Of a stretch of DNA of 64,000 nt, positions 1 through 64,000 are shown piece after piece. Within the stretch, counting starts at the first letter, position 1. Every line of letters starts with the position of its first letter. Source of the stretch: Burkholderiales bacterium (GTDB taxonomy: Bacteria; Pseudomonadota; Gammaproteobacteria; Burkholderiales; Ga0077523); assembly GCA_038324085.1 (NCBI GenBank), contig JBBQHP010000013.1, positions 30,276 to 94,275 of the forward strand, written 5' to 3'. Both the position numbers and the translations under genes were made by a program. The notes under the pieces were generated by a model. It had not been told where the DNA came from. It did not search any database and was given only the letters and a program-made list of their open reading frames with translations.

Positions 1-2
1 AT

Positions 3-224
3 CGCGTACGCGCGCTCTACGTGCGCTTCCTGCCGCTGATCGTGTTCGAACAGCAGCCGGGGGTCGCGGTGCGCAAGGAGATCCTGCGGCGGCGCGGCCT
101 GCTCGCGAGCGGTGGCGTGCGCCATCCCGGCGGAGCGATGCCAGCGGGCGCGGCGCAGCAACTCGACTCGCTGCTGGCGAGCACCCTCGGCGAGATCGAC
201 CTCACCCGCCCGATCCGGCTTTGA
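3..224 (+). CDS. 3' end of a gene cut by the window edge; product unknown
   Basis: The frame is open from position 3 to the TGA at 222-224 (...RALYVRFLPLIVFEQQPGVAVRKEILRRRG...IDLTRPIRL*). Third codon positions are strongly G/C-biased. 73 residues are too few for a family call. Confidence 0.35.
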   Translation, partial: RVRALYVRFLPLIVFEQQPGVAVRKEILRRRGLLASGGVRHPGGAMPAGAAQQLDSLLASTLGEIDLTRPIRL

Positions 225-230
225 CGCCGA

Positions 231-1052
231 TCACTGCGGGTTGGTCAGACCGCGGCGGACGTCGAGCACCGTCTCGAAGGTGAGGTCCCTGGTGTCGACC
301 ACCTGCGCCTTCAGCTCTCCCGATTCTCGTGCCATGAAATGGAAACGCACGCTGGGATTCTCGCTGATGGAGAAGTCGACGTCCGCGGTCATCACGGGGC
401 GACCGGCGTAGGTGACCGTGATGGAGCGGACGTACCACGCCGGGGTGTAGTACCGGGTCGACTGGTCCATGGCCAGACCAGAGAAATTGGGATGCATCAC
501 CGACAATCGCGCCACGGCGGGCTCTCCAGGGACGGACCCGTCTTCGAGCACGAGACGCATGCGACCGACCTTGCCCTCGGCATCGCCTTTGGTCGCGGGT
601 GCGGAGCAGCCCCCGGCCGCCTTCACGAAACGCGTCGCCGCGAACAGTTCGCCGGTATTGAGCTCGGCGATCGCCCGCACGTACGTGTAGTCCTCGATCC
701 GGACACGCGTCTCGATATCCGCGCGGCCGCTGTCCGGCGTGAACCGGAATATGGCAGCGATGGGCGAGGGATTCTGGTCAATAATGATGTAGAGCGCCTG
801 CACGTAACGGGCGTCGGTCTGGCGGGGACCGACGCTGACGGCGAGCGGAACCACCGCCGCGTCGGCCGCGCGGCCCGGTACGCGCAAACGAACGATATCC
901 TCGGCGGGGTCCTGGATCGGGCGATCCGCAAACAGATCGGCCCGCACCTTGCGCCAGATGTCGTTGTCGATCGAAGGATCCGCGGCGACCGCGCGCCCCG
1001 CAGTGAACAGGATCCCGAGGCCGAGGAAAGCCACTACGGCAATGCATTTCAT
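231..1052 (-). CDS. exported SoxY-SoxZ fusion-like carrier protein (quinoprotein-dehydrogenase-associated type)
   Basis: ATG at 1052 follows a GGAGGA RBS. Signal peptide is MKCIAVVAFLGLGILFTAGRAVA. The SoxY-like half ends in AAGGC (Cys codon 606-608) and the SoxZ-like half carries VMHPNFSG. It is the last gene of the xoxF-strand cluster. Confidence 0.75.
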   Translation of the reverse strand: MKCIAVVAFLGLGILFTAGRAVAADPSIDNDIWRKVRADLFADRPIQDPAEDIVRLRVPGRAADAAVVPLAVSVGPRQTDARYVQALYIIIDQNPSPIAAIFRFTPDSGRADIETRVRIEDYTYVRAIAELNTGELFAATRFVKAAGGCSAPATKGDAEGKVGRMRLVLEDGSVPGEPAVARLSVMHPNFSGLAMDQSTRYYTPAWYVRSITVTYAGRPVMTADVDFSISENPSVRFHFMARESGELKAQVVDTRDLTFETVLDVRRGLTNPQ

Positions 1053-1118
1053 CTTGACCGATCCTCCGTGGGCCGCCGCAGGGCCGAAAGCGCGGTACTC
1101 GTCCAAACGCGATTCCCG

Positions 1119-1460
1119 TCAATCCAGGAAACAGTCCTTCCGCACCTTGGATTCCATGCCGCGGAAGCGCTTCGCCATCGCCTGCGCCTCGGGCGCGTCG
1201 CGGACGACGGAACCCCGTTCGCCTGCGATCGAAATGGCGCGCGACGCCGTCTGCAGTTCGACGTATTCCTCGTACGGAATCTGCGCGGCCAGGGCGTCGA
1301 TCGCGCACGCGCACTTGTAGAGCGCCTCGTGCCGCAGCCCTTCATGCTCGTGCATGCAGGCTTCGACGTACTCGACGCGCTCCACGGTGGGAAAGTCGTT
1401 GGCATGCGCGGGCAGTGCCAACGCCAGGACGGCCGCGAGACAGCCCGCGCCCGGCCTCAT
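1119..1460 (-). CDS. small exported hypothetical protein with four Cys in the mature part
   Basis: ATG at 1460 with signal-like MRPGAGCLAAVLALALPAHA. Cys residues lie in ACMHEH, KCACAID and KDCFLD. It starts 13 nt after the protease stop and ends 66 nt before the SoxYZ-like start. No family recognised. Confidence 0.6.
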   Translation of the reverse strand: MRPGAGCLAAVLALALPAHANDFPTVERVEYVEACMHEHEGLRHEALYKCACAIDALAAQIPYEEYVELQTASRAISIAGERGSVVRDAPEAQAMAKRFRGMESKVRKDCFLD

Positions 1461-1473
1461 GCCGGCGCTCCGG

Positions 1474-2406
1474 TCACTGTTGCACTGTCAGCGCACGGCG
1501 GCGAAATTCCCTGGCATCCCGGTTCTCCGGCTCTTCCTCGAGCCAGCGCGCGGTCAACTGCAACAATTCCGGCTTGTCGCCGGCCGCTTCCAGCGTGCTC
1601 GCGCGCAGGAAGTAGGGAAGCTCCCCCGGCCGGCCCTCCCAGAACGTCTTGGCATCGCGAAGGGGGGCGATGGCCATCGCCTCGGATGCCGCCGCGCGCG
1701 TCACCCATTGCACGGGGATCGAGAAGAAGTAGTCGCCCCGGGCCGGCAGTCGGAACGTGAGCAATCCGAGCAGACGACCTTGCTCGTCGAACAGCCCGCC
1801 CCCGCTCGCACCGGATGTGAAGCCAGCGGTGGCCTGGATCACGTAGGCCCCGTCGAACGCATGCATCGCCGTGATCTGACCGACCGACGGCGACAGCGCG
1901 AAGCCACCGCTGTAGCCCAGCGCCATGACCGCGCCCCCGACCTGGGGGACATCGGCGGTGCCGAGATCCACCGGCATGATGGTGAGACCCGGGACGGTCA
2001 GGATGCAGACATCGTTCTGGGGCTGCGCCTGGCTCGCGGAGGCCTCCCAGCGCGTGGTGCCGGACAGCACTGTGACACTGGCGGCATTGCGTACCACATG
2101 GCAGTTCGTCGCTACGCGTTCCCGCGCGATGACCACGCCGCTGCCCATGCCGTTGCGTCCATGCACGGCACCTTGCGACGCCTCGACCCGCACGATGGCC
2201 GGGGCGAGCTTCTGCATCGCCGCACGCAGCGCCAATGCGTCGGCACGTGCGGCCGGTGCACAGAGAAAGAGCGCCAGGGCCAGCACCCCGACCGGATTCG
2301 GCGCACGAATCGAAGCCGCCCCGCCAGGGGGGCGGCGCGTCGACCTGAGCGCAGTGCGCGAGGGGCAGCATGGGGTATTGTCAGGGAACCGGATTTCCAT
2401 TCTCAT
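1474..2406 (-). CDS. exported trypsin-like (S1 family) serine protease
   Basis: Catalytic-triad motifs are TNCHVV (His), NDVCIL (Asp) and TSGASGGGLF (Ser). A hydrophobic signal segment reads VGVLALALFLCAPAARA. The start is uncertain: ATG at 2406 or 2400, both overlapping the xoxJ 3' end, or a later non-ATG start. Confidence 0.75.
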   Translation of the reverse strand: MRMEIRFPDNTPCCPSRTALRSTRRPPGGAASIRAPNPVGVLALALFLCAPAARADALALRAAMQKLAPAIVRVEASQGAVHGRNGMGSGVVIARERVATNCHVVRNAASVTVLSGTTRWEASASQAQPQNDVCILTVPGLTIMPVDLGTADVPQVGGAVMALGYSGGFALSPSVGQITAMHAFDGAYVIQATAGFTSGASGGGLFDEQGRLLGLLTFRLPARGDYFFSIPVQWVTRAAASEAMAIAPLRDAKTFWEGRPGELPYFLRASTLEAAGDKPELLQLTARWLEEEPENRDAREFRRRALTVQQ

Positions 2407-3262
2407 CGACCAGAGGCACACGATACTCGTGGAGTATCCGCAGAATCTGTGCCTGATTGCTGGCAATGAGCGTTTCGAGCTTCTGTTTCCATTGCGTCTC
2501 GCCGAAACGCGTTCCCATGGCGACGGCAAAATCGAACTTCACGCCGGGCTCCGACCTGAGCGGGATCACCACCAGTTCGACACTGGTCACGCGGCGCGCG
2601 GCAAAGCCCGCCACCGGACCCCACACGATCGCTGCGTCGATGTCGCCGGCCACGAGGTCCTTCTCCAGGATCTCGCCCGGATAGAAATCCGGTCGCGCGT
2701 TCAGCATGCGATACGGAGCGCCTGCATCCACCAGGTTGTGCCGCGCCAGCCATGCCGTGGCCGGAGACCGGTCGAACACACCGATGCGCAGCGACTTTGC
2801 CTTGTCGCCCATGGCCAGCAGATCGCCGGCAGACTTCACCCCGTCGAGCTTGCGCCCTTTCACATACACCAGCGCGTAAGTCGAGCGGAAATACGGGCCG
2901 GTCGTGGCGACCTGATCGAAACCGACCGGGACACCCAGCATCACATCGCAGCGATAGTCTTCGTCGGGCAGCTTGAATCGCAGCGTGTTGCGCACGAAGT
3001 TCATGCGTTGCGGGTAGAAGTAGTATTTGAGCGGCAGACCGAGTTCCTGCGCCATGAGTTCTGCGAGCTTGTTCTCGAATCCTTCACCGGCCTCGTTCGA
3101 GAACGGCAGGTTGCCGGGATCGCTGCAGACCCGGAACGCTGTCCGCTCTGCCGTTTCCGCGGCATCCGCCACCCGGACTGTCGCCACGTATGGCAGCGCC
3201 AGCGCCAGCAGCACCGTCACGGTTCGAGCGATGCCCTTGCGGGGGGAATCAGCCTGGTTCAT
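2381..3262 (-). CDS. xoxJ: MxaJ/XoxJ-like periplasmic solute-binding-fold protein
   Basis: Has an N-terminal signal. RVCSDPGNLPFSN and the overall sequence resemble the MxaJ/XoxJ family as I recall it. Its ATG at 3262 overlaps the cytochrome stop codon (ATGA). Confidence 0.8.
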   Translation of the reverse strand: MNQADSPRKGIARTVTVLLALALPYVATVRVADAAETAERTAFRVCSDPGNLPFSNEAGEGFENKLAELMAQELGLPLKYYFYPQRMNFVRNTLRFKLPDEDYRCDVMLGVPVGFDQVATTGPYFRSTYALVYVKGRKLDGVKSAGDLLAMGDKAKSLRIGVFDRSPATAWLARHNLVDAGAPYRMLNARPDFYPGEILEKDLVAGDIDAAIVWGPVAGFAARRVTSVELVVIPLRSEPGVKFDFAVAMGTRFGETQWKQKLETLIASNQAQILRILHEYRVPLVDENGNPVP

Positions 3263-3666
3263 TGCTTGAGCTCCTCGACCTTGGCACGGATGATGGCGCC
3301 GTCGGAGCGCCCTTTCAGGTATGCATAAAGATTGTCGAGATTGCCCATGACGGTCTTGCTCTCCTTGAACGAGACCATGCCTCTCTCGAGGCGCCCATCG
3401 GTGACCGTCGTCTTGAACTCGTCCTTGGTCAGCACCTTCAGGCTGTTGATCAGCGACGGACCCACGAGGCCCTGCTGATTGGCGCCATGGCAGCGGTCAC
3501 AGGCGGCCGCGCGCCAGGTGCGGAATCCCTTCATGGTGTTCGCATCGACCTTGTAGCCATCCACGACGGTATACAGGTCGGTCTTGACTGGGGCGGGGGT
3601 GTCGTCTGCGACCGCCAGGGTGACGGTGGCACTGACGGCAAGCACCGCGAGAATGACTCGATGCAT
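3259..3666 (-). CDS. small periplasmic c-type cytochrome (XoxG/ExaB-like electron acceptor)
   Basis: Signal peptide is MHRVILAVLAVSATVTLAVA. There is a single heme motif, CDRCH (codons 3487-3501). It lies immediately downstream of xoxF. Confidence 0.8.
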   Translation of the reverse strand: MHRVILAVLAVSATVTLAVADDTPAPVKTDLYTVVDGYKVDANTMKGFRTWRAAACDRCHGANQQGLVGPSLINSLKVLTKDEFKTTVTDGRLERGMVSFKESKTVMGNLDNLYAYLKGRSDGAIIRAKVEELKQ

Positions 3667-3693
3667 TTGTTGCTCCTACGTACGCGGGAAAGC

Positions 3694-3726
3694 GACGACA
3701 TCCCGCAGCTGCCGCGGAATGTCGTC
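3694..3726 (-). promoter_or_regulatory. intercistronic stem-loop between xoxF and the cytochrome gene
   Basis: The 8-bp arms GACGACAT/ATGTCGTC flank a GC-rich, partly self-complementary 17-nt segment. No T-tract follows. Confidence 0.35.
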
Positions 3727-3761
3727 GGGGATGACGAATCGCTGACGCAAAAAATGCCGCG

Positions 3762-5579
3762 TCAGTTGCCGCCCGGAATCGCGAACACGGTGAGCGAACC
3801 GCCCAGATCCGTGTACTGGTTCAGCTCACGATATCCGCCCACGGCGCCGAGTCCGTCCGTGTCCTTGTCGAGACCTGCCGCCATGCCGATGCCGGCCCAG
3901 CCGCCGATGCCCGAATAGACGCCCACGTATTGCTTGCCCTTGTGCTCGTAGGTGAAGACGTTGCCGATGATCCCGGAGGGCGTCTTGAACTTCCACAGCT
4001 CCTTCCCATCGCTCTTGCGCACGGCTTTCAGATAGCCCTCGAGCGTGCCGTAGAACACCAGGTTGCCGGCCGTGGCGAGGGCCCCGCTCCAGACCGAGAA
4101 CTTCTCGGCCTTGGACCAGACGATCTTGCCGGCGCTCGCGTCCCAGGCGATGAAATTGCCCATGCCGCCATGGCTTCCCGGTGCCGGGTACATCGACAGC
4201 GTGGCGCCGACATACGGCTGACCTGCCGTGTACTCCACGGCGAACGGCTCGTAGTCCATGCACACGTGGTTGGTCGGCACGTAGAACAGCTTCGTATCCG
4301 GCGCGTAGGCCGCCGGCTGCTGGTCCTTGGTGCCGAGCGCAGCCGGGCAGACGCCCTTGGTGTTCACGTCGGGACCGTTCTGCGCGGTGCTGTACTTCGA
4401 AACCACCTGCGGCCGGCCGGTCTTCATGTCGACCTTGGTGGCCCAGTTCACTGTCGGATCGTATTTCTCGGCGACCAGCAGCGCGCCGTTGGTGCGATCG
4501 AGCGTGTAGCCGAAGCCGTTGCGATCGAAGTGCACCAGCGCCTTGGTCGGTTTGCCCTTGACGTTGAGGTCGGCGAGGATCATCTCGTTGATGCCGTCGA
4601 AATCCCACTCGTCGTACGGCGTCATCTGATAGACCCACTTGACCTTGCCTGTGTCCACGTCGCGGGCCCAGATGCTCATGGACCACTTGTTGTCGCCGGG
4701 ACGCTGCGCGGGGTTCCACGTGCTCGGATTGCCCGAGCCGTAGTACATCAGGTTCAGCGCCTTGTCGTAGCTGTACCAGCCCCAGGTGGTGCCGCCACCG
4801 ATCTTCCACTGGTCTTCCTTCCAGGTCTTGAGCGACGAATCCGCTCCGACCGGTTGGACCTTGCCGTCCATCCAGGTGGTGGTCTTCTGGGGGTCGATCA
4901 GCATTTCCTCGTCCGGGCCGACGCTGTAGCCCTTCCAGGCGAGCGACCCGTCATTCAGGTTGTATGCCGCGATGAAGCCGCGCACGCCCCATTCGCCGCC
5001 GCTGATGCCGGTGATCACCTTGTCCTTGAAGATGTGCGGAGCGTTGGTGTTGACGGCGCCGAGCTTCGGATCGCCGTTCTTCACCGACCAGACGACCTTG
5101 CCGGTCTTCGCATCCAGCGCGACCAGCGTGCTGTCGGCCTGCTGCAGGATCACCTTGTTCTCGCCGTAGGCGACGCCGCGGTTGACGGTATCGCAACACA
5201 TCTGTGGAATCACCGCCGGATCCTGCCTCGGCTCGTACTTCCACACGATCTTGTTGGTGTTGAGATCCATCGCGAACACCTTGTTCGGGAATGGCGAGTG
5301 GATGTACATCATGTCGCCGACGACGAGCGGCGAGCCTTCGTGGCCGCGCAGAACCCCGGTCGAAAACATCCACGCCACCTGCAGCTTGTTGACGTTCTTG
5401 TCGGTGACCTGCTTCAACTTGCTGTAGCGCTGGTTGTACATGTCGCCCGCCTGCATGGCCCAGTTCTTCGGGTCCGCGGTGAGCTTTTCTACGTCCGCGT
5501 TCGCCTGTGCCAGCAACGGTGTGGAAGCGACTACCGCGAGTGTCAGTGGAACCAGTACCTGTCTCAATCTGCGATTCAT
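3762..5579 (-). CDS. xoxF: PQQ-dependent methanol dehydrogenase, XoxF type (lanthanide signature)
   Basis: ATG at 5579 follows a GGGAGGA RBS, with signal peptide [27 protein letters not shown] vicinal Cys pair sits in QMCCDTV (5193-5198). WDFDGINEM carries the catalytic Asp plus the extra Asp (4596-4604). The MDH-type C-terminus reads [19 protein letters not shown]. The 730-aa track ORF over-extends the 5' end. Confidence 0.92.
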
Positions 5580-5786
5580 TGCGTTGGTCCTCCCGAGATG
5601 ATGTATGAATATCGCGGCGACCCGGGTCATCGGGCTGCCACCTTTCATCGTCTGATACTGCCCCCGGTTCTTGCTCCACCGATGTCGCCGCGATGACGAC
5701 AGCGCGAGGTCGGACACGCGCAGCTTTGCGCGCCGGCCCCGAGAGCCACGCAACTGCTGATCTACTTCCCAGGCAGGGACGTTTTG

Positions 5787-5815
5787 ATCTAAGCACAACG
5801 ACCTGCCCGGGTCAA
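5787..5815 (-). promoter_or_regulatory. candidate sigma-70 promoter for xoxF
   Basis: On the minus strand, TTGACC (5815-5810) is followed by a 17-nt spacer and TTAGAT (5792-5787). This lies about 200 nt upstream of the xoxF ATG. An inverted repeat GGACAA-N7-TTGTCC (5820-5838) abuts the -35 element. Confidence 0.3.
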
Positions 5816-5960
5816 CGCAGGACAACCGAAGTTTGTCCAATCTTTCATAATGTTGCGATGCCGCAAGCGACTCTTCAGACGGCTCGTCTGCGAGAGGATT
5901 TCGGACTTGCCCTGACTGCGTTTCCAGAGTGCCGGACAGCCTCGGGCGCTGCATCCGGGG

Positions 5961-6533
5961 TCAGATTTTTTCTTGACGAAGTCCGCTTCGGAACTGCTCG
6001 ACTCGCGCCGTCAGCCAGCACCAGGCTTCGCGCTCGACCGGTCCCGCGGTCTTCTCGACCGCGGTCGCGAGATAGGCGAGCTCGCTGTCGATCTTCGCCG
6101 CCGGCAGCAGGTCCAGGCGGCTCACCAGGATCGCCGCCTCGATGACCGCGGCCTGGGCACGATTGAAACCATTCCAGCCCCGATGGACGGCGTCGGCGAC
6201 GACGTCGCAGTAGAGGCGCGGCCGCTGCGGATCGTCGTCGACGCGTTGCAATTCCAGTTCCCGATGGCTGACCGCGCCGGTCAGGCGCACACCGGCGATT
6301 CGCTCGCAGGCGACGACGGGCCAGTCGCGGTGCCCGGTCAGGCAGCCTGCGAACACGCGCACGTCGTCCACCACGTTCACGGCAGCAACGCGCGAGGCGA
6401 GCACGTTGTCGAGCGTGCTCGACGGGCGGAACGGGGCCAGGACAATCTGCGCCCCTTCCAGGCGGATGCCCATCGGCGCGATGTGCACCCGGCCGTCGGG
6501 CGCCCGAGTCGTGACGACGGTCTCCCAGATCAT
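5961..6533 (-). CDS. DUF447-family protein (H4MPT-biosynthesis associated, FMN-binding-fold type)
   Basis: MIWETVVTTRAPDGRVHIAPMGIR... resembles the DUF447 family as I recall it. It is the last gene of the pterin-branch operon. ATG at 6533. Confidence 0.65.
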   Translation of the reverse strand: MIWETVVTTRAPDGRVHIAPMGIRLEGAQIVLAPFRPSSTLDNVLASRVAAVNVVDDVRVFAGCLTGHRDWPVVACERIAGVRLTGAVSHRELELQRVDDDPQRPRLYCDVVADAVHRGWNGFNRAQAAVIEAAILVSRLDLLPAAKIDSELAYLATAVEKTAGPVEREAWCWLTARVEQFRSGLRQEKI

Positions 6534-6546
6534 CGGCGCACCCGGC

Positions 6547-7962
6547 TCACGAGCGCTTTCGCGCGCGTTTCGCGAGCGTGGTCCCCGCGGCCTTCTGGCG
6601 GAGCAGGTCCGGTTGCGCGGGTGCCGTGGCCGCACCCCAGTGCAATTCCTCGTCCTGCACGTAGCGCTTGCCGAGCTGCCATCCGACCTGGGCCCGCGCC
6701 AGCTCCACGCCCAGGTAGAACGCATGGGCGGCGTCGTCCTCGAGACCGAGCGACGGCCAGAGCGCGAACGGGTCGGATGCGACGTGGTGGCCGTCGCGAT
6801 TGAGTGCGTGCAACCCGTCCTCGGCCACCAGGACCCGGTAGTTCGGGTCGCGGACCGCCGCTGCCAGTTCGGCGATATCCGCCACGCCGTGCGGGAACGG
6901 GCGCTTCTCGTGCAACGCCATCAGCGCGTTCGAGATGTCCTTGGGCAACGCCCCCTCTTCGCGCGCCGCAAACATGATCCGGCGCGCGGCATCGGCTTCG
7001 CGTACGACGGAACGGGCGTGCTCGCTCACCGCCACGACCAGCACGGCGCCGACGTGCAGTTCGGAGGCGATCCCGAACAGGAGTGCGTTCATGCCCATCG
7101 TGTCTGCATGCGTGAGTTCCGTCACGTTGCCGATGCCCATCATGATGGCGCAATCGGGCCGCGCCGCCCGCAATGCGTGGTAGCGCGCTATCGAATCGGT
7201 GAAGCCGAAATGGATCGGATCGAGGATCGGGTCGGCCAGGTAATCGCGTCCGATGCGATCGAGCGCATCCATCGCGCGCAGCAGCGACGGCAGGTCACCG
7301 GGTTCGCGCGGGATCAGCACGGGTGTCGCGGCAACCTCTTCCGCGATCCAGAGCGTGTCCTCGCGCAGGCTGAGCAGAAAATCCGCGCCGGCACGAGCGC
7401 CACGCAACAATTCCTCCGGATCGAACGAATCCACGCTCACCGCGAGCCCGAGCGATTTCAATCGCACCACCGCGTCCTCGAGGTGTGGAAACGGCGTCTG
7501 CGGCAGGCAGCCGAGGTCGATCACGTCGGCACCCTGCGCGAGGAATTCGCGGGCGCGCGCCTCGATTGCCGCCAGGGACAGCTGCGGCGCATCCACGATC
7601 TCCGTGAACATCTTCGCCTCGTAGCGCGAGAGATCATGCTTCGCTGCGACATGGCCGAAGAAACGCGGCAGATCGGCGAGTTCTTCCGGGCCGCGGACCA
7701 CCGGAACCCCGAGGCGCGCGGCGACGCGGTCCAGGTCACCGCGGCATCGTCCCGGCACCACGACGCGGTCGACGTCGTCGACACTGGGGAGGCGGCGCTC
7801 GATCATGTCCGCTGTCATGAGCGCGGCGACGCTCAAGCCGAGCTCCTGTATGCGCCACTCGAACGCCGGCGCCGGCAGGGATCCGAGGACGCGCCGCAGG
7901 CTCTTCTCCGCGAGCTTCCCGGTCAGGAACAGGATGCGCTCGCCCGGCACGAATGCGTCCAC
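6547..7962 (-). CDS. dihydropteroate synthase-like protein (archaeal/H4MPT type) with N-terminal extra domain
   Basis: The pterin-binding TIM-barrel-like region carries GADVIDLGC...VSVDSF...MMGIGNVTE. An N-terminal extension of about 130 aa precedes it. GTG start at 7962. Confidence 0.8.
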   Translation of the reverse strand: MDAFVPGERILFLTGKLAEKSLRRVLGSLPAPAFEWRIQELGLSVAALMTADMIERRLPSVDDVDRVVVPGRCRGDLDRVAARLGVPVVRGPEELADLPRFFGHVAAKHDLSRYEAKMFTEIVDAPQLSLAAIEARAREFLAQGADVIDLGCLPQTPFPHLEDAVVRLKSLGLAVSVDSFDPEELLRGARAGADFLLSLREDTLWIAEEVAATPVLIPREPGDLPSLLRAMDALDRIGRDYLADPILDPIHFGFTDSIARYHALRAARPDCAIMMGIGNVTELTHADTMGMNALLFGIASELHVGAVLVVAVSEHARSVVREADAARRIMFAAREEGALPKDISNALMALHEKRPFPHGVADIAELAAAVRDPNYRVLVAEDGLHALNRDGHHVASDPFALWPSLGLEDDAAHAFYLGVELARAQVGWQLGKRYVQDEELHWGAATAPAQPDLLRQKAAGTTLAKRARKRS

Positions 7963-7978
7963 GGGTGCAATCGCCGCG

Positions 7979-8560
7979 CTACTTCACCGCCAGCGGCGCG
8001 CCGGCATCGATCTCGCCCTGCCGCTGCGCCAGGCGCGCTTCGATGACCGTGCGTAGCGCTTCGAAGGTGTCGACGACCGTCACTCGATCGAATCCGGAAA
8101 GACGTCGCGTCGCGTCGAGATCCACGGGCCGTGGATAGACCGTGACCCAGTCGCCGGGCGATTCGGTTTCCATGCGGGGCGCCGTGTCGCAAGCGAAGAC
8201 GATGGACGGGATCCGGCACTTGCCCGCCTGCGCGAAGATGTTGGTGGGCAAGGTGTCGGAGATCCCCGCGACGCACTTCGCGACGGTGTTGGAGGTGGCC
8301 GGAGCGATCACTACCGTGTGGTAGTGGCCGTGGTAGAAAAGGCCCACCGGCGCCGCACTCGCCGTGTTGTCGCGGAAGATCCGGAAGCCCGCGCGCAATT
8401 CGGTCAGCGGATGGCCGTACATGTTCAGGACCTCTTCGCCGGCGCTCGACAGGAACAGATCCACGTCTGCGAGACTGTTGGCGAGTTCCAGGCACTCGCG
8501 CAGGAAATGGCCCGACCCGGTGAGTCCCCAGGCAAGGCGCGCGCGTTCCGGGCGATCCAT
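7979..8560 (-). CDS. flavoprotein of the archaeal AfpA / DmrB type (candidate dihydromethanopterin reductase)
   Basis: LAWGLTGSGHFLRECLEL...VVIAPATSNTVAKCVAGISDTL is typical of the flavoprotein (FMN) family. Size and context match the DmrB described for Burkholderia. Confidence 0.65.
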   Translation of the reverse strand: MDRPERARLAWGLTGSGHFLRECLELANSLADVDLFLSSAGEEVLNMYGHPLTELRAGFRIFRDNTASAAPVGLFYHGHYHTVVIAPATSNTVAKCVAGISDTLPTNIFAQAGKCRIPSIVFACDTAPRMETESPGDWVTVYPRPVDLDATRRLSGFDRVTVVDTFEALRTVIEARLAQRQGEIDAGAPLAVK

Positions 8561-8563
8561 CCT

Positions 8564-8941
8564 TCAGTAGTCGTACTTCACGTAGCGGAAACGCTGGTCG
8601 TCGGCCGGGGTCCCCGTGAGCGCCCCACCGGCCTTGGCGGGCTGCCAGTGAACCACCTCCTCGATCTTCTGCGCGAGCTCGAAATCGCGGTCGGTGATGC
8701 CCTTGGCGTCGTGGCTCTGCAGCTTGACGATCACGAACGCGTACGAAACCGTGAGGTCCGGGTGATGCCACGCGGCCTCCGCGAGGTGGCCCACCGTGTT
8801 GACGACCATGAGCGTGCCCTTCCAGCCTTCCGTGCGGAACTTGCGGCGGATCCAGCCGTCCTCGAAATACCACTTCGGGAGATCCCGTTCGAGCCGCTGC
8901 TTGATCTCGGCTTCCGAGTAGGTGTCGTGCTGGTCTGCCAT
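8564..8941 (-). CDS. pterin-4a-carbinolamine dehydratase family protein
   Basis: Carries the AAWHHPDLTVSYAFVIVKLQSHDAKGITDRDFELA signature (HHP...H...D). Confidence 0.8.
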   Translation of the reverse strand: MADQHDTYSEAEIKQRLERDLPKWYFEDGWIRRKFRTEGWKGTLMVVNTVGHLAEAAWHHPDLTVSYAFVIVKLQSHDAKGITDRDFELAQKIEEVVHWQPAKAGGALTGTPADDQRFRYVKYDY

Positions 8942-9041
8942 GGCGCTCGCTCCGCATCCGGTGGGTCCATCCGAACTTTACCCGATCGCTCCCGGGTGTA
9001 GCATCCCGCCACCGAGTTCAGAGAGACGCCCGCGCTCCGAC

Positions 9042-9452
9042 ATGGACATGAACGAACCGCTGTCGCACCTTCACCCGCTGGTCTGGAACCACGAAGACGC
9101 GCGGGACGAGCGCTCGCTCTTCATCCGCGAACTGGTGGTGCCCGCGCACATCGGGGTCTATGCGGCGGAGCAGGGTCGTACGCAGCAACTGCGCTTCGAC
9201 CTCGTCGTGACCCTGCAGCCCCCGTTCGATTGGCACGACCGCCTGGACGACGTGTTGAACTATGACGGGCTGCGCCAGGGCATCCTCGCGATCGTGGGCG
9301 CCGGCCACATCAACCTGCTGGAGACGCTCGCGGAAAGAGTCGTCGAGCTCTGCTTCGGCTATGCGCAGGTGCAGGCGCTGCAACTGCGCATCTCGAAACT
9401 CGAAGCGCACAGCGACTGTCTGGTCGGCTACGAAACGCGCCGACACCGCTAG
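9042..9452 (+). CDS. folB: dihydroneopterin aldolase
   Basis: IRELVVPAHIGVYAAEQGRTQQLRFDLVV...VLNYDGLRQGI...LLETLAERV matches the FolB pattern. ATG at 9042; the 176-aa track ORF over-extends. Confidence 0.8.
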   Translation: MDMNEPLSHLHPLVWNHEDARDERSLFIRELVVPAHIGVYAAEQGRTQQLRFDLVVTLQPPFDWHDRLDDVLNYDGLRQGILAIVGAGHINLLETLAERVVELCFGYAQVQALQLRISKLEAHSDCLVGYETRRHR

Positions 9453-9460
9453 CGGGCGGG

Positions 9461-10276
9461 TCATTCCCGCGCGATCAGGACTTCGCCCTTGCCGTCGCAG
9501 CCCAGATCGCCGAGCCAGCGCCCGAACGGGCCGGCTCGCGCGAACTGCCTGAATGCGCGGCCGTGGCCCGACAGCGATTCGAGCAGCAACCGGATCGCGA
9601 GCAGGTCGTGGCGCCCGTTGCGATTGAACGTGGGCGGCAGCTGCGTCCGCGGCTCGTCGAACAGCAGGGTGCCGCGCCGCATCAGGTATCCCGGCATGAT
9701 CCCCACCCGGCCCAGCACCACCAGGGTACCCGCCAGCATGCGGGCGGCGCAGTAGTCGCCCGCGGCGCCTTCCACCAGCAGCAGCCCGCGGCGCATCCGG
9801 TCTCCTGCGCGGTCGCCGACCCGGCCACGCACGACGATGGCCCCGCCACTCATGCCGCGCAGTTCGCCGGCCCGCCCCGAACCCGCGAAAGCGCCCGCGT
9901 CGCCCGTCACTTCGATCCGGCCCGCGCGCATTCCGGCGCCCACGTAGTCACCGGCATCGCCACGCACGGTGATCGAGCCGCCGCGCATCGCCTCCCCGGT
10001 GTAGTCACCGGCCACGCCGACGATGGTCAGCTCGCCCCCTTCGAGCCCGGCGCCGGCGCGAATCAGGCGGTCGTCGGCGCCGTCGATCACGATCCGGCTC
10101 GCGTCATCACCGCGGATGGCGAACAGATCGCCGACCTGCCAGGCTTCGTTCCATCCCTGCAACGCGATGGCGGCGATCTCCTTGCGCGTCCTGCCGGCGA
10201 GCGCGCTCGGGCGCAGTCCCGACACGTCGATGGCGCTGGGCGGCGAGTGCCTCAGGGTGAAGCGCAGTGCGCTCAT
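9461..10276 (-). CDS. fhcC: formyltransferase/hydrolase complex subunit C (formylmethanofuran dehydrogenase subunit C-like)
   Basis: Shows the repetitive beta-helix pattern GDAGDYVGAGMRAGRIEVTGDAGAFAGSG...GAAGDYCAARM typical of FwdC/FhcC. Confidence 0.85.
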   Translation of the reverse strand: MSALRFTLRHSPPSAIDVSGLRPSALAGRTRKEIAAIALQGWNEAWQVGDLFAIRGDDASRIVIDGADDRLIRAGAGLEGGELTIVGVAGDYTGEAMRGGSITVRGDAGDYVGAGMRAGRIEVTGDAGAFAGSGRAGELRGMSGGAIVVRGRVGDRAGDRMRRGLLLVEGAAGDYCAARMLAGTLVVLGRVGIMPGYLMRRGTLLFDEPRTQLPPTFNRNGRHDLLAIRLLLESLSGHGRAFRQFARAGPFGRWLGDLGCDGKGEVLIARE

Positions 10277-10343
10277 GCATGCCCCCGCGCCATTGCACGA
10301 CGGTCCGCCGGGCCCAGGACTCGCAGCCGCGAATCGCCGGGGT

Positions 10344-11282
10344 TCACTCGAGCACCTGCCTGAGATGAAAGTGATGCGGGCCCAGCTTGCCGCCGTAGTT
10401 CCCGGCGGTGATGCCGATCACGCCCGCCCGCAGTCCACCCCGGCACGCCGCCATGATGCCTGCGCGCATGGCGCTGGCGATGCTCGGCGCATCGAGCCCG
10501 TCGATGACGATCTCCAGCACCGCGCCCACGCCCGCCGGCAGCGCCGAGCGCACCGCGCCCACGAGGGTCGGACAGTACGCATCGTTGGTCGAAGCGACCA
10601 GTGCCGGATATTTCGAGCCCACCTTCGACCCGGAGCGCACCACCCCGCCCGGGAACGGCAGGATCACGTTGCGTACCTTGCGCATCGCGCCGACTGCGCG
10701 CGCCGCCGCCGCGAGCGCCGCCGCCGCATCGGCCGCCAGGATCAGGAAATTGCCTCCGCCGATGCCTTTCACCAGACCGGCTTTCTCTTCGCATACGAAC
10801 TCGCCATCCATCACCGGGATGCGCCAGTGGCGGCGGCCGCCGATCAGCTTCGAGATCTGCCAGCCGTCGCCGAAGTAGCGCAGCGCGCCGCCCAGGTTCA
10901 GCCATTCGTGGGCGATCGCCGGGGGCACGCCGTTGAACGCTGCCGTGCCCGGGCAGGTCAGCACGCACTGGCCGGTGCGACGCTCCAGGTGCTTCTGCAG
11001 ATCCTTGCTCGACATCGCGAAGATCAGGATGGCGACGCCGGGTCGGCCGTCCGGCGTCTCGCCCGGTGCCAGATCGCGCTCGATGCCGGCCTCGCAGCCG
11101 CAAGCGATCACCGAGGTCGCGAAACCCGTGGCCGAGACCGCCGCATGCCTCGCCCACGTGCGATCGTCCGCCGTGATGACGAGCCGCGTCGCGCGCATGC
11201 CGAAAGCCTCGGCGAACGTGTCCTCGATGGCGACGCCGTCGATGGCCAGCGCGCCCGCCACGTCACCGTTCCCGGCAGTCAT
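10344..11282 (-). CDS. fhcD: formylmethanofuran--tetrahydromethanopterin N-formyltransferase
   Basis: IDGVAIEDTFAEAFGMRATRLVITA is the Ftr N-terminal signature. It overlaps the fhcA 3' end by 20 nt. Confidence 0.9.
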   Translation of the reverse strand: MTAGNGDVAGALAIDGVAIEDTFAEAFGMRATRLVITADDRTWARHAAVSATGFATSVIACGCEAGIERDLAPGETPDGRPGVAILIFAMSSKDLQKHLERRTGQCVLTCPGTAAFNGVPPAIAHEWLNLGGALRYFGDGWQISKLIGGRRHWRIPVMDGEFVCEEKAGLVKGIGGGNFLILAADAAAALAAAARAVGAMRKVRNVILPFPGGVVRSGSKVGSKYPALVASTNDAYCPTLVGAVRSALPAGVGAVLEIVIDGLDAPSIASAMRAGIMAACRGGLRAGVIGITAGNYGGKLGPHHFHLRQVLE

Positions 11283-12927
11283 GGACGACCAGCCGCGGCG
11301 CCTGACCGCACGCGCACACTTCCTCGTCCGAGATGCGGAAGCTCGCCATCGACTGCGTCTGGTAGCGCGCGAACCACGCTTCGAGCTGTCGCTCGATGCC
11401 GCGATCGAACGGCGGCTTCACCGTGTGGATGCTGCCCCGCGTGACCGCCACGATCGCGCCGCGCTCCGCCACCAGCTGCCCATCCTTGAACACCCAGCGC
11501 GGGCGGGCGAACATCGTCTCCGGATCGGCGTCGGGCTCGTAGATCACCACGTCGGCGCAGGCCCCGACGCCGAGATGGCCGTGATCCCCAAGGCCGAGGA
11601 TGCGGGCCGGCGCCGCCCGCGTCATGATCGCGATCTCGTACAGCGAATATTCGCGGTCGAGCGCCCCGAGTGCGCTCATCTTCGCGGCTTCCGGATTGAT
11701 CGACGCCAGCACGTCGTTGCGGAAAGTCCGGTCCATCAGCAGCTTGATCAGATGCGGATAGCTCGTGAACGGCCCGCCGTTGGGATGATCGGTGGTGAGG
11801 AACACGCGCCACGGATCGCGGATCATCAGGAACAGTTCGAGCCCGATGGCCCATTGCAATGCATTGACGAAATCGCGGTCGCGATAGCGGAACGGCACGA
11901 CGCCGCAACCGGCGTCGCACTCGATATCCATGATCACCCATTTCGCCGGGCGTCCGTGGCGCGCATTGCGATACTGCAGCATGCTGTCGCCGGAGGCCGT
12001 GACGGTCTGGCCGAACATGATCTGGCCCACGTCCACGGTCACGTTGGGAGCGGCGTTGACGGCCTCCGCGATGCGCCCCGCGGCAGACGAGAACTTCCGA
12101 TCCCCTTCCGTTCCATAGCTGTGGAACTGCAGATGCGTCAGGTGGATCGGCAAGCCTTCGGCTGCGGCGATGGTCGCGAGCGTGCTGTCGACATTGCCCG
12201 GCACGCCCAGGTTGCTCGCATGCACGTGCAGCGGATGCGGTATGCCCAGCTCGTGCACGGCCAAGGCGAGTTCGCGCACGATCTGGCGCGGCGTGACGCG
12301 ATAGTGCGTGTGCGGCTCGTCGACATCGAGCTTGCGCTGATTGAACTTGAAGGCGCTGATGCCCCCCGCATTGACGACCTTGACGCCGATGGCGTGGGTC
12401 GCATGGAGGATCCACGCAACGTAGTCGCGCACCGCGCGCGGGTCCGCGCCGGTAGCCAGCTGGTCGAGAAAGAAATCGTCGTTGCCGAGCAGCGCGTACG
12501 CGCCCTTGTCCACGATGGGCGTATCGCCCATCTCCAGATGCGCCTGCCGTGCATTGACGGGCAGCATCGCCGGTTCGAAGCAGGCCGTGTAACCCATTGC
12601 CGCATAGCGATAGCCCGTGGCGAGCGTCGACGGCGCCGGCCCGCCGGTGCAGGCGCCGCAGATGTCGGTCGCCGGCAGCGCCTCGCGTCGGTTGAACTCC
12701 GGCAGGAGCGCGCGCGCGATGTTCACCTTGCCGCCGCCGATATGCGTGTGCAGATCGATGGCACCGGCCATCGCGATCGTGCCGTTCGCATCCCAGACAC
12801 GATCGACGGATTCGCCCGGCTTCGGACCGGCGACGATGCGATCGTCGCGGATGTAAAGATCGCGCACGACATCGTCGACGCCATGCGCCGGATCGATGAT
12901 TCTCGCGCCGGTCAGTCTGGTCAGCAT
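11263..12927 (-). CDS. fhcA: formyltransferase/hydrolase complex subunit A (amidohydrolase, FwdA-like)
   Basis: Amidohydrolase motifs: AGAIDLHTHIGGGK near the N-terminus and VFLTTDHPNG later. ATG at 12927 lies 4 nt after the fhcB stop. An alternative upstream ATG exists at 12966. Confidence 0.9.
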   Translation of the reverse strand: MLTRLTGARIIDPAHGVDDVVRDLYIRDDRIVAGPKPGESVDRVWDANGTIAMAGAIDLHTHIGGGKVNIARALLPEFNRREALPATDICGACTGGPAPSTLATGYRYAAMGYTACFEPAMLPVNARQAHLEMGDTPIVDKGAYALLGNDDFFLDQLATGADPRAVRDYVAWILHATHAIGVKVVNAGGISAFKFNQRKLDVDEPHTHYRVTPRQIVRELALAVHELGIPHPLHVHASNLGVPGNVDSTLATIAAAEGLPIHLTHLQFHSYGTEGDRKFSSAAGRIAEAVNAAPNVTVDVGQIMFGQTVTASGDSMLQYRNARHGRPAKWVIMDIECDAGCGVVPFRYRDRDFVNALQWAIGLELFLMIRDPWRVFLTTDHPNGGPFTSYPHLIKLLMDRTFRNDVLASINPEAAKMSALGALDREYSLYEIAIMTRAAPARILGLGDHGHLGVGACADVVIYEPDADPETMFARPRWVFKDGQLVAERGAIVAVTRGSIHTVKPPFDRGIERQLEAWFARYQTQSMASFRISDEEVCACGQAPRLVVHDCRER

Positions 12928-12931
12928 CGCG

Positions 12932-14197
12932 TCACCCGAGCCGGCCCGCGAGTGCGTCGACAACACTTGCCGCCGAGGGCAGCGTCGAGACGCGCACGCG
13001 TGGCAGGTACAAGGTCACCACCTTGTCGGTGCGCAGCAGATGCCCGGCCGCATCGATGCCCGGTGTGGCCACGGGGATGAATACGTCGACCCCGTGATCG
13101 ACGACGAGATCGGCACGTCCGAGCACGACTCGCGGCAGGCTCCCGGACAGCGGTGGAGGCGCGTGCCCCAGGCTGGATACCCAGATCAACAGATCCGCCT
13201 CGCCGCGCGCCAGGACCCGAGGCAAGGCATGCCGCGACGGATCGAAATCGACCCGGCCGTTGGCGTAGCTTGCCGGCAGCGGCACCCCCGCCTGCCATGT
13301 CTGCACGGCGTTCGCGGTGAGGTCGCCATCGGTTCCGGCGAGCGGCAGCCCGACGAACCGCGTGTCGCGGTTGAGTGAACGGATGCAACGCGCCAGTGCC
13401 TGCACCGTAAGTTCGGCGTGCGGCCAATCGAGATCGGCAGCGGACCAGACGACCACCCCATACCGGGCCGCACGCATCCAGTCGACGCAACGTTCGAGGG
13501 TGCCGGGGGCAACGCCGGTGATCCTTCCGGCGTCCACGGGCTGCCGGTCTGCCAGCGCGCCGAGCATCGCGACCACCGCCGGCAATTGTCCCGGCGCCGC
13601 ATCGAGTGGCAGGTGCTCCACGTTCGCCGGCAAGGCGCGGCGGGCCTCGCCTTCGATCGCGTCGACGGTCACGATGCGGCGCGGTGCCCCGGTGCCGCCC
13701 AGGAACGGCTCGGGCGCGATGATCCGCTCGACGAAGCGGGGAAAACGCCGATGCCAGCCGGTGCCGATCAGGATCATCAGATCGGCTCGATTGCGCGCTT
13801 CGGCCAGCGTCGTCGTGATCGCGCCACCTTCCTGCAGCGCATGCAGGTTGCGATACTTGACGGGCCCGTGCACGTGATCGACCACGGCACCGAGTCGACG
13901 CGCAAGCGCCAGCACGGAGCGCATGCCCGCAACGTCGACATCGAGGCCGGAGATGACCGGCCGCCGTCCGGCGCGCAACAGGGCGGCGGCGGCGTCGAGC
14001 GCTTCGTCGAAATCGACCGGGCGGCCGGCGACGCGCGGACGGGCCCGTGTGGCCGCGTCCGTCCCGAGCGTCGCATACGCTGCGGTCGCACGTTCGCAGG
14101 CGCCGCGAAGGGGGCGCAGGGTCGCGCCCACGACATCGACTTCGAGATCGTCGCAGAGCAGACCGCAGAAGGCGCAGGTGGCAGTCCGGGCAGCCAT
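12932..14197 (-). CDS. fhcB: formyltransferase/hydrolase complex subunit B (FwdB-like)
   Basis: The N-terminus TATCAFCGLLCDDLEV and overall molybdopterin-oxidoreductase-like sequence are typical of FhcB. Confidence 0.85.
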   Translation of the reverse strand: MAARTATCAFCGLLCDDLEVDVVGATLRPLRGACERATAAYATLGTDAATRARPRVAGRPVDFDEALDAAAALLRAGRRPVISGLDVDVAGMRSVLALARRLGAVVDHVHGPVKYRNLHALQEGGAITTTLAEARNRADLMILIGTGWHRRFPRFVERIIAPEPFLGGTGAPRRIVTVDAIEGEARRALPANVEHLPLDAAPGQLPAVVAMLGALADRQPVDAGRITGVAPGTLERCVDWMRAARYGVVVWSAADLDWPHAELTVQALARCIRSLNRDTRFVGLPLAGTDGDLTANAVQTWQAGVPLPASYANGRVDFDPSRHALPRVLARGEADLLIWVSSLGHAPPPLSGSLPRVVLGRADLVVDHGVDVFIPVATPGIDAAGHLLRTDKVVTLYLPRVRVSTLPSAASVVDALAGRLG

Positions 14198-14254
14198 CGG
14201 CGCAGCTTACCGCGTTGGCGTGCCCGGGGCGAGCCGCTGCGGCCGGCATGGTTG

Positions 14255-14270
14255 TGGCAAACTGACTGCA
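14255..14270 (+). promoter_or_regulatory. candidate sigma-54 (-24/-12) promoter for the mptG-fae operon
   Basis: TGGCAAactgaCTGCA has GG (14256-57) and GC (14268-69) at the canonical 12-nt register. It matches 9 of 12 defined consensus positions (TGGCACG-N4-TTGCW) and lies about 50 nt upstream of the mptG ATG. Confidence 0.35.
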
Positions 14271-14318
14271 AACTCGCGGCGCCCATGCAGCGTCATCACG
14301 CACGGATCTCGCATTGAC

Positions 14319-15380
14319 ATGACTCGAGAGTGGCAGGACCTGACCGGATCGCGCGGGTCGGACGACCGGCCCGCGATCGTGCGCGTGTCAGCGCCCGCGC
14401 GGCTGCATCTCGGCTTCGTCGACGTGAGCGGCAGCATCGGTCGGCGCTTCGGCAGCATCGGCCTGACCCTGGAAGGCCTCGCGACGGTCGTCGAAATGCG
14501 CCGCTCCGACAACCTCCAGGTCGACGGGCCGGGCGCTGCCCGGGCGCTCGATTTCCTGCAACGTCTGATGGACGAGCACGATCCGTCCGACGCGGTCGCA
14601 CTGCGCATCGTGAGCGCGATCCCCGAACACGCCGGCCTCGGCTCCGGCACGCAGATGGCGCTCGCCATCGGACGCGCGTTCTGCGCGCTGTTCGGACTCG
14701 ATTATTCATCCGCTGCCATGGCCGCGCGCATGGATCGTGGTGCGCGTTCCGGTATCGGCATCGGCGCCTTCGATCAGGGCGGTTTCGTCGTCGACGGCGG
14801 GCGCGCGCCGGGCGGCGACCTGCCGCCGGTCATCGCACGCCTGCCCTTTCCGTCGTCGTGGCGCGTACTGCTCGTGTTCGATCGTGCCGAACGCGGCCTG
14901 CACGGCGATGACGAACGCACGGCCTTTCGCAAGTTGAAGGCTTTTCCGCAGACACGGGCCGCGCATCTCGCGCATCTCGTGTTGATGCGGGCGATGCCGG
15001 CGCTCGCCGAACAGGACTGCGCGCGCTTCGGCGAAGCCGTGGGCGAGATCCAGCGGGTCGTGGGCGATTATTTTGCATTGGCACAGGGCGGCCGGTTCAC
15101 GAGCGACGCAGTGGCGGCGGTGCTGGCATGGCTCGAGACGCGCGGCGTGGCCGGGATCGGCCAGACGTCGTGGGGTCCGACCGGATTTGCGGTGGTCGAT
15201 TCCGAGACGCGCGCGCACACCCTGCTGGCGGAACTCCGGCAGGCGTTCCCGGACCAGCCGCAGCTCGGCTTCGCGGTGGTGCGCGGACGCAACCACGGTC
15301 ATCGGCTCGAAGCGATGTCCCGGCTGGCGGGCACACGAGCGGCCCCGGGCGTCGCGTCGCGAAGCCAGTCGAAAAACTGA
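14319..15380 (+). CDS. mptG: beta-ribofuranosylaminobenzene 5'-phosphate synthase (GHMP-kinase fold)
   Basis: VRVSAPARLHLGFVDVSG and SAIPEHAGLGSGTQMALA are GHMP/MptG motifs. The start may be the ATG at 14319 or the GTG at 14379. Confidence 0.8.
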   Translation: MTREWQDLTGSRGSDDRPAIVRVSAPARLHLGFVDVSGSIGRRFGSIGLTLEGLATVVEMRRSDNLQVDGPGAARALDFLQRLMDEHDPSDAVALRIVSAIPEHAGLGSGTQMALAIGRAFCALFGLDYSSAAMAARMDRGARSGIGIGAFDQGGFVVDGGRAPGGDLPPVIARLPFPSSWRVLLVFDRAERGLHGDDERTAFRKLKAFPQTRAAHLAHLVLMRAMPALAEQDCARFGEAVGEIQRVVGDYFALAQGGRFTSDAVAAVLAWLETRGVAGIGQTSWGPTGFAVVDSETRAHTLLAELRQAFPDQPQLGFAVVRGRNHGHRLEAMSRLAGTRAAPGVASRSQSKN

Positions 15381-15462
15381 GTGTCGAGGCGCCACGCCCG
15401 CGACCGTCGCTGCGCCAGGCAATGCGCCAGGTCTCCCCGAAAGCCAAGACGGTACTGAACCC

Positions 15463-16371
15463 ATGGAAAAACCGTACATCCTTCACCTGTTCACCCCGGC
15501 CGCGCAGGCGAGTCCGTTCGACGTGAACATGGCCTACGACGCCGGTTTCGATGCCGTGGTGCCCTACACCAATGTCGACACGGGCGGCATCGCGGGGCTC
15601 ACCCAGGATGCGATCTTCTCGCGCGGCCCCAAGGGCGCGCGGCGCACCGGCATCTTCATCGGCGGTCGTGACGTCGACGTCGCGCTCGACATGCTGGACG
15701 CGGCCCGCATGGCGATGGTGCCGCCGTTCGAAGTGTCCGTATTCGCCGATCCGAGCGGTGCCTTCACCACGGCTGCCGCGGTCGTGGCTATCGTCGAGAA
15801 GCATCTCGAATCGAGCCACGGCGGAGGCCTCGCGGACCGCCAGGTGCTCGTGTTGGGCGGCACGGGACCGGTCGGGCTGGTGGCCGCCGCGCTCGCGGCG
15901 CAGGAAGGAGCCCGGGTCCAGCTCGCGAGTCACACGAGTCTCGATCGGGCCCAGGCCGCGGCCGGGCTGGTGCAGTCCCGCTATGGTCTTGCCGTCAATC
16001 CGGTTCTGGCCGACGGCAAGGGCCTTGCAGGTCTCGTCGCCAACGTCCACGTGGTGATCAGCGCCGCCAAGGCCGGCGCCGAAGTGCTGCCCAGGGCCGT
16101 GTTGGCCAAGGCCGCCGCCCTGCTGGTCGCCGCCGATGTCAATGCCGTGCCTCCGGCCGGGATCGCGGGCGTCGGCGTGATGGATGACGGCGCTCCGCTC
16201 GCCGGTGCCGGCCCCGCCAACGCGATCGGCATCGGGGCCCTCGCCATCGGCAACATCAAGTACCAGGTGGAACGCGCCTTGTTCGAGAGCATGCGCACCG
16301 GCGCACAGGCGCAGTACCTCGATTTCCGCGATGCGTTTCGCAAGGCACGCGAACTCACCGCAACCCATTGA
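15463..16371 (+). CDS. mtdB: NAD(P)-dependent methylene-H4MPT dehydrogenase
   Basis: ILHLFTPAAQASPFDVNMAYDAGFDAVVPYT...DVNAVPPAGIAG...GIGALAIGNIKYQ is close to Methylobacterium MtdB as I recall it. Confidence 0.9.
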   Translation: MEKPYILHLFTPAAQASPFDVNMAYDAGFDAVVPYTNVDTGGIAGLTQDAIFSRGPKGARRTGIFIGGRDVDVALDMLDAARMAMVPPFEVSVFADPSGAFTTAAAVVAIVEKHLESSHGGGLADRQVLVLGGTGPVGLVAAALAAQEGARVQLASHTSLDRAQAAAGLVQSRYGLAVNPVLADGKGLAGLVANVHVVISAAKAGAEVLPRAVLAKAAALLVAADVNAVPPAGIAGVGVMDDGAPLAGAGPANAIGIGALAIGNIKYQVERALFESMRTGAQAQYLDFRDAFRKARELTATH

Positions 16372-16385
16372 ACCGGCGCGGAACC

Positions 16386-17540
16386 ATGCGGTCCCCCGAC
16401 CGGGTGGTGGTGATCGCAGTCTCGGGCCGGGCGCTCGCGCAGTCGGCCGCGAAATGGGCCCGTCACGTGAACGTGCTGGATGCCTTCGGCGACGTCGACA
16501 CGCGCGCGATCGCCGCCACGATGCCCGTTGGTCTGCGCGCGGGCATCGGGCTGGACGGCGCGCGAATCGTGCGCGCACTACGCGCGCTGGACTTGCCGGC
16601 GGACACGCCCATCGTGACCGGCAGCGGCTTCGAACGCGTCCCCCGCTGGCTCGATCGCGTGGGTGCATTCGGCCGGCTCTGCGCCAACGACGCCACGATC
16701 GTCGCCGCGCTGAAAGATCCGGACATCGGACTGGAACTCCTGACCGCGCTCGGCTGGCCCGTGCCCGAAACCCGTCGTACGCCGCCCGACGAGCGCAGCG
16801 GCTGGCTGTCGAAGCGCATCGGCGGAGCCGGCGGGGTCCATGTGCAACACGCGACGGCAGGTCGCCGGACGGCCGGTCGTTACTGGCAGCGCGAAATTGC
16901 CGGCATCCCGATGTCGGTCACTTTCCTCGCCGATGGCCAGAGCGCCCACGTGCTCGGTTTCAACCGGCTGCTGGTGAGTGCCGTTGGCGCATTGCCGTTC
17001 TGTCACGCCGGTGCGATCTCGGGTGCGATGCTGCCGGATGAGATCGCGCGGGACCTGCGGCAACGCCTGCACCGGCTGGTCCGCGTCTGCGGCCTGCGTG
17101 GACTGAACGGCGTCGATTTCGTGCTGACCGACGCCGGACCCGTGATGCTGGAAGTCAATCCTCGCCCCACTGCCACGATCGACCTCTACGACGACGACTA
17201 TCCCGAAGGGCTCGTCCGCTGGCACGTGGCCAGTTTCGACGGCCCCGTCGCCGATTTCCCGGCGCCGCCACGGAATGCGGCTTGCCGGGCCCAACAGGTG
17301 ATCTATGCCGCTCATGGGCTCTCGGTGCCGGCCTGCACGTCGTTGCCGGCGTGGTGCCGCGACGTTCCGACGCCGCGCAGCCGCATCGCCGGTGGCGCCC
17401 CGGTACTGAGCGTGAATGCCGCCGGCGCGACACCCGAGGCCGCACTGCGCGAACTCGACGCGCGCGTCGGCGAGATCGGGCGACATCTCGCACGCTGGCC
17501 GGCACAATGCGAACTGACCCACGGAGACGCGTTGCCATGA
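16386..17540 (+). CDS. ATP-grasp protein of the H4MPT island (OrfY-like carboligase)
   Basis: Has an ATP-grasp C-terminal pattern (LRGLNGVDFVLTDAGPVMLEVNPRPTAT). The start is the ATG at 16386 or the TTG at 16368, which overlaps the mtdB stop. Confidence 0.75.
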   Translation: MRSPDRVVVIAVSGRALAQSAAKWARHVNVLDAFGDVDTRAIAATMPVGLRAGIGLDGARIVRALRALDLPADTPIVTGSGFERVPRWLDRVGAFGRLCANDATIVAALKDPDIGLELLTALGWPVPETRRTPPDERSGWLSKRIGGAGGVHVQHATAGRRTAGRYWQREIAGIPMSVTFLADGQSAHVLGFNRLLVSAVGALPFCHAGAISGAMLPDEIARDLRQRLHRLVRVCGLRGLNGVDFVLTDAGPVMLEVNPRPTATIDLYDDDYPEGLVRWHVASFDGPVADFPAPPRNAACRAQQVIYAAHGLSVPACTSLPAWCRDVPTPRSRIAGGAPVLSVNAAGATPEAALRELDARVGEIGRHLARWPAQCELTHGDALP

Positions 17541-18526
17541 CCGAATTTCCGTCCGATGCCGCTGCGTACGTCAGCGTGAACCGGCTGGCGGCGCCGCTGG
17601 TCGAGGCGCTGGTGAATTCCGCAGCTGCCCTGCGGATTGCGTTGACCCGCGGCTGGGGCGGCAGCCGGCTGCTCGACGCAGGCATCGACGCGCTCGGCGG
17701 CCTCGAAGCAGGCCGGCGGATCGCGGAGATCTGCATGGGCGGTCTCGGTACCGTGACCCTCGTCCCGGGCGATGGCAAGGTGAGCGGCCTGAGCCATCTC
17801 CACGTCCACAGTTCCAACCCCGTGCTCGCCTGCCTCGCCAGCCAGTACGCGGGCTGGAGCCTCGACCACGGCGAGGGCAAGGATGCCTTCCGCGCGCTGG
17901 CCTCGGGTCCCGGGCGCGCGCTCGCCAGGCGCGAAGCGCTGTTCGCGGAACTCGACTACACCGACCGCGCCGATTGCGCCGTGTTCGTGCTCGAAGTGGA
18001 CCGACCGCCGCCTGATGCGGTGATCGAGAAGATCGCGCGCGACTGCGGACTCGACGCCGATCGGGTCACATTCGTGCTGACACCGACCCGCAGCCTGTCC
18101 GGTGTGGTGCAGATCGTCGCCAGGGTCCTCGAGGTCGCCCTGCACAAGGCGCACGCCCTGGGATTCCCGCTCGCCGCTATCGTCGACGGCAGCGGCGCTG
18201 CGCCACTGCCCCCGCCGGCGCCCGAATTCATCGCCGCCATGGGCCGGACCAACGACGCGATCCTGTTCGGCGGGCAGGTCTGCCTGTACGTCGACGCGAC
18301 CGACGACGCAGCGCGTGCCCTGACCGAAGCGCTGCCTTCCTCCGCTTCGCGCGAGTACGGCAAACCCTTCGCCCAGATCTTCAAGGACTGCGGCCACGAT
18401 TTCTACAAGATCGATCCGATGCTGTTCGCACCCGCCGAAGTACGCGTGTGCAATCTCGCCACCGGGCACGCGTTCAGTGCCGGTCGACGGGACGCGGCGC
18501 GGCTGGCGGAGTCCTTCGGCATTTGA
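17537..18526 (+). CDS. mch: methenyl-H4MPT cyclohydrolase
   Basis: LAAPLVEALV...AGRRIAEICMGGLGTVTL...LASGPGRALA is very similar to known Mch. Its start overlaps the upstream stop (ATGA). Confidence 0.92.
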   Translation: MTEFPSDAAAYVSVNRLAAPLVEALVNSAAALRIALTRGWGGSRLLDAGIDALGGLEAGRRIAEICMGGLGTVTLVPGDGKVSGLSHLHVHSSNPVLACLASQYAGWSLDHGEGKDAFRALASGPGRALARREALFAELDYTDRADCAVFVLEVDRPPPDAVIEKIARDCGLDADRVTFVLTPTRSLSGVVQIVARVLEVALHKAHALGFPLAAIVDGSGAAPLPPPAPEFIAAMGRTNDAILFGGQVCLYVDATDDAARALTEALPSSASREYGKPFAQIFKDCGHDFYKIDPMLFAPAEVRVCNLATGHAFSAGRRDAARLAESFGI

Positions 18527-19440
18527 GATCCGCTGCCTGCATCGCGATCGCGACCGATACGCATGGGTGGCACACGAAACGGCTGGCGCAGGCGTTCGCG
18601 ACGCTGGGCGTCGAAACCAGGGTCGTGTCGCTGGCGGCCTGCCGCGTCGACCTGGACGCGAACCGCTACGGGCTGGTCGTTCCCGGGTTCGGCGACGCAC
18701 TGCCGGACGGCGTGCTGGTGCGCGAGATTGCCGCCGGCAGTTTCGAGCAGGTGACGCTGCGGCTCGGCTTTCTGCACGCCCTCGCCGAATGGGGCGTGCC
18801 CATCTCGAACAGCCCGCGGGCGGTGGAACGGACCGTGGACAAGTCGATGACGTCGATGCTGCTGCGCCGCGCCGGCGTCCCGACGCCGGCCACCTGGACG
18901 CTCGAATCGAGCGCGTTCGCGCGTGGGCTGCTCCTGCGTGAGACCTCGGCCGGACATCGTCTGGTACTGAAGCCGCTGTTCGGATCCCAGGGCAAGGGCC
19001 TGCGCCGGCTTGCCGCCGGTGACGCGTTGCCGGATCCGGCCGAGGTGGCCGGCGTGTTCTATCTCCAGCGCTTCGTCGAACCCGCCGGCGACGACGCGCA
19101 CGACCATCGCCTGTTCGTCGTCGGCGGGCGAACCGTCGCCGCGATGACGCGCCGCGGATCGGACTGGGTGCACAACGTCGCATTGGGCGCGCACTGCTCA
19201 GGCAGCGCGCCGGACCCCGATCTGTGCGACCTGGCGGAGCGCGCCGCGGCGGCCGTCGGCGCCGACTACGCGGGCGTCGACCTGATGCGCGACCGCGACG
19301 GCGCCCCCCTGGTGATCGAAGTCAACGGCATTCCCGCATGGCGCGGCCTGCAGTCGGTGTGTGCGCTCGACATCGCGGCGGCCCTGGCGCAGAACTTCAA
19401 CACGTGTCATCTGGCGAGCGCCGCCCGGGCCGTGCGGTGA
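18523..19440 (+). CDS. RimK-family ATP-grasp ligase (MptN-like glutamate ligase candidate)
   Basis: VLKPLFGSQGKGLRRL...YLQRFV...GVDLMRDRDGAPLVIEVNGIPAW matches the RimK pattern. The probable TTG start at 18523 overlaps the mch TGA (TTGA), with GGAG 11 nt upstream. Confidence 0.75.
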   Translation: MRSAACIAIATDTHGWHTKRLAQAFATLGVETRVVSLAACRVDLDANRYGLVVPGFGDALPDGVLVREIAAGSFEQVTLRLGFLHALAEWGVPISNSPRAVERTVDKSMTSMLLRRAGVPTPATWTLESSAFARGLLLRETSAGHRLVLKPLFGSQGKGLRRLAAGDALPDPAEVAGVFYLQRFVEPAGDDAHDHRLFVVGGRTVAAMTRRGSDWVHNVALGAHCSGSAPDPDLCDLAERAAAAVGADYAGVDLMRDRDGAPLVIEVNGIPAWRGLQSVCALDIAAALAQNFNTCHLASAARAVR

Positions 19441-20342
19441 TCCCGGGTGCCGGGCGCTGCCCCGAACAGGTGGCGCGCGCGTTCGTCGATGCGTGCCTGC
19501 TCGATGTCACGGCCCTCAAGCCCGGCAACGTCGGTCTGCACGGTGCCGGCCACGGCATGAGCGTGGCCGATTTCATCCGCAGCGCGCCGGCGGCGGCGCG
19601 GGAAATCGCCGCCCCGGACGCCACGGTGGGTGAACGCATTGCACGCGCGGTGACGGCCACGCACGCAGCCGTGGGCATGAACACCAACCTGGGAATCGTG
19701 CTGCTGACAGCACCGTTGGCGCATACCGCGCTGATGGCTTCCGGCCGGCTCGAAGCGGTACTGGCAGGACTGAGCGTCGGCGATGCGGCACACGCCTTCC
19801 AGGCCATCCGCATGGCCGCGCCCGGCGGTCTCGGCACCAGCGCGCGGCACGACGTGGCCGCACCCGCGCGCGTGACCTTGCTCGAAGCCATGCGCGAGGC
19901 GGCGCCACGGGACCGCATCGCGTTCCAGTACGACAGCGGCTTTGCCGACGTGCTGGGCCTGGGTCGCAGCGCGCTGGATGCGGCTCGCAGCCGCGGCCTC
20001 GATTGGCGCAGCACTGCGACCGAGGTGTTCATGGCTTTCCTCACCCGCTACCCGGATTCGCACGTGCGGCGTAAACTCGGCGCCTCCCGGGCAACGGCCC
20101 TGCGCGACGCGGCGTCCGCCCTCGCGACACAAGAAGCGGCGCAGCGCCCGGGACGGACCGCACGACTGGTGGCATGGGATCGCGAGCTCAAGGCCGGTGG
20201 CGTCAATCCCGGGACGAGCGCCGATCTCACCGTGGCGACGTTGTTCGCGGCATTTCTGGACGACGGATCGGGTTGGAGCGCAGGTACCGGCTGTCCCGGC
20301 ACCTGCGCACGTGATGGTGGAGGCGTTTCCGCACACCGGTAG
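19437..20342 (+). CDS. triphosphoribosyl-dephospho-CoA synthase (CitG/MdcB)-like protein of the H4MPT island
   Basis: [28 protein letters not shown]...NTNLGIVLL...[10 protein letters not shown] is CitG-like. The GTG start at 19437 overlaps the upstream TGA; an alternative GTG lies at 19470. Confidence 0.75.
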
Positions 20343-20374
20343 TTGTTCAACGACGACAACGATGGAGGAGAGTC

Positions 20375-20884
20375 ATGGCTAAGATCAACAAGTTGATGGT
20401 AGGCGAGTCGCTGGTCGGTGATGGCAATGAAGTCGCGCACATCGATCTAATCATGGGACCTCGCGGCGGCACCGCCGAAACCGCGTTCGCGAACTGTCTC
20501 ACCAACAACAAGGACGGCTTCACTTCGCTGCTCGCGGTGATCGCGCCCAACCTGATGGCGAAACCGAGCACGGTGATGTTCAACAAGGTCACCATCAAAG
20601 GCGCCAAGCAGGCCGTGCAGATGTTCGGGCCCGCGCAGGCGGCCGTGGCGCGAGCGGTCGCGGACTGCGTCGCCGAGGGCACGATTCCCCAGGACGAGGC
20701 GAACGACATCTTCATCTGCGTCGGCGTGTTCATCCACTGGGACGCCGCCGACGACGCCAAGATCTACGACTACAACTACAAGGCCGTGAAGGAATCGATC
20801 GAACGCGCCGTCCGCGGGGATCCGCAGCCGTCCGAAGTCACCGCCAAGCGGGCCTCGGCCAAGCACCCCTTCTCGCCGAAGTAG
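20375..20884 (+). CDS. fae: formaldehyde-activating enzyme
   Basis: [32 protein letters not shown]...[12 protein letters not shown]...[20 protein letters not shown] is near-identical in pattern to Fae. A GGAGGAG RBS precedes the start. Confidence 0.95.
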
Positions 20885-20911
20885 CCGGGCGCGACGGTCG
20901 TTCGTCGGCGT

Positions 20912-21607
20912 CTAGACGAAACGGCTCAGGGTCGAGCGATCCAGATTACCGTCGTGGATCGCACTCGCCACCAGTACCGCGTGCATGTCCAGGGCCTCCA
21001 GAGTCGCGAGGTCCTGGGCATCGCGCACACCGCCGGCCGCAATCAGACTTTTGCCGGGCGCCGCGCTGCGCAGCCGTCGCAGCCGGTCGCCGGACGGCCC
21101 CTGGAGCGAGCCCACCCGCTCCAATGTCATCGCGATGACCCGCTGCGGCCAACGCTCCGGCTGGTCGAACAATTCCGGCGGGCCGAGGCGAACGTCGTGA
21201 CGGGTGTCGAGCGACAGCATCGCATCGGGCGCTGCGTCGAGCAGTGCAGCGAGCGCATCGGCGGAGCCGAGCGACTCGGTGCCGATGACCACGGTGATGC
21301 CCGGCGCGAGCCACCCTGCGATCGAGGCGCTCGTGCCGAAGCCCGCGTCGATCCACAACGCAAGATCGGGAAACGCGCTCGCCAGGCTCCGCACCGCTTC
21401 GCGATGATCGCCGCATCCGCGAATCGCGTCCAGATCGGCTACGTACAAGGCGGGGAAGGGTGCCAGGGCCAGCAGCCCGCGTGCGACGTCGAGCGGATCG
21501 CTGGAATGCGCCAGCGGTGATACAAGCGGACGATAACGCGAACGTTCGCCGTAGCGCGCTTGCACCACGTGGCCGCCCATCAGATCGATGACCGGGACGA
21601 CGATCAT
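20912..21607 (-). CDS. HisA/HisF-family (beta/alpha)8-barrel protein of the H4MPT island
   Basis: MIVVPVIDLMGGHVVQA...LYVADLDAI...IAAGGVRDAQDL follows the HisA/HisF-like pattern. Confidence 0.75.
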   Translation of the reverse strand: MIVVPVIDLMGGHVVQARYGERSRYRPLVSPLAHSSDPLDVARGLLALAPFPALYVADLDAIRGCGDHREAVRSLASAFPDLALWIDAGFGTSASIAGWLAPGITVVIGTESLGSADALAALLDAAPDAMLSLDTRHDVRLGPPELFDQPERWPQRVIAMTLERVGSLQGPSGDRLRRLRSAAPGKSLIAAGGVRDAQDLATLEALDMHAVLVASAIHDGNLDRSTLSRFV

Positions 21608-21639
21608 GAGCAGGTGGCTGAGCGCACGTTGACGACACC

Positions 21640-22629
21640 TTGAACATCTTCGTCTACGAGCATATCACCGGCGGCGGCCTGATCGGCAGCCCGATGCCGG
21701 CGTCGCTGGCGACGGAAGGCCGGATGATGCGCGATGCGCTGATGCGCGATCTCGTCGCCGTTCCCGGCGTCGAGATCGTGACGTTGCGCGACGCGCGCAT
21801 CGCGCCGCCCCCGGAGCCGGTGCAGTCGATCGTCCTGTCCGATCGCGCGCAGTGGGACAGCGCATTCGATGTGATCGCCGCGAAGGCCGACGCGGTCTGG
21901 CCGATCGCACCGGAGACCGGCGGCATCCTGGAACGGCTCTCCCGCAGAATCGGCCGCGCCGGCCGCCCGCTCATCGGCAGTTCGGCGGAGGCCGTGCACG
22001 TCGCGGCGAGCAAGCGCGAAACGCATCGGGCGCTGGTCGCGTGCGGTGTCGCGTCCGTTACCACGTTCAGCCTGGACGCGAATCCGCCGGACTCACCGGG
22101 TCCCTGGGTGGCCAAGCCCGATGACGGCTGCGGGTGCGCGGACACGTACTGTTTCCCGGACCGGTCAGCGGCGCTTCGTTGGGCGATGTCGCGCGCCGAT
22201 GCCTCGCGTTTCGTGCTCCAGCCGCACGTTGCCGGCGAGGTCCTCAGCCTGTGCGTCCTGGCCCGGGACGCTCGCGCGTGGCTGTTGTGCGTGAATCGGC
22301 AACGCATGCAGTTGCGCGACGGGGCGTTCGTGTTCACGGGCACGGAGGTCAACGCGATCGCGGACCACGGCGGCGATTTCACCGGGCTGGCGCAGGCCGT
22401 CGTTGCCGCGCTGCCGGGATTGCGCGGCTATTGCGGCATCGACGTGATACAAACGCCGTCCGGGCCGATGGTGATCGACGTCAATCCGCGCCTCACGACC
22501 TCCTGGGTGGGGCTCGGCCGTGCCTTGCGTCTCAATCCGGCAGCGCTGGTCCTGGACCTGTTCGCGAACGACGGCTTCACCTTGCCGGCGATCGGAGGAA
22601 CCGTGATCGATGTGCGTGTCGGCGTCTGA
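21640..22629 (+). CDS. ATP-grasp ligase, MfnD-like (tyramine--glutamate ligase candidate)
   Basis: The N-terminus is NIFVYEHITGGG and the C-terminus is GYCGIDVIQTPSGPMVIDVNPRLTTS. TTG start at 21640, only 32 nt from the divergent gene's ATG. Confidence 0.7.
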   Translation: MNIFVYEHITGGGLIGSPMPASLATEGRMMRDALMRDLVAVPGVEIVTLRDARIAPPPEPVQSIVLSDRAQWDSAFDVIAAKADAVWPIAPETGGILERLSRRIGRAGRPLIGSSAEAVHVAASKRETHRALVACGVASVTTFSLDANPPDSPGPWVAKPDDGCGCADTYCFPDRSAALRWAMSRADASRFVLQPHVAGEVLSLCVLARDARAWLLCVNRQRMQLRDGAFVFTGTEVNAIADHGGDFTGLAQAVVAALPGLRGYCGIDVIQTPSGPMVIDVNPRLTTSWVGLGRALRLNPAALVLDLFANDGFTLPAIGGTVIDVRVGV

Positions 22630-22647
22630 CCGCGCTATCCTCGCGGC

Positions 22648-23670
22648 ATGACTTTCGGTTGGGATCTCGGCGGCGCGCACGTGAAGCTCGCGGTGCTGGA
22701 CGACACGGGCCGGCTCGCCCGGGTCGAGCAGGCGCCCTGCCGCCTGTGGCTGGGCCTGGGCGAACTGGAGAACGCGTTGCAGGTGCTGGGGGGCGCCGGC
22801 GCCCCGCTCGATCGCCACGCAGTCACCATGACCGGCGAACTGGTGGACCTCTTTCCGGACCGCGCCGCGGGTGTCCGCGCCATCCTCGATACCTTCCTGC
22901 GCGTCACCGGGGCGCGGGACGTCGCGGTGCTCGCGGGAGACGCCCTGGTGGCGCCGACGGAAGCCTGCGGACGGTGGCGCACGGTGGCGTCCGCCAATTG
23001 GCGCGCGACGGCGCAGGCGACGGCACGCCTCGTGGACGAAGCACTCGTGGTCGATCTCGGCAGCACCACGACCGACCTCATGCCGATCTCTCAGGGCAAC
23101 CCGGTCGATGGCGTGGACGACGACCACGCACGGCTCGCGAAGCAGACGCTCGTGTACACCGGCGTGGTACGCACGCCCCTCATGGCGTTCGCCCGGCATG
23201 CGCCCTTCGGCGGCCGCTGGGTGGGCCTCATGGCCGAATACTTCGCGACTGCCGGTGACCTCTATCGCATCTCCGGCGAGCTTCCGGTGGCATTCGATCA
23301 TGCGGACACCGCGGACGGACGCGGCCGGTCGAAGGCCGAGAGCATCGTGCGCCTCGCGCGCATGATCGGCCTCGACGCACCGGATGCGCCCGACACCGCG
23401 TGGGAGCAGCTCGCCGCGTGGTTCGCACGACGCCAGCTGGACCATCTGTGCAGCGCCTGTGAACGGCAGTTCTCGCGCGGCGCCATCGGTCCCACGGCGC
23501 CCGTGATCGGACTGGGCGTGGGTACGTTCGTCGTGCGCCGGCTTGCCGCGACGCTCGCACGACCCTATCTCGATTTCTCCGTCCTGATGGACGCGCCGGA
23601 GGCACTCGCCCCGGCCGTGGCGGTATGCGGCCCGGCAGTGGCAGTGGCACGGTTCGCCGACGCGCGCTGA
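22648..23670 (+). CDS. hydantoinase-A-like H4MPT-linked C1 pathway protein (MfnF-like)
   Basis: FGWDLGGAHVKLAVL...VVDLGSTTTDL is an ASKHA/hydantoinase-type phosphate-binding pattern. Confidence 0.7.
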   Translation: MTFGWDLGGAHVKLAVLDDTGRLARVEQAPCRLWLGLGELENALQVLGGAGAPLDRHAVTMTGELVDLFPDRAAGVRAILDTFLRVTGARDVAVLAGDALVAPTEACGRWRTVASANWRATAQATARLVDEALVVDLGSTTTDLMPISQGNPVDGVDDDHARLAKQTLVYTGVVRTPLMAFARHAPFGGRWVGLMAEYFATAGDLYRISGELPVAFDHADTADGRGRSKAESIVRLARMIGLDAPDAPDTAWEQLAAWFARRQLDHLCSACERQFSRGAIGPTAPVIGLGVGTFVVRRLAATLARPYLDFSVLMDAPEALAPAVAVCGPAVAVARFADAR

Positions 23671-24257
23671 TGGGCACCGTGGTCGTCAAGATCGGGGGCA
23701 GCCTGATGCACACCGACAAGGCCGCGCGATTGCTCGCCGGCCTGGCCGACACCGGCGACAGGCCGCTCGCGATCGTGCCCGGCGGCGGTGCGTTCGCGGA
23801 CGCCGTCCGCCTCGCGCAGTCAGGGCAGCGCTTCTCCGACACCACCGCGCATCGGATGGCACTGCTCGCAATGGACATGTCGGCATGGATGCTCGCGGAC
23901 CTCGCACCCGCGCTCGTCGTCGCCGGGGAGCTGCGCGAATTCCGCTCGGCCTGGTCGGCGGGGCTCACGCCGGTGTGGGCCCCGGCGCAAATGGCCTCGA
24001 TCGCTGCGGACATTCCGCCATCCTGGGACGTGACCTCCGACAGCCTCGCCGCATGGCTGGCGAATGTGGTGCGCGCCGAGCACCTCCTGGTCGTGAAATC
24101 GTGCGCCGTGCCGGAGGACCATGACCACGATGCCGCCACGCTCGCGCGGGCTGGCATCGTCGACGCCTGTTTCCCGCGCTACGTTGCCGGCGCGGATTTC
24201 ACCTGGCGCGTCGTCTCGGGCGACGTCGCGGCATTGGCCGCGCTCGCCTCAGCCTAG
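23670..24257 (+). CDS. amino-acid-kinase-fold protein (MfnE-like kinase candidate)
   Basis: VVVKIGGSL...AIVPGGGAFAD...TSDSLAAW follows the aspartate/glutamate/uridylate kinase pattern. Its ATG shares 1 nt with the upstream TGA (TGATG). Confidence 0.7.
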   Translation: MGTVVVKIGGSLMHTDKAARLLAGLADTGDRPLAIVPGGGAFADAVRLAQSGQRFSDTTAHRMALLAMDMSAWMLADLAPALVVAGELREFRSAWSAGLTPVWAPAQMASIAADIPPSWDVTSDSLAAWLANVVRAEHLLVVKSCAVPEDHDHDAATLARAGIVDACFPRYVAGADFTWRVVSGDVAALAALASA

Positions 24258-24751
24258 CGAAGCCGCTCGATGCGCTGGGTGAGCGACAAGGACGCGGCGA
24301 GATCGTCCGCACGCCCCCTGCCCTGAATGTCGAGCGCCGGCGCGAGTTCCGCCAACGGCACCATCACGAAAGCGCGCTGATGCATTCTCGGGTGCGGCAC
24401 GGTAAGGCCGTCCTCGCGGTGCTCGTGATCGCCGTACAGAAGCAGGTCCAGATCGAGGGTGCGTGGCCCGTTCAGGTGCTCGCGGACCCTGCCGTGCTCG
24501 CGTTCGATGGCGAGCAGCCGATCGAGCAGGTCGCGCGCCGCGAGCAGGGTCTCGATGCGGGCGACGGCATTCACGAAATCCGGCTGCCCGGCAAAGCCGA
24601 TCGGCGCCGTGCGATAGAACGCGGACACCGCTTCGACGCGCGTTCCGGGCAGCCCGGCCAGCGCTTCGAGCGCACCCGCGAGCTGCCGGTCGGGCATCTC
24701 GAGATTGGAACCGAGTCCGATGTACGCCTCGACCGCGCCTTCAGGCCGCAC
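24254..24751 (-). CDS. folK: 2-amino-4-hydroxy-6-hydroxymethyldihydropteridine diphosphokinase
   Basis: AYIGLGSNL...SAFYRTAPIG...QPDFVNAV...GPRTLDLDLLLYGD...LTVPHPRMHQRAFVMVPL. The GTG start at 24751 overlaps the upstream gene end by 11 nt. Confidence 0.85.
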   Translation of the reverse strand: MRPEGAVEAYIGLGSNLEMPDRQLAGALEALAGLPGTRVEAVSAFYRTAPIGFAGQPDFVNAVARIETLLAARDLLDRLLAIEREHGRVREHLNGPRTLDLDLLLYGDHEHREDGLTVPHPRMHQRAFVMVPLAELAPALDIQGRGRADDLAASLSLTQRIERLR

Positions 24752-25466
24752 GCGCGAGTTCCCGGCAGCGCGCGGTGAAGCGACGCACGCGCACCGCATC
24801 GATGCCCGCCTTCCGGTCATCGTCGACACAGACTCCGCTGCGGACACCGACGATGTCGGCGCCGAGCGCGACCAGCCGTTCGACGTGCTCCAGGCGAATG
24901 GCGCCAGCCAGCGCGACCGCGAGACCGGCCGCATGCGCATCCGCCGCGAAGCCTGCGAGCGCCGCATCGCCTTGCGCGTCGAACAGCGAACGGCCATCCT
25001 TGATCGCGGTGTCGAGCATCACGACGTCGCACTCGGCAGCGACGGCGGCGGCGAGCACCGCACCGGGCTCGAGGCCGCCGAACCGCGCATGGTCCGCGTA
25101 TCCGGCGGCCACGACGGTCACGCCCGCCACCTGATCGCGGCATGCGCGCCGCACCGCGTTCATCACGTCGACCGCCTCCTGGATGTCGCGCACTCCATGC
25201 AATCCCGCCTTGACGTAGCGCGCACCGCTTGCGACAGCGCCCACGGCGGCCAGGGCAGCATTGCCGGGTCGATGATCCAGATCGCCGATCGAGGCGGCAA
25301 ACAGGGTGTCCCGCTCGCCGACCCCGTCGGCAATGGCGCGGATGATCCACGGGTAGTTGGCGCCGAGCGAACCTTCGTCGACGTTCTTGACGTCGATGAT
25401 GTCGGCGCCGCCGGCGTGCGCGGCGCGCGCTTCTTCCAGGCTGATCGCGCTGACCAGCACCCGCAT
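24741..25466 (-). CDS. MfnB-like (5-formylfuran-3-yl)methyl phosphate synthase family protein (DUF556 type)
   Basis: MRVLVSAISLEEARAAHAGGADIIDVKN...YVKAGL...VMLDTAIKDG matches the family as I recall it. ATG at 25466. Confidence 0.78.
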   Translation of the reverse strand: MRVLVSAISLEEARAAHAGGADIIDVKNVDEGSLGANYPWIIRAIADGVGERDTLFAASIGDLDHRPGNAALAAVGAVASGARYVKAGLHGVRDIQEAVDVMNAVRRACRDQVAGVTVVAAGYADHARFGGLEPGAVLAAAVAAECDVVMLDTAIKDGRSLFDAQGDAALAGFAADAHAAGLAVALAGAIRLEHVERLVALGADIVGVRSGVCVDDDRKAGIDAVRVRRFTARCRELARAA

Positions 25467-25471
25467 GGCGG

Positions 25472-25789
25472 TCAGTTCTGATCGAGGAACAAGGTGCGCT
25501 CCTCGTAAGCGTGCAGCAGGCAGGGCACGTCGCCACACGCATCGCGTACCTCCGTCTCCCAGGCCCGCTGTTCGAGCCGGATCTCCTCGCGTCGCTCGTC
25601 GCTCTTCGCGCGGCGGTAGACCTGGAAGAACGAGAAGGCCAGGCGCTCGTTGGCCTCGCTCACACGATCATTGGAACAGATCAGCCGCTCGACGGAGCTC
25701 TTCGGCTTGCTGCAATCCTGTGCCGCGCCGGCAGACCCTGCGATGGCAACGCACGCCAGCAATGCCAATGCACAACAGGTCCGGATCAT
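25472..25789 (-). CDS. exported DUF1311 (LprI-like) protein
   Basis: Signal peptide is MIRTCCALALLACVAIAGSAGA. The pattern C..ERLIC...ANERL...QRAWE..RDAC fits DUF1311. It ends 5 nt upstream of the MfnB-like gene. Confidence 0.65.
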   Translation of the reverse strand: MIRTCCALALLACVAIAGSAGAAQDCSKPKSSVERLICSNDRVSEANERLAFSFFQVYRRAKSDERREEIRLEQRAWETEVRDACGDVPCLLHAYEERTLFLDQN

Positions 25790-25822
25790 GAGCGTTCTCC
25801 CCGCATCGACAGGCACTGCATT

Positions 25823-26698
25823 CTAGGGCGCGATGAAGCGTTCGATCAGGGCGTTCACGCGCTCGCCACGCTCATGCACGACCCAGTGCGATGCGTCCGG
25901 GATGCGCTCCACGCGCAGGTCGTCCACGTGATCCTCGAGCCCGTCGAGCACGCCCGGCAACAGGGCGCAATCGCGTTCGCCCCAGATCACCAGCGTCGGA
26001 ACGCGCACGTGAAACTGGGCGGGGTCGAGCACGGGGAACGGCGTATCCGGTTCCGGCGGATGCAGCGGCGAGGCCCGATACCAGTTGAGCATCGAGCTCA
26101 GCGCGCCCGGCTGCGACCAGGCATCGACATAGCCGGCGACCGTTGCCGGCGAAGCGTCGCCGTCGTTCGCTCCCCATTGCTCGACGGTCATGCGTTTCAG
26201 GCGCCGGTAGCCGCCTTCGACCAGCACGCGCTCCGCCTTGTCCGTCCGTAACAGCGTCATGTACGCGCTCGCCGCCACCTGCGCCGGATTGTCCTGCAGT
26301 TCGCGCAGGAATGTGATCGGATGCGGCGCATTGAGGATCACCAGTTTGTCGACGCGGTCCGCGTGCCACGCCGCGACGTTCCACGCGATTGCCCCACCCC
26401 AGTCATGCGCCACGAGCGTGAAGCGCTCGTGACCGAGCGCCGTGGCGAGCTGGATGACATCCTCCACCAGCGGCTTGGCGCGGTAGTCGCGGACCGCGGG
26501 CGGCTTGGACGACAGGTTGTAGCCGCGCTGATCCGGGGCGACGCAGTGATGGGTCGCGGCGAAATGTTCGAGCTGTCGTCGCCACATTCCGGAATATTCC
26601 GGAAACCCGTGCAGGAACAGCAGCAGTGGACCGGACCCCGCTTCGAGCAGGTGCAGGTGCTGGCCGTTGTCGAGATCGACGGAACGCGAACCAATCAT
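25823..26698 (-). CDS. alpha/beta hydrolase, epoxide-hydrolase/dehalogenase-like (Asp nucleophile)
   Basis: Has the HGFPE oxyanion motif and the VAHDWGGAIAW nucleophile elbow with Asp. ATG at 26698. Confidence 0.8.
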   Translation of the reverse strand: MIGSRSVDLDNGQHLHLLEAGSGPLLLFLHGFPEYSGMWRRQLEHFAATHHCVAPDQRGYNLSSKPPAVRDYRAKPLVEDVIQLATALGHERFTLVAHDWGGAIAWNVAAWHADRVDKLVILNAPHPITFLRELQDNPAQVAASAYMTLLRTDKAERVLVEGGYRRLKRMTVEQWGANDGDASPATVAGYVDAWSQPGALSSMLNWYRASPLHPPEPDTPFPVLDPAQFHVRVPTLVIWGERDCALLPGVLDGLEDHVDDLRVERIPDASHWVVHERGERVNALIERFIAP

Positions 26699-26838
26699 GT
26701 CACGATGGTACCGCGACTGGCGTGCATCCAGATGCTCCCGTGGTGCGTAACCTGCCAGACGGTGGCGCGTGTTTTGGCGATCGGATATGGTCCGGACGCC
26801 GCCACGACGACGGCGCAACCCGCACTCAGGAGATCTGA

Positions 26839-27171
26839 TTGGACACCTACTATCATCCGCAAGACCTCGGCAAGTTCAGCGACATGGGCAAAGCGAATCC
26901 CGAGCTGTGGGAGAAATTCATGGCCTACTATGGCGCCGTGTTCGCCGAAGGCGCCCTGACTGCGCGCGAGAAGGCCCTGATCGCACTCGGGGTATCGCAC
27001 GCGGTGCAATGCCCCTACTGCATCGATGCCTATACCCAGGCGTCGCTCGAGCAGGGCTCGAACATCGAGGAGATGACCGAAGCCGTGCACGTCGCCTGCG
27101 CAATCCGCGGTGGCGCTTCCCTGGTCCACGGCGTGCAGATGCGCAACGTGGCCGGGAAGCTGTCCATGTGA
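26839..27171 (+). CDS. AhpD/carboxymuconolactone-decarboxylase-fold peroxidase-like protein (arsenosugar-biosynthesis-associated type)
   Basis: CPYC redox motif at 27010-27021. TTG start lies 6 nt after AGGAG. It sits directly upstream of the ArsS-like gene, the pairing I recall for this family. Confidence 0.75.
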   Translation: MDTYYHPQDLGKFSDMGKANPELWEKFMAYYGAVFAEGALTAREKALIALGVSHAVQCPYCIDAYTQASLEQGSNIEEMTEAVHVACAIRGGASLVHGVQMRNVAGKLSM

Positions 27172-27196
27172 TCGAGATCTCCGGAGTCCGCCCGTC

Positions 27197-28237
27197 ATGG
27201 TAGTTCGCACCCTCGCATTCCGCGGCGCGGCGCTGGCCTCGAGCCGGACGCAGCTCGACACGCTGGCCCGCCCCGCCGGCTGGCCGACCTTCGACGACCG
27301 GATGGCAGCTGCCGGCCTGGGTCCGCTGCACGCCACGGGGATCGACGTGTTCCAGATCAACGTCGGCAAGTTCTGCAACCAGACCTGCCGCCACTGCCAT
27401 GTGGACGCCGGCCCGGATCGCAAGGAGCAAATGAGCCGCGAGACCGCCGAGCACTGCATGCGTGCGTTCGCGCAGACCGACATTCCCACGCTCGACATCA
27501 CCGGTGGCGCGCCCGAGCTGAACGAGAACTTCCGCTGGCTGGTGACGGAGGCGCGCGCGCTCGGTCGCCACGTGATGGATCGCTGCAATTTGAGCATCCT
27601 GCTGTTGAAGCCCCAGCAAGGGCTCGCGGAGTTCCTCGCCGAGCATCGCGTGGAGGTGGTCGCCTCGTTGCCCTACTTCCGCCCGACCCAGGCCGATGCG
27701 CAACGCGGCGAAGGTATCTTCGACAAGTCGGTCGAAGCGCTGCAGAAGCTCAATGCCCTGGGCTACGGCCGCGAGGGCAGCGGTCTCGTGCTGAATCTCG
27801 TGCACAACCCGGTGGGCGCGTTCCTGCCGCCCGCGCAGAAGAGCATCGAGGCGCAGTACCGACGCGAGCTGGCGCGGCAGTTCGACATCACGTTCAACAA
27901 TCTCTACACCATCACCAACATGCCGATCAGCCGCTTCCTCGAATTCCTGCTCGACAGCGGCAACTTCGAGGGCTACATGGAACGGATCGCGAACGCCTTC
28001 AATCCGGCGGCCGCGCAGGCGGTCATGTGTCGCAACACGATCTCGGTCGGCTGGGAAGGCACGCTCTACGATTGCGACTTCAACCAGATGCTGGAATTGC
28101 CCGTGTCCACCGGACCGGCGCCGCACGTACGCGATTTCGACGCCGCGGCGCTGGCTCGCCGCCGGATCGTGACCGCGAATCACTGCTACGGGTGCACGGC
28201 CGGGGCGGGGTCTTCGTGCGGCGGCGCGGTCGCGTGA
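27197..28237 (+). CDS. arsS: ArsS-family radical SAM protein (arsenosugar biosynthesis type)
   Basis: CNQTCRHC radical-SAM cluster motif at 27374-27397. Also has TGGAPELN and the C-terminal Cys-rich tail NHCYGCTAGAGSSCGG, characteristic of the family. Confidence 0.8.
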   Translation: MVVRTLAFRGAALASSRTQLDTLARPAGWPTFDDRMAAAGLGPLHATGIDVFQINVGKFCNQTCRHCHVDAGPDRKEQMSRETAEHCMRAFAQTDIPTLDITGGAPELNENFRWLVTEARALGRHVMDRCNLSILLLKPQQGLAEFLAEHRVEVVASLPYFRPTQADAQRGEGIFDKSVEALQKLNALGYGREGSGLVLNLVHNPVGAFLPPAQKSIEAQYRRELARQFDITFNNLYTITNMPISRFLEFLLDSGNFEGYMERIANAFNPAAAQAVMCRNTISVGWEGTLYDCDFNQMLELPVSTGPAPHVRDFDAAALARRRIVTANHCYGCTAGAGSSCGGAVA

Positions 28238-28283
28238 TGCGTCGCGCCTGATCCGGCCTCGACCCCACCGGGCAGCGCGGACC

Positions 28284-29369
28284 TCATGGCGCCAGGGCCA
28301 TGGCCGGAATGCGCTGGGCCAGCCACCAGACACCGAGCGCCCCGACCACCACCGAGATCGACCACGCGACCCTGCGATCCGGAATCTCGGTCACACCCGC
28401 GCGCCGCTCCAGCCGATCGACGCCGTGCAGCAGCAGCAGTGCCGCGGCGACGATGACCAGCTGGCCCATTTCAACGCCGATGTTGAAGGCCGCGAGCGCG
28501 GGTACCAGCGCTTCGCGCGGCAGGCCGTACTCGCGCAGCACGCTCGCGAATCCGAAGCCGTGCATCAGACCGAACACGAACGTGAGCGGCCAGCGACGAC
28601 CGACGTCGCGCACGAAGAAATTCTCCACGGCCACGTAGACGATGCTCGCGGCGATCGCCGCCTCGACCCAGGCCGAAGGCGGCGCGACCACACCCAGGAC
28701 CGCCAGCGACAGGGTGATCGAGTGCGCGAGCGTGAACGCCGTGATCACTTTCAGCAACGGCAGGAAGCGTCGGCCCCACACGATCGTGGCGACCAGGAAT
28801 GCGATGTGATCGAAGCCGATGGCGATGTGCTCGACGCCGGCCACGAGATAGCGGCCGAATACCGCCCACGGACTTTCGCTGATCGTAAGGATCTCGATCG
28901 ACGGCGTCGAGATCGACAGCAGGCCGAAGCGCCTGGAATCTCCGGTGACCGTGATCATGTGCCGCGCGCGGGCATCGATGTCGGTGAACAGGGTCGATCG
29001 GTAGACGAGCGAGCCTTTGAACGCCGGGCAAGTGAACAGCCCTGCTGCCCGTAGGTGGTCCCCGGCCGGGAGGACCGAATCCATCCGCAGGCTGCAACGC
29101 GCAGCCGCCGTGCCCAGTTCGAGGCGGGCGCCGAGATAGGCTTCGATCTTCGGTCGGGCTTCGGCCAGCGCCGCAGGATCGACGACGCCATCGGCGGTGA
29201 GCAGCTTCACCTCCAGCGCGACTTCGACGTCGCGCGCGTTGAGTTCCATCGTCACGCTGCCGAGGTGGCCGGACAGGTCCAGTTTGGCGCTCGAGAGCTG
29301 GGTATTGTGGGCCTGTGCGCTTGCGGTCAGACACAGCGCGGCCAGGAGTGCAAGGAGGCGAACGATCAT
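28284..29369 (-). CDS. HupE/UreJ-family membrane protein with N-terminal periplasmic domain
   Basis: Signal peptide is MIVRLLALLAALCLTASAQA, followed by about 150 aa of soluble region. Transmembrane segments then carry GVEHIAIGFDHIAFL, FTLAHSITL and GLMHGFGFA. The 739-aa track ORF is an over-extension. Confidence 0.75.
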   Translation of the reverse strand: MIVRLLALLAALCLTASAQAHNTQLSSAKLDLSGHLGSVTMELNARDVEVALEVKLLTADGVVDPAALAEARPKIEAYLGARLELGTAAARCSLRMDSVLPAGDHLRAAGLFTCPAFKGSLVYRSTLFTDIDARARHMITVTGDSRRFGLLSISTPSIEILTISESPWAVFGRYLVAGVEHIAIGFDHIAFLVATIVWGRRFLPLLKVITAFTLAHSITLSLAVLGVVAPPSAWVEAAIAASIVYVAVENFFVRDVGRRWPLTFVFGLMHGFGFASVLREYGLPREALVPALAAFNIGVEMGQLVIVAAALLLLHGVDRLERRAGVTEIPDRRVAWSISVVVGALGVWWLAQRIPAMALAP

Positions 29370-29473
29370 CGAATCATCGTGCGAGGTTCGAAACAAGGAC
29401 GAAGCATAGCGACGAAGCATGGCGGGCGACGACGCGGCCCGGGCCCGCGTCCGCATTCCGGACGGGGTGCGGT

Positions 29474-30553
29474 CTACCGGTGCCCGAGGCGCGTGCGGGA
29501 TTCGTCGTTCGGCAGTTGCGTCGACGGCGCCGTTCGCCCGGCGCGGACCGGTGCATGCAGCAGGGTTCTCGCGCGCAACTGTCCGCAGCCGCCGTCGATC
29601 TCCTGACCCGCCGAATGCCTGAGCTTCGCCAGCACGCCACGCTGGTGCAGCGTCCGGACCAGGGCAGCCGTCCGCTCCGCGCTGGGACGCCGGAAGTCGA
29701 GCCCGTCGACGGCGTTGTAGGCGATGAAGTTCATCACGGCGTACTTCCCCGCCAGCAGCGCGGCGATGCGATCGACTTCTTCGTCGGTATCGTTGATGCC
29801 TTCGAGCAACGTCCACTGGTACTGGATCGGATACCCGGTCGCACGTGCATAGCGTTCGCCGAGCGCCACCAGATCGACGGGATCCATACGCGGCGCCCGG
29901 GGTAGCAGACGCGCGCGCAGATCGGCCCGCGTCGAATGCAACGACAGCGCGAGGGCGGGTTTCACCGTGCCGAGCGGCAGGCGCTCGAACACGCGGGCGT
30001 CTCCGACCGTCGAGAACACCAGGTTCTTGTGCGCGATCCCGCCCAGCGTGCCGAGCAGATCCATCGCCTCGAGCACGTTGTCCAGGTTGTGCGCGGGTTC
30101 GCCCATGCCCATGAAAACGACCTTGCGCACGGTCGTCCGCAGTCGCGCGAGCGCGACCTGGGCCACCAGTTCTGCCGACCCGAGCTGCCGCGACAGCCCG
30201 CCCCGACCCGTCATGCAGAAGACGCAACCGACAGCACAGCCTACCTGGGATGAGACGCACAGACCAGCGCGCGGCAACAGCACGCTCTCGACGGTCTGCC
30301 CGTCCGCGAGCCCGAGCAGCAGGCGCACAGAGCCGTCTTGCGCCGGGTGTTCCGAGCACAGTCGCGCAAGCCCGCCCAGCTCGGTTCCCAGCGCGGGCAA
30401 CGCAGCGCGCAAACGGGCGGGCAGGAAGGCGTCGGCCTTGCGATGCCCGCTGTCCAGCGGCCGCCCCTGTGCCCAGGCCTGCAGCACGACATCCGCGTGG
30501 CACGGTTTGGCACCGTATTGGCGCAGCCTGTCGCGGACCTGTTCAATTTGCAT
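29474..30553 (-). CDS. RlmN/Cfr-family radical SAM RNA methyltransferase
   Basis: GLCVSSQVGCAVGCVFCMTG holds the cluster plus the conserved upstream Cys. FMGMGEPAHN and the C-terminal GGCGQL are also present. Whether this is the housekeeping rlmN or a paralog cannot be told from the window. Confidence 0.85.
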   Translation of the reverse strand: MQIEQVRDRLRQYGAKPCHADVVLQAWAQGRPLDSGHRKADAFLPARLRAALPALGTELGGLARLCSEHPAQDGSVRLLLGLADGQTVESVLLPRAGLCVSSQVGCAVGCVFCMTGRGGLSRQLGSAELVAQVALARLRTTVRKVVFMGMGEPAHNLDNVLEAMDLLGTLGGIAHKNLVFSTVGDARVFERLPLGTVKPALALSLHSTRADLRARLLPRAPRMDPVDLVALGERYARATGYPIQYQWTLLEGINDTDEEVDRIAALLAGKYAVMNFIAYNAVDGLDFRRPSAERTAALVRTLHQRGVLAKLRHSAGQEIDGGCGQLRARTLLHAPVRAGRTAPSTQLPNDESRTRLGHR

Positions 30554-30654
30554 GGCGGGCCGGATGCTATCACCAGGCGAGTCCGAGCGACCGATCGCAC
30601 CGTGCGCAGATTGGCGGGCGGCGATTCGCGATCGCCCGCCGGCGGGGGCGCAAG

Positions 30655-30680
30655 AAAAAACCGGCGCGTCGCCGCGCCGG
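30655..30680 (-). terminator. Rho-independent terminator after the cyclase-family gene
   Basis: The minus strand reads CCGGCGCG-gcga-CGCGCCGG followed by TTTTTTC, about 20 nt after the stop at 30701. Confidence 0.7.
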
Positions 30681-30700
30681 CCTTCGACGGTCGAAGTCGG

Positions 30701-31768
30701 TCAGTACGCCGCGAGCGGGTTGCCGGGCGAGCCGGTCGCGCCGACCAGCTTGAGCGGAGCCCACGTGAACAGGAACTCGTAGGCCTTGTCCTCGGAGAGC
30801 TGATCGAGGTCGAGGTTCTCGAAGTTGGTGATGCCGCGCCGCACGAGCAGGTTCATGTGGCAGTACACGGTCGATCCCGGAATGACCGGTGGGAACGCCT
30901 CGAGCGCCCAGGTATCGGACCCGATCATCGCGATCTTGCGCTCCGCCAGGTAGTCGCACAGTTCGGGATGCGCACCGGCCTCGCCGTCTCCGGCTTCGAT
31001 CAGGTCCTTCGCGAGCTGCTCGTCGCTCTTCACTTTTTCCCCGCCCGGCCTGCCCAGGTGATTGGTCTTCCACAGCTTGGTCCAGCCGGTACGGAGCAGC
31101 ACGACATCACCCTGGCTCGCGTCGGCGATGCCCTGCTTCTGCAACGCGGCCTTGTAATCCGCGACGGTGATCGCGTAGCCTTTCGGAAGCCGCTCGACGC
31201 CCTTCAACGCCGCGATGTCGATCAGGATGCCGCGCGTGAAGAACCCGGGCTGTTTCTCCGGGCCGTTCTTCTTGAAGCCACGGGACGTGCCTATGTCCTG
31301 CGCACGCTGGCCGTTGTACAGATACAGGCCGTCCTTCCAGCCCTGCACGCCTTCGACCCGGATCGCCCCATGCGCGAGCCCGTCCCATTGCGTGCCGACC
31401 TGCCCGATCTCCGAGGTGACCATTTCGTCGAAGAAGGCCTGGTGGAAATTGTCGCCGGGCCACGGCAGCGGCCCGATCGTCTCGTTCGTGCCGCTCGGAA
31501 TGGTCAGCGTGAACGTGCGTCCCGGAACCAGCGGCATGTGATTGCTGTAGGGCATGCCGAGTGTGGCGGTCTTGCCGCGTTTCACCAATTTCACCGCCTC
31601 GAGCCGCTTCTGGGGCGTGATGTAGTTGGCGGCGCCGATCTCGTCGTCGGGCCCATGGGCTGCAGGCCACCACTTCTCGTCCACCGGATTGTTGTCCGCG
31701 TGCGCGAGCATCACAGCGCACGTCGTGCCCAACAAACCCGCCACAAGCAACCGTATCGACTTGCTCAT
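30701..31768 (-). CDS. exported cyclase-family (kynurenine-formamidase-fold) protein with degenerate metal motif
   Basis: Signal peptide is MSKSIRLLVAGLLGTTCAVMLAHA. The sequence has the overall cyclase-family pattern. The motif region reads QVGTQWDGLAH instead of HxGTHxDxPxH. ATG at 31768 follows a GGGAGAAG RBS. Confidence 0.7.
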   Translation of the reverse strand: MSKSIRLLVAGLLGTTCAVMLAHADNNPVDEKWWPAAHGPDDEIGAANYITPQKRLEAVKLVKRGKTATLGMPYSNHMPLVPGRTFTLTIPSGTNETIGPLPWPGDNFHQAFFDEMVTSEIGQVGTQWDGLAHGAIRVEGVQGWKDGLYLYNGQRAQDIGTSRGFKKNGPEKQPGFFTRGILIDIAALKGVERLPKGYAITVADYKAALQKQGIADASQGDVVLLRTGWTKLWKTNHLGRPGGEKVKSDEQLAKDLIEAGDGEAGAHPELCDYLAERKIAMIGSDTWALEAFPPVIPGSTVYCHMNLLVRRGITNFENLDLDQLSEDKAYEFLFTWAPLKLVGATGSPGNPLAAY

Positions 31769-31920
31769 ATGCGCTTCTCCCTTTTGGTTTGAGTTGTCTT
31801 CCAGACCTCGGTATCTCTGACCGATGTCGTACCGCACGCCACGCGTCGCGCGACGCCACTGCCCTGCTGAACGATCGGCTCGGAACCGACCGGCTCGTTG
31901 TCCAGGTGATTTTTCTGCAC

Positions 31921-31950
31921 TGGTATGATGATCATGTTCTCATATAACCG
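31921..31950. promoter_or_regulatory. AT-rich palindromic segment, candidate GntR operator/promoter region
   Basis: TGGTATGATGATCATGTTCTCATATAACC contains the perfect palindrome ATGATCAT and GGTAT/ATAACC half-site-like arms. It is the most AT-rich spot between the divergent cyclase and GntR genes. Confidence 0.25.
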
Positions 31951-31956
31951 AACGCC

Positions 31957-32718
31957 TTGCGAAAAGTCACGCCCCGCCCGCCCGCGCGCGCAACGTCATC
32001 CGCTGCGCCTGCCGTCACGCCCATCCGGCGACGCAAGCTGTACCAGGAGATCGTCGATCGCCTGCTGACGCGGATTCGCGCCGGCGAATTTCCGCCGGGC
32101 GAACAACTGCCTTCCGAACGGCAACTGATGGAGACCTACGCCGTCGGTCGACCGGCGGTGCGCGAAGCGCTGTTCGCGCTGCAGCGCATGGGACTGATCT
32201 CCATCACGCACGGCGATCGCGCGAAGGTGATCGAGCTCTCGGCAGATTCCGCCATCGAGCAGGTGAGCGAGATGGCCCGGTTTCTACTCGAGACCTCTCC
32301 GGGATCGCTCGAGCACCTCAAGGAAGTACGCCGGTTCTTCGAGGTGGGCATGGTGCGCATGGCTGCCGAGAAGGCGACTGCCAGGGACATCGAACACCTG
32401 CGCCACGCCCTGGCGGAACATGAGGCCGCACTCTCCGACGGCTCCGGCTCCGCCTTCCTCGAAAAGGACATGGCGTTCCATCGCACCATCGCGGGCGTCA
32501 CGGGCAACCCGATCTTCGAGGCGTTTTCGCGCGCGATGCTCGAATGGCTGCAACGCTTTCATGTCGAACTCGTGCTCGCACCAGGTCGCGAGCCGGTGGG
32601 ACTGGCCGAGCATCAGCGCATCTTCGATTGCATCGCGAAGCACGATCCCGATGCAGCGGCCAGGGCGATGACCGCGCATCTGAAACGCGCAAGCAAGCTG
32701 TATTCGCATCCGGAGTAG
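31957..32718 (+). CDS. GntR-family transcriptional regulator, FadR/FCD subfamily
   Basis: The winged HTH is LPSERQLMETYAVGRPAVREALFALQRMGLI, followed by an FCD-like C-terminal helical domain. The only in-frame start before the HTH is the TTG at 31957. Confidence 0.8.
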   Translation: MRKVTPRPPARATSSAAPAVTPIRRRKLYQEIVDRLLTRIRAGEFPPGEQLPSERQLMETYAVGRPAVREALFALQRMGLISITHGDRAKVIELSADSAIEQVSEMARFLLETSPGSLEHLKEVRRFFEVGMVRMAAEKATARDIEHLRHALAEHEAALSDGSGSAFLEKDMAFHRTIAGVTGNPIFEAFSRAMLEWLQRFHVELVLAPGREPVGLAEHQRIFDCIAKHDPDAAARAMTAHLKRASKLYSHPE

Positions 32719-32880
32719 CCGATGAGCCAGACCGATCGCGAGATCGGCGCGCAGACCGTCTCCAGGCCTCGGCGCCCGAGCGCCCGAGGCCGGCGATCCT
32801 GATGCCGGCGGGATTCCTCGCCCTGCACGGCAGCATCCGGTACATCTGCAGCGCGCGTGCGGAAACGCGAGGGGAAATGA

Positions 32881-33717
32881 TCAGGGGCCGGCGGCCGGTC
32901 CCTCGCCACGCATCGCCTCGATCGCCTGCCCGAACAGGGTCGAGCCCGCGAGATTGGACCCACCGTCGACGACGAGCACGGTGCCGGTAACGTAACTCGC
33001 CAGCGGCGAGGCGAGGAACACGGCGGCCTGGCCGATATCGTCCACGGCGCCGAAGCGGCCGAGCGGGATGGAGCGGTAGCGGCTCGAGGCGTAGTCGTCC
33101 CCACCCAGACGTTTCATGCCCTCGGTGCCGCCGATCGGCCCCGGCACGATGCTGTTCGCCCGGATGCCGTACTTGCCCCATTCGAGCGCGAGATTCTTCA
33201 TCATCATGTCGATGCCCGCCTTCGCGGCGCCGACATGGACCTGGTAGGGAAACGGCACGTAGGCCATACCGGCCGAGATGAAGATGACGCAGCCGGCGGT
33301 CTCCTTCAGCTGGGCGAATGCGGCGCGCGTGGCATTGAAGGATCCGAGCAGGTCGATGTCCACCACGGTCTTGAATCCGTTCGGCGAGAGCTCTTCCGCG
33401 GGAATCGGAAAATTTCCGGCGGCGCCGCAGACCAGGATTCCGATCGGCCCCAGCGCGGCCCGGGCGTTCCCGAGCACGACCTCGAGCCGCGCGTAGTCGC
33501 GCACGTCCGCAGCCTCGGCATGGACCCGTGCGCCCAACGCGCGCAATTGTTCCGCGGCGAGATCGAGCTTGTCCTGCTTGCGCCCGCAGATCGCGACGTT
33601 CGCGCCGAGGGCGGCGAAGTGGCGGGCGATGCCGAGATTGATGCCCGAGCCGCCGCCCGTGATGAACACCGTCCTGTCCTGGAACAGGGTCTTCGGCAGC
33701 AGGCTTTCCACGAGCAT
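32881..33717 (-). CDS. SDR-family oxidoreductase (2,4-dienoyl-CoA-reductase-like)
   Basis: TGGGSGINLG is a Rossmann motif. The active-site region is YQVHVGAAKAG, and PGPI is also present. Confidence 0.85.
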   Translation of the reverse strand: MLVESLLPKTLFQDRTVFITGGGSGINLGIARHFAALGANVAICGRKQDKLDLAAEQLRALGARVHAEAADVRDYARLEVVLGNARAALGPIGILVCGAAGNFPIPAEELSPNGFKTVVDIDLLGSFNATRAAFAQLKETAGCVIFISAGMAYVPFPYQVHVGAAKAGIDMMMKNLALEWGKYGIRANSIVPGPIGGTEGMKRLGGDDYASSRYRSIPLGRFGAVDDIGQAAVFLASPLASYVTGTVLVVDGGSNLAGSTLFGQAIEAMRGEGPAAGP

Positions 33718-33726
33718 GGCGACCTC

Positions 33727-34170
33727 TCAGTTCATCATGTCCAGCACGACTTCGCACTGGTCGACGCATCCCTGCGTGATGACGGGATAGGACGTCGCAT
33801 TGAGGAAGCGGGTGCGATCGCCCTCGTAGATCTTCACCAGCAACGTGTAGCGGTGCCCGGGCTGGATCTGCGCCGGATCGTACTGCACCCGAAACGCGAT
33901 CGGCACCTGGCCCGGATCGCGGATCTCCACCTCGTCGAGGTTGGTCGCCACGACATCCTGCCTGGAGACGTCCTGCAACCACACCTTGACGATCGCCTGC
34001 GGGGTGAGGTCGATGCGGGGGCGATAGGTGATGGTGCCGCTGAGCGCGGTCATCCGCATCCCCGGGGGCTCCGGGGCATACGGCGCGGGACGCGATGCGC
34101 AGCCCGACAACCAGCAGGCTGCCGCCATGGCGCACAGGACAAGCATGCCCTTCGCGACGATCGCCCTCAT
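33727..34170 (-). CDS. YbaY-family lipoprotein
   Basis: Lipobox is WLSGC. LSGTITYRPRIDLTPQAIVKVWLQDVSRQD is typical of YbaY-like proteins. Its ATG overlaps the upstream stop (ATGA). Confidence 0.7.
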   Translation of the reverse strand: MRAIVAKGMLVLCAMAAACWLSGCASRPAPYAPEPPGMRMTALSGTITYRPRIDLTPQAIVKVWLQDVSRQDVVATNLDEVEIRDPGQVPIAFRVQYDPAQIQPGHRYTLLVKIYEGDRTRFLNATSYPVITQGCVDQCEVVLDMMN

Positions 34171-34547
34171 GGCATGGATACCGTCGCGAGCGGCGTGCGC
34201 CGGATCGATTTCACGTACGGAAGCGCCGCGATGGCTTCCAGTCGCCCGCGCCACTGGGGCGCCTGCGTCGAGGTGAGCACGAGAATCTCGTCGGCGGTGC
34301 AGCCGGCACGCCCCGCGACCTCGGATTCGAACTTCGCCGCCGGGTCCAGTTCGTTGATCTCCATCCGCTTCTCGATCGTGTTCGGTACGCAGAACTGATA
34401 GTTGACGACGCGTTTTCCGGCGGGCGGGCCTTCGTATCCGTCGGCGTCCACCCGGCGCAGGTCGATTCGAACCTTCTCGATGCCCTTGGGCGGGGGTGTC
34501 ACGCAGGCGCCCAGCAGGAGCACGGCGATCAGGCAGCTGATGCGCAT
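34167..34547 (-). CDS. hypothetical lipoprotein
   Basis: MRISCLIAVLLLGAC is a lipobox signal. G/C-rich third positions support coding. It starts 5 nt after the ComB-like stop. No family recognised. Confidence 0.55.
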   Translation of the reverse strand: MRISCLIAVLLLGACVTPPPKGIEKVRIDLRRVDADGYEGPPAGKRVVNYQFCVPNTIEKRMEINELDPAAKFESEVAGRAGCTADEILVLTSTQAPQWRGRLEAIAALPYVKSIRRTPLATVSMP

Positions 34548-34552
34548 CGGGA

Positions 34553-35287
34553 TCAGGCCGACACCAGCCGACCGTCCACCAGCCTCGGGACGAGATCGAT
34601 CTCGGAGCGTCGGGCGGCGTATTCGACCTCGTGGACCAGGTCCCGGTCCTGCATCATCCGCCCCACGCGCGAGCGCAGCAGCGCGTCGAACGGATCGATG
34701 GACCGGTACAGGTGCAACGCCGCGAGCGCCGCATCCGAAAGGTTGTCCTCGCCACCGAGTGCCCGGGCGAACAGTTCGACGAAATAGCCTGCGCCCACCA
34801 TGTCCTCGAGATTCACGTTGCCGGCCGAACCCGAGCAAACGATCAGCACCGTGTCGGACGGATGTTCGCGGCGCACATGATCGACCACCGCTTCGGCATT
34901 GAGCATTGCGCCGGCATACACGTGCGGCGCCCCGGACGTGCGCTGCAGCGCAACCGTGCCGTTGGTGGTCGAATAGATGAGGGTGCGGCCGGCGACGCCG
35001 TGCGCCAGCAGTGCGAGCGGCGTAGGCGACACGAACCCGTCGATGGTCTCGGCGTTCAGTTCCCCCGACGTGACGAAGGAATCCTCCGGCAACTCCGCGG
35101 CCCTGGCGCGCGCGCCCCATTCGTCGAGCGTGGGGATCACATCGGTGGCACCGTTGGCCAGCGCGGAAACGATGGTCGACGTGGCGAACAGGATGTCCAG
35201 CACCACGACGACCTTGCCGGCCAGGCGGAAACCGTCCAGGTCTTCCTTGCGGAACAGCACATGGATCTTCGGTCCGATCGTGCTCAT
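34553..35287 (-). CDS. 2-phosphosulfolactate phosphatase (ComB) family protein
   Basis: VVVVLDILFATSTIVSALANGATDVIP...STTNGTVAL...IVCSGSAGNVNLEDMVGAGYF matches the ComB family pattern. Its ATG overlaps the MaoC stop (ATGA). Confidence 0.8.
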   Translation of the reverse strand: MSTIGPKIHVLFRKEDLDGFRLAGKVVVVLDILFATSTIVSALANGATDVIPTLDEWGARARAAELPEDSFVTSGELNAETIDGFVSPTPLALLAHGVAGRTLIYSTTNGTVALQRTSGAPHVYAGAMLNAEAVVDHVRREHPSDTVLIVCSGSAGNVNLEDMVGAGYFVELFARALGGEDNLSDAALAALHLYRSIDPFDALLRSRVGRMMQDRDLVHEVEYAARRSEIDLVPRLVDGRLVSA

Positions 35288-35748
35288 GGCGCGGCCGCGC
35301 CGGCGCGCACCTTGAACAGTCCGAAACCTTCGATGGTCATGACCAGCTCGTCGTTCTGGTTGAAGACATCCCAGCGGGTCTTCACGATGCCCATCCCGGG
35401 GCGGCTGCCGGAGCGGCGGGATTCGAGCACCGTCCGCATCGCGCGAATCGTGTCGCCGGGCCGTACCGGCTTCAGCCACTTGACGTTTTCGACCCCGGGC
35501 GAGCCGAGGCTGGCGGCATCGAGCAGGTAGTTGTCGCAAACGATCCGCATGACCATGGCGCAGGTATGCCAGCCGCTGGCGATCAGGCCGCCGAAAATGG
35601 ACGCCTCGGCGGCGGCCTCGTCCACATGGAACGGTTGCGGGTCGAAGTCCTTCGCGAAGGCGATCACTTCATCGCGATCCACCAGGCGCCGACCCATCTC
35701 GGTGACCTCGCCGACCTTGAAGTCCTCCCAGAAATACTTGAACGTCAT
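35284..35748 (-). CDS. MaoC-family (R)-specific enoyl-CoA hydratase/dehydratase
   Basis: FAKDFDPQPFHVDEAAAEASIFGGLIASGWHT is a hot-dog-fold hydratase motif. Its ATG overlaps the upstream stop (ATGA). Confidence 0.85.
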   Translation of the reverse strand: MTFKYFWEDFKVGEVTEMGRRLVDRDEVIAFAKDFDPQPFHVDEAAAEASIFGGLIASGWHTCAMVMRIVCDNYLLDAASLGSPGVENVKWLKPVRPGDTIRAMRTVLESRRSGSRPGMGIVKTRWDVFNQNDELVMTIEGFGLFKVRAGAAAP

Positions 35749-36608
35749 CGCGGTTTGCCCTCGTAGCGGTACCAGCCGCGGCCGGCTTTCCTGCCGTTGT
35801 AGCCCGCCTGCACCATCTGCTTGAGCAGCGGTCGCGGGCGGAAGCGCTCGCCGTAGGCGTCCTGCAGGATCTCCTGCACCTGCAGGCTGAGCTTGTTGGT
35901 GACGACATCGCAGAGCTCGAACGGCCCGACCGGATGACCCAGGCCGAGCTTGCATGCGAGATCGACCTCCTCCGGCGTGCACACCCCCTCCTCCACCAGC
36001 CGGACGGCTTCGATCATGAACGCGTGCAGCACGCGATTGACCGCGAAGCCCACGACGTCCTTCACCCGGATCGGCACCTTGCCGATGGCGCGGCAATAGT
36101 CCATCAGCGCACCCACGGTGTCCTCGCCGGTGTCGATCCCCGGAATCACTTCCACCAGCTTCATGCGCGATACCGGCGAGAAGTAGTGCGTGCCCACGAA
36201 AAGCGCGCGGCGTTCGGGACTCAGGTACGAGGCGAGCGCGGTGATGGAGATCGTCGAGGTATTGCTCGCGATCAGGGCATCGGGCCGGCAGACGCGCTCG
36301 AGCGTGCGAAAGATGCCGGCCTTCACTTCTTCGGACTCGAACACTGCTTCGGTCACCAGATCGCAATCGGCGAATCGCGCCAGTTCGGTCGTGGTGGCGA
36401 TCCGCTCCAGCGTCTCGTGCTTCTGACCTTCGCGGTAGAAGCCGCGTTGCAGGCCCTTGTCCAACACCTTGCCGAGATTCTCCAGCGCGCGGGCGAGCTG
36501 TTCGTCGCTCGTGTCCGCCAGCACCACCTGCTTGCCGGCGAGCGCCGCCACCAGGGCGATCTCCGCTCCCATGAGCCCGGCGCCCACGACGCCCACCTTA
36601 TCGATCAT
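35745..36608 (-). CDS. 3-hydroxyacyl-CoA (3-hydroxybutyryl-CoA) dehydrogenase
   Basis: VGVVGAGLMGAEIA is a Rossmann motif. SNTSTISIT and GFAVNRVL are also present. Confidence 0.9.
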   Translation of the reverse strand: MIDKVGVVGAGLMGAEIALVAALAGKQVVLADTSDEQLARALENLGKVLDKGLQRGFYREGQKHETLERIATTTELARFADCDLVTEAVFESEEVKAGIFRTLERVCRPDALIASNTSTISITALASYLSPERRALFVGTHYFSPVSRMKLVEVIPGIDTGEDTVGALMDYCRAIGKVPIRVKDVVGFAVNRVLHAFMIEAVRLVEEGVCTPEEVDLACKLGLGHPVGPFELCDVVTNKLSLQVQEILQDAYGERFRPRPLLKQMVQAGYNGRKAGRGWYRYEGKPR

Positions 36609-36766
36609 CGATCACCCCTGGAGGTCGAGAAGAATCAACGGCAGCGCACGCGCCGGAACGCCCACAATCGGCGCCGTGCCCGCCGGGTTTCGTACCGTGT
36701 CGGCCCGTGTGCTCAGCGAAGCCTTGCGTGATCCTGCGCGTCCTTCGCGCTGCAGCGTCGCGCTGC

Positions 36767-37960
36767 TCAAATCTGCTTCCACTTCGCCCGCGGGCGCTCG
36801 AACACCGCCAGCTCCACCGGCTTCGCCGAACCGGCAGCGGCAAAGCGATCGAGATGATGATCGGCGTCGCCGAACTGGGTGTCGATCGCGGTCAGCCGCT
36901 TCACGTAGTGGCTCACGTTCAATTCGTCGGTCATGCCCATGCCGCCATGTAACTGGATTGCCTGCTGGGCGACGTAGCGTCCGGCACGCCCGATCAGTTC
37001 CTTCGCGGCCGAAACGGCCTTGCGCCGTTCCACCGCGTCTGCCGAATCGACCCGAACCGCCGCCAGCAGCGCCATGGATCTGGCCTGCTCGCAGTTGATC
37101 AGCATCTCGACCATGCGATGCTGCAGCGCCTGGAAGCGTCCGATCGGCACACCGAACTGTTGCCGCGTCTTGAGGTACTCGAGCGTCGCATCGTGCAGCG
37201 CACCCATGCACCCCACCGCCTCGGCGCACAGGCCGGCGATCGCGCGATCGGTGATCAGTTCGATCAGCGGCAGCCCGAGATCGAGGGGGCCGATCAGCGA
37301 GTCCCCGCTCACCGCCACGTTCGTGAACCCGATCTCCGCGGCCCGGTTGCCGTCGTAAGTGGGGTATTCGCGCCCGCTCACGCCTTCCTCGCCGGGATTC
37401 ACGAAGAACAGGCTGATGCCCATTTCGTCGCCGGTGGCCCCCGCCGTGCGCGCGGATACGATCAGCAGGTCTGCGCTGGCGCCGTGCATGACCACGGACT
37501 TGCTGCCGTCGAGCACCCATTGCCCGCCCTGCATGCGCGCGGTCGTCTCGACATGATGGAGATCGTAGCGCCCGCCGGACTCGGTGAAGGCGCAGGCGAG
37601 GCGCATGGAACCGTCCATGATCGCCGGCAGCAGGTACCGCTTCTGCTCGTCGGAGCCGGCCGTGGCGATGCCGCCCGCCGCCATGACCACCGTGGCGAGA
37701 TAGGGTTCGACCACGAGATGGCGGCCGAACGCCTCCATCACGATCATGGTCTCGATGCCGCCGCCGCCGAACCCATCGAAGTCCTCCGGAACCGGCACGC
37801 CCAGCAGGCCCAGGCCCGCCAGCCCTTCCCACACCGCCGGGCTGTAGCCGGTACGCGCCGCGATGATCTCTTTGCGGGCGGCGAACGCATAGTTCTTCTC
37901 GAGGAACTTCGCGACCGAATCCTCGAGCAGCTGCTGTTCTTCCGTGTAGTCGAAGTCCAC
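36767..37960 (-). CDS. acyl-CoA dehydrogenase family protein (degenerate C-terminal catalytic motif)
   Basis: Has the ACAD fold pattern throughout. The C-terminal region reads AIDTQFGDADHH where MCAD-type enzymes have IYEGTxxIQ. GTG start lies 3 nt after the upstream stop. Confidence 0.85.
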   Translation of the reverse strand: MDFDYTEEQQLLEDSVAKFLEKNYAFAARKEIIAARTGYSPAVWEGLAGLGLLGVPVPEDFDGFGGGGIETMIVMEAFGRHLVVEPYLATVVMAAGGIATAGSDEQKRYLLPAIMDGSMRLACAFTESGGRYDLHHVETTARMQGGQWVLDGSKSVVMHGASADLLIVSARTAGATGDEMGISLFFVNPGEEGVSGREYPTYDGNRAAEIGFTNVAVSGDSLIGPLDLGLPLIELITDRAIAGLCAEAVGCMGALHDATLEYLKTRQQFGVPIGRFQALQHRMVEMLINCEQARSMALLAAVRVDSADAVERRKAVSAAKELIGRAGRYVAQQAIQLHGGMGMTDELNVSHYVKRLTAIDTQFGDADHHLDRFAAAGSAKPVELAVFERPRAKWKQI

Positions 37961-37963
37961 GAT

Positions 37964-39160
37964 TCAGAGCCCCAGGATCATCTGCGAAACGATGTTGCGC
38001 TGGATCTCGTTCGAACCGCCGTAGATCGAGACCTTGCGGAAATTGAGATAGCGGGCGGCGAGCGGCGCGGCATATTCCGGGCCGACTCTCGCGCCGAGCC
38101 AGTGGTCACCCCAGGAATCGGGCAGGAACGGCAACGCCCAGGGACCCACGGCTTCCATCATCAGTTCGGTCAGCGCCTGCTGGATCTCCGTCCCCTTGAT
38201 CTTGAGGATCGAGGCTTCCGGCCCCGGGGGCCTGCCCTGCCGGTCTGCCGCCAGCACGCGCAGCACGGTGATCTCGAGCGCCATGAGATCGATCTCGACG
38301 CGGGCGACCCGATCGCTGAAGCGCACGTTGTCCAGCAAGGGCCGGCCGCCGGCTTGTTCCTGCCCGGCGATGTGCTTCAGGTACAGGAGTTCGCGCTTGG
38401 AACGCGACACGGCGGCGATGCCGGTGCGTTCGTGCGACAGGAGGAACTTGGCGTAGGTCCAGCCGCGCCCTTCCTCGCCGACCAGGTTCTCGGCCGGGAC
38501 CTTCACGTCCTCGAGCCAGACCTCGTTCACTTCGTGTTCGCCGTCCAGGGTGATGATCGGTCGCACCGTGACGCCCGGCGTGCGCATGTCGATCAGCAGG
38601 AACGAGATGCCGTCCTGCTTCTTGCCTTCGCTCGACGTGCGCACCAGGCAGAACATCATGTCGGCGTACTGGGCGAGCGTGGTCCAGGTCTTCTGCCCGT
38701 TGACGACATAGTGATCGCCCTGTCGTTCGGCGCGGGTCTTGAGCGACGCCAGATCGGAGCCGGAGCCCGGTTCCGAATAGCCCTGGCACCACCAATCCTC
38801 GGACGAGCGGATGCGCGGCAGATAGCGTTCCTTCTGCCAGGGATGGCCGAAGGCCATGATCACCGGCCCCACCATCGACACGCCGAACGCGATCACGGGA
38901 GGTGCCCCTGCCGCCGCGCACTCTTCTTCGAAGATGTGGCGTTCCACCGGGTTCCATCCGGTGCCGCCGTGCTCGACCGGCCAGCCCGGCGCGATCCAGC
39001 CCTGGCGGTACAGGATCTGCTGCCAGGTGACGTAATCGTCCTTGCCGAGCCGCTTGTGCTCGATCACCTTGCGCGCGATCGCGGGTGGTAGATTGGCGCG
39101 CACGAAGGCACGTACTTCGTCCTGGAAAGCGAGCTCGCGCGGCGTGTAGTTGAGATCCAT
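37964..39160 (-). CDS. acyl-CoA dehydrogenase
   Basis: Motifs present: WCQGYSEPGSGSD, GQKTWTT and IYGGSNEIQRNIV. Confidence 0.9.
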   Translation of the reverse strand: MDLNYTPRELAFQDEVRAFVRANLPPAIARKVIEHKRLGKDDYVTWQQILYRQGWIAPGWPVEHGGTGWNPVERHIFEEECAAAGAPPVIAFGVSMVGPVIMAFGHPWQKERYLPRIRSSEDWWCQGYSEPGSGSDLASLKTRAERQGDHYVVNGQKTWTTLAQYADMMFCLVRTSSEGKKQDGISFLLIDMRTPGVTVRPIITLDGEHEVNEVWLEDVKVPAENLVGEEGRGWTYAKFLLSHERTGIAAVSRSKRELLYLKHIAGQEQAGGRPLLDNVRFSDRVARVEIDLMALEITVLRVLAADRQGRPPGPEASILKIKGTEIQQALTELMMEAVGPWALPFLPDSWGDHWLGARVGPEYAAPLAARYLNFRKVSIYGGSNEIQRNIVSQMILGL

Positions 39161-39187
39161 TCGATCCGTCCTTCGATTGCGGCCGGT

Positions 39188-40108
39188 TCAGGCCGCCTTG
39201 GCGAGCACGAAACCGGCTCTCGGAAAATGCACGTTGACCTCGCCGACGGCCGGTTCCGCGCGGCGCAGCACCACGGTCTGGGCATTCATCGACACGATCG
39301 TGCCCGCCACCGGGTCCTTGCCGTAGTCGTCGGCTGCCACCGTGACCGGCACCCCGGCAACGAATCCGTCCGGGGCCTCGGGGTGGCCGAGCTGCACCGC
39401 CTCCGGCGCGGTGCCGTGGGCGATGCGCAACGCCTCTTTCGCATCGAGTTCGGTCGGCCGACCGTGGCCGAAAGCGGTCATGCGCTCGAACCAGGCGCGC
39501 GTACGAGGCATGTCGTCCAGCATCTTCAGTTCCGGCACGCGACCCTGGACCATCCACACCGGCGAATAGCAACAGAAGTCGGCCCACGTCGGCATGGGTC
39601 CGAGCAGGAACGGCCGGCCATCGTCGAACGCCCGCTCGATCCAGAACAGATGAGCACGCAACTGCGAACGCAGTTGCGGCTGCTCGCTCTGGTAGCGGTC
39701 GAGATCCATGACGCCACCGGAGAACCTGAGCCGATCCTCGCGCAGATCCTTCGGCACCATGTTGCCCAAGGTCCCGAACACGACGCCGACGACGTCGAAG
39801 AACAGCGTCCGGTCCGCCCAGGCACCGAGCATGGTGGCCACGCCGTGGCTGTCGTCCGGAAACAGCGATGGCGCGGGATGGCGCTGTTCCAGCTCGCGCG
39901 CGATGCACGACGAATCGCAGTAGACGTCCGCCCCGATCTGCATCACGGGCGTCTTGCGGTAGCCCCCGGTGAGCGGGAGCAGATCCGGCTTGGGCAGCAC
40001 GCGCGGAATCTGCACCGATCGCCAGTCGAGACCCTTGAAACCGAGAATCAGCCGGATCTTCTCGGCGAAGGGGGAATTCGGGTAGTTGTGCAGGATCAGT
40101 TCGGTCAT
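39188..40108 (-). CDS. glutathione S-transferase family protein with C-terminal extension of about 80 aa
   Basis: The N-terminal thioredoxin-like region is LILHNYPNSPFAEKIRLILGFKGL...KTPVMQIG. ATG at 40108. Confidence 0.8.
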   Translation of the reverse strand: MTELILHNYPNSPFAEKIRLILGFKGLDWRSVQIPRVLPKPDLLPLTGGYRKTPVMQIGADVYCDSSCIARELEQRHPAPSLFPDDSHGVATMLGAWADRTLFFDVVGVVFGTLGNMVPKDLREDRLRFSGGVMDLDRYQSEQPQLRSQLRAHLFWIERAFDDGRPFLLGPMPTWADFCCYSPVWMVQGRVPELKMLDDMPRTRAWFERMTAFGHGRPTELDAKEALRIAHGTAPEAVQLGHPEAPDGFVAGVPVTVAADDYGKDPVAGTIVSMNAQTVVLRRAEPAVGEVNVHFPRAGFVLAKAA

Positions 40109-40214
40109 GACGCGCCGCGCAATCGGAAATCCGGCCCTTCCGGGGTGACTGCGCACTTTAAGTGAGATGGCCGGGCCGAGGCAAACCGCGGTGGCTCGAC
40201 GCGCCGGCCCAGCC

Positions 40215-40220
40215 TATAAT
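40215..40220 (+). promoter_or_regulatory. perfect TATAAT -10 box upstream of the transaminase operon
   Basis: TATAAT lies 45 nt upstream of the ATG at 40265 in otherwise GC-rich DNA. The -35 region (TGGCTC, 17-nt spacing) is weak. Confidence 0.3.
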
Positions 40221-40264
40221 TTCAACATCTTGATACATTCCGCGGCACACCCCAGGGAGAGACC

Positions 40265-41605
40265 ATGAACATTCGCGACATCAAGCCCGAGACGCTTGCC
40301 GACATCAACATGGATCCGCTCTGGCTGCCGTTCACGCCGAACCGCCAGTTCAAGGCCCAGCCGCGACTCCTGGTCTCGGCCAAGGACATGCACTACACCG
40401 CCATCGACGGTCGCCAGATCCTCGATGGCATCGCCGGCCTCTGGGCGGTGAACGGCGGGCATTGCCGCGCCCCCATCGTCGACGCCATCAAGCGCCAGGC
40501 CGAGAACGTCGACTACGTCACCGGCTTCCAGATGCACCATCCGGCCGCGTTCGTCGCGGCGGAGCGGCTGGTCCGCATCACGCCCGAGGGCATGGGTCAC
40601 GCCTTTTTCGTGAACTCGGGCTCCGAGGCCGTGGACACCGCGCTCAAGATCGCCCTCGCCTACCACCGTGCCCGCGGCGAAGGCACCCGCACCCGTCTCA
40701 TCGGACGCGAACGCGGCTACCACGGGGTCGGCTTCGGCGGCATCTCGGTCGGAGGGATGGTCGCCAACCGACGTGTGTTCGCCGGCGCGCTGCTGCCGAA
40801 CGTGGATCACCTGCCCCATACCCACCTGCCGGAGAACGCCTTCTCCCGGGGCCAGCCGGAGCACGGCGCTCACCTCGCCGACAATCTCGAGAGCCTGGTG
40901 ACGTTGCACGGCGCCGAGAACATTGCCGCCGTCATCGTCGAACCCATGGCCGGCTCGACCGGCGTGCTGGTACCGCCGAAGGGTTATCTGCAGAAGCTGC
41001 GCGCGATCTGCGACCGGCACGGCATCCTGCTGATCTTCGACGAAGTCATCACGGGGTTCGGCCGCACCGGCAAGGCGTTCGCCGCGCAGACCTTCGGCGT
41101 GACGCCGGACCTGATCACGTGCGCGAAGGCGCTGACCAACGCCTCGGTGCCGATGGGCGCGGTGGTCGTGAAGGACGGGATCTACGAGACCTTCATGAAC
41201 GGCCCCGCCAACGTGATCGAGTTCTATCACGGCTACACCTATTCCGGCCACCCGCTGGCGGCTGCCGCCGCGATCGCGACGCTCGATCTGTTCGCCGAAG
41301 AGAAGCTGTTCGAGCGCGGCGAAGCGATGTCGCCCTATCTGGCGGATGCGGGGCATGCGATGAAAGACCTGCCGCACGTGATCGACATCCGCAACATCGG
41401 CATGGTCTGCGCCATTGAACTGGAATCCATCCCTGGCAAGGTCGGCGCACGCGCCTACGAAGCCTTCTTGCGTGCCTACGAAAAGGGCGTGCTGGTCCGC
41501 ACCGCGGGCGACACCATCGCCGTCTCGCCGCCGCTCGTGATCGAGAAGGGACAGATCGACCAGATCTTCGACACGTTGCGCGACGTGCTGACGACGCTCG
41601 CGTGA
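40265..41605 (+). CDS. omega-amino acid (beta-alanine)--pyruvate aminotransferase
   Basis: LWLPFTPNRQF...GLWAVNGGH...GSEAVDTALK...IFDEVITGFGRTG...TCAKALTN is close to Pseudomonas BauA-type class-III transaminases as I recall them. Confidence 0.9.
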   Translation: MNIRDIKPETLADINMDPLWLPFTPNRQFKAQPRLLVSAKDMHYTAIDGRQILDGIAGLWAVNGGHCRAPIVDAIKRQAENVDYVTGFQMHHPAAFVAAERLVRITPEGMGHAFFVNSGSEAVDTALKIALAYHRARGEGTRTRLIGRERGYHGVGFGGISVGGMVANRRVFAGALLPNVDHLPHTHLPENAFSRGQPEHGAHLADNLESLVTLHGAENIAAVIVEPMAGSTGVLVPPKGYLQKLRAICDRHGILLIFDEVITGFGRTGKAFAAQTFGVTPDLITCAKALTNASVPMGAVVVKDGIYETFMNGPANVIEFYHGYTYSGHPLAAAAAIATLDLFAEEKLFERGEAMSPYLADAGHAMKDLPHVIDIRNIGMVCAIELESIPGKVGARAYEAFLRAYEKGVLVRTAGDTIAVSPPLVIEKGQIDQIFDTLRDVLTTLA

Positions 41606-41711
41606 TCCCGGAGCGCCCGGCACCCGGCGCCCGGTCCAGCCAGTCGCGCAGCGCGGCACCGCACGCAATCACACTCGGGGCTTGTCGTCACCGGACAGCG
41701 CCCGCCGGGCG

Positions 41712-41736
41712 CCGACGAACCGTCGGGCCTTTGTTT
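41712..41736 (+). terminator. weak terminator/attenuator-like hairpin between transaminase and M81 genes
   Basis: CCGACG-aac-CGTCGG is followed 3 nt later by TTTGTTT. The stem is short, so this is only a candidate. Confidence 0.3.
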
Positions 41737-41765
41737 CGAGCCATGAACAGGCCATCTCACGCATC

Positions 41766-43259
41766 ATGAAATTCGTCATCGCCCAGATGCAGCACGAGAC
41801 CAATACGTTCTCGCCCGTGGCCACACCCTGGGAAGCCTTCGGCAAGGACGGACCGTACCTCGGCAAGGCCGCCATCAGCGCCATGCGCGGCACGCGCATG
41901 GCGGTCGGCGCATTCATCGACGTGGCGGAAGCTGCCGGCGCCGAGATCGTCCTGCCGGTAGCGGGGTACGCATCTCCCAGCGGACCGGTGGACGGCAAGG
42001 CCTTCGACCGTTTCTGCGAGCTGATCGTCGATGCCGTGAAGGCAGGCTGCGATGCGATCATGCTCGACCTGCACGGCGCCATGGTGGTCGCGGATCGCAC
42101 CGACGACGGCGAAGGCACGCTGCTCGCAAAGGTGCGGGCCGCCGCACCCGACACGCCCCTCGCCGTGTCGCTCGACCTGCATGCCAATGTGACCGAAGCG
42201 ATGGTGCGCAACTGCGACATCCTCACCGGCTACAAGACCTACCCGCACGTGGACATGTACGAATCGGGCGAACTGGCGGGCCGCATCCTGATGCGCATGC
42301 TGGCCGGGGAAGTGAAGCCGGTCATCGCGTTCGGCCAGCGCCCGCTGCTCGCGCAGACGCTGCGCATGTGCACCGAGGAGGCGCCGATGAAACGGTTCGT
42401 CGCCGCCGCGCGCGCGGCGGAAAAGAGGCAGGGCATGCTCGCCGCGACTGCGTTCGGCGGATTCCCCGCAGCGGATATCCGCGATGCCGGCATCAGCGCC
42501 GTCACCGTCGCCGACGGCAACCTGAAGAAAGCCACTGCCGCCTGCCAGCGCATGCTGGACATCGCCTGGTCGAGCAAGGAGGATTTCATCTACCAGGGCG
42601 AACCGCTCGACCAGGCCATCGCCAAGGCAAAACAGCTGGCGGCGGATCTCGGCGGCCCGATCCTGCTGCTGGATCATGCCGACAATTGCGCGTCGGGCGC
42701 GACGCAGGACACGATGCACGTGCTCAAGGCCGCGCTCGCGCAAGGCTTGACCGACATCGCCGTCGGACCGATCCGCGACCCGAAGACCGTTGCTTTCTGC
42801 GTGCAGGCCGGTGTCGGTGCCTACGTGCGCGTCAATCTCGGCGGCAAGGCGGACATGCCCCAGATCGGGGTCAAGGGCGAACCGCTCGCGCTCGCGGGCG
42901 TCGTGCGGGCCATCACCGACGGCGAGTACACCATCACCGGGCCGCAGTTGACCGGCGTGCGCTGTTACATGGGCCGCACCGTCGTGCTCGATACCGGCGC
43001 CGCCGAGATCGTCATCACGGAACGCAATCAGGAACCGTGGGACCGTGGCGTCTTCACCAGCGCGGGCATCGACCCGACGCGCAAGCGCTTCCTGCTGTTG
43101 AAATCGCGCATGTACTTTCGCCCCGTGTTCCTGCCGATCGCCAAGGGCGCCGTGCTGTGCGACGGCGTAGGTGTCGGTTCGTCGGACAATTCCATCTTCC
43201 GCTTCGAGAAACTGCGCCGACCGATGTATCCGCTCGACACCGACATCGCGCTGCCATGA
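41766..43259 (+). CDS. M81-family metallopeptidase (MlrC-like)
   Basis: The N-terminus [17 protein letters not shown] and LDLHGAMV are typical of the MlrC N-terminal domain. A C-terminal MlrC-like domain is present. Confidence 0.8.
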
Positions 43260-43284
43260 ACGATTTTTCTTCCGAGACCCAGCC

Positions 43285-44808
43285 ATGAACAAACCGCTCG
43301 ACATCACCGCCCCCATCAAGGACATCCCGCATTTCGTGAACGGCCGCGAGGTTCATGGCGGCAGCGGACGCACCGCGGACGTCTTCAATCCGGCGCTCGG
43401 TCGCGTCATCGGCAAGGTGGCGCTCGCCTCGCACTCCGAAGTAGGTGCCGCGGTGCAGGCGGCGAAGGCTGCATTCCCGGCCTGGGCCGCAACCACGCCG
43501 CTCAAGCGGGCGCGCGTGATGTTCCGCTTCCGCGAACTGGCCGAAGCGCACCACGAACAGCTCGCCCGCATCATCACGACGGAGCACGGCAAGGTGCTCT
43601 CCGATGCCAAGGGCGAAGTGACCCGCGGCCTCGAGGTGGTCGAGTTCGCCTGCGGCATTCCGCAACTGCTGAAAGGCGAATACACAGAACAGATCGGCAC
43701 CGACATCGATTCCTGGTCGGTGCGCCAGCCATTGGGCGTATGCGTGGGCATCACCCCGTTCAATTTCCCCGCGATGGTGCCGCTGTGGATGTTCCCCATA
43801 GCGATCGCGTGCGGCAACAGCTTCGTGCTGAAGCCCTCCGAGCGCGACCCGTCGGCGAGCCTGTTGCTGGCGCGCCTGCTGAAGGACGCGGGCCTGCCGG
43901 ACGGCGTGTTCAACGTGATCCAGGGCGACAAGGTTGCGGTCGATGCCCTGCTGTCGCATCCGGATGTCGCCTCGGCCAGCTTCGTCGGTTCCACACCCAT
44001 CGCCAAATACGTCTACGAGACCGGCGCCCGCTACGGCAAGCGCGTCCAGGCCCTCGGCGGCGCGAAGAACCATCTCGTAGTGATGCCCGATGCCGACCTC
44101 GACCAGGCCGTCGATGCATTGATCGGCGCGGCCTACGGCTCGGCCGGCGAACGCTGCATGTCGATCTCGGTCGGCGTGGCCGTGGGCGACGTGGCCGACC
44201 GACTCGTGCCGCGGCTCGCCGAGCGTGCGAAAGCGCTCAAGATCACGCAGGGCACGGATGCCAGCGCCGAGATGGGCCCGCTGGTCACCCGCCAGCATCT
44301 CGACAAGGTCAAGGGCTACGTCGACAAGGGCGTGAGCGAAGGCGCCAAGCTGGTCGTCGATGGCCGCGGCTTCAAGGTGCCCGGTTGCGAGGACGGCTTC
44401 TTTCTCGGCGGCTGCCTGTTCGACGGCGTGCAGCCGGGCATGACCATCTATCGCGAAGAGATCTTCGGACCGGTGCTGTCGATCGTGCGCGTGCCGGACT
44501 TCGAAGCCGCGCTGGGGCTGGTCAACGCACACGAGTTCGGCAACGGCACCGCCATCTTCACCCGCGACGGCGATGCCGCGCGCGAATTCGCGATGCGCGC
44601 CCAGATCGGGATGGTCGGGGTCAACGTGCCGATCCCCGTGCCGATGGCCTTTCACAGCTTCGGCGGCTGGAAGCAGTCGCTGTTCGGCGATCATCACATG
44701 TACGGTCCCGAGGGCGTGCGCTTCTTCACCCGCATGAAGACCATCACCCAGCGCTGGCCCACCGGCATCCGCGCGGGATCGGAATTCTCCATGCCGACCA
44801 TGAAGTAG
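43285..44808 (+). CDS. mmsA: CoA-acylating methylmalonate/malonate-semialdehyde dehydrogenase
   Basis: [34 protein letters not shown] and GERCMS (catalytic Cys region) are characteristic of MmsA. Confidence 0.92.
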
Positions 44809-44828
44809 AGTCTCATCGGGAGCAAGCC

Positions 44829-45077
44829 ATGACTCGAACCGTCCCCGCATTGCTGGTGCTCGTGGGTGCCTGCCTCGCCGCCTGCAGCAGGAGCGAACCG
44901 CCGGCGCCGCCGCAGCCGGCCGCCGCAGCGTCCGACGATCGCGTCAAGAACGCCGACCAGCTGATGGCACCCGCCCGCCAGGGTGCGCAGACGCTCAACG
45001 CCGCCGACAAGCTCGACGATGTGTACAAGGCGCAGAAGGAAGCCACGGACAAGCAGGTGGAAGAGCAGACGAAATAG
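44829..45077 (+). CDS. small hypothetical lipoprotein
   Basis: MTRTVPALLVLVGACLAAC is a lipobox signal. The protein is 82 aa with a Lys/Glu-rich tail. No family recognised. Confidence 0.5.
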   Translation: MTRTVPALLVLVGACLAACSRSEPPAPPQPAAAASDDRVKNADQLMAPARQGAQTLNAADKLDDVYKAQKEATDKQVEEQTK

Positions 45078-45079
45078 CG

Positions 45080-45691
45080 ATGGCCCGCATCCTCGACGTC
45101 GCCCATCTGCGCCGGCTGATCGGCGAGCCCAGTGCGCAGGTCGCACACAAGATGCACAGTCGGCTGACGGCGTCCGCGCGCGAGTTCATCGCGCGTTCGC
45201 CGCTGTTCCTGCTCGGAACGGTCGACCAGAGCGGCCAGCCGATGGTATCGCCGAAGGGCGATCCGGCCGGGTTCGTCCACATCGAGGACGACGCCACCCT
45301 GCTGCTGCCCGAGCGCAAGGGCAACAAGCTCGTGTTCACGCTGACCAACGTGCTGGCCAACCCGCGCGTTGCATTGATCTTCCTCGTGCCGGGTACCGAC
45401 GAGACCCTGAGAGTCGAAGGCACGGCCGAATTGCTCGACGATTCCGAGTTGTGCCAGCGCTTCGTCGAACGCGATCGCCCCGCGTTGCTGGTCATGCGCA
45501 TCCGCATCAGCAACATCTATTTTCATTGTGCGAAAGCGTTCCTCCGCGCCGCCCTGTGGAATCCCGCGACCTGGTCCGGGCGCATTCGCATCAGTTTCGG
45601 CGCCGAGATCGCGGCCAACGGCGGCCTTGCGGCCGACGAGATCGCAGACTTCGACGCCGCGGTCCACGGACGGTACCGGACCGACCTGTGA
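45080..45691 (+). CDS. pyridoxamine 5'-phosphate oxidase-fold (FMN-binding split barrel) flavoprotein
   Basis: FLLGTVDQSGQPMVSPKGDPAGFV...NPRVALIFLVPG..ETLRVEG follows the PPOX-type pattern. Confidence 0.75.
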   Translation: MARILDVAHLRRLIGEPSAQVAHKMHSRLTASAREFIARSPLFLLGTVDQSGQPMVSPKGDPAGFVHIEDDATLLLPERKGNKLVFTLTNVLANPRVALIFLVPGTDETLRVEGTAELLDDSELCQRFVERDRPALLVMRIRISNIYFHCAKAFLRAALWNPATWSGRIRISFGAEIAANGGLAADEIADFDAAVHGRYRTDL

Positions 45692-45700
45692 TGGCGGCGC

Positions 45701-46393
45701 TCAGCCGCCGCTGAAGCCCACCCGCCGCAGCAGCCGCAATGCGTCGCCGGGCGCGGGTTCCTCGTACAGGGCAATGTCGTGGACGGGCACCGGCCGTTGC
45801 AGCGCGGCCGCGAAGTGGCGTTCGAGCCAGGGCAACAACGCCGCCTGATCCAGTGCGGGGAGGCGCCCGGTCAGGGTCATGTGGAACCGGTATTCGTCCA
45901 TGACGTACGGATAGCCCCAGCGCTCCAGGTAGTCGAGTTGCCGCTCGGACAACGAGGCACCCAGACGCCGCGATCGTTCCGTAGCCGTCATCGGCGCCCG
46001 GAACGGATCGAAGCATTCGACGCACGCAGCGGCCAGATCATCGAGGATGACCGACCCCCGAGAAGGCACCACGGCAATGAAGCCATCGACCACCCCGACC
46101 GCGAGCGGAGGCAGCGGGAACGGTTCGCGGCGCGCGCAGAAGCGCTGCATTTCCGCCACGAGATCGTCAACGGCAACACCCGGGCTCAGCGCGAACGGCG
46201 CCTTGAGCGTGCCATGCCAGCCGTAGCGCCGCGGCGACTCGGTGATCTGTCGCTGGCGCGCCGGAGCAAGGCCATCGATCGCCGGCGGCGCGACGATCTC
46301 GCGCGTTTCCGGATCGCGTCCGAGCCAGCACACGCCGGCGCGCCACAGCGCGCTGTCGCGATCGGGTGCGTAGTAGATGGCGTAGCGGGACAT
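45701..46393 (-). CDS. DUF1045 putative phosphonate-metabolism protein (2H phosphoesterase-like)
   Basis: The N-terminus is MSRYAIYYAP. Two HxT motifs are present (WHGTLKAPF and FHMTLTG). ATG at 46393; the 545-aa track ORF over-extends. Confidence 0.75.
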   Translation of the reverse strand: MSRYAIYYAPDRDSALWRAGVCWLGRDPETREIVAPPAIDGLAPARQRQITESPRRYGWHGTLKAPFALSPGVAVDDLVAEMQRFCARREPFPLPPLAVGVVDGFIAVVPSRGSVILDDLAAACVECFDPFRAPMTATERSRRLGASLSERQLDYLERWGYPYVMDEYRFHMTLTGRLPALDQAALLPWLERHFAAALQRPVPVHDIALYEEPAPGDALRLLRRVGFSGG

Positions 46394-46456
46394 GGCTCGA
46401 TGCGGACCGGACTGATCGTAGGGTAACCTGTGCGGGTTTCCGCCCGATACCCTGCG

Positions 46457-47308
46457 ATGCCCGCCCCGCCCCGCACCAGTGCCGATGCTCTCGTCGACCG
46501 CTACGACGGGCTGCTGCTCGATGCCTATGGCGTACTGATGACCGAGGCCGGACCGCTGCCAGGGGCAGCCGAATTCATCGCGCGCCTGCAGCGGCTGCGC
46601 ATGCCGTTCTGCGTGCTGACCAACGACGCCGCGAAACTGCCCACGACCACGGCGCGCCGGTTGCAGGGCATGGGCATCGACGTGCCTGCCGAGTGCGTCG
46701 TCACCTCGGGTTCGCTGCTGCTGGCGCATTTCGCACAGCACGGGCTGACAGGGGCCGCATGTGCCGTGCTGGGCCCGCAGGACAGCGTGCGCTATGTCAT
46801 CGAGGCCGGCGGTCGCATCGTCGGCGCCGACGCGGACTTCGAGGTGCTGGTGATCGGCGACGAGAGCGGCTTCGATTTCATCGAGACCATGGATGCGGCG
46901 CTGTCGATGCTGTTCGCGCGGCTCGATCGCGGCGAGCGCGTGCATCTGGTCGTGCCCAATCCCGATCTCGTCTATCCCGCCGGCCCCGGAGCGTTCGGTT
47001 TCGCGGCGGGTACGCTCGCAGCGATGTTCGAAGGCGCGCTGGCGCTGCGCTATCCGGGTCGCGGCGACCTGCGCTTCGTGCGGCTCGGCAAACCGCACGC
47101 AGCCATCTTCGCGGAAGGCCTGCACCGCATCGGCACCCGCAACGCGGCGATGATCGGCGACACCCTCGAAACCGACATCTGCGGCGCCAATGCGGCGGGC
47201 ATCGATTCGATCCTGATCGGCACCGGTGTATCGACGCCGCATTGGCCTACCACGCCGCCCGAGCTGCGGCCCGCGGCCACCCTGCGCTCTTTCGCACAGC
47301 AGCCGTGA
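46457..47308 (+). CDS. HAD-IIA subfamily hydrolase
   Basis: Motif I is LLLDAYGVL, motif II is VLTND, and motifs III-IV are GKP...IGDTLETD. The start is the ATG at 46457 or the GTG at 46430. Confidence 0.75.
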   Translation: MPAPPRTSADALVDRYDGLLLDAYGVLMTEAGPLPGAAEFIARLQRLRMPFCVLTNDAAKLPTTTARRLQGMGIDVPAECVVTSGSLLLAHFAQHGLTGAACAVLGPQDSVRYVIEAGGRIVGADADFEVLVIGDESGFDFIETMDAALSMLFARLDRGERVHLVVPNPDLVYPAGPGAFGFAAGTLAAMFEGALALRYPGRGDLRFVRLGKPHAAIFAEGLHRIGTRNAAMIGDTLETDICGANAAGIDSILIGTGVSTPHWPTTPPELRPAATLRSFAQQP

Positions 47309-48438
47309 ATCCGCATCGCGCCGTCGTTCTGCTCGCAATGCTCGCGTTCGTCGTGCCCACCGCGGGACGCTTCGTGTTCACACCGATCCTGCCGCTGATG
47401 CAATCGGACTTCGGCGTATCGATCGTGGCGGCAGGGTGGCTCGCGGCCGCGAACCACCTCGGCTACCTTGCTGGCGCGCTGACCGCCGTGCGGTTTCCCG
47501 TGTCCGAACGCACCACGATCCGCGTGGGCCTGGTCGGCGTCACCCTCAGCATCGCCGGCATGGCCGCGGTGACCGGCGTGGAAGCGTGGTTCGCACTGCG
47601 CGCGATCGCGGGTATCGCAGCCGCCTGGCTGCTCGTGCATACCTCGGCCTGGGGCCTGCGGCACGCGGCGGCGGCGCAGCGTCCCGAGTGGAGCGCCTAC
47701 GTATTCGCTGGCGCCGGCATCGGCATCATCGCGACCGGCCTGCTGTGCGCGTTCTGGACTCTCGCCGGGGGTGGCGCCATGGGCGCCTGGCTCGCCAACG
47801 GCCTGCTGCTGGCTGCCTTCGCGCTGGCGGTCTGGACGCGGGCCGGCGATGCCGGCATGCACGCCCCCGTCGCCGTAGCGCAGGCCCGCGCCGCCACCCC
47901 GCCCGGCATCGCGCGCCTCATCCTCGCTTATGGCCTGTGCGGCTTCGGCTACGTCACCGCGGCCACCTTCCTGCCCGTGCTCGCGCGCAGCGTGCTCGGC
48001 GACGACGGCGGCTACGTGTGGTTCTGGCCGCTGTTCGGCGTGGCGGGCACCGTTTCGATCTTTCTCGGCGCGCGGGCCGGGGGCCGCTTCGGCGACATCG
48101 CCACGTTCCGCTTCTGCGCAGCGTTGATGGCGATCGGCAATGCCGCGATGGCGCTGCTCTCGGCCGGCTGGGCGCTGGCGTTCGGCACGGTGGCCATCGG
48201 CGGCACCTTCATGGTGGTCACCATGCTCGGGCTCCGCGAGGCGCGCAAGCGGGCGCCGACCAGCGCGACACGCGTCATCGGCCGCATGACCATCGCCTGG
48301 GCTCTGGGGCAATGCATCGGACCGGTCGTCTCGGCTTATCTCGCCGGCGCCCGGGAGAGCTTCTCGCTCGCCCTGTGGGTGGCTGCGACCGCGCTGGCGC
48401 TCGCGACCGCCGTCACGCCACGGAAGCTGCAGGCATGA
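47305..48438 (+). CDS. MFS transporter (YbfB/YjiJ-like)
   Basis: Has about 12 hydrophobic segments. The GTG start at 47305 overlaps the HAD stop (GTGA). The long 690-aa track ORF is an over-extension. Confidence 0.7.
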   Translation: MNPHRAVVLLAMLAFVVPTAGRFVFTPILPLMQSDFGVSIVAAGWLAAANHLGYLAGALTAVRFPVSERTTIRVGLVGVTLSIAGMAAVTGVEAWFALRAIAGIAAAWLLVHTSAWGLRHAAAAQRPEWSAYVFAGAGIGIIATGLLCAFWTLAGGGAMGAWLANGLLLAAFALAVWTRAGDAGMHAPVAVAQARAATPPGIARLILAYGLCGFGYVTAATFLPVLARSVLGDDGGYVWFWPLFGVAGTVSIFLGARAGGRFGDIATFRFCAALMAIGNAAMALLSAGWALAFGTVAIGGTFMVVTMLGLREARKRAPTSATRVIGRMTIAWALGQCIGPVVSAYLAGARESFSLALWVAATALALATAVTPRKLQA

Positions 48439-48481
48439 CCGCCCGCGCGAAATCCCTCGCCCCTCTGCTAACCTGCGCCCC

Positions 48482-49621
48482 ATGACCAGACACATCATCA
48501 CCAACGCGCGCGTGGTCACGCCCGGGGAGGTGTTCCTCGGCACGGTCGAACTGCACGCAGGGCGCATCGTGCGTGTCGACCTCGGCGCCACGAACGCGCC
48601 CGGGGCCGAGGATTTCGCCGGCGACTACCTGTTGCCGGGGCTGGTCGAGATCCACACCGACAACCTCGAGAAACATCTCGAACCGCGCCCGGGGGTGCGT
48701 TGGCCGGCGATATCGGCGCTGCTCACGCACGACGGGCAGGTCGCCTCGGCCGGCATCACGACGGTGCTGGATGCGATGGGGATCGGCGACTTCGACGACC
48801 GGGCCCTGCGCGCGCAGGGTCTGCACGATGCCGTCTCCGCGCTCGACGTGGCGCGCAAGGCCGGCCTGCTGCGCGCCGATCACTGGCTGCACCTGCGCTG
48901 CGAGTTGCCGTGCGACAACGTGCTCGGCATGACCGAGGCTTTCATCGACGATCCGCACGTGCGGCTCGTGTCGCTGATGGATCACACGCCCGGGCAGCGA
49001 CAATGGATGAACGTCGAGAAGTTCCGCGTGTACACGCAGCGCAACCAGCGCTGGACCGAAGAATATCTCGCCCAGGTGGTGGCTGAGCGGCAGGACATGC
49101 GCGAGCGCAATGCCGAGCGCAACCGCGAAGCGCTGCTCGCCCTCTGCGTGGATCGCAACCTCGCCATCGCGAGCCACGACGACACGCTGATCGAGCATAT
49201 CCACGAAGGCGTGGCAGCCGGCATCTCGATCTCGGAATTCCCCACGACCCAGGTCGCGGCCCGAACGGCTCGCGAGCACGGCATGAAGATCGTGATGGGC
49301 GCCCCCAATCTGGTGCGGGGCGGCTCCCATTCCGGCAACGTATCGGCCCATGAGCTTGCGCAATACGATCTGCTCGACGCGCTGTCGTCGGACTACGTCC
49401 CCCATGCCCTGATGCACGCGGCGTTCCTGCTGCACACGCAGGCGGGCTGGTCGCTCTCCCGCGCAGTCTCGAGCGCATCGCTCAACCCGGCCCGCATGGT
49501 GGGGCTCGACGACCGCGGCGCGATCGAGATCGGCCAGCGCGCCGACCTCGTGCGCGTGCGTGAACTTGAAGGCGTGCCCGTGCCCATGGCCACGTGGCGC
49601 GGCGGCACCCGCGTCGCCTGA
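48482..49621 (+). CDS. phnM: alpha-D-ribose 1-methylphosphonate 5-triphosphate diphosphatase
   Basis: LLPGLVEIHTDNLEKH, HLRCELP, LVSLMDHTPGQRQ, ASHDD, SEFPTT, MGAPNLVRGGSHSGNVSA and LSSDYVP are collinear with E. coli PhnM as I recall it. Confidence 0.9.
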   Translation: MTRHIITNARVVTPGEVFLGTVELHAGRIVRVDLGATNAPGAEDFAGDYLLPGLVEIHTDNLEKHLEPRPGVRWPAISALLTHDGQVASAGITTVLDAMGIGDFDDRALRAQGLHDAVSALDVARKAGLLRADHWLHLRCELPCDNVLGMTEAFIDDPHVRLVSLMDHTPGQRQWMNVEKFRVYTQRNQRWTEEYLAQVVAERQDMRERNAERNREALLALCVDRNLAIASHDDTLIEHIHEGVAAGISISEFPTTQVAARTAREHGMKIVMGAPNLVRGGSHSGNVSAHELAQYDLLDALSSDYVPHALMHAAFLLHTQAGWSLSRAVSSASLNPARMVGLDDRGAIEIGQRADLVRVRELEGVPVPMATWRGGTRVA

Positions 49622-49787
49622 GCGCCAAGGTGGCAATATGCGGCCGCGGCGCATCGAGCCACGGTAGCGGGCTGGCGCCGGCACGAAACCCGGGCCCGGA
49701 CCCGTGTCGAGTGAACGGCAGGCGCAGCAGGGAGCGGACAGGCATTCATGCCGTCCGGACAACTAAAAAAAGGACAGAGGAGCCACC

Positions 49788-50648
49788 ATGATCCGGTTTA
49801 CGCCGTTCGCGGCCTTCGTTTGCTGCGCCGTCCTGGGCGCGGTCCCGGCGGTCAAGGCTCAGCAGACGCTCACCCTGGGCCTCATTCCCTCCGAGGATCC
49901 GCGCCTCGTGATCACCGAGGCGCAACCGATGGTGGATCGGCTCGCCCGGACGCTGAACATGACGGTGAAGCCGTTCGCCGCCACCGACTACAACGGCGTG
50001 ATCGAGGCGATGCGCTCGAAGAAACTGGACCTCGCCTTCTTCGGTCCGTTCTCCTACGTGCTGGCGGTGCAGGTTGCGGGCGCCGAAGCCTTCGCCACGA
50101 TCCCGATCGGACGGGTGGGCGGCTCCTACCACAGCAGGATCATCGCCCGCAGGGATCGCGGACTCGCTTCGCTCGCCGACCTGAAGGGCCGCAGCTTCGC
50201 GTTCGTCGATCCGGCGTCGACTTCCGGTTACCTGTTTCCGAAGGCGGCACTGGTGAGTGCCGGCTACGACCCCGAAACGTTCTTCGGCCGCGTCGTCTTC
50301 TCCGGCGGCCACGACGCCAGCGCGATCGCCGTGCAGAACGGCAAGGTGGACGCGGCAGCCGTGGCCGACGGCCTGCTCGAAGCCGCGATTGCGCGCGGCG
50401 TGGTCCGGAGCGAAGACATCGTGACCCTGTGGACCTCGGAGGAGATCCCGGGCCTGCCATTCGCGATGCGCCGCGACCTGCCACCGGAACTCAAGCAGCG
50501 GATCGTCGCGGCCTTCACCGCGATGCACGACGTCCCATGGGGCAAGCACGGCAACATCGATCATTTCGTCCCGGCCAGCGACGCCGCCTACGACGTGGTC
50601 CGGAACGCGGCGAAGGTGCTCAAGCTCGACTTGAAGAAGATGAAATGA
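49788..50648 (+). CDS. phnD: phosphonate ABC transporter substrate-binding protein
   Basis: Has a signal peptide. LTLGLIPSEDP...YNGVIEAMRSKKLDLAFFGP...FVDPASTSGYLFP follows the PhnD pattern. A GGAGG-type RBS is present. Confidence 0.85.
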   Translation: MIRFTPFAAFVCCAVLGAVPAVKAQQTLTLGLIPSEDPRLVITEAQPMVDRLARTLNMTVKPFAATDYNGVIEAMRSKKLDLAFFGPFSYVLAVQVAGAEAFATIPIGRVGGSYHSRIIARRDRGLASLADLKGRSFAFVDPASTSGYLFPKAALVSAGYDPETFFGRVVFSGGHDASAIAVQNGKVDAAAVADGLLEAAIARGVVRSEDIVTLWTSEEIPGLPFAMRRDLPPELKQRIVAAFTAMHDVPWGKHGNIDHFVPASDAAYDVVRNAAKVLKLDLKKMK

Positions 50649-51451
50649 TCGAGGTGCGCGACCTCGCCAAACGCTACGGCGCCATCACCGCGCTCGACGG
50701 CGTGAGCCTGCGGGTCGCACCGGGCGAGATGCTGGTCGTGCTCGGACCGTCGGGCGCCGGCAAGTCGACGCTGCTCCGCTGCATCAACCGCCTCGTGGCG
50801 CCGGACGCGGGCGAAGTGCGGGTTGCCGGACGCACCGTCGGCTCGGACGCGCGGCGGCTGCGCGATGTCCGCCGTGCGATCGGAATGATCTTCCAGAATC
50901 ACAACCTCGTGCCGCGCCTGTCCGTGGTCAAGAACGTGCTGACCGGTCGCCTCGCTTCGATGCCGCTGGTGCCGTCGCTGCTGCAGGTGTTCCCGCGAGC
51001 CGACCTGGATCTGGCCCTCGAATGCCTCGACCGGGTCGGCCTGCGTGCACGCGCGTGGGAACGGTCCGATCGGCTGTCCGGCGGCCAGCAGCAGCGGGTC
51101 GGCGTCGCGCGCGCGTTGGCCCAGCGACCGCAAGCGATCCTCGCCGACGAACCGGTGGCGAGCCTCGATCCGAAAACCGCACGGCTCGTGCTCTCCGATC
51201 TCCGGCGCGCGGCCCACGAGCTGGGCATCGCGGTGCTCTGCAATCTTCATCAGGTCCACTTCGCGCGCGAGTTCGCCGACCGCGTGATCGGCATCAGTGC
51301 GGGGCGCGTGGTGTTCGAAGGCACTCCTGCGGCCCTGTCGCCGGACGCCCTCGCCCAGGTCTACCCCGGGATGGAAGACGAAAGCGATGCTCCGTCACCC
51401 CCCGGCCAGGAATCAGACGGCGTCGGCGGCAATGGGGCGCCGGCGTGGTGA
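50645..51451 (+). CDS. phnC: phosphonate ABC transporter ATP-binding protein
   Basis: Walker A is GPSGAGKST, the signature motif is LSGGQQQRV, and Walker B is ILADEP. The ATG overlaps the phnD stop (ATGA). Confidence 0.9.
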
Positions 51452-52257
51452 CACCGCCCCGCCTCGCCTTCATTCTCGGTCGTCCCTGGGGCCGGCGGAC
51501 CGCGCTCAACTGGCTGGTCGTGGTGATCGCCGTCGGCGGCGTGCTCGGATGGACTGCGGGCAATGTCGAATTGAGCCTGGGCGAGCTGGTGCGGGGCGCC
51601 GGCTGGATGGGCGAGTTCCTGGGCCGGATGCTGCCGCCCCACTGGGGCTACCTGGGCGCGTTGCTGCCGAAGGCGGGGGAGACCCTGCAGATCGCGCTCT
51701 GGGGCACCCTGCTCGCACTCGTGCTGGCGCTCCCGCTCACGTTTCTCGGTGCGCGCAACTTCAGTCCGAATCCGGTGCTCTATCACGGCGTGCGGCAGAT
51801 CTTCAACGCCGTGCGGGGCATCAACGAGCTGGTGTTCGCCCTGCTCTTCACGGCCGCCGTGGGGCTGGGACCGTTCGCGGGCGTGCTCGCGCTCGCGATC
51901 CATGGCGCCGGCATGCTCGGCAAGTTTTTCTGCGACGCCATCGAGGAAGTGGACCCCGGACCGGTGGAAGCGCTGCGCGCCACCGGCGCCCGGCCGCTGC
52001 AGATCGCCGCCTTCGCGGTGCTGCCGCAGGTATGGCCGTCATGGATCTCCGCCGGCCTCTACCGGTTCGAGACCAACCTGCGCTCGGCCACGGTCCTGGG
52101 CATGGTGGGTGCCGGGGGCATCGGCTTCGAACTGGTCGCGAGCATGAAACTGTTCCAGTACGAGGACACGGCGATCTGCGTGCTGCTGATCCTCGCGATG
52201 GTGATGGCCACCGACGCCCTGGCGTCGCGACTGCGCGCGAAAGTGCTCGAAAGCTGA
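51445..52257 (+). CDS. phnE: phosphonate ABC transporter permease
   Basis: The EAA-like loop is IEEVDPGPVEALRATGA. The GTG start at 51445 or 51448 overlaps the phnC end. Confidence 0.85.
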   Translation: MVTPPRLAFILGRPWGRRTALNWLVVVIAVGGVLGWTAGNVELSLGELVRGAGWMGEFLGRMLPPHWGYLGALLPKAGETLQIALWGTLLALVLALPLTFLGARNFSPNPVLYHGVRQIFNAVRGINELVFALLFTAAVGLGPFAGVLALAIHGAGMLGKFFCDAIEEVDPGPVEALRATGARPLQIAAFAVLPQVWPSWISAGLYRFETNLRSATVLGMVGAGGIGFELVASMKLFQYEDTAICVLLILAMVMATDALASRLRAKVLES

Positions 52258-52301
52258 GGCCGGGCTCTGCGATAATCCGCGCCCCGGCCCGGAACCAGCC
52301 C

Positions 52302-53315
52302 ATGACGCCCCACGCCGCCTCGCATCGTTTCTGCGTCGCGCCGATGATGGATCTCACCGATCGTCACGCGCGTGCCTTCCTGCGCGTGCTCTCCCGGCGC
52401 GCGCGGCTGTATACCGAGATGATCACCACCGGCGCCCTGCTGCACGGCGACGCGCCGCGCTTCCTCCGCTTCGACGCCACCGAGCATCCGGTCGCGATCC
52501 AGCTGGGTGGCAGCGACCCTCGCGAGCTCGCCACGTGCGCCCGGATGGCCGAGGATGCGGGCTTCGACGAAGTGAACCTCAACGTGGGTTGCCCGAGCGA
52601 CCGCGTGCAGTCCGGTCGCTTCGGCGCCTGCCTGATGGCCGAACCTCAGCTCGTCGCAGAAGGCGTGGCCGCGATGTTGGCCGCGGTATCCATTCCGGTG
52701 ACGGTCAAGACGCGCATCGGCATCGACCGCGACGAATCCACCGAGCGCCTCGATACGCTCGTGGGCGCGCTCGCGGCGGTCGGATGCGGCATCCTGATCG
52801 TGCATGCGCGCAAGGCGTGGCTGGACGGCCTGTCGCCGAAGGAAAACCGCACGCTGCCGCCGCTGCGCCACGACGTGGTGCACGCGCTGAAACGCGCGCA
52901 TCCCGGCCTCACGATCGTGCTGAACGGCGGTCTCGTCGATCTCGCTGAAGCGAAGTCTCACCTCGCGCAGGTCGACGGGGTGATGCTGGGCCGCGAGGCC
53001 TACTACAACCCGTGGCTGCTCGCCCGCGTCGATCCCGAATTGTTCGGCGAACGGGCACCCGTCGCATCGCGCGCGGAAGCCGTCGAGCGCTTCCTGCCCT
53101 ACATCGCGCGCGAACTCGCGCAGGGCACGCCGCTATCCGCGATGGCCCGGCACCTCATCGGGCTCTACCAGGCCGTTCCAGGTGCGCGCGCCTGGCGCCG
53201 CACGCTGTCCGAGAACGTTCATCGCCCGGGCAGCGGCCTGGACGTCGTCCGGCAGGCGCTGGATTGCGTGGCATCGCGCGACGAAATGCCGGAAACGGCT
53301 GCAGTCGAATGCTGA
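52302..53315 (+). CDS. dusA: tRNA dihydrouridine(20/20a) synthase
   Basis: FCVAPMMDLTDRHARAFLR...HPVAIQLGGSDP...VNLNVGCPSDRVQSGRFGACLM is very close to E. coli DusA. Confidence 0.9.
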   Translation: MTPHAASHRFCVAPMMDLTDRHARAFLRVLSRRARLYTEMITTGALLHGDAPRFLRFDATEHPVAIQLGGSDPRELATCARMAEDAGFDEVNLNVGCPSDRVQSGRFGACLMAEPQLVAEGVAAMLAAVSIPVTVKTRIGIDRDESTERLDTLVGALAAVGCGILIVHARKAWLDGLSPKENRTLPPLRHDVVHALKRAHPGLTIVLNGGLVDLAEAKSHLAQVDGVMLGREAYYNPWLLARVDPELFGERAPVASRAEAVERFLPYIARELAQGTPLSAMARHLIGLYQAVPGARAWRRTLSENVHRPGSGLDVVRQALDCVASRDEMPETAAVEC

Positions 53316-53325
53316 TCGCCGCGCG

Positions 53326-53688
53326 ATGAAGGCCCTCCTGCTGCTCGCGCACGGGTCGCGCGACCCGGCATGGACAGCTCCCTTCGATCGGCTGCGTGCG
53401 AAAGTGCTCGCTCGGCAGCCCGGCGCGCTAGCCGAGAGTGCTTACCTGGAACATACGGATCCCACGGTCGCGGTCGCCGCCGCACGGCTTGCTGAACGCG
53501 GCGCGACCGAGATCGAGATGATTCCCTTGTTTCTCGGTCCCGGAGGGCACGTGCGCTCCGATCTCCCCAGGCTCGCGGAGGAGATCCGTTCGGCGCACCC
53601 GGGGTTGCAGGTGAGCGTGGCCGCGCCGATCGGCGAAGCAGACACGGTGCTGGATGCGATCGCCGAGTATTGCCTGCGGCCTGCCTGA
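53326..53688 (+). CDS. cbiX: small CbiX-type sirohydrochlorin chelatase
   Basis: ALLLLAHGSRDP...IEMIPLFLGPGGHVRSDLP follows the pattern. It is 120 aa, the short CbiX form. Confidence 0.75.
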   Translation: MKALLLLAHGSRDPAWTAPFDRLRAKVLARQPGALAESAYLEHTDPTVAVAAARLAERGATEIEMIPLFLGPGGHVRSDLPRLAEEIRSAHPGLQVSVAAPIGEADTVLDAIAEYCLRPA

Positions 53689-53739
53689 GGCGCGCCTTGT
53701 TCACGGTAGAGGATCGAGCAACAGATCTGTCCAGAAGCG

Positions 53740-54495
53740 CTACGCGGCCTGCTCCTCGAGCACTGCAGTAACGGCCTGCGCCGCGTCGCAGTCCCGCAGA
53801 ACTTCGCCGACCAGCAACAGCACGGCCACGCTTGCGTCGACCGACGCAGCCAGGCCAGCCGCAGTCTCCAAGGTTCCGAGCCAGTGCCGCTCCTGCGGCA
53901 ACGACGCGTTCTCCACGGCGGCCAGCGGGGTCGATCCCGGCCGTCCGGCCGCTATCAAGCGGCGAGCAATCTCGACGATCTCGCGCCCGCCCATGTACAG
54001 GACCGCCGTGTCGGCACCCATCGCAGCATCGAGCCAATGGCTGTCGCTCTCGTCCGCACCCACCCGCGGTGTGACGAAAGCCACGCTGCGCGCGAGCCCA
54101 CGTCGCGTCAGCGAAGTCTGCAACTGCGCACTCGCTGCGAATGCCGCCGTGATCCCGGGCACGACCTCGCACGCGATGCCCGCGTCCTCAAGGGCGGCAA
54201 GTTCTTCCTCGGCACGACCGAACAGCATCGGGTCACCGCCCTTGAGGCGCACCACCACTTCGTATTTGCCCGCGGCATCCACGAGCTGCTTGTTGATGAA
54301 GCGCTGTGCGGTCGAAGGGCGGCAAGCGCGTTTGCCCACGGCGACCTTCATCGCTCTTGGCGCCAGTGCGAGGACTTCCTCGCTGACGAGAGCGTCGTGC
54401 AACACCACATCGGCCGTGGCGAGCAGGCGCGCCGCGCGCAGGGTCAGGAGATCCGCCGCGCCCGGGCCGGCACCCACCAGATAGACTCTTCCCAT
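53740..54495 (-). CDS. cobA: uroporphyrinogen-III C-methyltransferase
   Basis: VYLVGAGPGAADLLTLRAARLL..ADVVLHDALV and RLKGGDPMLFGR are present. The ATG directly abuts the cysN stop. Confidence 0.9.
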   Translation of the reverse strand: MGRVYLVGAGPGAADLLTLRAARLLATADVVLHDALVSEEVLALAPRAMKVAVGKRACRPSTAQRFINKQLVDAAGKYEVVVRLKGGDPMLFGRAEEELAALEDAGIACEVVPGITAAFAASAQLQTSLTRRGLARSVAFVTPRVGADESDSHWLDAAMGADTAVLYMGGREIVEIARRLIAAGRPGSTPLAAVENASLPQERHWLGTLETAAGLAASVDASVAVLLLVGEVLRDCDAAQAVTAVLEEQAA

Positions 54496-55818
54496 CTACG
54501 CCGCCCCTATTGCGTCATCCACCCGACCCATGATCATCCCGGCCGCGGACGTCTGATTGGTTGCTGCGTCGATCAGGATGAACGCGCCGGTGGCAGGGAG
54601 GCGGGCATGGACATCACAAATGATCGGCTGCTGGGTGGTGAGCGATACCCGACCGATATCGTTCATGACCAGCGTGTCGGCGACCACCGCGGCCGAGAGC
54701 GAATGGACGTCGAGCTTGCCCGCCACCGCATCCACGCGGACCTGCGTCGTCTTCGTGCCATGGCGCAGCAGATACTTGCGCCGGGGATCGAGCGGCGTGC
54801 GATCGAGCCAGCATAGCTCCGCCTCGAACTGCTTTGCGAGTCGCGGATGGTCGTCGGCATCGACGATGACGTCGCCGCGCGACACATCGACATCGCGATC
54901 GAGTCGCACAGTGACCGACCGACCGGCCACGGCGTCGTCGAGACGGCGGTCGAGTGTCTCGATCGAGGCCACCCTCGCAGTCTCGCCGCCGGGTAGCACC
55001 CGGATCATCTGCCCGCACTTCAACACGCCGGAGCGCACCTGCCCTGCATAGCCGCGGAAATCGTCCACCGCACTGCCGTTGGCCCGGATCACCAGCTGCA
55101 CCGGATAGCGCAGCGGCTCGATCGCATCCGTGCGCTCGGCCGGCAATGTCTCGAGCAGTTCCAGCAACGGCGGCCCGTCGTACCACGGCGTGCGCGCGCT
55201 CGGACGCACCACGTTGTCGCCTTCGAGTGCGCTGATCGGAATGTAGTGCACGTCCCGGAGGCCGAGACGTGCGGCGATCGCGGAATATTCGGCGCGCACG
55301 TGGTCGAACACCGCGCGGTCGAAGCCCACGAGATCGATCTTGTTGACCGCCACGATGATGTGGCGGATGCCGAGCAGTTTCGCGATCGCCGAGTGCCGTT
55401 TGGTCTGCGGCAGCAGTTCGCCCGTGCCGACCCGGGTCACGTCCACCAGGACGATGGCGGCGTCCGCGGTGCTCGCACCGGTGACCATGTTGCGCGTGTA
55501 TTGCTCGTGCCCCGGCGCGTCGGCGATGATGAACTTGCGCACCGGGCTCGCGAAATAGCGGTACGCGACATCGATCGTGATGCCCTGCTCGCGCTCGGCC
55601 TCGAGCCCGTCGGTCAGCAGCGAGAGATCGAGCCCGTCGCCCGCCGTGCGCTTGCGGGTTGCACGGGTCACCGCCGCCAGTTGATCGGCGTAGATGCCCT
55701 TGGCTTCGTACAGGAGCCGGCCGATCAGCGTGCTCTTGCCGTCGTCGACGCTGCCGGCCGTGATGAAGCGCAGGACGCCACGGTCCTCGAGATCGAGTTT
55801 GCGCACTGGTGCATTCAT
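54496..55818 (-). CDS. cysN: sulfate adenylyltransferase subunit 1 (GTPase), without APS-kinase domain
   Basis: GSVDDGKSTLIGRLL, DAPGHEQY and NKID are GTPase motifs. The protein is 440 aa and ends after the EF-Tu-like domains. Confidence 0.9.
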   Translation of the reverse strand: MNAPVRKLDLEDRGVLRFITAGSVDDGKSTLIGRLLYEAKGIYADQLAAVTRATRKRTAGDGLDLSLLTDGLEAEREQGITIDVAYRYFASPVRKFIIADAPGHEQYTRNMVTGASTADAAIVLVDVTRVGTGELLPQTKRHSAIAKLLGIRHIIVAVNKIDLVGFDRAVFDHVRAEYSAIAARLGLRDVHYIPISALEGDNVVRPSARTPWYDGPPLLELLETLPAERTDAIEPLRYPVQLVIRANGSAVDDFRGYAGQVRSGVLKCGQMIRVLPGGETARVASIETLDRRLDDAVAGRSVTVRLDRDVDVSRGDVIVDADDHPRLAKQFEAELCWLDRTPLDPRRKYLLRHGTKTTQVRVDAVAGKLDVHSLSAAVVADTLVMNDIGRVSLTTQQPIICDVHARLPATGAFILIDAATNQTSAAGMIMGRVDDAIGAA

Positions 55819-55889
55819 GTCGTTTATTTCAGCCTGGTCTCGTGCGATGGGTGCTGCAACGCCGCTAAGTCGCGGTGATGCCCGGATAC

Positions 55890-56813
55890 TCAGAAGTACC
55901 CCTCCTTCTTGCGACGCTCCATCGATGCGTCGGACGTCTGGTCGTCCATGCGGGTGGCGCCACGCTCGGTGATGTCGGTCACGACGGTCTCGGCCACGAT
56001 CGCCTCCGGCGTAGCGGCGTCGCTCGCCACCGGGCACGTGCAACTGATGTCGCCCACGGTGCGAAACCGCACCAGCCGCGTTTCGACGACCTCGCCGGCG
56101 CGCGGCGGCGTCAGCGGGGTTACCGGGACGAGCAGCCCGCTGCGCGGCACGACCTGCCGGCGATGCGCGTAATACAGCGACGGCAGCGCGAGCTTCTCGC
56201 GCGCGACGTACTGCCATACGTCGAGCTCGGTCCAGTTCGAAATGGGAAACACGCGCACGTTCTCGCCCTTGTGCACGCGGGCGTTGTACAGGTTCCACAG
56301 CTCCGGCCGCTGGGCCTTCGGATCCCATTGCCCGAACTCGTCCCGGAACGAGAACACCCTTTCCTTCGCACGCGCCTTTTCCTCGTCGCGGCGGGCACCG
56401 CCGATCAACGCATCGAAGCCGAATTCGGCGATGGCCTCCAGCAACGTGACCGACTGGGCGGCATTGCGCGAATCGAACTCGGAACGAAGCACGACCGTGC
56501 CGCGCGAGATCGAATCTTCGACGGATCGGACGATCAGGCGCTCACCCAGTTCCGCCACGCGCGCATCGCGGAACTCGATGACCTCCGGAAAATTGTGGCC
56601 GGTGTCGATGTGCATCAACGGAAACGGGAAGCGCGCGGGCCGGAAAGCCTTCTCGGCCAGGCGCAGCAGCACGCAGCTGTCCTTGCCGCCGGAGAACAGC
56701 AGCGCGGGATTGGCGCACTCCGCAGCGACTTCGCGCAGGATGTAGATGGCCTCGGACTCGAGCCAGTCGAGATGGTCGAGACGGGAGCGGGCGACGTGCA
56801 GATCGGTGATCAA
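55890..56813 (-). CDS. cysD: sulfate adenylyltransferase subunit 2
   Basis: LDWLESEAIYILREVAAEC...FSGGKDS...HIDTGHNFPE is present. The TTG start at 56813 overlaps the cysH TGA (TTGA). Confidence 0.9.
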   Translation of the reverse strand: MITDLHVARSRLDHLDWLESEAIYILREVAAECANPALLFSGGKDSCVLLRLAEKAFRPARFPFPLMHIDTGHNFPEVIEFRDARVAELGERLIVRSVEDSISRGTVVLRSEFDSRNAAQSVTLLEAIAEFGFDALIGGARRDEEKARAKERVFSFRDEFGQWDPKAQRPELWNLYNARVHKGENVRVFPISNWTELDVWQYVAREKLALPSLYYAHRRQVVPRSGLLVPVTPLTPPRAGEVVETRLVRFRTVGDISCTCPVASDAATPEAIVAETVVTDITERGATRMDDQTSDASMERRKKEGYF

Positions 56814-57559
56814 GGGCGGGGCGCTCCGGCGCGTTGCAGCGTTCCATCGGGGGCGACGTGCAGGCCGCATTCCTTGCTGTCGGCGGTCTCCCACCACCAG
56901 CGGCCCGCGCGCACGTCCTCGCCGGGGTGGACGGCCCGGGTGCACGGCTCGCAGCCGATGGACGGGTAGCCCCGATCGTGCAACGCGTTGTACGGCACGT
57001 CGTGCTCGCGCAGATGGGCCCACACGTCCGCTTCGCTCCAGTCGGCGAGCGGATTGAACTTCGCAATGCCGTGGATCGCGTCGTGCTCGCGCAGGCCGAG
57101 CTGCGTCCGGGTACTTGACTGGGACCGGCGCAGGCCGGTGATCCAGGCGTCCTTGCCCGCGAGTGCGCGGGCCAGCGGTTCGACCTTGCGGATGCGGCAG
57201 CAGGCCTTGCGCAGTTCCACGGATTCGTAGAAGCCGTCGCGGCCATGGGTGCGCACATAGGCATCGACCGCCACGGCGTCCGGACGGATCACGGCGATGT
57301 CGCGGCCGTACCGCGCCTTGACCCGGTCGATGACATCGAGCGTCTCGCGGTGCAGGCGCCCGGTATCGAGCGTGAAGATCTCCACCGGCAGCCGGGCACT
57401 CAGGATGACGTCGGTGAGCACCATGTCTTCGGCACCCAGGCTGCTGGCGAGGGCCACGCGCGCATGGTCCCGGGTAATCGCCCGGAGCGTTGCGACCAGC
57501 GTGCCCGCCAGCGCCGCCGCATCGGTAACGCGAACAACGGAATCCGCCGGAGCGTTCAT
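56810..57559 (-). CDS. cysH: adenylylsulfate (APS) reductase, thioredoxin-dependent, Fe-S type
   Basis: The cluster cysteines lie in KACCRIRK and SIGCEPCT. The C-terminal KECGLH motif is present. Confidence 0.9.
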   Translation of the reverse strand: MNAPADSVVRVTDAAALAGTLVATLRAITRDHARVALASSLGAEDMVLTDVILSARLPVEIFTLDTGRLHRETLDVIDRVKARYGRDIAVIRPDAVAVDAYVRTHGRDGFYESVELRKACCRIRKVEPLARALAGKDAWITGLRRSQSSTRTQLGLREHDAIHGIAKFNPLADWSEADVWAHLREHDVPYNALHDRGYPSIGCEPCTRAVHPGEDVRAGRWWWETADSKECGLHVAPDGTLQRAGAPRP

Positions 57560-57566
57560 CGCACGC

Positions 57567-58124
57567 TCATGCCTGCTGCCGCAGCCGGATGGAATCCTGC
57601 CCCGGCGATTCCGGCCACGCACGCGCCTTGCGGCGAAACGCGGGCGCTGCCTGATCCCACGAACCCTGATATGCATCGCTGAACGCATGCAACGCCTCGA
57701 GCGCGGTCGCGAGACTACGATCCGGGCGGACCGCGAACGCATCGAAGCCGACCCGGTGCATGTAGAAGAGCTGGTCGGGAAGCACGTCGCCGATGGCGCG
57801 CAGTTCGCCGCGCCAGCCGAAGCGCGAGCGCAGCAGATACGCGATCGAATAGCCCCGCCCGTCCGTGAACCTGGGGAAGTCGACCGCCACGAGTGGCAGC
57901 CGTCCGAGCCATGGCGCAATCTGCCCGGGTTCGTCCGTGCCCGCCAGCCAGACCGCGACGTCGCCACGCGCGACGAACGATTCGGCACTGGCCAGCCACG
58001 GGGCGAGCGGCACGATCACCTTGCCGGCCGGAAGCTCGCCGGCGGCAAGTGGCGCGGTCGCATCCGGCCGCAGGACCTGCCAGTCGTCCGGCATCACGGT
58101 GCGACCACGAATGATCTCAGGCAT
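57567..58124 (-). CDS. DUF934 protein associated with sulfite reductase
   Basis: MPEIIRGRTVMPDDWQVL...FTDGRGYS follows the DUF934 pattern. ATG at 58124 overlaps the cysI end by 8 nt; an alternative ATG lies at 58094. Confidence 0.75.
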   Translation of the reverse strand: MPEIIRGRTVMPDDWQVLRPDATAPLAAGELPAGKVIVPLAPWLASAESFVARGDVAVWLAGTDEPGQIAPWLGRLPLVAVDFPRFTDGRGYSIAYLLRSRFGWRGELRAIGDVLPDQLFYMHRVGFDAFAVRPDRSLATALEALHAFSDAYQGSWDQAAPAFRRKARAWPESPGQDSIRLRQQA

Positions 58125-59811
58125 CGAGAGCCACCGCCTTGGTTTCGGTCGCATAGACTCGGGCCTTGAACGGCGCGTGCCCGAGCCGCTCGACCGAGTC
58201 GATGAAACGTTCGCCGTCTTCGCGCACGTCGAGATAAGTGTCGATCAGGGTGGAGATCACGTCGGGCATGGCCTCGGCCTTGAACGACGGACCGATGACC
58301 TTGCCGATGGCCGAGCGCCCGCGCCCCGCCCGGGAGCCATCGGCGCCACCGACGGAAACCTGATACCACTCCTCCCCATCCTTGTCGACACCGAGAATGC
58401 CGATGTGACCGGCGTGATGATGTCCGCAGGAATTCATGCAACCCGAGATGTTGATGTTCAGTTCGCCGATGTCATGCAGATAGTCGAGATCGTCGAAGCG
58501 ACGCTGGATCGCCTCGGCGATCGGTATGGATTTGGCGTTCGCGAGCGAGCAGAAATCGCCGCCCGGGCACGCGATGATGTCGGTCAGCAATCCGATGTTC
58601 GGCGTGGCCAGGCCGGCAACTCTCGCCTCCTCCCACAGCGTATGCAGGTCACTTACGCGCACGTCGGACAGGATCAGGTTCTGCTCGTGGGAGACACGGA
58701 TCTCGTCGAAGCCGAAGCGTTCCGACCAGTCGGCCACCCGATCCATCTGTGCGGCGGTCGCATCGCCGGGCGCCACCCCGGTCTTCTTCAGGGAAAGCAC
58801 CACGGCGCGGTAGCCCGGCGTACGGTGCCCGCGCACGCTGCGGCCCACCCAGCGAGCGAACGCCGCCCCCTCCGCGAGGAGTCGTTCGTGCGTCGCGTCT
58901 ACGTCCGGCAGCGACTCGTACCCGGGCAGCGGGAAGTAAGCCGACACGCGCTCGAGTTCCTCGAGAGTGAGCGTCCCCGGGCCATCCTTCACGTGTTGCC
59001 ACTCAACTTCGACCTGCCGGGCGAATTCGTCCGGGCCGAGCGCCTTGACCAGGATCTTGATGCGGGCCTTGTAGATGTTGTCGCGCCGCCCGTGGCGGTT
59101 GTAGACACGAAGGATCGCTTCGACGTAGGTGAGGGCGTGCCGAAACGGCAGGAAATCCCGGATCACGTGTCCGATGATGGGGGTACGGCCCATGCCGCCG
59201 CCCACGAGGACGCTCACGCCCAGCTCGCCGCCGACTTTGCGCAGCACGGTGAGACCGATGTCGTGGAATGCCGTGGCAGCGCGATCCTCCACGGCGCCGT
59301 TGACCGCGATCTTGAACTTGCGCGGCAGGAAGGCGAACTCCGGATGGAAGGTGGACCACTGGCGCATGATCTCCGCCAGCGGACGCGGGTCCACCAGCTC
59401 GTCCGGCGCGATGCCGGCGAATTCGTCGGCCGTGATGTTGCGCACGCAATTGCCGCTGGTCTGGATCGCATGCATCTCCACCGATGCCAGATCGGCCAGG
59501 ATGTCCGCGGTGTCCTCGAGCCGGGGCCAGTTGTACTGGATGTTCTGGCGCGTGGTGAAATGCGCATAGCCGCGGTCGTATTCGCGCGCGATGTGCGCGA
59601 GCGTGCGCAGTTGCGTCGCCGACAGCAGGCCATAGGGGATGGCGACCCGCAGCATCGGCGCGTAGCGCTGGATGTAGAGGCCGTTCTGCAGCCGCAAGGG
59701 GCGGAATTCATCCTCGGACAGTTCGCCGCGCAGATGCCGGGCAAGCTGGTCCCGGTACTGGGCGACGCGTTCGTTCACGAGCGTGCGGTCGATGGTGTCG
59801 TAGCGATACAT
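58117..59811 (-). CDS. cysI: sulfite reductase hemoprotein (nitrite/sulfite reductase family)
   Basis: The siroheme/4Fe-4S Cys pattern is TDIIACPGGDFCSLA...ISGCMNSCGHHH. An AGGAG RBS is present. Confidence 0.9.
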   Translation of the reverse strand: MYRYDTIDRTLVNERVAQYRDQLARHLRGELSEDEFRPLRLQNGLYIQRYAPMLRVAIPYGLLSATQLRTLAHIAREYDRGYAHFTTRQNIQYNWPRLEDTADILADLASVEMHAIQTSGNCVRNITADEFAGIAPDELVDPRPLAEIMRQWSTFHPEFAFLPRKFKIAVNGAVEDRAATAFHDIGLTVLRKVGGELGVSVLVGGGMGRTPIIGHVIRDFLPFRHALTYVEAILRVYNRHGRRDNIYKARIKILVKALGPDEFARQVEVEWQHVKDGPGTLTLEELERVSAYFPLPGYESLPDVDATHERLLAEGAAFARWVGRSVRGHRTPGYRAVVLSLKKTGVAPGDATAAQMDRVADWSERFGFDEIRVSHEQNLILSDVRVSDLHTLWEEARVAGLATPNIGLLTDIIACPGGDFCSLANAKSIPIAEAIQRRFDDLDYLHDIGELNINISGCMNSCGHHHAGHIGILGVDKDGEEWYQVSVGGADGSRAGRGRSAIGKVIGPSFKAEAMPDVISTLIDTYLDVREDGERFIDSVERLGHAPFKARVYATETKAVALDA

Positions 59812-59929
59812 GGAACTCCTGTTGGCGAATGCAATCCGGCGCGACCCCGGACTCTATCTTTCGGCGTCAAGGCCGGGAACGATCCAATAGGCGTTTGCTT
59901 AGTCCGGACGGGAATTAGACGGCCGGCGC

Positions 59930-60988
59930 TCAGGCGGCGAACACCCGGACCTGTCGCGGACGCACCAGCACGCGATCGCCGGCCACGAGCGCGAGGCTGC
60001 CTGCGAGCTCGCGGCTGATCTCCGCGTGGATCGGCACCGCCCCGTCGTCCGGTTGCAGGTCGATCCGCACGACCGGGCCCACGGCCAGCAGGTGCTCCAC
60101 ACGGGCTGCGATGCCGTGCTCGCCGTGGATGGGGCGCACGACATCGATGTCGTGCGGCCGGGCGTAGGCCACTGCCGCGCCCGACGGGCTCTCGCCGTGG
60201 GTCGGCACCGGCACTTCACCGCGCCCGATCAAAGCGCGACCTTCGTCCATGCGGCCATGGAACAGGTTCACGTTGCCGAGGAACTGGTACACGAAGGCGT
60301 TCACCGGATGGTCGTAGACTTCCTGCGGCGTGCCGACCTGCTGGATGCGGCCTTCGTTCATCACGACCACGCGATCCGACACCTCCAGCGCTTCGTCCTG
60401 ATCGTGCGTCACGAACACGCTGGTGATGTGCATCTCGTCATGGAGGCGGCGCAGCCAGCGCCGCAGTTCCTGGCGCACCTTGGCATCGAGCGCACCGAAC
60501 GGCTCGTCGAGCAGCAGCACCTGCGGCTCGACGGCCAGCGCGCGCGCGAGCGCGATGCGCTGGCGCTGCCCGCCCGAGAGCTGCTGCGGATAGCGATCGG
60601 CCAGCCAGTCGAGCTGGACCAGTCCGAGCAATTCCATGACCTTGCGCCGGATCTCGGATTCCGCGGGGCGACGCTGCTTCGGACGCACGCGCAGTCCGAA
60701 CGCCACATTCTCGAAGATGCTCATGTGACGGAACAACGCATAGTGCTGGAACACGAAACCGACGTTGCGCTCGCGTACATGCTGGCTCGTCGCGTCCGCG
60801 CCGTGGAACAGGACCTGCCCCGAGTCCACGGTTTCGAGGCCAGCGATCACGCGCAGCAACGTGGTCTTGCCCGATCCCGACGGCCCCAGCAGCGCGAGCA
60901 GCTCGCCGCTCCTGACCTCCAGACTGACGTTGTCGAGCGCCGCAAAGGTGCCGAAGCGCTTGTTCAATCCCTTGACCTCGATGCTCAC
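59930..60988 (-). CDS. cysA: sulfate/thiosulfate ABC transporter ATP-binding protein
   Basis: [24 protein letters not shown] and LLLDEP are present. The GTG start at 60988 overlaps the cysW TGA (GTGA). Confidence 0.9.
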
Positions 60989-61881
60989 GATCGATGCTCC
61001 CTGAAGCGCCGCTCGACCCAGGCCTTCAGCACCAGCGTCACGAGCGCAAGCAGCGCCAACAGCGACGCAGTCGCGAAAGCGGCGGCAAACTGGTATTCGT
61101 TGTAGAGGATCTCCACGTGCAGCGGGAGCGTGTTGGTGAGCCCGCGGATATGGCCGGATACCACGGACACCGCGCCGAACTCGCCCATCGCGCGGGCATT
61201 GCACAGGATCACGCCGTAGAGCAGACCCCATTTCACGTTCGGCAGAGTCACGCGCCAGAGCACCTGCCAGCCGCTGGCGCCCAGCACCACGGCGGCCTCT
61301 TCCTCCTCGGTCCCCTGGGCCTGCATGAGCGGAATCAGTTCGCGCGCAACGAATGGAAACGTCACGAACAACGTCGCCGCGAGGATGCCCGGAACCGCGA
61401 AGATCACCTTCAGGTCGTGCCCGGCCAGCCAGCCGCCGAACCATCCCTGCAGGCCGAACACCAGGACGTAGATGAGCCCGGCGATCACGGGCGAGACCGA
61501 GAACGGCAGGTCGATCAGGGTCAGCAGCAGGTTCTTGCCGCGGAACTCGAACTTGGCGATGGCCCAGGCCGCCGCAACGCCGAAGACGAGATTCAGCGGT
61601 ACCGCGATGGCCGCGGTGACCAATGTCAGCCACACCGCGGACAGCGCGTCGGGTTCGACGACGGCCTTGAAATAGACCGGTACGCCCTTGCGCAGCGCTT
61701 CGTAGAACACGGCGGCGAGCGGCACGAACAGGAACACGCCCAGGAACAGCAGTGCCGTGGCGATCAGCAGCACGCGCACCCAGGCGGGCTCGGCGGTGCT
61801 GCGCTCGAGGCTGCGCCTGGGTGCCGCGAGGGGCGCATGCAGGACGGCGGTATTCACGGCAGAGGCTTCCGGTGCGTTCAC
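60985..61881 (-). CDS. cysW: sulfate ABC transporter permease
   Basis: The EAA loop is [14 protein letters not shown]. The GTG at 61881 overlaps the cysT TGA; an alternative GTG lies at 61911. Confidence 0.85.
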
Positions 61882-62714
61882 GCGGCGGAGCGGCGTCGCC
61901 GCGTCCACCACTGGAGCAGGTTGATGACGAGCAGCAGCGCGAAGGAGATCAGCAGCATCACCACCGCCAGCGCGGTGGCGCCCGCGTAGTCGTATTGCTC
62001 GAGCTTGGTGATGATCAGGAGCGGCGTGATCTCGGACACCATCGGCAGATTGCCGGCGATGAAGATGACCGAGCCGTACTCGCCGATGGCACGCGCGAAC
62101 GCGAGCGCGAAGCCGGTCAGCAACGCGGGCAGCAGCGTCGGAAACACCACTTTCGTGAACGTCTGCACGCGCGTGGCGCCGAGGGTGGCCGCGGCTTCTT
62201 CCATTTCGGGTTCGAGATCTTCCAGCACCGGCTGCACCGTGCGCACAACGAAGGGCAGCCCGATGAAGGTGAGCGCGACCACCACGCCCAAAGGCGTGAA
62301 CGAGATCCTGACGCCGTAAGGGGCGAACAGGCTGCCGATCCAGCCATTGGTCGAGTAGATGGCCGCAAGCGCGATGCCGGCCACCGCGGTCGGCAAGGCG
62401 AACGGCAGATCCACCAGGGCGTCGACGATGCGCCTGCCGGGAAACCGGTAGCGCACGAGAACCCAGGCGACCAGCAGTCCGAAGACGGCGTTGATCGTGG
62501 CGGCGAGGAACGACGCGCCGAAAGTGAGGCGATACGACGCCAGCACGCGCGGGGCCGTCACCGCGGTCCAGAACGCTTCCCAGCTGAGCGTTGCCGTCCT
62601 GACGAAGGCTGCGGACAGCGGGATCAGGACGATCAGGCTCAGGTAGAGCAGCGTGAACCCCAGTGCGATGCCGAATCCCGGCAGGACGTTGTGACGACGG
62701 ATGACGAAGTTCAC
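61878..62714 (-). CDS. cysT: sulfate ABC transporter permease
   Basis: The EAA loop is [17 protein letters not shown] start at 62714. Confidence 0.85.
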
Positions 62715-62733
62715 GGCGGGCCGGGCATCGCGC

Positions 62734-63729
62734 TCAACGGGCGAACATCTGATCGAACACGGCCCCGTCGACGAAATGCTTCTGCTGCGCCTTCTGCCAA
62801 CCGCCGAAGACCTCGTCCACCGTGATCAGGGTGAGTTGCGGAAACTGCTTCCGGTATGTCGCGGCAACCTTCGCGTCGGTCGGCCGATAGAAGTTGCGGG
62901 CAATGATGTCCTGGGCCTCGGGTGTGTACAGATAGTCGAGATAGGCCTGCGCCACCTTGCGCGTGCCGCGGCGATCGACCACCTTGTCCACCAGCGCCAC
63001 GGGCGGCTCGGCCAGAATGCTGAGGGACGGCACGACGATCTCGAACTTGGCGGGGCCCAATGCCTTCACCGCCAGGAACGCTTCGTTTTCCCAGGCGAGC
63101 AGGACGTCGCCGATTCCGCGCTCGACGAAGGTCGTGGTGGAACCGCGTGCGCCGGAATCGAGCACGGGGACGTTCCGGTAGAGGCGCCCGACGAAGTCCT
63201 TCGCCCTGGCGTCGTCGGCACCGAACTTCTTCAATGCGTAGCCCCACGCAGCAAGGTAGTTCCAGCGTGCCCCGCCCGAAGTCTTGGGGTTCGGCGTCAC
63301 CACCGCGATGCCGGACCGCACCAGGTCATCCCAGTCTGCTATGGCCTTGGGATTGCCCTTTCGAACCAGGAACACGATCGTCGAAGTGTAAGGTGCACTA
63401 TTGCTCGGCAGGCGCTTCTGCCACGCGAGCGGCAGCAGCTTGCCGCGGGTGGCGATCGCGTCGATGTCGTAGGCCAGCGCGAGAGTGACGACGTCGGCAT
63501 CGAGGCCGTCGATCACCGAACGCGCCTGCTTGCCCGAACCTCCGTGGGATTGCCTGATGGTGATCTTCTCCTTCGTCTTCGCTTCCCAACGCCGGGCGAA
63601 TGCCGCGTTGATCTCCTGATAGAGCTCGCGTGTCGGGTCGTAGGAGGCATTGAGCAGCGCGACGTCCGCTTGCGCCGACGCGACCGTCGCAAGGGCAACA
63701 GCAGCCCCCAGGAGGAATCGGGAGGTCAT
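62734..63729 (-). CDS. sbp: sulfate/thiosulfate ABC transporter substrate-binding protein
   Basis: Has a signal peptide. [13 protein letters not shown]...[27 protein letters not shown]...[16 protein letters not shown] follows the Sbp/CysP pattern. Confidence 0.9.
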
Positions 63730-64000
63730 GATCGTGATGCGCTGGGCGCTGGTGCGTCGTTGATTGAGCCGCTCGTCGGAAGAATCAGGATTCCAGCCAC
63801 GGGTACAGGATCTTCCGGTCCTGCAGACCCTTGCCGTGAGATGCGCCGCCTGCGAAGCGGGACTGGATGCGGTTGAACTGCAGTTGGATATTGCGGCTCA
63901 CGAACCAGCCGAGCACGAGACCCTCCCCGGCCGGCGACCGCACCGGCACGCGCGGTATCGAAGTCGCGGACACTAACGTCCGTCGTTATTCGCCGGAACG

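Follow-up and report, generated by a model that had tools for sequence, protein, structure and literature searches.

Of all methanol-oxidizing enzymes, lanthanide methanol dehydrogenases of the XoxF type are the most widely distributed, and how they mature and are kept in working order is a standing question in the field. The operon near the start of the window (the whole 64-kb stretch of DNA analyzed here) raises that question in a particular form: behind xoxF, xoxG and xoxJ lie genes for a serine protease, a small four-cysteine protein and a fusion of SoxY- and SoxZ-like domains. What would three such proteins do for a methanol dehydrogenase? SoxYZ-like carriers have been recorded beside PQQ dehydrogenases in Pseudomonas, rhizobia, methanotrophs and animal symbionts, and this published association has never been given a function. 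A sequence-only reading that preceded our analysis had stated that the carrier has a family name and no experimental function, which agrees with the literature; it missed the prior reports of the association, the absence of SoxH-like hydrolases from this locus and the conservation of the small protein.

Six genes on the minus strand

The minus-strand order is xoxF-xoxG-xoxJ-protease-113-aa gene-SoxYZ fusion (Table 1). An ATGA overlap at 3259-3262 joins xoxG to xoxJ, the protease ATG overlaps the end of xoxJ by 26 nt, and gaps of 13 nt and 66 nt, the latter containing a GGAGGA Shine-Dalgarno sequence, separate the protease gene from the 113-aa gene and the 113-aa gene from the fusion. We found no promoter-like or credible terminator-like site in the intergenic stretches of the operon. 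The fusion closes the unit, since a gene on the plus strand, convergent with the operon, ends at 224. The coordinates, overlaps, gaps, motifs and carrier cysteine codon of the sequence-only reading were all confirmed on the sequence, and its description of the last three genes as a cotranscribed, exported trio was right as far as gene arrangement can tell: short gaps and overlaps with no internal terminators confirm the predicted cotranscription with xoxFGJ, and N-terminal sequences resembling signal peptides, the one basis for this assignment, suggest that all three proteins are exported. The xoxJ/protease overlap is conserved, which suggests translational coupling.

Table 1. Genes and residues of the xoxFGJ operon and its appended module (window positions)
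Feature	Position	Strand	Basis or remark
xoxF	3762..5579	-	true ATG at 5579
XoxF vicinal Cys-Cys, residues 129-130	5193..5198	-	codons
xoxG, c-type cytochrome	3259..3666	-	PF13442; weak TIGR03874 (methanol-metabolism cytochrome) match; conserved synteny
xoxJ, MxaJ/XoxJ chaperone family	2381..3262	-	TIGR03871, 273.9 bits (cutoff 212)
S1 (HtrA/MarP-like) serine protease	1474..2406	-	PF13365 Trypsin_2, residues 88-215
Protease His103	2098..2100	-	TNCHVV
Protease Asp132	2011..2013	-	NDVCIL
Protease Ser201	1804..1806	-	GASGGGLF
113-aa four-Cys helical protein	1119..1460	-	unannotated family, 632 representatives
Small-protein mature Cys codons	1356..1358, 1311..1313, 1305..1307, 1131..1133	-	
SoxY-SoxZ fusion (carrier)	231..1052	-	TIGR04557, PF13501, PF08770
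Carrier Cys149 codon	606..608	-	invariant KA[AS]GGCSAP motif, flexible internal loop

That these genes are coding is supported by third-position composition together with family scores and a synteny conserved in dozens of genomes. GC3 is 0.76-0.88 in the called frames versus 0.49-0.72 in antisense and alternative ORFs, and long ORFs of the latter kind over 339-3328 were rejected on this ground. Two upstream extensions, a longer xoxF ORF reaching 5954 and a protease ORF running up to a TTG at 2529, are unnecessary; the protease has no alternative start codon ahead of its hydrophobic signal core.

The predicted xoxF product scores 753 bits against TIGR03075 (cutoff 480), the PQQ methanol/ethanol dehydrogenase family. 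With a WDFDG motif (residue 326) that carries the lanthanide Asp, two residues past the catalytic Asp (DxD), a vicinal Cys-Cys pair and adjacent xoxG and xoxJ, it has by sequence the marks of a lanthanide-type XoxF. The xoxG product is presumably its electron acceptor. TIGR03871, to which the xoxJ product belongs, is defined as a quinoprotein-dehydrogenase-associated periplasmic binding protein. The setting is methylotrophic, xoxF occurring here with fae/H4MPT.

Carrier, small protein and protease across genomes

The carrier matches TIGR04557 over the full-length model (1-226) with 244.4 bits (cutoff 140, E 8.5e-73), and a single polypeptide bears both PF13501 (residues 39-149) and PF08770 (residues 174-261), so that the sequence-only description stands: SoxY and SoxZ are fused, and the GGC cysteine is internal. 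Its AF2 model (pLDDT 85) has domains that match SoxY and SoxZ structures with TMt (target-normalised) values of 0.77-0.91. Cys149, the only cysteine of the mature protein, aligns with the carrier cysteine in the terminal GGC of SoxY (PDB 4uwq_B). Here the residue is internal and followed by SAPATKGD, with no C-terminal GGCGG arm, and it lies between two confident beta-sandwich domains in a stretch, around residues 145-163, where pLDDT falls to 59-75. Conservation among homologs, which the sequence-only reading had named as a check, proved complete: Cys149 is invariant in 32 aligned homologs and about 100 further copies, and GGCSAP is invariant across alpha- and betaproteobacteria, the SAP being as fixed as the GGC. 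The carrier scores below the cutoffs for true SoxY (TIGR04488, 61.5 versus 125 bits) and true SoxZ (TIGR04490, 53.2 versus 76 bits). Its gene shares an operon with PQQ dehydrogenase genes, xoxFGJ, and the linkage to such dehydrogenases in other genomes, a second check, is strongly conserved. Both checks thus speak for a real system.

Of the trio, the small protein is both the best conserved and the least understood member. The mature form is about 93 aa (10-kDa) with a pI of 5.2. The sequence-only reading had counted four cysteines, which is correct for the mature part; the total is five, one lying in the signal peptide. An AF2 model (pLDDT 85) is all-alpha. We found no Pfam, NCBIfam or PDB match: a Pfam scan at E<=10 returned only a spurious TraW_N, a PDB profile search gave nothing significant (best E 0.44) and Foldseek against the PDB gave no fold match (best E 2.1). 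An exhaustive profile search gathered 632 clusters at 50% identity, where a word-index protein search, with only 14 relatives recovered, would have pointed to a rare family. The four cysteines are conserved at 91-100%; they may simply form structural disulfides. By sequence the protein is the founding example of a new, unannotated family, and it is absent from published and NCBIfam descriptions of the carrier system. We also asked whether it derives from the TPR tail of the protease as a diverged duplicate and rejected this (hhalign probability 0.1), and we left unused a 211-aa protein (P0360) joining a RecN-like N-terminus to the small domain, which looks like a chimeric artefact.

Family members occur within xoxFGJ clusters in about 150 species of betaproteobacteria, and on about 100 megaplasmids of alphaproteobacteria they adjoin the carrier. 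In a set of 80 GTDB species loci retrieved with the small protein, XoxJ is found upstream of it in 64/69 and XoxF in 51/54, and the carrier downstream in 52/71; in Massilia-like loci the small-protein gene directly follows xoxF. On plasmids, 123 small-protein records and 100 carrier records agree genus by genus, and the two are no more than about 1.1 kb apart in 11/11 of the plasmid records listed for both. Four of five annotated plasmid examples have the small protein by the carrier; in the fifth, from Paraburkholderia, its neighbor is fae and the nearest 8 kb hold no carrier. Since Variovorax and Paraburkholderia have the small protein with no carrier nearby, it has some role independent of the carrier.

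The protease has a long signal region and an intact triad, as the sequence-only reading had it. His103, Asp132 and Ser201 are invariant in 30 homologs, as are Cys102 and Cys134 flanking the triad. The tail, previously put at about 90 aa, extends about 70-95 aa past the Pfam domain, a range that includes the earlier estimate; longer homologs bear C-terminal TPRs, and by comparison the tail in the window looks like a vestigial TPR-type tail of about one repeat. The nearest PDB sequences are MarP (3k6y) and DegP/Q/S, no PDZ match was found, and the best NCBIfam score (TIGR02037, 64 bits) is far under the cutoff of 416. The protease is a lineage-specific addition to the module, found after xoxJ in some Burkholderiales only; the close homologs examined all directly follow xoxJ. 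We found no relevant report of a protease in xox clusters in the literature. A protease::small-protein fusion is present on five independent contigs in one lineage (as in locus L095), in the order xoxF-G-J-fusion-SoxYZ, the same as that of the window, so the fusion marks the small protein, not the carrier, as the protease's tightest partner. In the fusion the small protein replaces the protease's TPR tail.

What the trio may do for XoxF

Elsewhere the carrier keeps other company: thioredoxin-like proteins, rhodanese-like CXXCW proteins and SoxH-like hydrolases, all partners of a thiol or sulfur type. A tblastn search with both MBL types found no SoxH-like metallohydrolase (TIGR04558/TIGR04559) in the 64-kb window, nor was a rhodanese-like or thioredoxin-like partner found in it, and relatives of the window's clade likewise have no metallohydrolases beside the carrier. 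The window thus holds a compact variant, not described before, that does without the usual SoxH-like metallohydrolases. Because these enzymes are near the carrier almost everywhere else, the complete relay may not be encoded here. Locus architectures vary widely, and what all contexts share, whether H4MPT, GSH or ped-type catabolism, is the PQQ dehydrogenase itself, published contexts included (PMC12997753, PMC11237559). A neighbor protein of about 240 aa in Burkholderiales carries a "CC" that looked like a mimic of the Cys-Cys of XoxF; we dropped this idea, since the Azoarcus and S. meliloti homologs have no CC.

We suggest, tentatively and with less than even confidence, that the trio are periplasmic accessory proteins of XoxF, a compact variant of the quinoprotein relay in which a thiol relay services the dehydrogenase. 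What the sequences show is gene structure, homology, conservation, linkage and the natural fusion; we infer each biochemical step that follows. The SoxYZ-like fusion would act as a covalent carrier through Cys149, working intact and uncleaved, and its thiol would form transient adducts (a mixed disulfide, a persulfide or S-sulfonate, or a hemithioacetal) that keep the XoxF active site functional. The disulfide ring of methanol dehydrogenase arises upon PQQ loading by MxaJ, a PQQ-insertion chaperone (PMC12276312), and the XoxF site serviced would contain the strained vicinal disulfide formed while XoxJ loads PQQ; the sequence-only reading had likewise proposed service of this Cys-Cys. The small protein, probably a docking or redox partner of both the carrier and xoxFGJ, would recruit the carrier to the target, along with the protease in this lineage. 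The protease, a Burkholderiales-specific addition acting with the small protein, could remove unfinished or damaged parts, for example XoxF-XoxJ intermediates or spent carrier. Two published observations count against such a relay: RB-TnSeq of the P. putida carrier and hydrolase homologs gave minimal phenotypes, in an experiment carried out without lanthanides (PMC12997753), and no such proteins were needed to assemble MxaFI in E. coli (PMC12276312). The missing metallohydrolases of the window, the small proteins that have no carrier nearby and the possibility of purely structural disulfides also speak against it.

Alternatively, though we consider this unlikely, the carrier may act in the manner of true SoxYZ on sulfane sulfur, sulfite or thiosulfate. 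Its role could then be detoxification of reactive sulfur species, with PQQ and the vicinal disulfide as the points of attack, or a part in a sulfur oxidation that depends on a XoxF homolog, like the one reported for ThdT of Advenella. The homology of the fusion to SoxY and SoxZ, the conserved carrier cysteine and the thiol and sulfur partners found in other loci all favor a sulfur function, as does a SorAB-like sulfite dehydrogenase encoded directly after the carrier in one locus (L093). In H. denitrificans thiosulfate inhibits growth on methanol, and a PQQ-protection hypothesis has been described (PMC12997753); ThdT, a XoxF homolog, is reported to couple tetrathionate to glutathione (cited in bioRxiv 10.1101/683490). 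Against these points stand the subthreshold SoxY and SoxZ scores, the methylotrophic immediate context, the failure to see any sox gene (soxAX, soxB or soxCD) beside the operon among the selected window ORFs scanned, and the fact that many hosts of fusion carriers show no thiosulfate oxidation (PMC11237559).

Less probable still is an aldehyde relay, an extension of the thiol-adduct hypothesis of the sequence-only reading, in which Cys149 would capture a periplasmic aldehyde as a hemithioacetal, XoxF and XoxG would oxidize it to a thioester, and a hydrolase would free the acid. Such a scheme would amount to a protein-tethered, glutathione-independent oxidation of formaldehyde or another aldehyde. 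In most genomes the hydrolase would be a SoxH-like metallohydrolase, and here perhaps the serine hydrolase. Thioester hydrolases, glyoxalase II for one, are known among the MBL-fold enzymes. An MBL or S1 enzyme is present in 40/42 carrier loci, the MBL gene adjoins the carrier in the alphaproteobacterial examples, and one MBL protein (L011) has a weak TIGR03413 match that fits a thioester hydrolase. The PQQ dehydrogenase contexts are also of the kind that produce C1 compounds or aldehydes: xoxF with fae/H4MPT here, flhA-fghA in S. meliloti, and a ped context of the carrier in Pseudomonas (PMC12997753). However, all organisms examined already own cytoplasmic formaldehyde pathways, three loci (L045, L051 and L060) have the carrier with neither hydrolase nearby, the protease looks like a typical HtrA/MarP-type peptidase with a TPR tail and not like a member of an esterase family, and the small protein and the thioredoxin- and rhodanese-like partners would be left without a role. 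The more specific version, in which XoxF and its cytochrome oxidize carrier-tethered formaldehyde or another electrophile and a hydrolase (MBL elsewhere, a serine hydrolase here) unloads the product, we hold to be improbable; within it, the four-Cys protein would be a docking subunit. If true, it would constitute a new glutathione-independent, carrier-protein-based pathway of periplasmic oxidation.

The sequence-only reading had offered a different role for the protease, cleavage of the carrier just after GGC to yield a C-terminal SoxY arm and a separate SoxZ. Flexibility is predicted for both the GGC loop and the linker, which may make them accessible to cleavage, and in the compact type of locus seen in the window the protease is the sole hydrolase beside the carrier. 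Among betaproteobacterial xoxF clusters the carrier is present in 34/36 protease loci versus 8/25 protease-free loci, and the XoxF tree has at least two separate places where the carrier/MBL set and the protease are missing together; the co-occurrence is real but phylogenetically confounded, and it could mean, in place of the role proposed above, that the protease acts on the carrier. Nevertheless, cleavage as a requirement is unsupported, and we think maturation of this sort very unlikely. The plasmid search returned no protease matches against 100 carrier matches, yet GGCSAP is invariant in carriers of these alphaproteobacterial replicons. The linkers of L052 and L068, which have the protease, are identical to those of the sister loci L045, L051 and L060, which do not. 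No split SoxY or SoxZ was seen among 3327 homologs. Two loci (L008, L065) have the protease without a nearby carrier, and its fusion partner is the small protein, not the carrier. HtrA-type enzymes, moreover, usually cut after small aliphatic residues, not Cys.

Finally, the most doubtful reading of all denies that the trio is a functional unit and sees in the protease and the small protein either general factors of periplasmic quality control or unrelated genes that merely travel with xoxFGJ: the protease is missing from 26/74 xoxFGJ clusters that hold the small protein and from all plasmid-borne clusters, and the architectures are variable, but the same gene order recurs in many genera, the xoxJ/protease overlap is conserved, close protease homologs keep their place after xoxJ, the small protein adjoins the carrier across two proteobacterial classes, and a natural protease::small-protein fusion exists within a xoxFGJ-SoxYZ operon.

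To the carrier already on record this locus adds a third, unnamed and widely conserved component, the small protein, and a lineage-specific protease coupled to it. A minimal three-gene module without metallohydrolases should be a simpler test bed for genetics and biochemistry. If the carrier does service the vicinal disulfide or PQQ, or if it carries substrate, the swinging-arm principle of SoxY would be in use outside sulfur oxidation.

Relation to known systems

The closest relatives are the quinoprotein relay systems, among them P. putida PP_2677/PP_2678, M. extorquens META1p1703-1705 and the SoxYZ-S2/S4 clades of lucinid symbionts; for PP_2677 we found no functional data in the literature past a 2026 review. 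These systems resemble that of the window in the TIGR04557 carrier with its invariant GGCSAP loop and in having nearby a PQQ dehydrogenase with a vicinal Cys-Cys, a cytochrome and a TIGR03871 protein. They differ in that the window carrier follows an S1 protease and a four-Cys protein and has no metallohydrolase within the 64 kb.

Canonical SoxYZ (PDB 2ox5, 4uwq) shares the two domain folds and a homologous carrier cysteine in GGC. In the window, however, the subunits are fused, an internal GGCSAP takes the place of the C-terminal GGCGG, the scores fall under the SoxY and SoxZ cutoffs, and the context is methylotrophy, with no SoxAX, SoxB or SoxCD seen in the selected ORFs. The protease, for its part, has the chymotrypsin-fold domain and His-Asp-Ser triad of HtrA (DegP/DegQ/DegS) and MarP (Rv3671c), whereas it lacks a PDZ domain, carries a TPR-related tail and has an invariant Cys pair near its His and Asp; unlike those enzymes, it belongs specifically to xoxFGJ operons, and one lineage has it fused to the small protein.

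The small protein invites comparison, purely as a hypothesis, with MxaI, which releases MxaJ during MxaFI maturation and is likewise a small exported protein encoded with a dehydrogenase and a J-type chaperone. In the calcium enzyme MxaJ release needs MxaI, and XoxF has no MxaI (PMC12276312). The small protein differs from MxaI in being acidic (pI 5.2), with no Pfam match at E<=10 and no fold match.

The xoxF operon and its surroundings

Six genes, encoding XoxF, XoxG, XoxJ, an S1 protease, a 113-aa protein with four cysteines (the small protein) and a SoxY-SoxZ fusion (the carrier), stand in a row on the minus strand within the first 5.6 kb of the window. The tight packing described in the sequence-only reading is borne out, with an ATGA overlap at 3259-3262, a protease ATG placed 26 nt inside the end of xoxJ, and remaining gaps of 13 and 66 nt; the motifs it had picked out are also present, namely TNCHVV, NDVCIL and GASGGGLF in the protease, AAGGCSAP in the carrier (Cys codon 606-608), and the Cys-Cys pair of XoxF (codons 5193-5198). 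GC3 values of 0.76-0.88 (codon-position GC) support the called frames against long antisense ORFs, and neither a promoter-like site nor a credible terminator was found between the operon genes. The carrier gene is the last of the operon, since a convergent gene ends at 224. The real xoxF start is the ATG at 5579, with GGGAGGA just before it; a mechanically called ORF runs 125 codons further upstream. Between xoxF and the upstream DUF447 gene lie 380 nt with a GC of 0.59, lower than anywhere else in the neighbourhood, where the operon promoter presumably sits; a search of this region for a sigma-70-like site found none.

The operon adjoins a tetrahydromethanopterin/fae/fhc island for formaldehyde oxidation, which makes this a methylotrophy locus in a high-GC member of the Burkholderiales. 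An assimilatory sulfur cluster lies 50 kb from the carrier gene, without evident link to it. In the closest complete relative, a Burkholderiales MAG chromosome of 5.29 Mb (L001), a methylamine dehydrogenase (mau) cluster stands about 3 kb beyond the carrier gene; on the matching side the window breaks off at position 1.

Features of the window and of the loci compared with it (L numbers)
Feature	Location	Strand	Remarks
xoxF	3762-5579	minus	methanol/ethanol-family PQQ dehydrogenase, 753 bits; lanthanide-type D-x-D motif; Cys129-Cys130
upstream extension of mechanical xoxF ORF	5580-5954		
xoxG	3259-3666	minus	
xoxJ	2381-3262	minus	TIGR03871, 274 bits
S1 protease	1474-2406	minus	Trypsin_2 domain
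113-aa small protein	1119-1460	minus	without family match
SoxY-SoxZ fusion carrier	231-1052	minus	TIGR04557, 244 bits against a cutoff of 140
large island of tetrahydromethanopterin-linked C1 genes	5961-24257		DUF447, DUF6513 (dihydropteroate-synthase-like), flavoprotein, pterin-4a-carbinolamine dehydratase, folB, fhcC/D/A-like genes (GXGXG, FTR, amidohydrolase), ATP-grasp genes
fae	20375-20884		in C1 island
assimilatory sulfur cluster	53740-63729	minus	
tetrapyrrole methylase	53740-54495	minus	CysG/CobA-like
sulfite/nitrite reductase hemoprotein	58117-59811	minus	
sulfate/thiosulfate-type ABC transporter components	61878-62714, 62734-63729	minus	
~240-aa family, examples	L008:9071-9802, L011:9084-9761, L004:9243-10004, L092:7944-8642, L096:7201-7929, L098:7252-7923		
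mau cluster	L001:14018-19286		
SorAB-like genes	L093:10884-12897		metagenomic xoxF locus
fae and small-protein homologue	L097:7244-8300		Paraburkholderia largidicola chromid

The small protein and its gene neighbourhood

The small protein is a 'hypothetical protein' in RefSeq, and Pfam, NCBIfam and PDB sequence searches returned zero matches. A word-index protein search gave 14 relatives only; an exhaustive profile search raised this to 632 representatives at 50% identity, of which 373 reach E<=1e-10. Among 142 representatives, conservation is 91-100% for the four cysteines of the mature protein and likewise for a [ND]-D-[FY]-P-T motif, Arg28, Asp55, Gly80 and Arg87. Its structure is predicted with confidence (pLDDT 85) as a bundle of five helices, for which no fold match was found in the PDB. 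With each GTDB species represented by one genome, the protein is encoded in 153 species, almost all of them Burkholderiales and relatives. One product of the profile search, P0360 (211 aa), has a RecN-like N-terminus followed, after a low-complexity stretch, by the last two thirds of the small-protein domain; rather than a real fusion, it is probably a chimera created in assembly or gene calling.

The linkage to xoxF that the sequence-only reading had proposed to test in other genomes is readily seen for this protein. Among those of the best 80 loci with enough sequence, XoxF lies upstream in 51 of 54, XoxJ just upstream in 64 of 69 and the carrier downstream in 52 of 71, and 48 of 74 contain the protease. 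Plasmids and chromids add 123 records with a family member, most of them from Alphaproteobacteria and among them Sinorhizobium pSymB, Azospirillum and Phyllobacterium; the carrier is present on 100 records, and its genera are distributed in the same way. Where both plasmid searches listed a record (11 cases), the two genes are never more than ~1.1 kb apart. In four of five annotated plasmid examples the small protein stands together with the carrier, relay metallohydrolase 2 and XoxF; in the fifth, from Paraburkholderia, the small protein is beside fae and the carrier is absent within 8 kb. Such conserved linkage, in betaproteobacterial loci and on plasmids, argues that carrier and XoxF have in the small protein a core partner that had gone unrecognised. 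Its role would not be limited to the carrier, because it is retained in Variovorax and Paraburkholderia where no carrier is nearby.

On the Paraburkholderia largidicola chromid the homologue directly follows fae in an H4MPT cluster, and neither xoxF nor a SoxYZ-like gene stands within 8 kb. The small protein is carried by plasmid records of Paraburkholderia (eight) and Rhizobium (seven), two genera missing from those listed for the carrier search. Two Massilia-like MAGs (L069, L091) have the order xoxF, small protein, xoxG, xoxJ, ~240-aa protein, in which the position of the small gene directly after the dehydrogenase gene recalls that of a subunit.

The full betaproteobacterial cluster runs xoxF-G-J, protease, a ~240-aa protein, small protein, a SoxH-like metallohydrolase (MBL) and carrier, followed by a beta-propeller, an MxaD-like protein, MBL, a second carrier and a Trx-like protein. 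Of the 61 loci that have 2.5 kb on both sides, 30 contain the set from protease to carrier, 14 the ~240-aa and small proteins alone, and six all of the set except the protease. The compact type of the window (protease, small protein, carrier) accounts for four loci, the small protein with none of these partners for three, and the small protein with the carrier only for two; the set lacking just the carrier and the pair of protease and small protein occur once each. Within the 64 kb of the window, genes for an MBL, the ~240-aa protein, a Trx-like protein or a second carrier were not found; the window is therefore a reduced variant of the full cluster, common to L001, L009, L010, L012-L015 and the fusion locus L095. 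The ~240-aa family, absent here, comprises exported, unannotated proteins of ~225-255 aa with zero matches in Pfam and NCBIfam, encoded immediately before the small protein in 65 of 78 betaproteobacterial loci. It extends to Azoarcus and S. meliloti, whose members lack the 'CC' motif of those from Burkholderiales.

Carrier and protease

Cys149, the sole cysteine of the ~27.5-kDa mature carrier, aligns with the SoxY carrier cysteine in the SoxB-SoxYZ crystal structure. Conservation of this GGC cysteine among homologues, the lack of which would have told against the sequence-only reading, is firm: across 32 homologues, with identities as low as 51%, K-A-[AS]-G-G-C-S-A-P-x-x-K does not vary, and GGC[ST]A[PA] recurs in ~100 more copies at betaproteobacterial loci, as well as in carriers from Alphaproteobacteria with 37% identity. 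The AlphaFold model (pLDDT 85, pTM 0.82) has two beta-sandwich domains that match SoxY and SoxZ; confidence falls to 59-75 at residues ~145 to 163, the GGC loop and short linker, which is what a mobile loop would give. Taken together, alignment, conservation and model make the protein look like a SoxY-type covalent carrier, with a cysteine homologous to that of canonical SoxY but with the arm turned into an internal loop.

The protease triad (His103, Asp132, Ser201) is invariant in 30 homologues, and in 30 of 30 aligned homologues so are Cys102, directly before the catalytic His, and Cys134, two residues after the catalytic Asp (window 2011-2103). These only cysteines of the mature protease may form a disulfide tying the triad together, which could make activity redox-sensitive, as was reportedly proposed for MarP. 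MarP and DegP/Q/S are the nearest solved relatives, although the window protease has no PDZ domain, and it scores under every family cutoff in family scans. Most homologues are 'TPR-containing S1 peptidases' of 340-360 aa; in the window clade the tail is shortened to about one repeat. All homologues whose context was inspected lie directly after xoxJ and ahead of the small-protein gene, and there were 0 homologues among all 72,556 plasmid records searched. In one lineage, on five independent contigs, protease domain and small protein form a single 342-aa polypeptide, in which the small protein has lost its signal peptide and its domain replaces the TPR tail, and the order is xoxF-G-J-fusion-SoxYZ, as in the window. 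This Rosetta-stone fusion argues that protease and small protein work together.

A possible thiol relay for XoxF

We tentatively favour a periplasmic thiol relay servicing XoxF itself; the facts at gene level are observed, and every biochemical step of the relay is inferred. The intact fusion would carry transient adducts on Cys149, the small protein would be a docking or redox partner, and the protease, recruited through the small protein, would clear unfinished or damaged components. The sequence-only reading had offered two further ideas, that the thiol may carry formaldehyde or another adduct and that the module may service the Cys-Cys disulfide of XoxF. A hydrolase gene beside 40 of 42 carriers fits a load-and-release relay. 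Redox or sulfur service of XoxF is consistent with the thiol/sulfur-type partners, with the disulfide ring of methanol dehydrogenase, built when the J chaperone loads PQQ, and with a single locus (L093) in which a sulfite-oxidase-type molybdoenzyme and a c-type cytochrome directly follow the carrier.

That last neighbour hints at a sulfite connection of the carrier system; a sulfur-species function of the carrier seems to us unlikely, and a relay in which aldehydes are oxidised while tethered to protein somewhat less likely again. The sequence-only reading had also supposed that the protease matures the carrier by cutting just after GGC. The two do co-occur (both in 34 loci, protease only in two, carrier only in eight, neither in 17, the loci being phylogenetically non-independent), and a XoxF tree shows at least two places where both are absent together. 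However, the whole GGCSAP motif is equally invariant in carriers without any protease, closely related loci with and without it share letter-identical linkers, the protease is found without the carrier in L008 and L065, and its physical partner is the small protein. Judged from these comparisons, cleavage would not be a general requirement; the idea is unsupported, and we regard maturation by this route as improbable. That protease and small protein merely hitch-hike with xoxFGJ is the least probable of these readings.

The module gives a solid lead on a recognised open question, what the PQQ-associated SoxYZ-like system does and how XoxF matures, and it offers a minimal set for testing. NCBIfam already names the carrier family and its association with PQQ dehydrogenases, and several papers treat them, so the link to XoxF is real but not new. 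In P. putida the interval between pedE and pedH holds PP_2677 (carrier) and PP_2678 (SoxH-like hydrolase), and M. extorquens has homologues close to xoxFGJ; in the absence of lanthanides, transposon fitness data revealed little effect (PMC12997753). In lucinid and mussel symbionts and many free-living bacteria, SoxYZ fusion clades, for which no function was given, lie by PQQ alcohol dehydrogenases and soxH or by xoxF and fdh (PMC11237559); H. denitrificans has the same ensemble (PMC11582611). Searches of the literature and the family databases yielded neither a paper nor a model for the small-protein family or for its coupling to a dedicated protease, and both appear undescribed. The window module is a new variant of the known PQQ-associated SoxYZ-like system.
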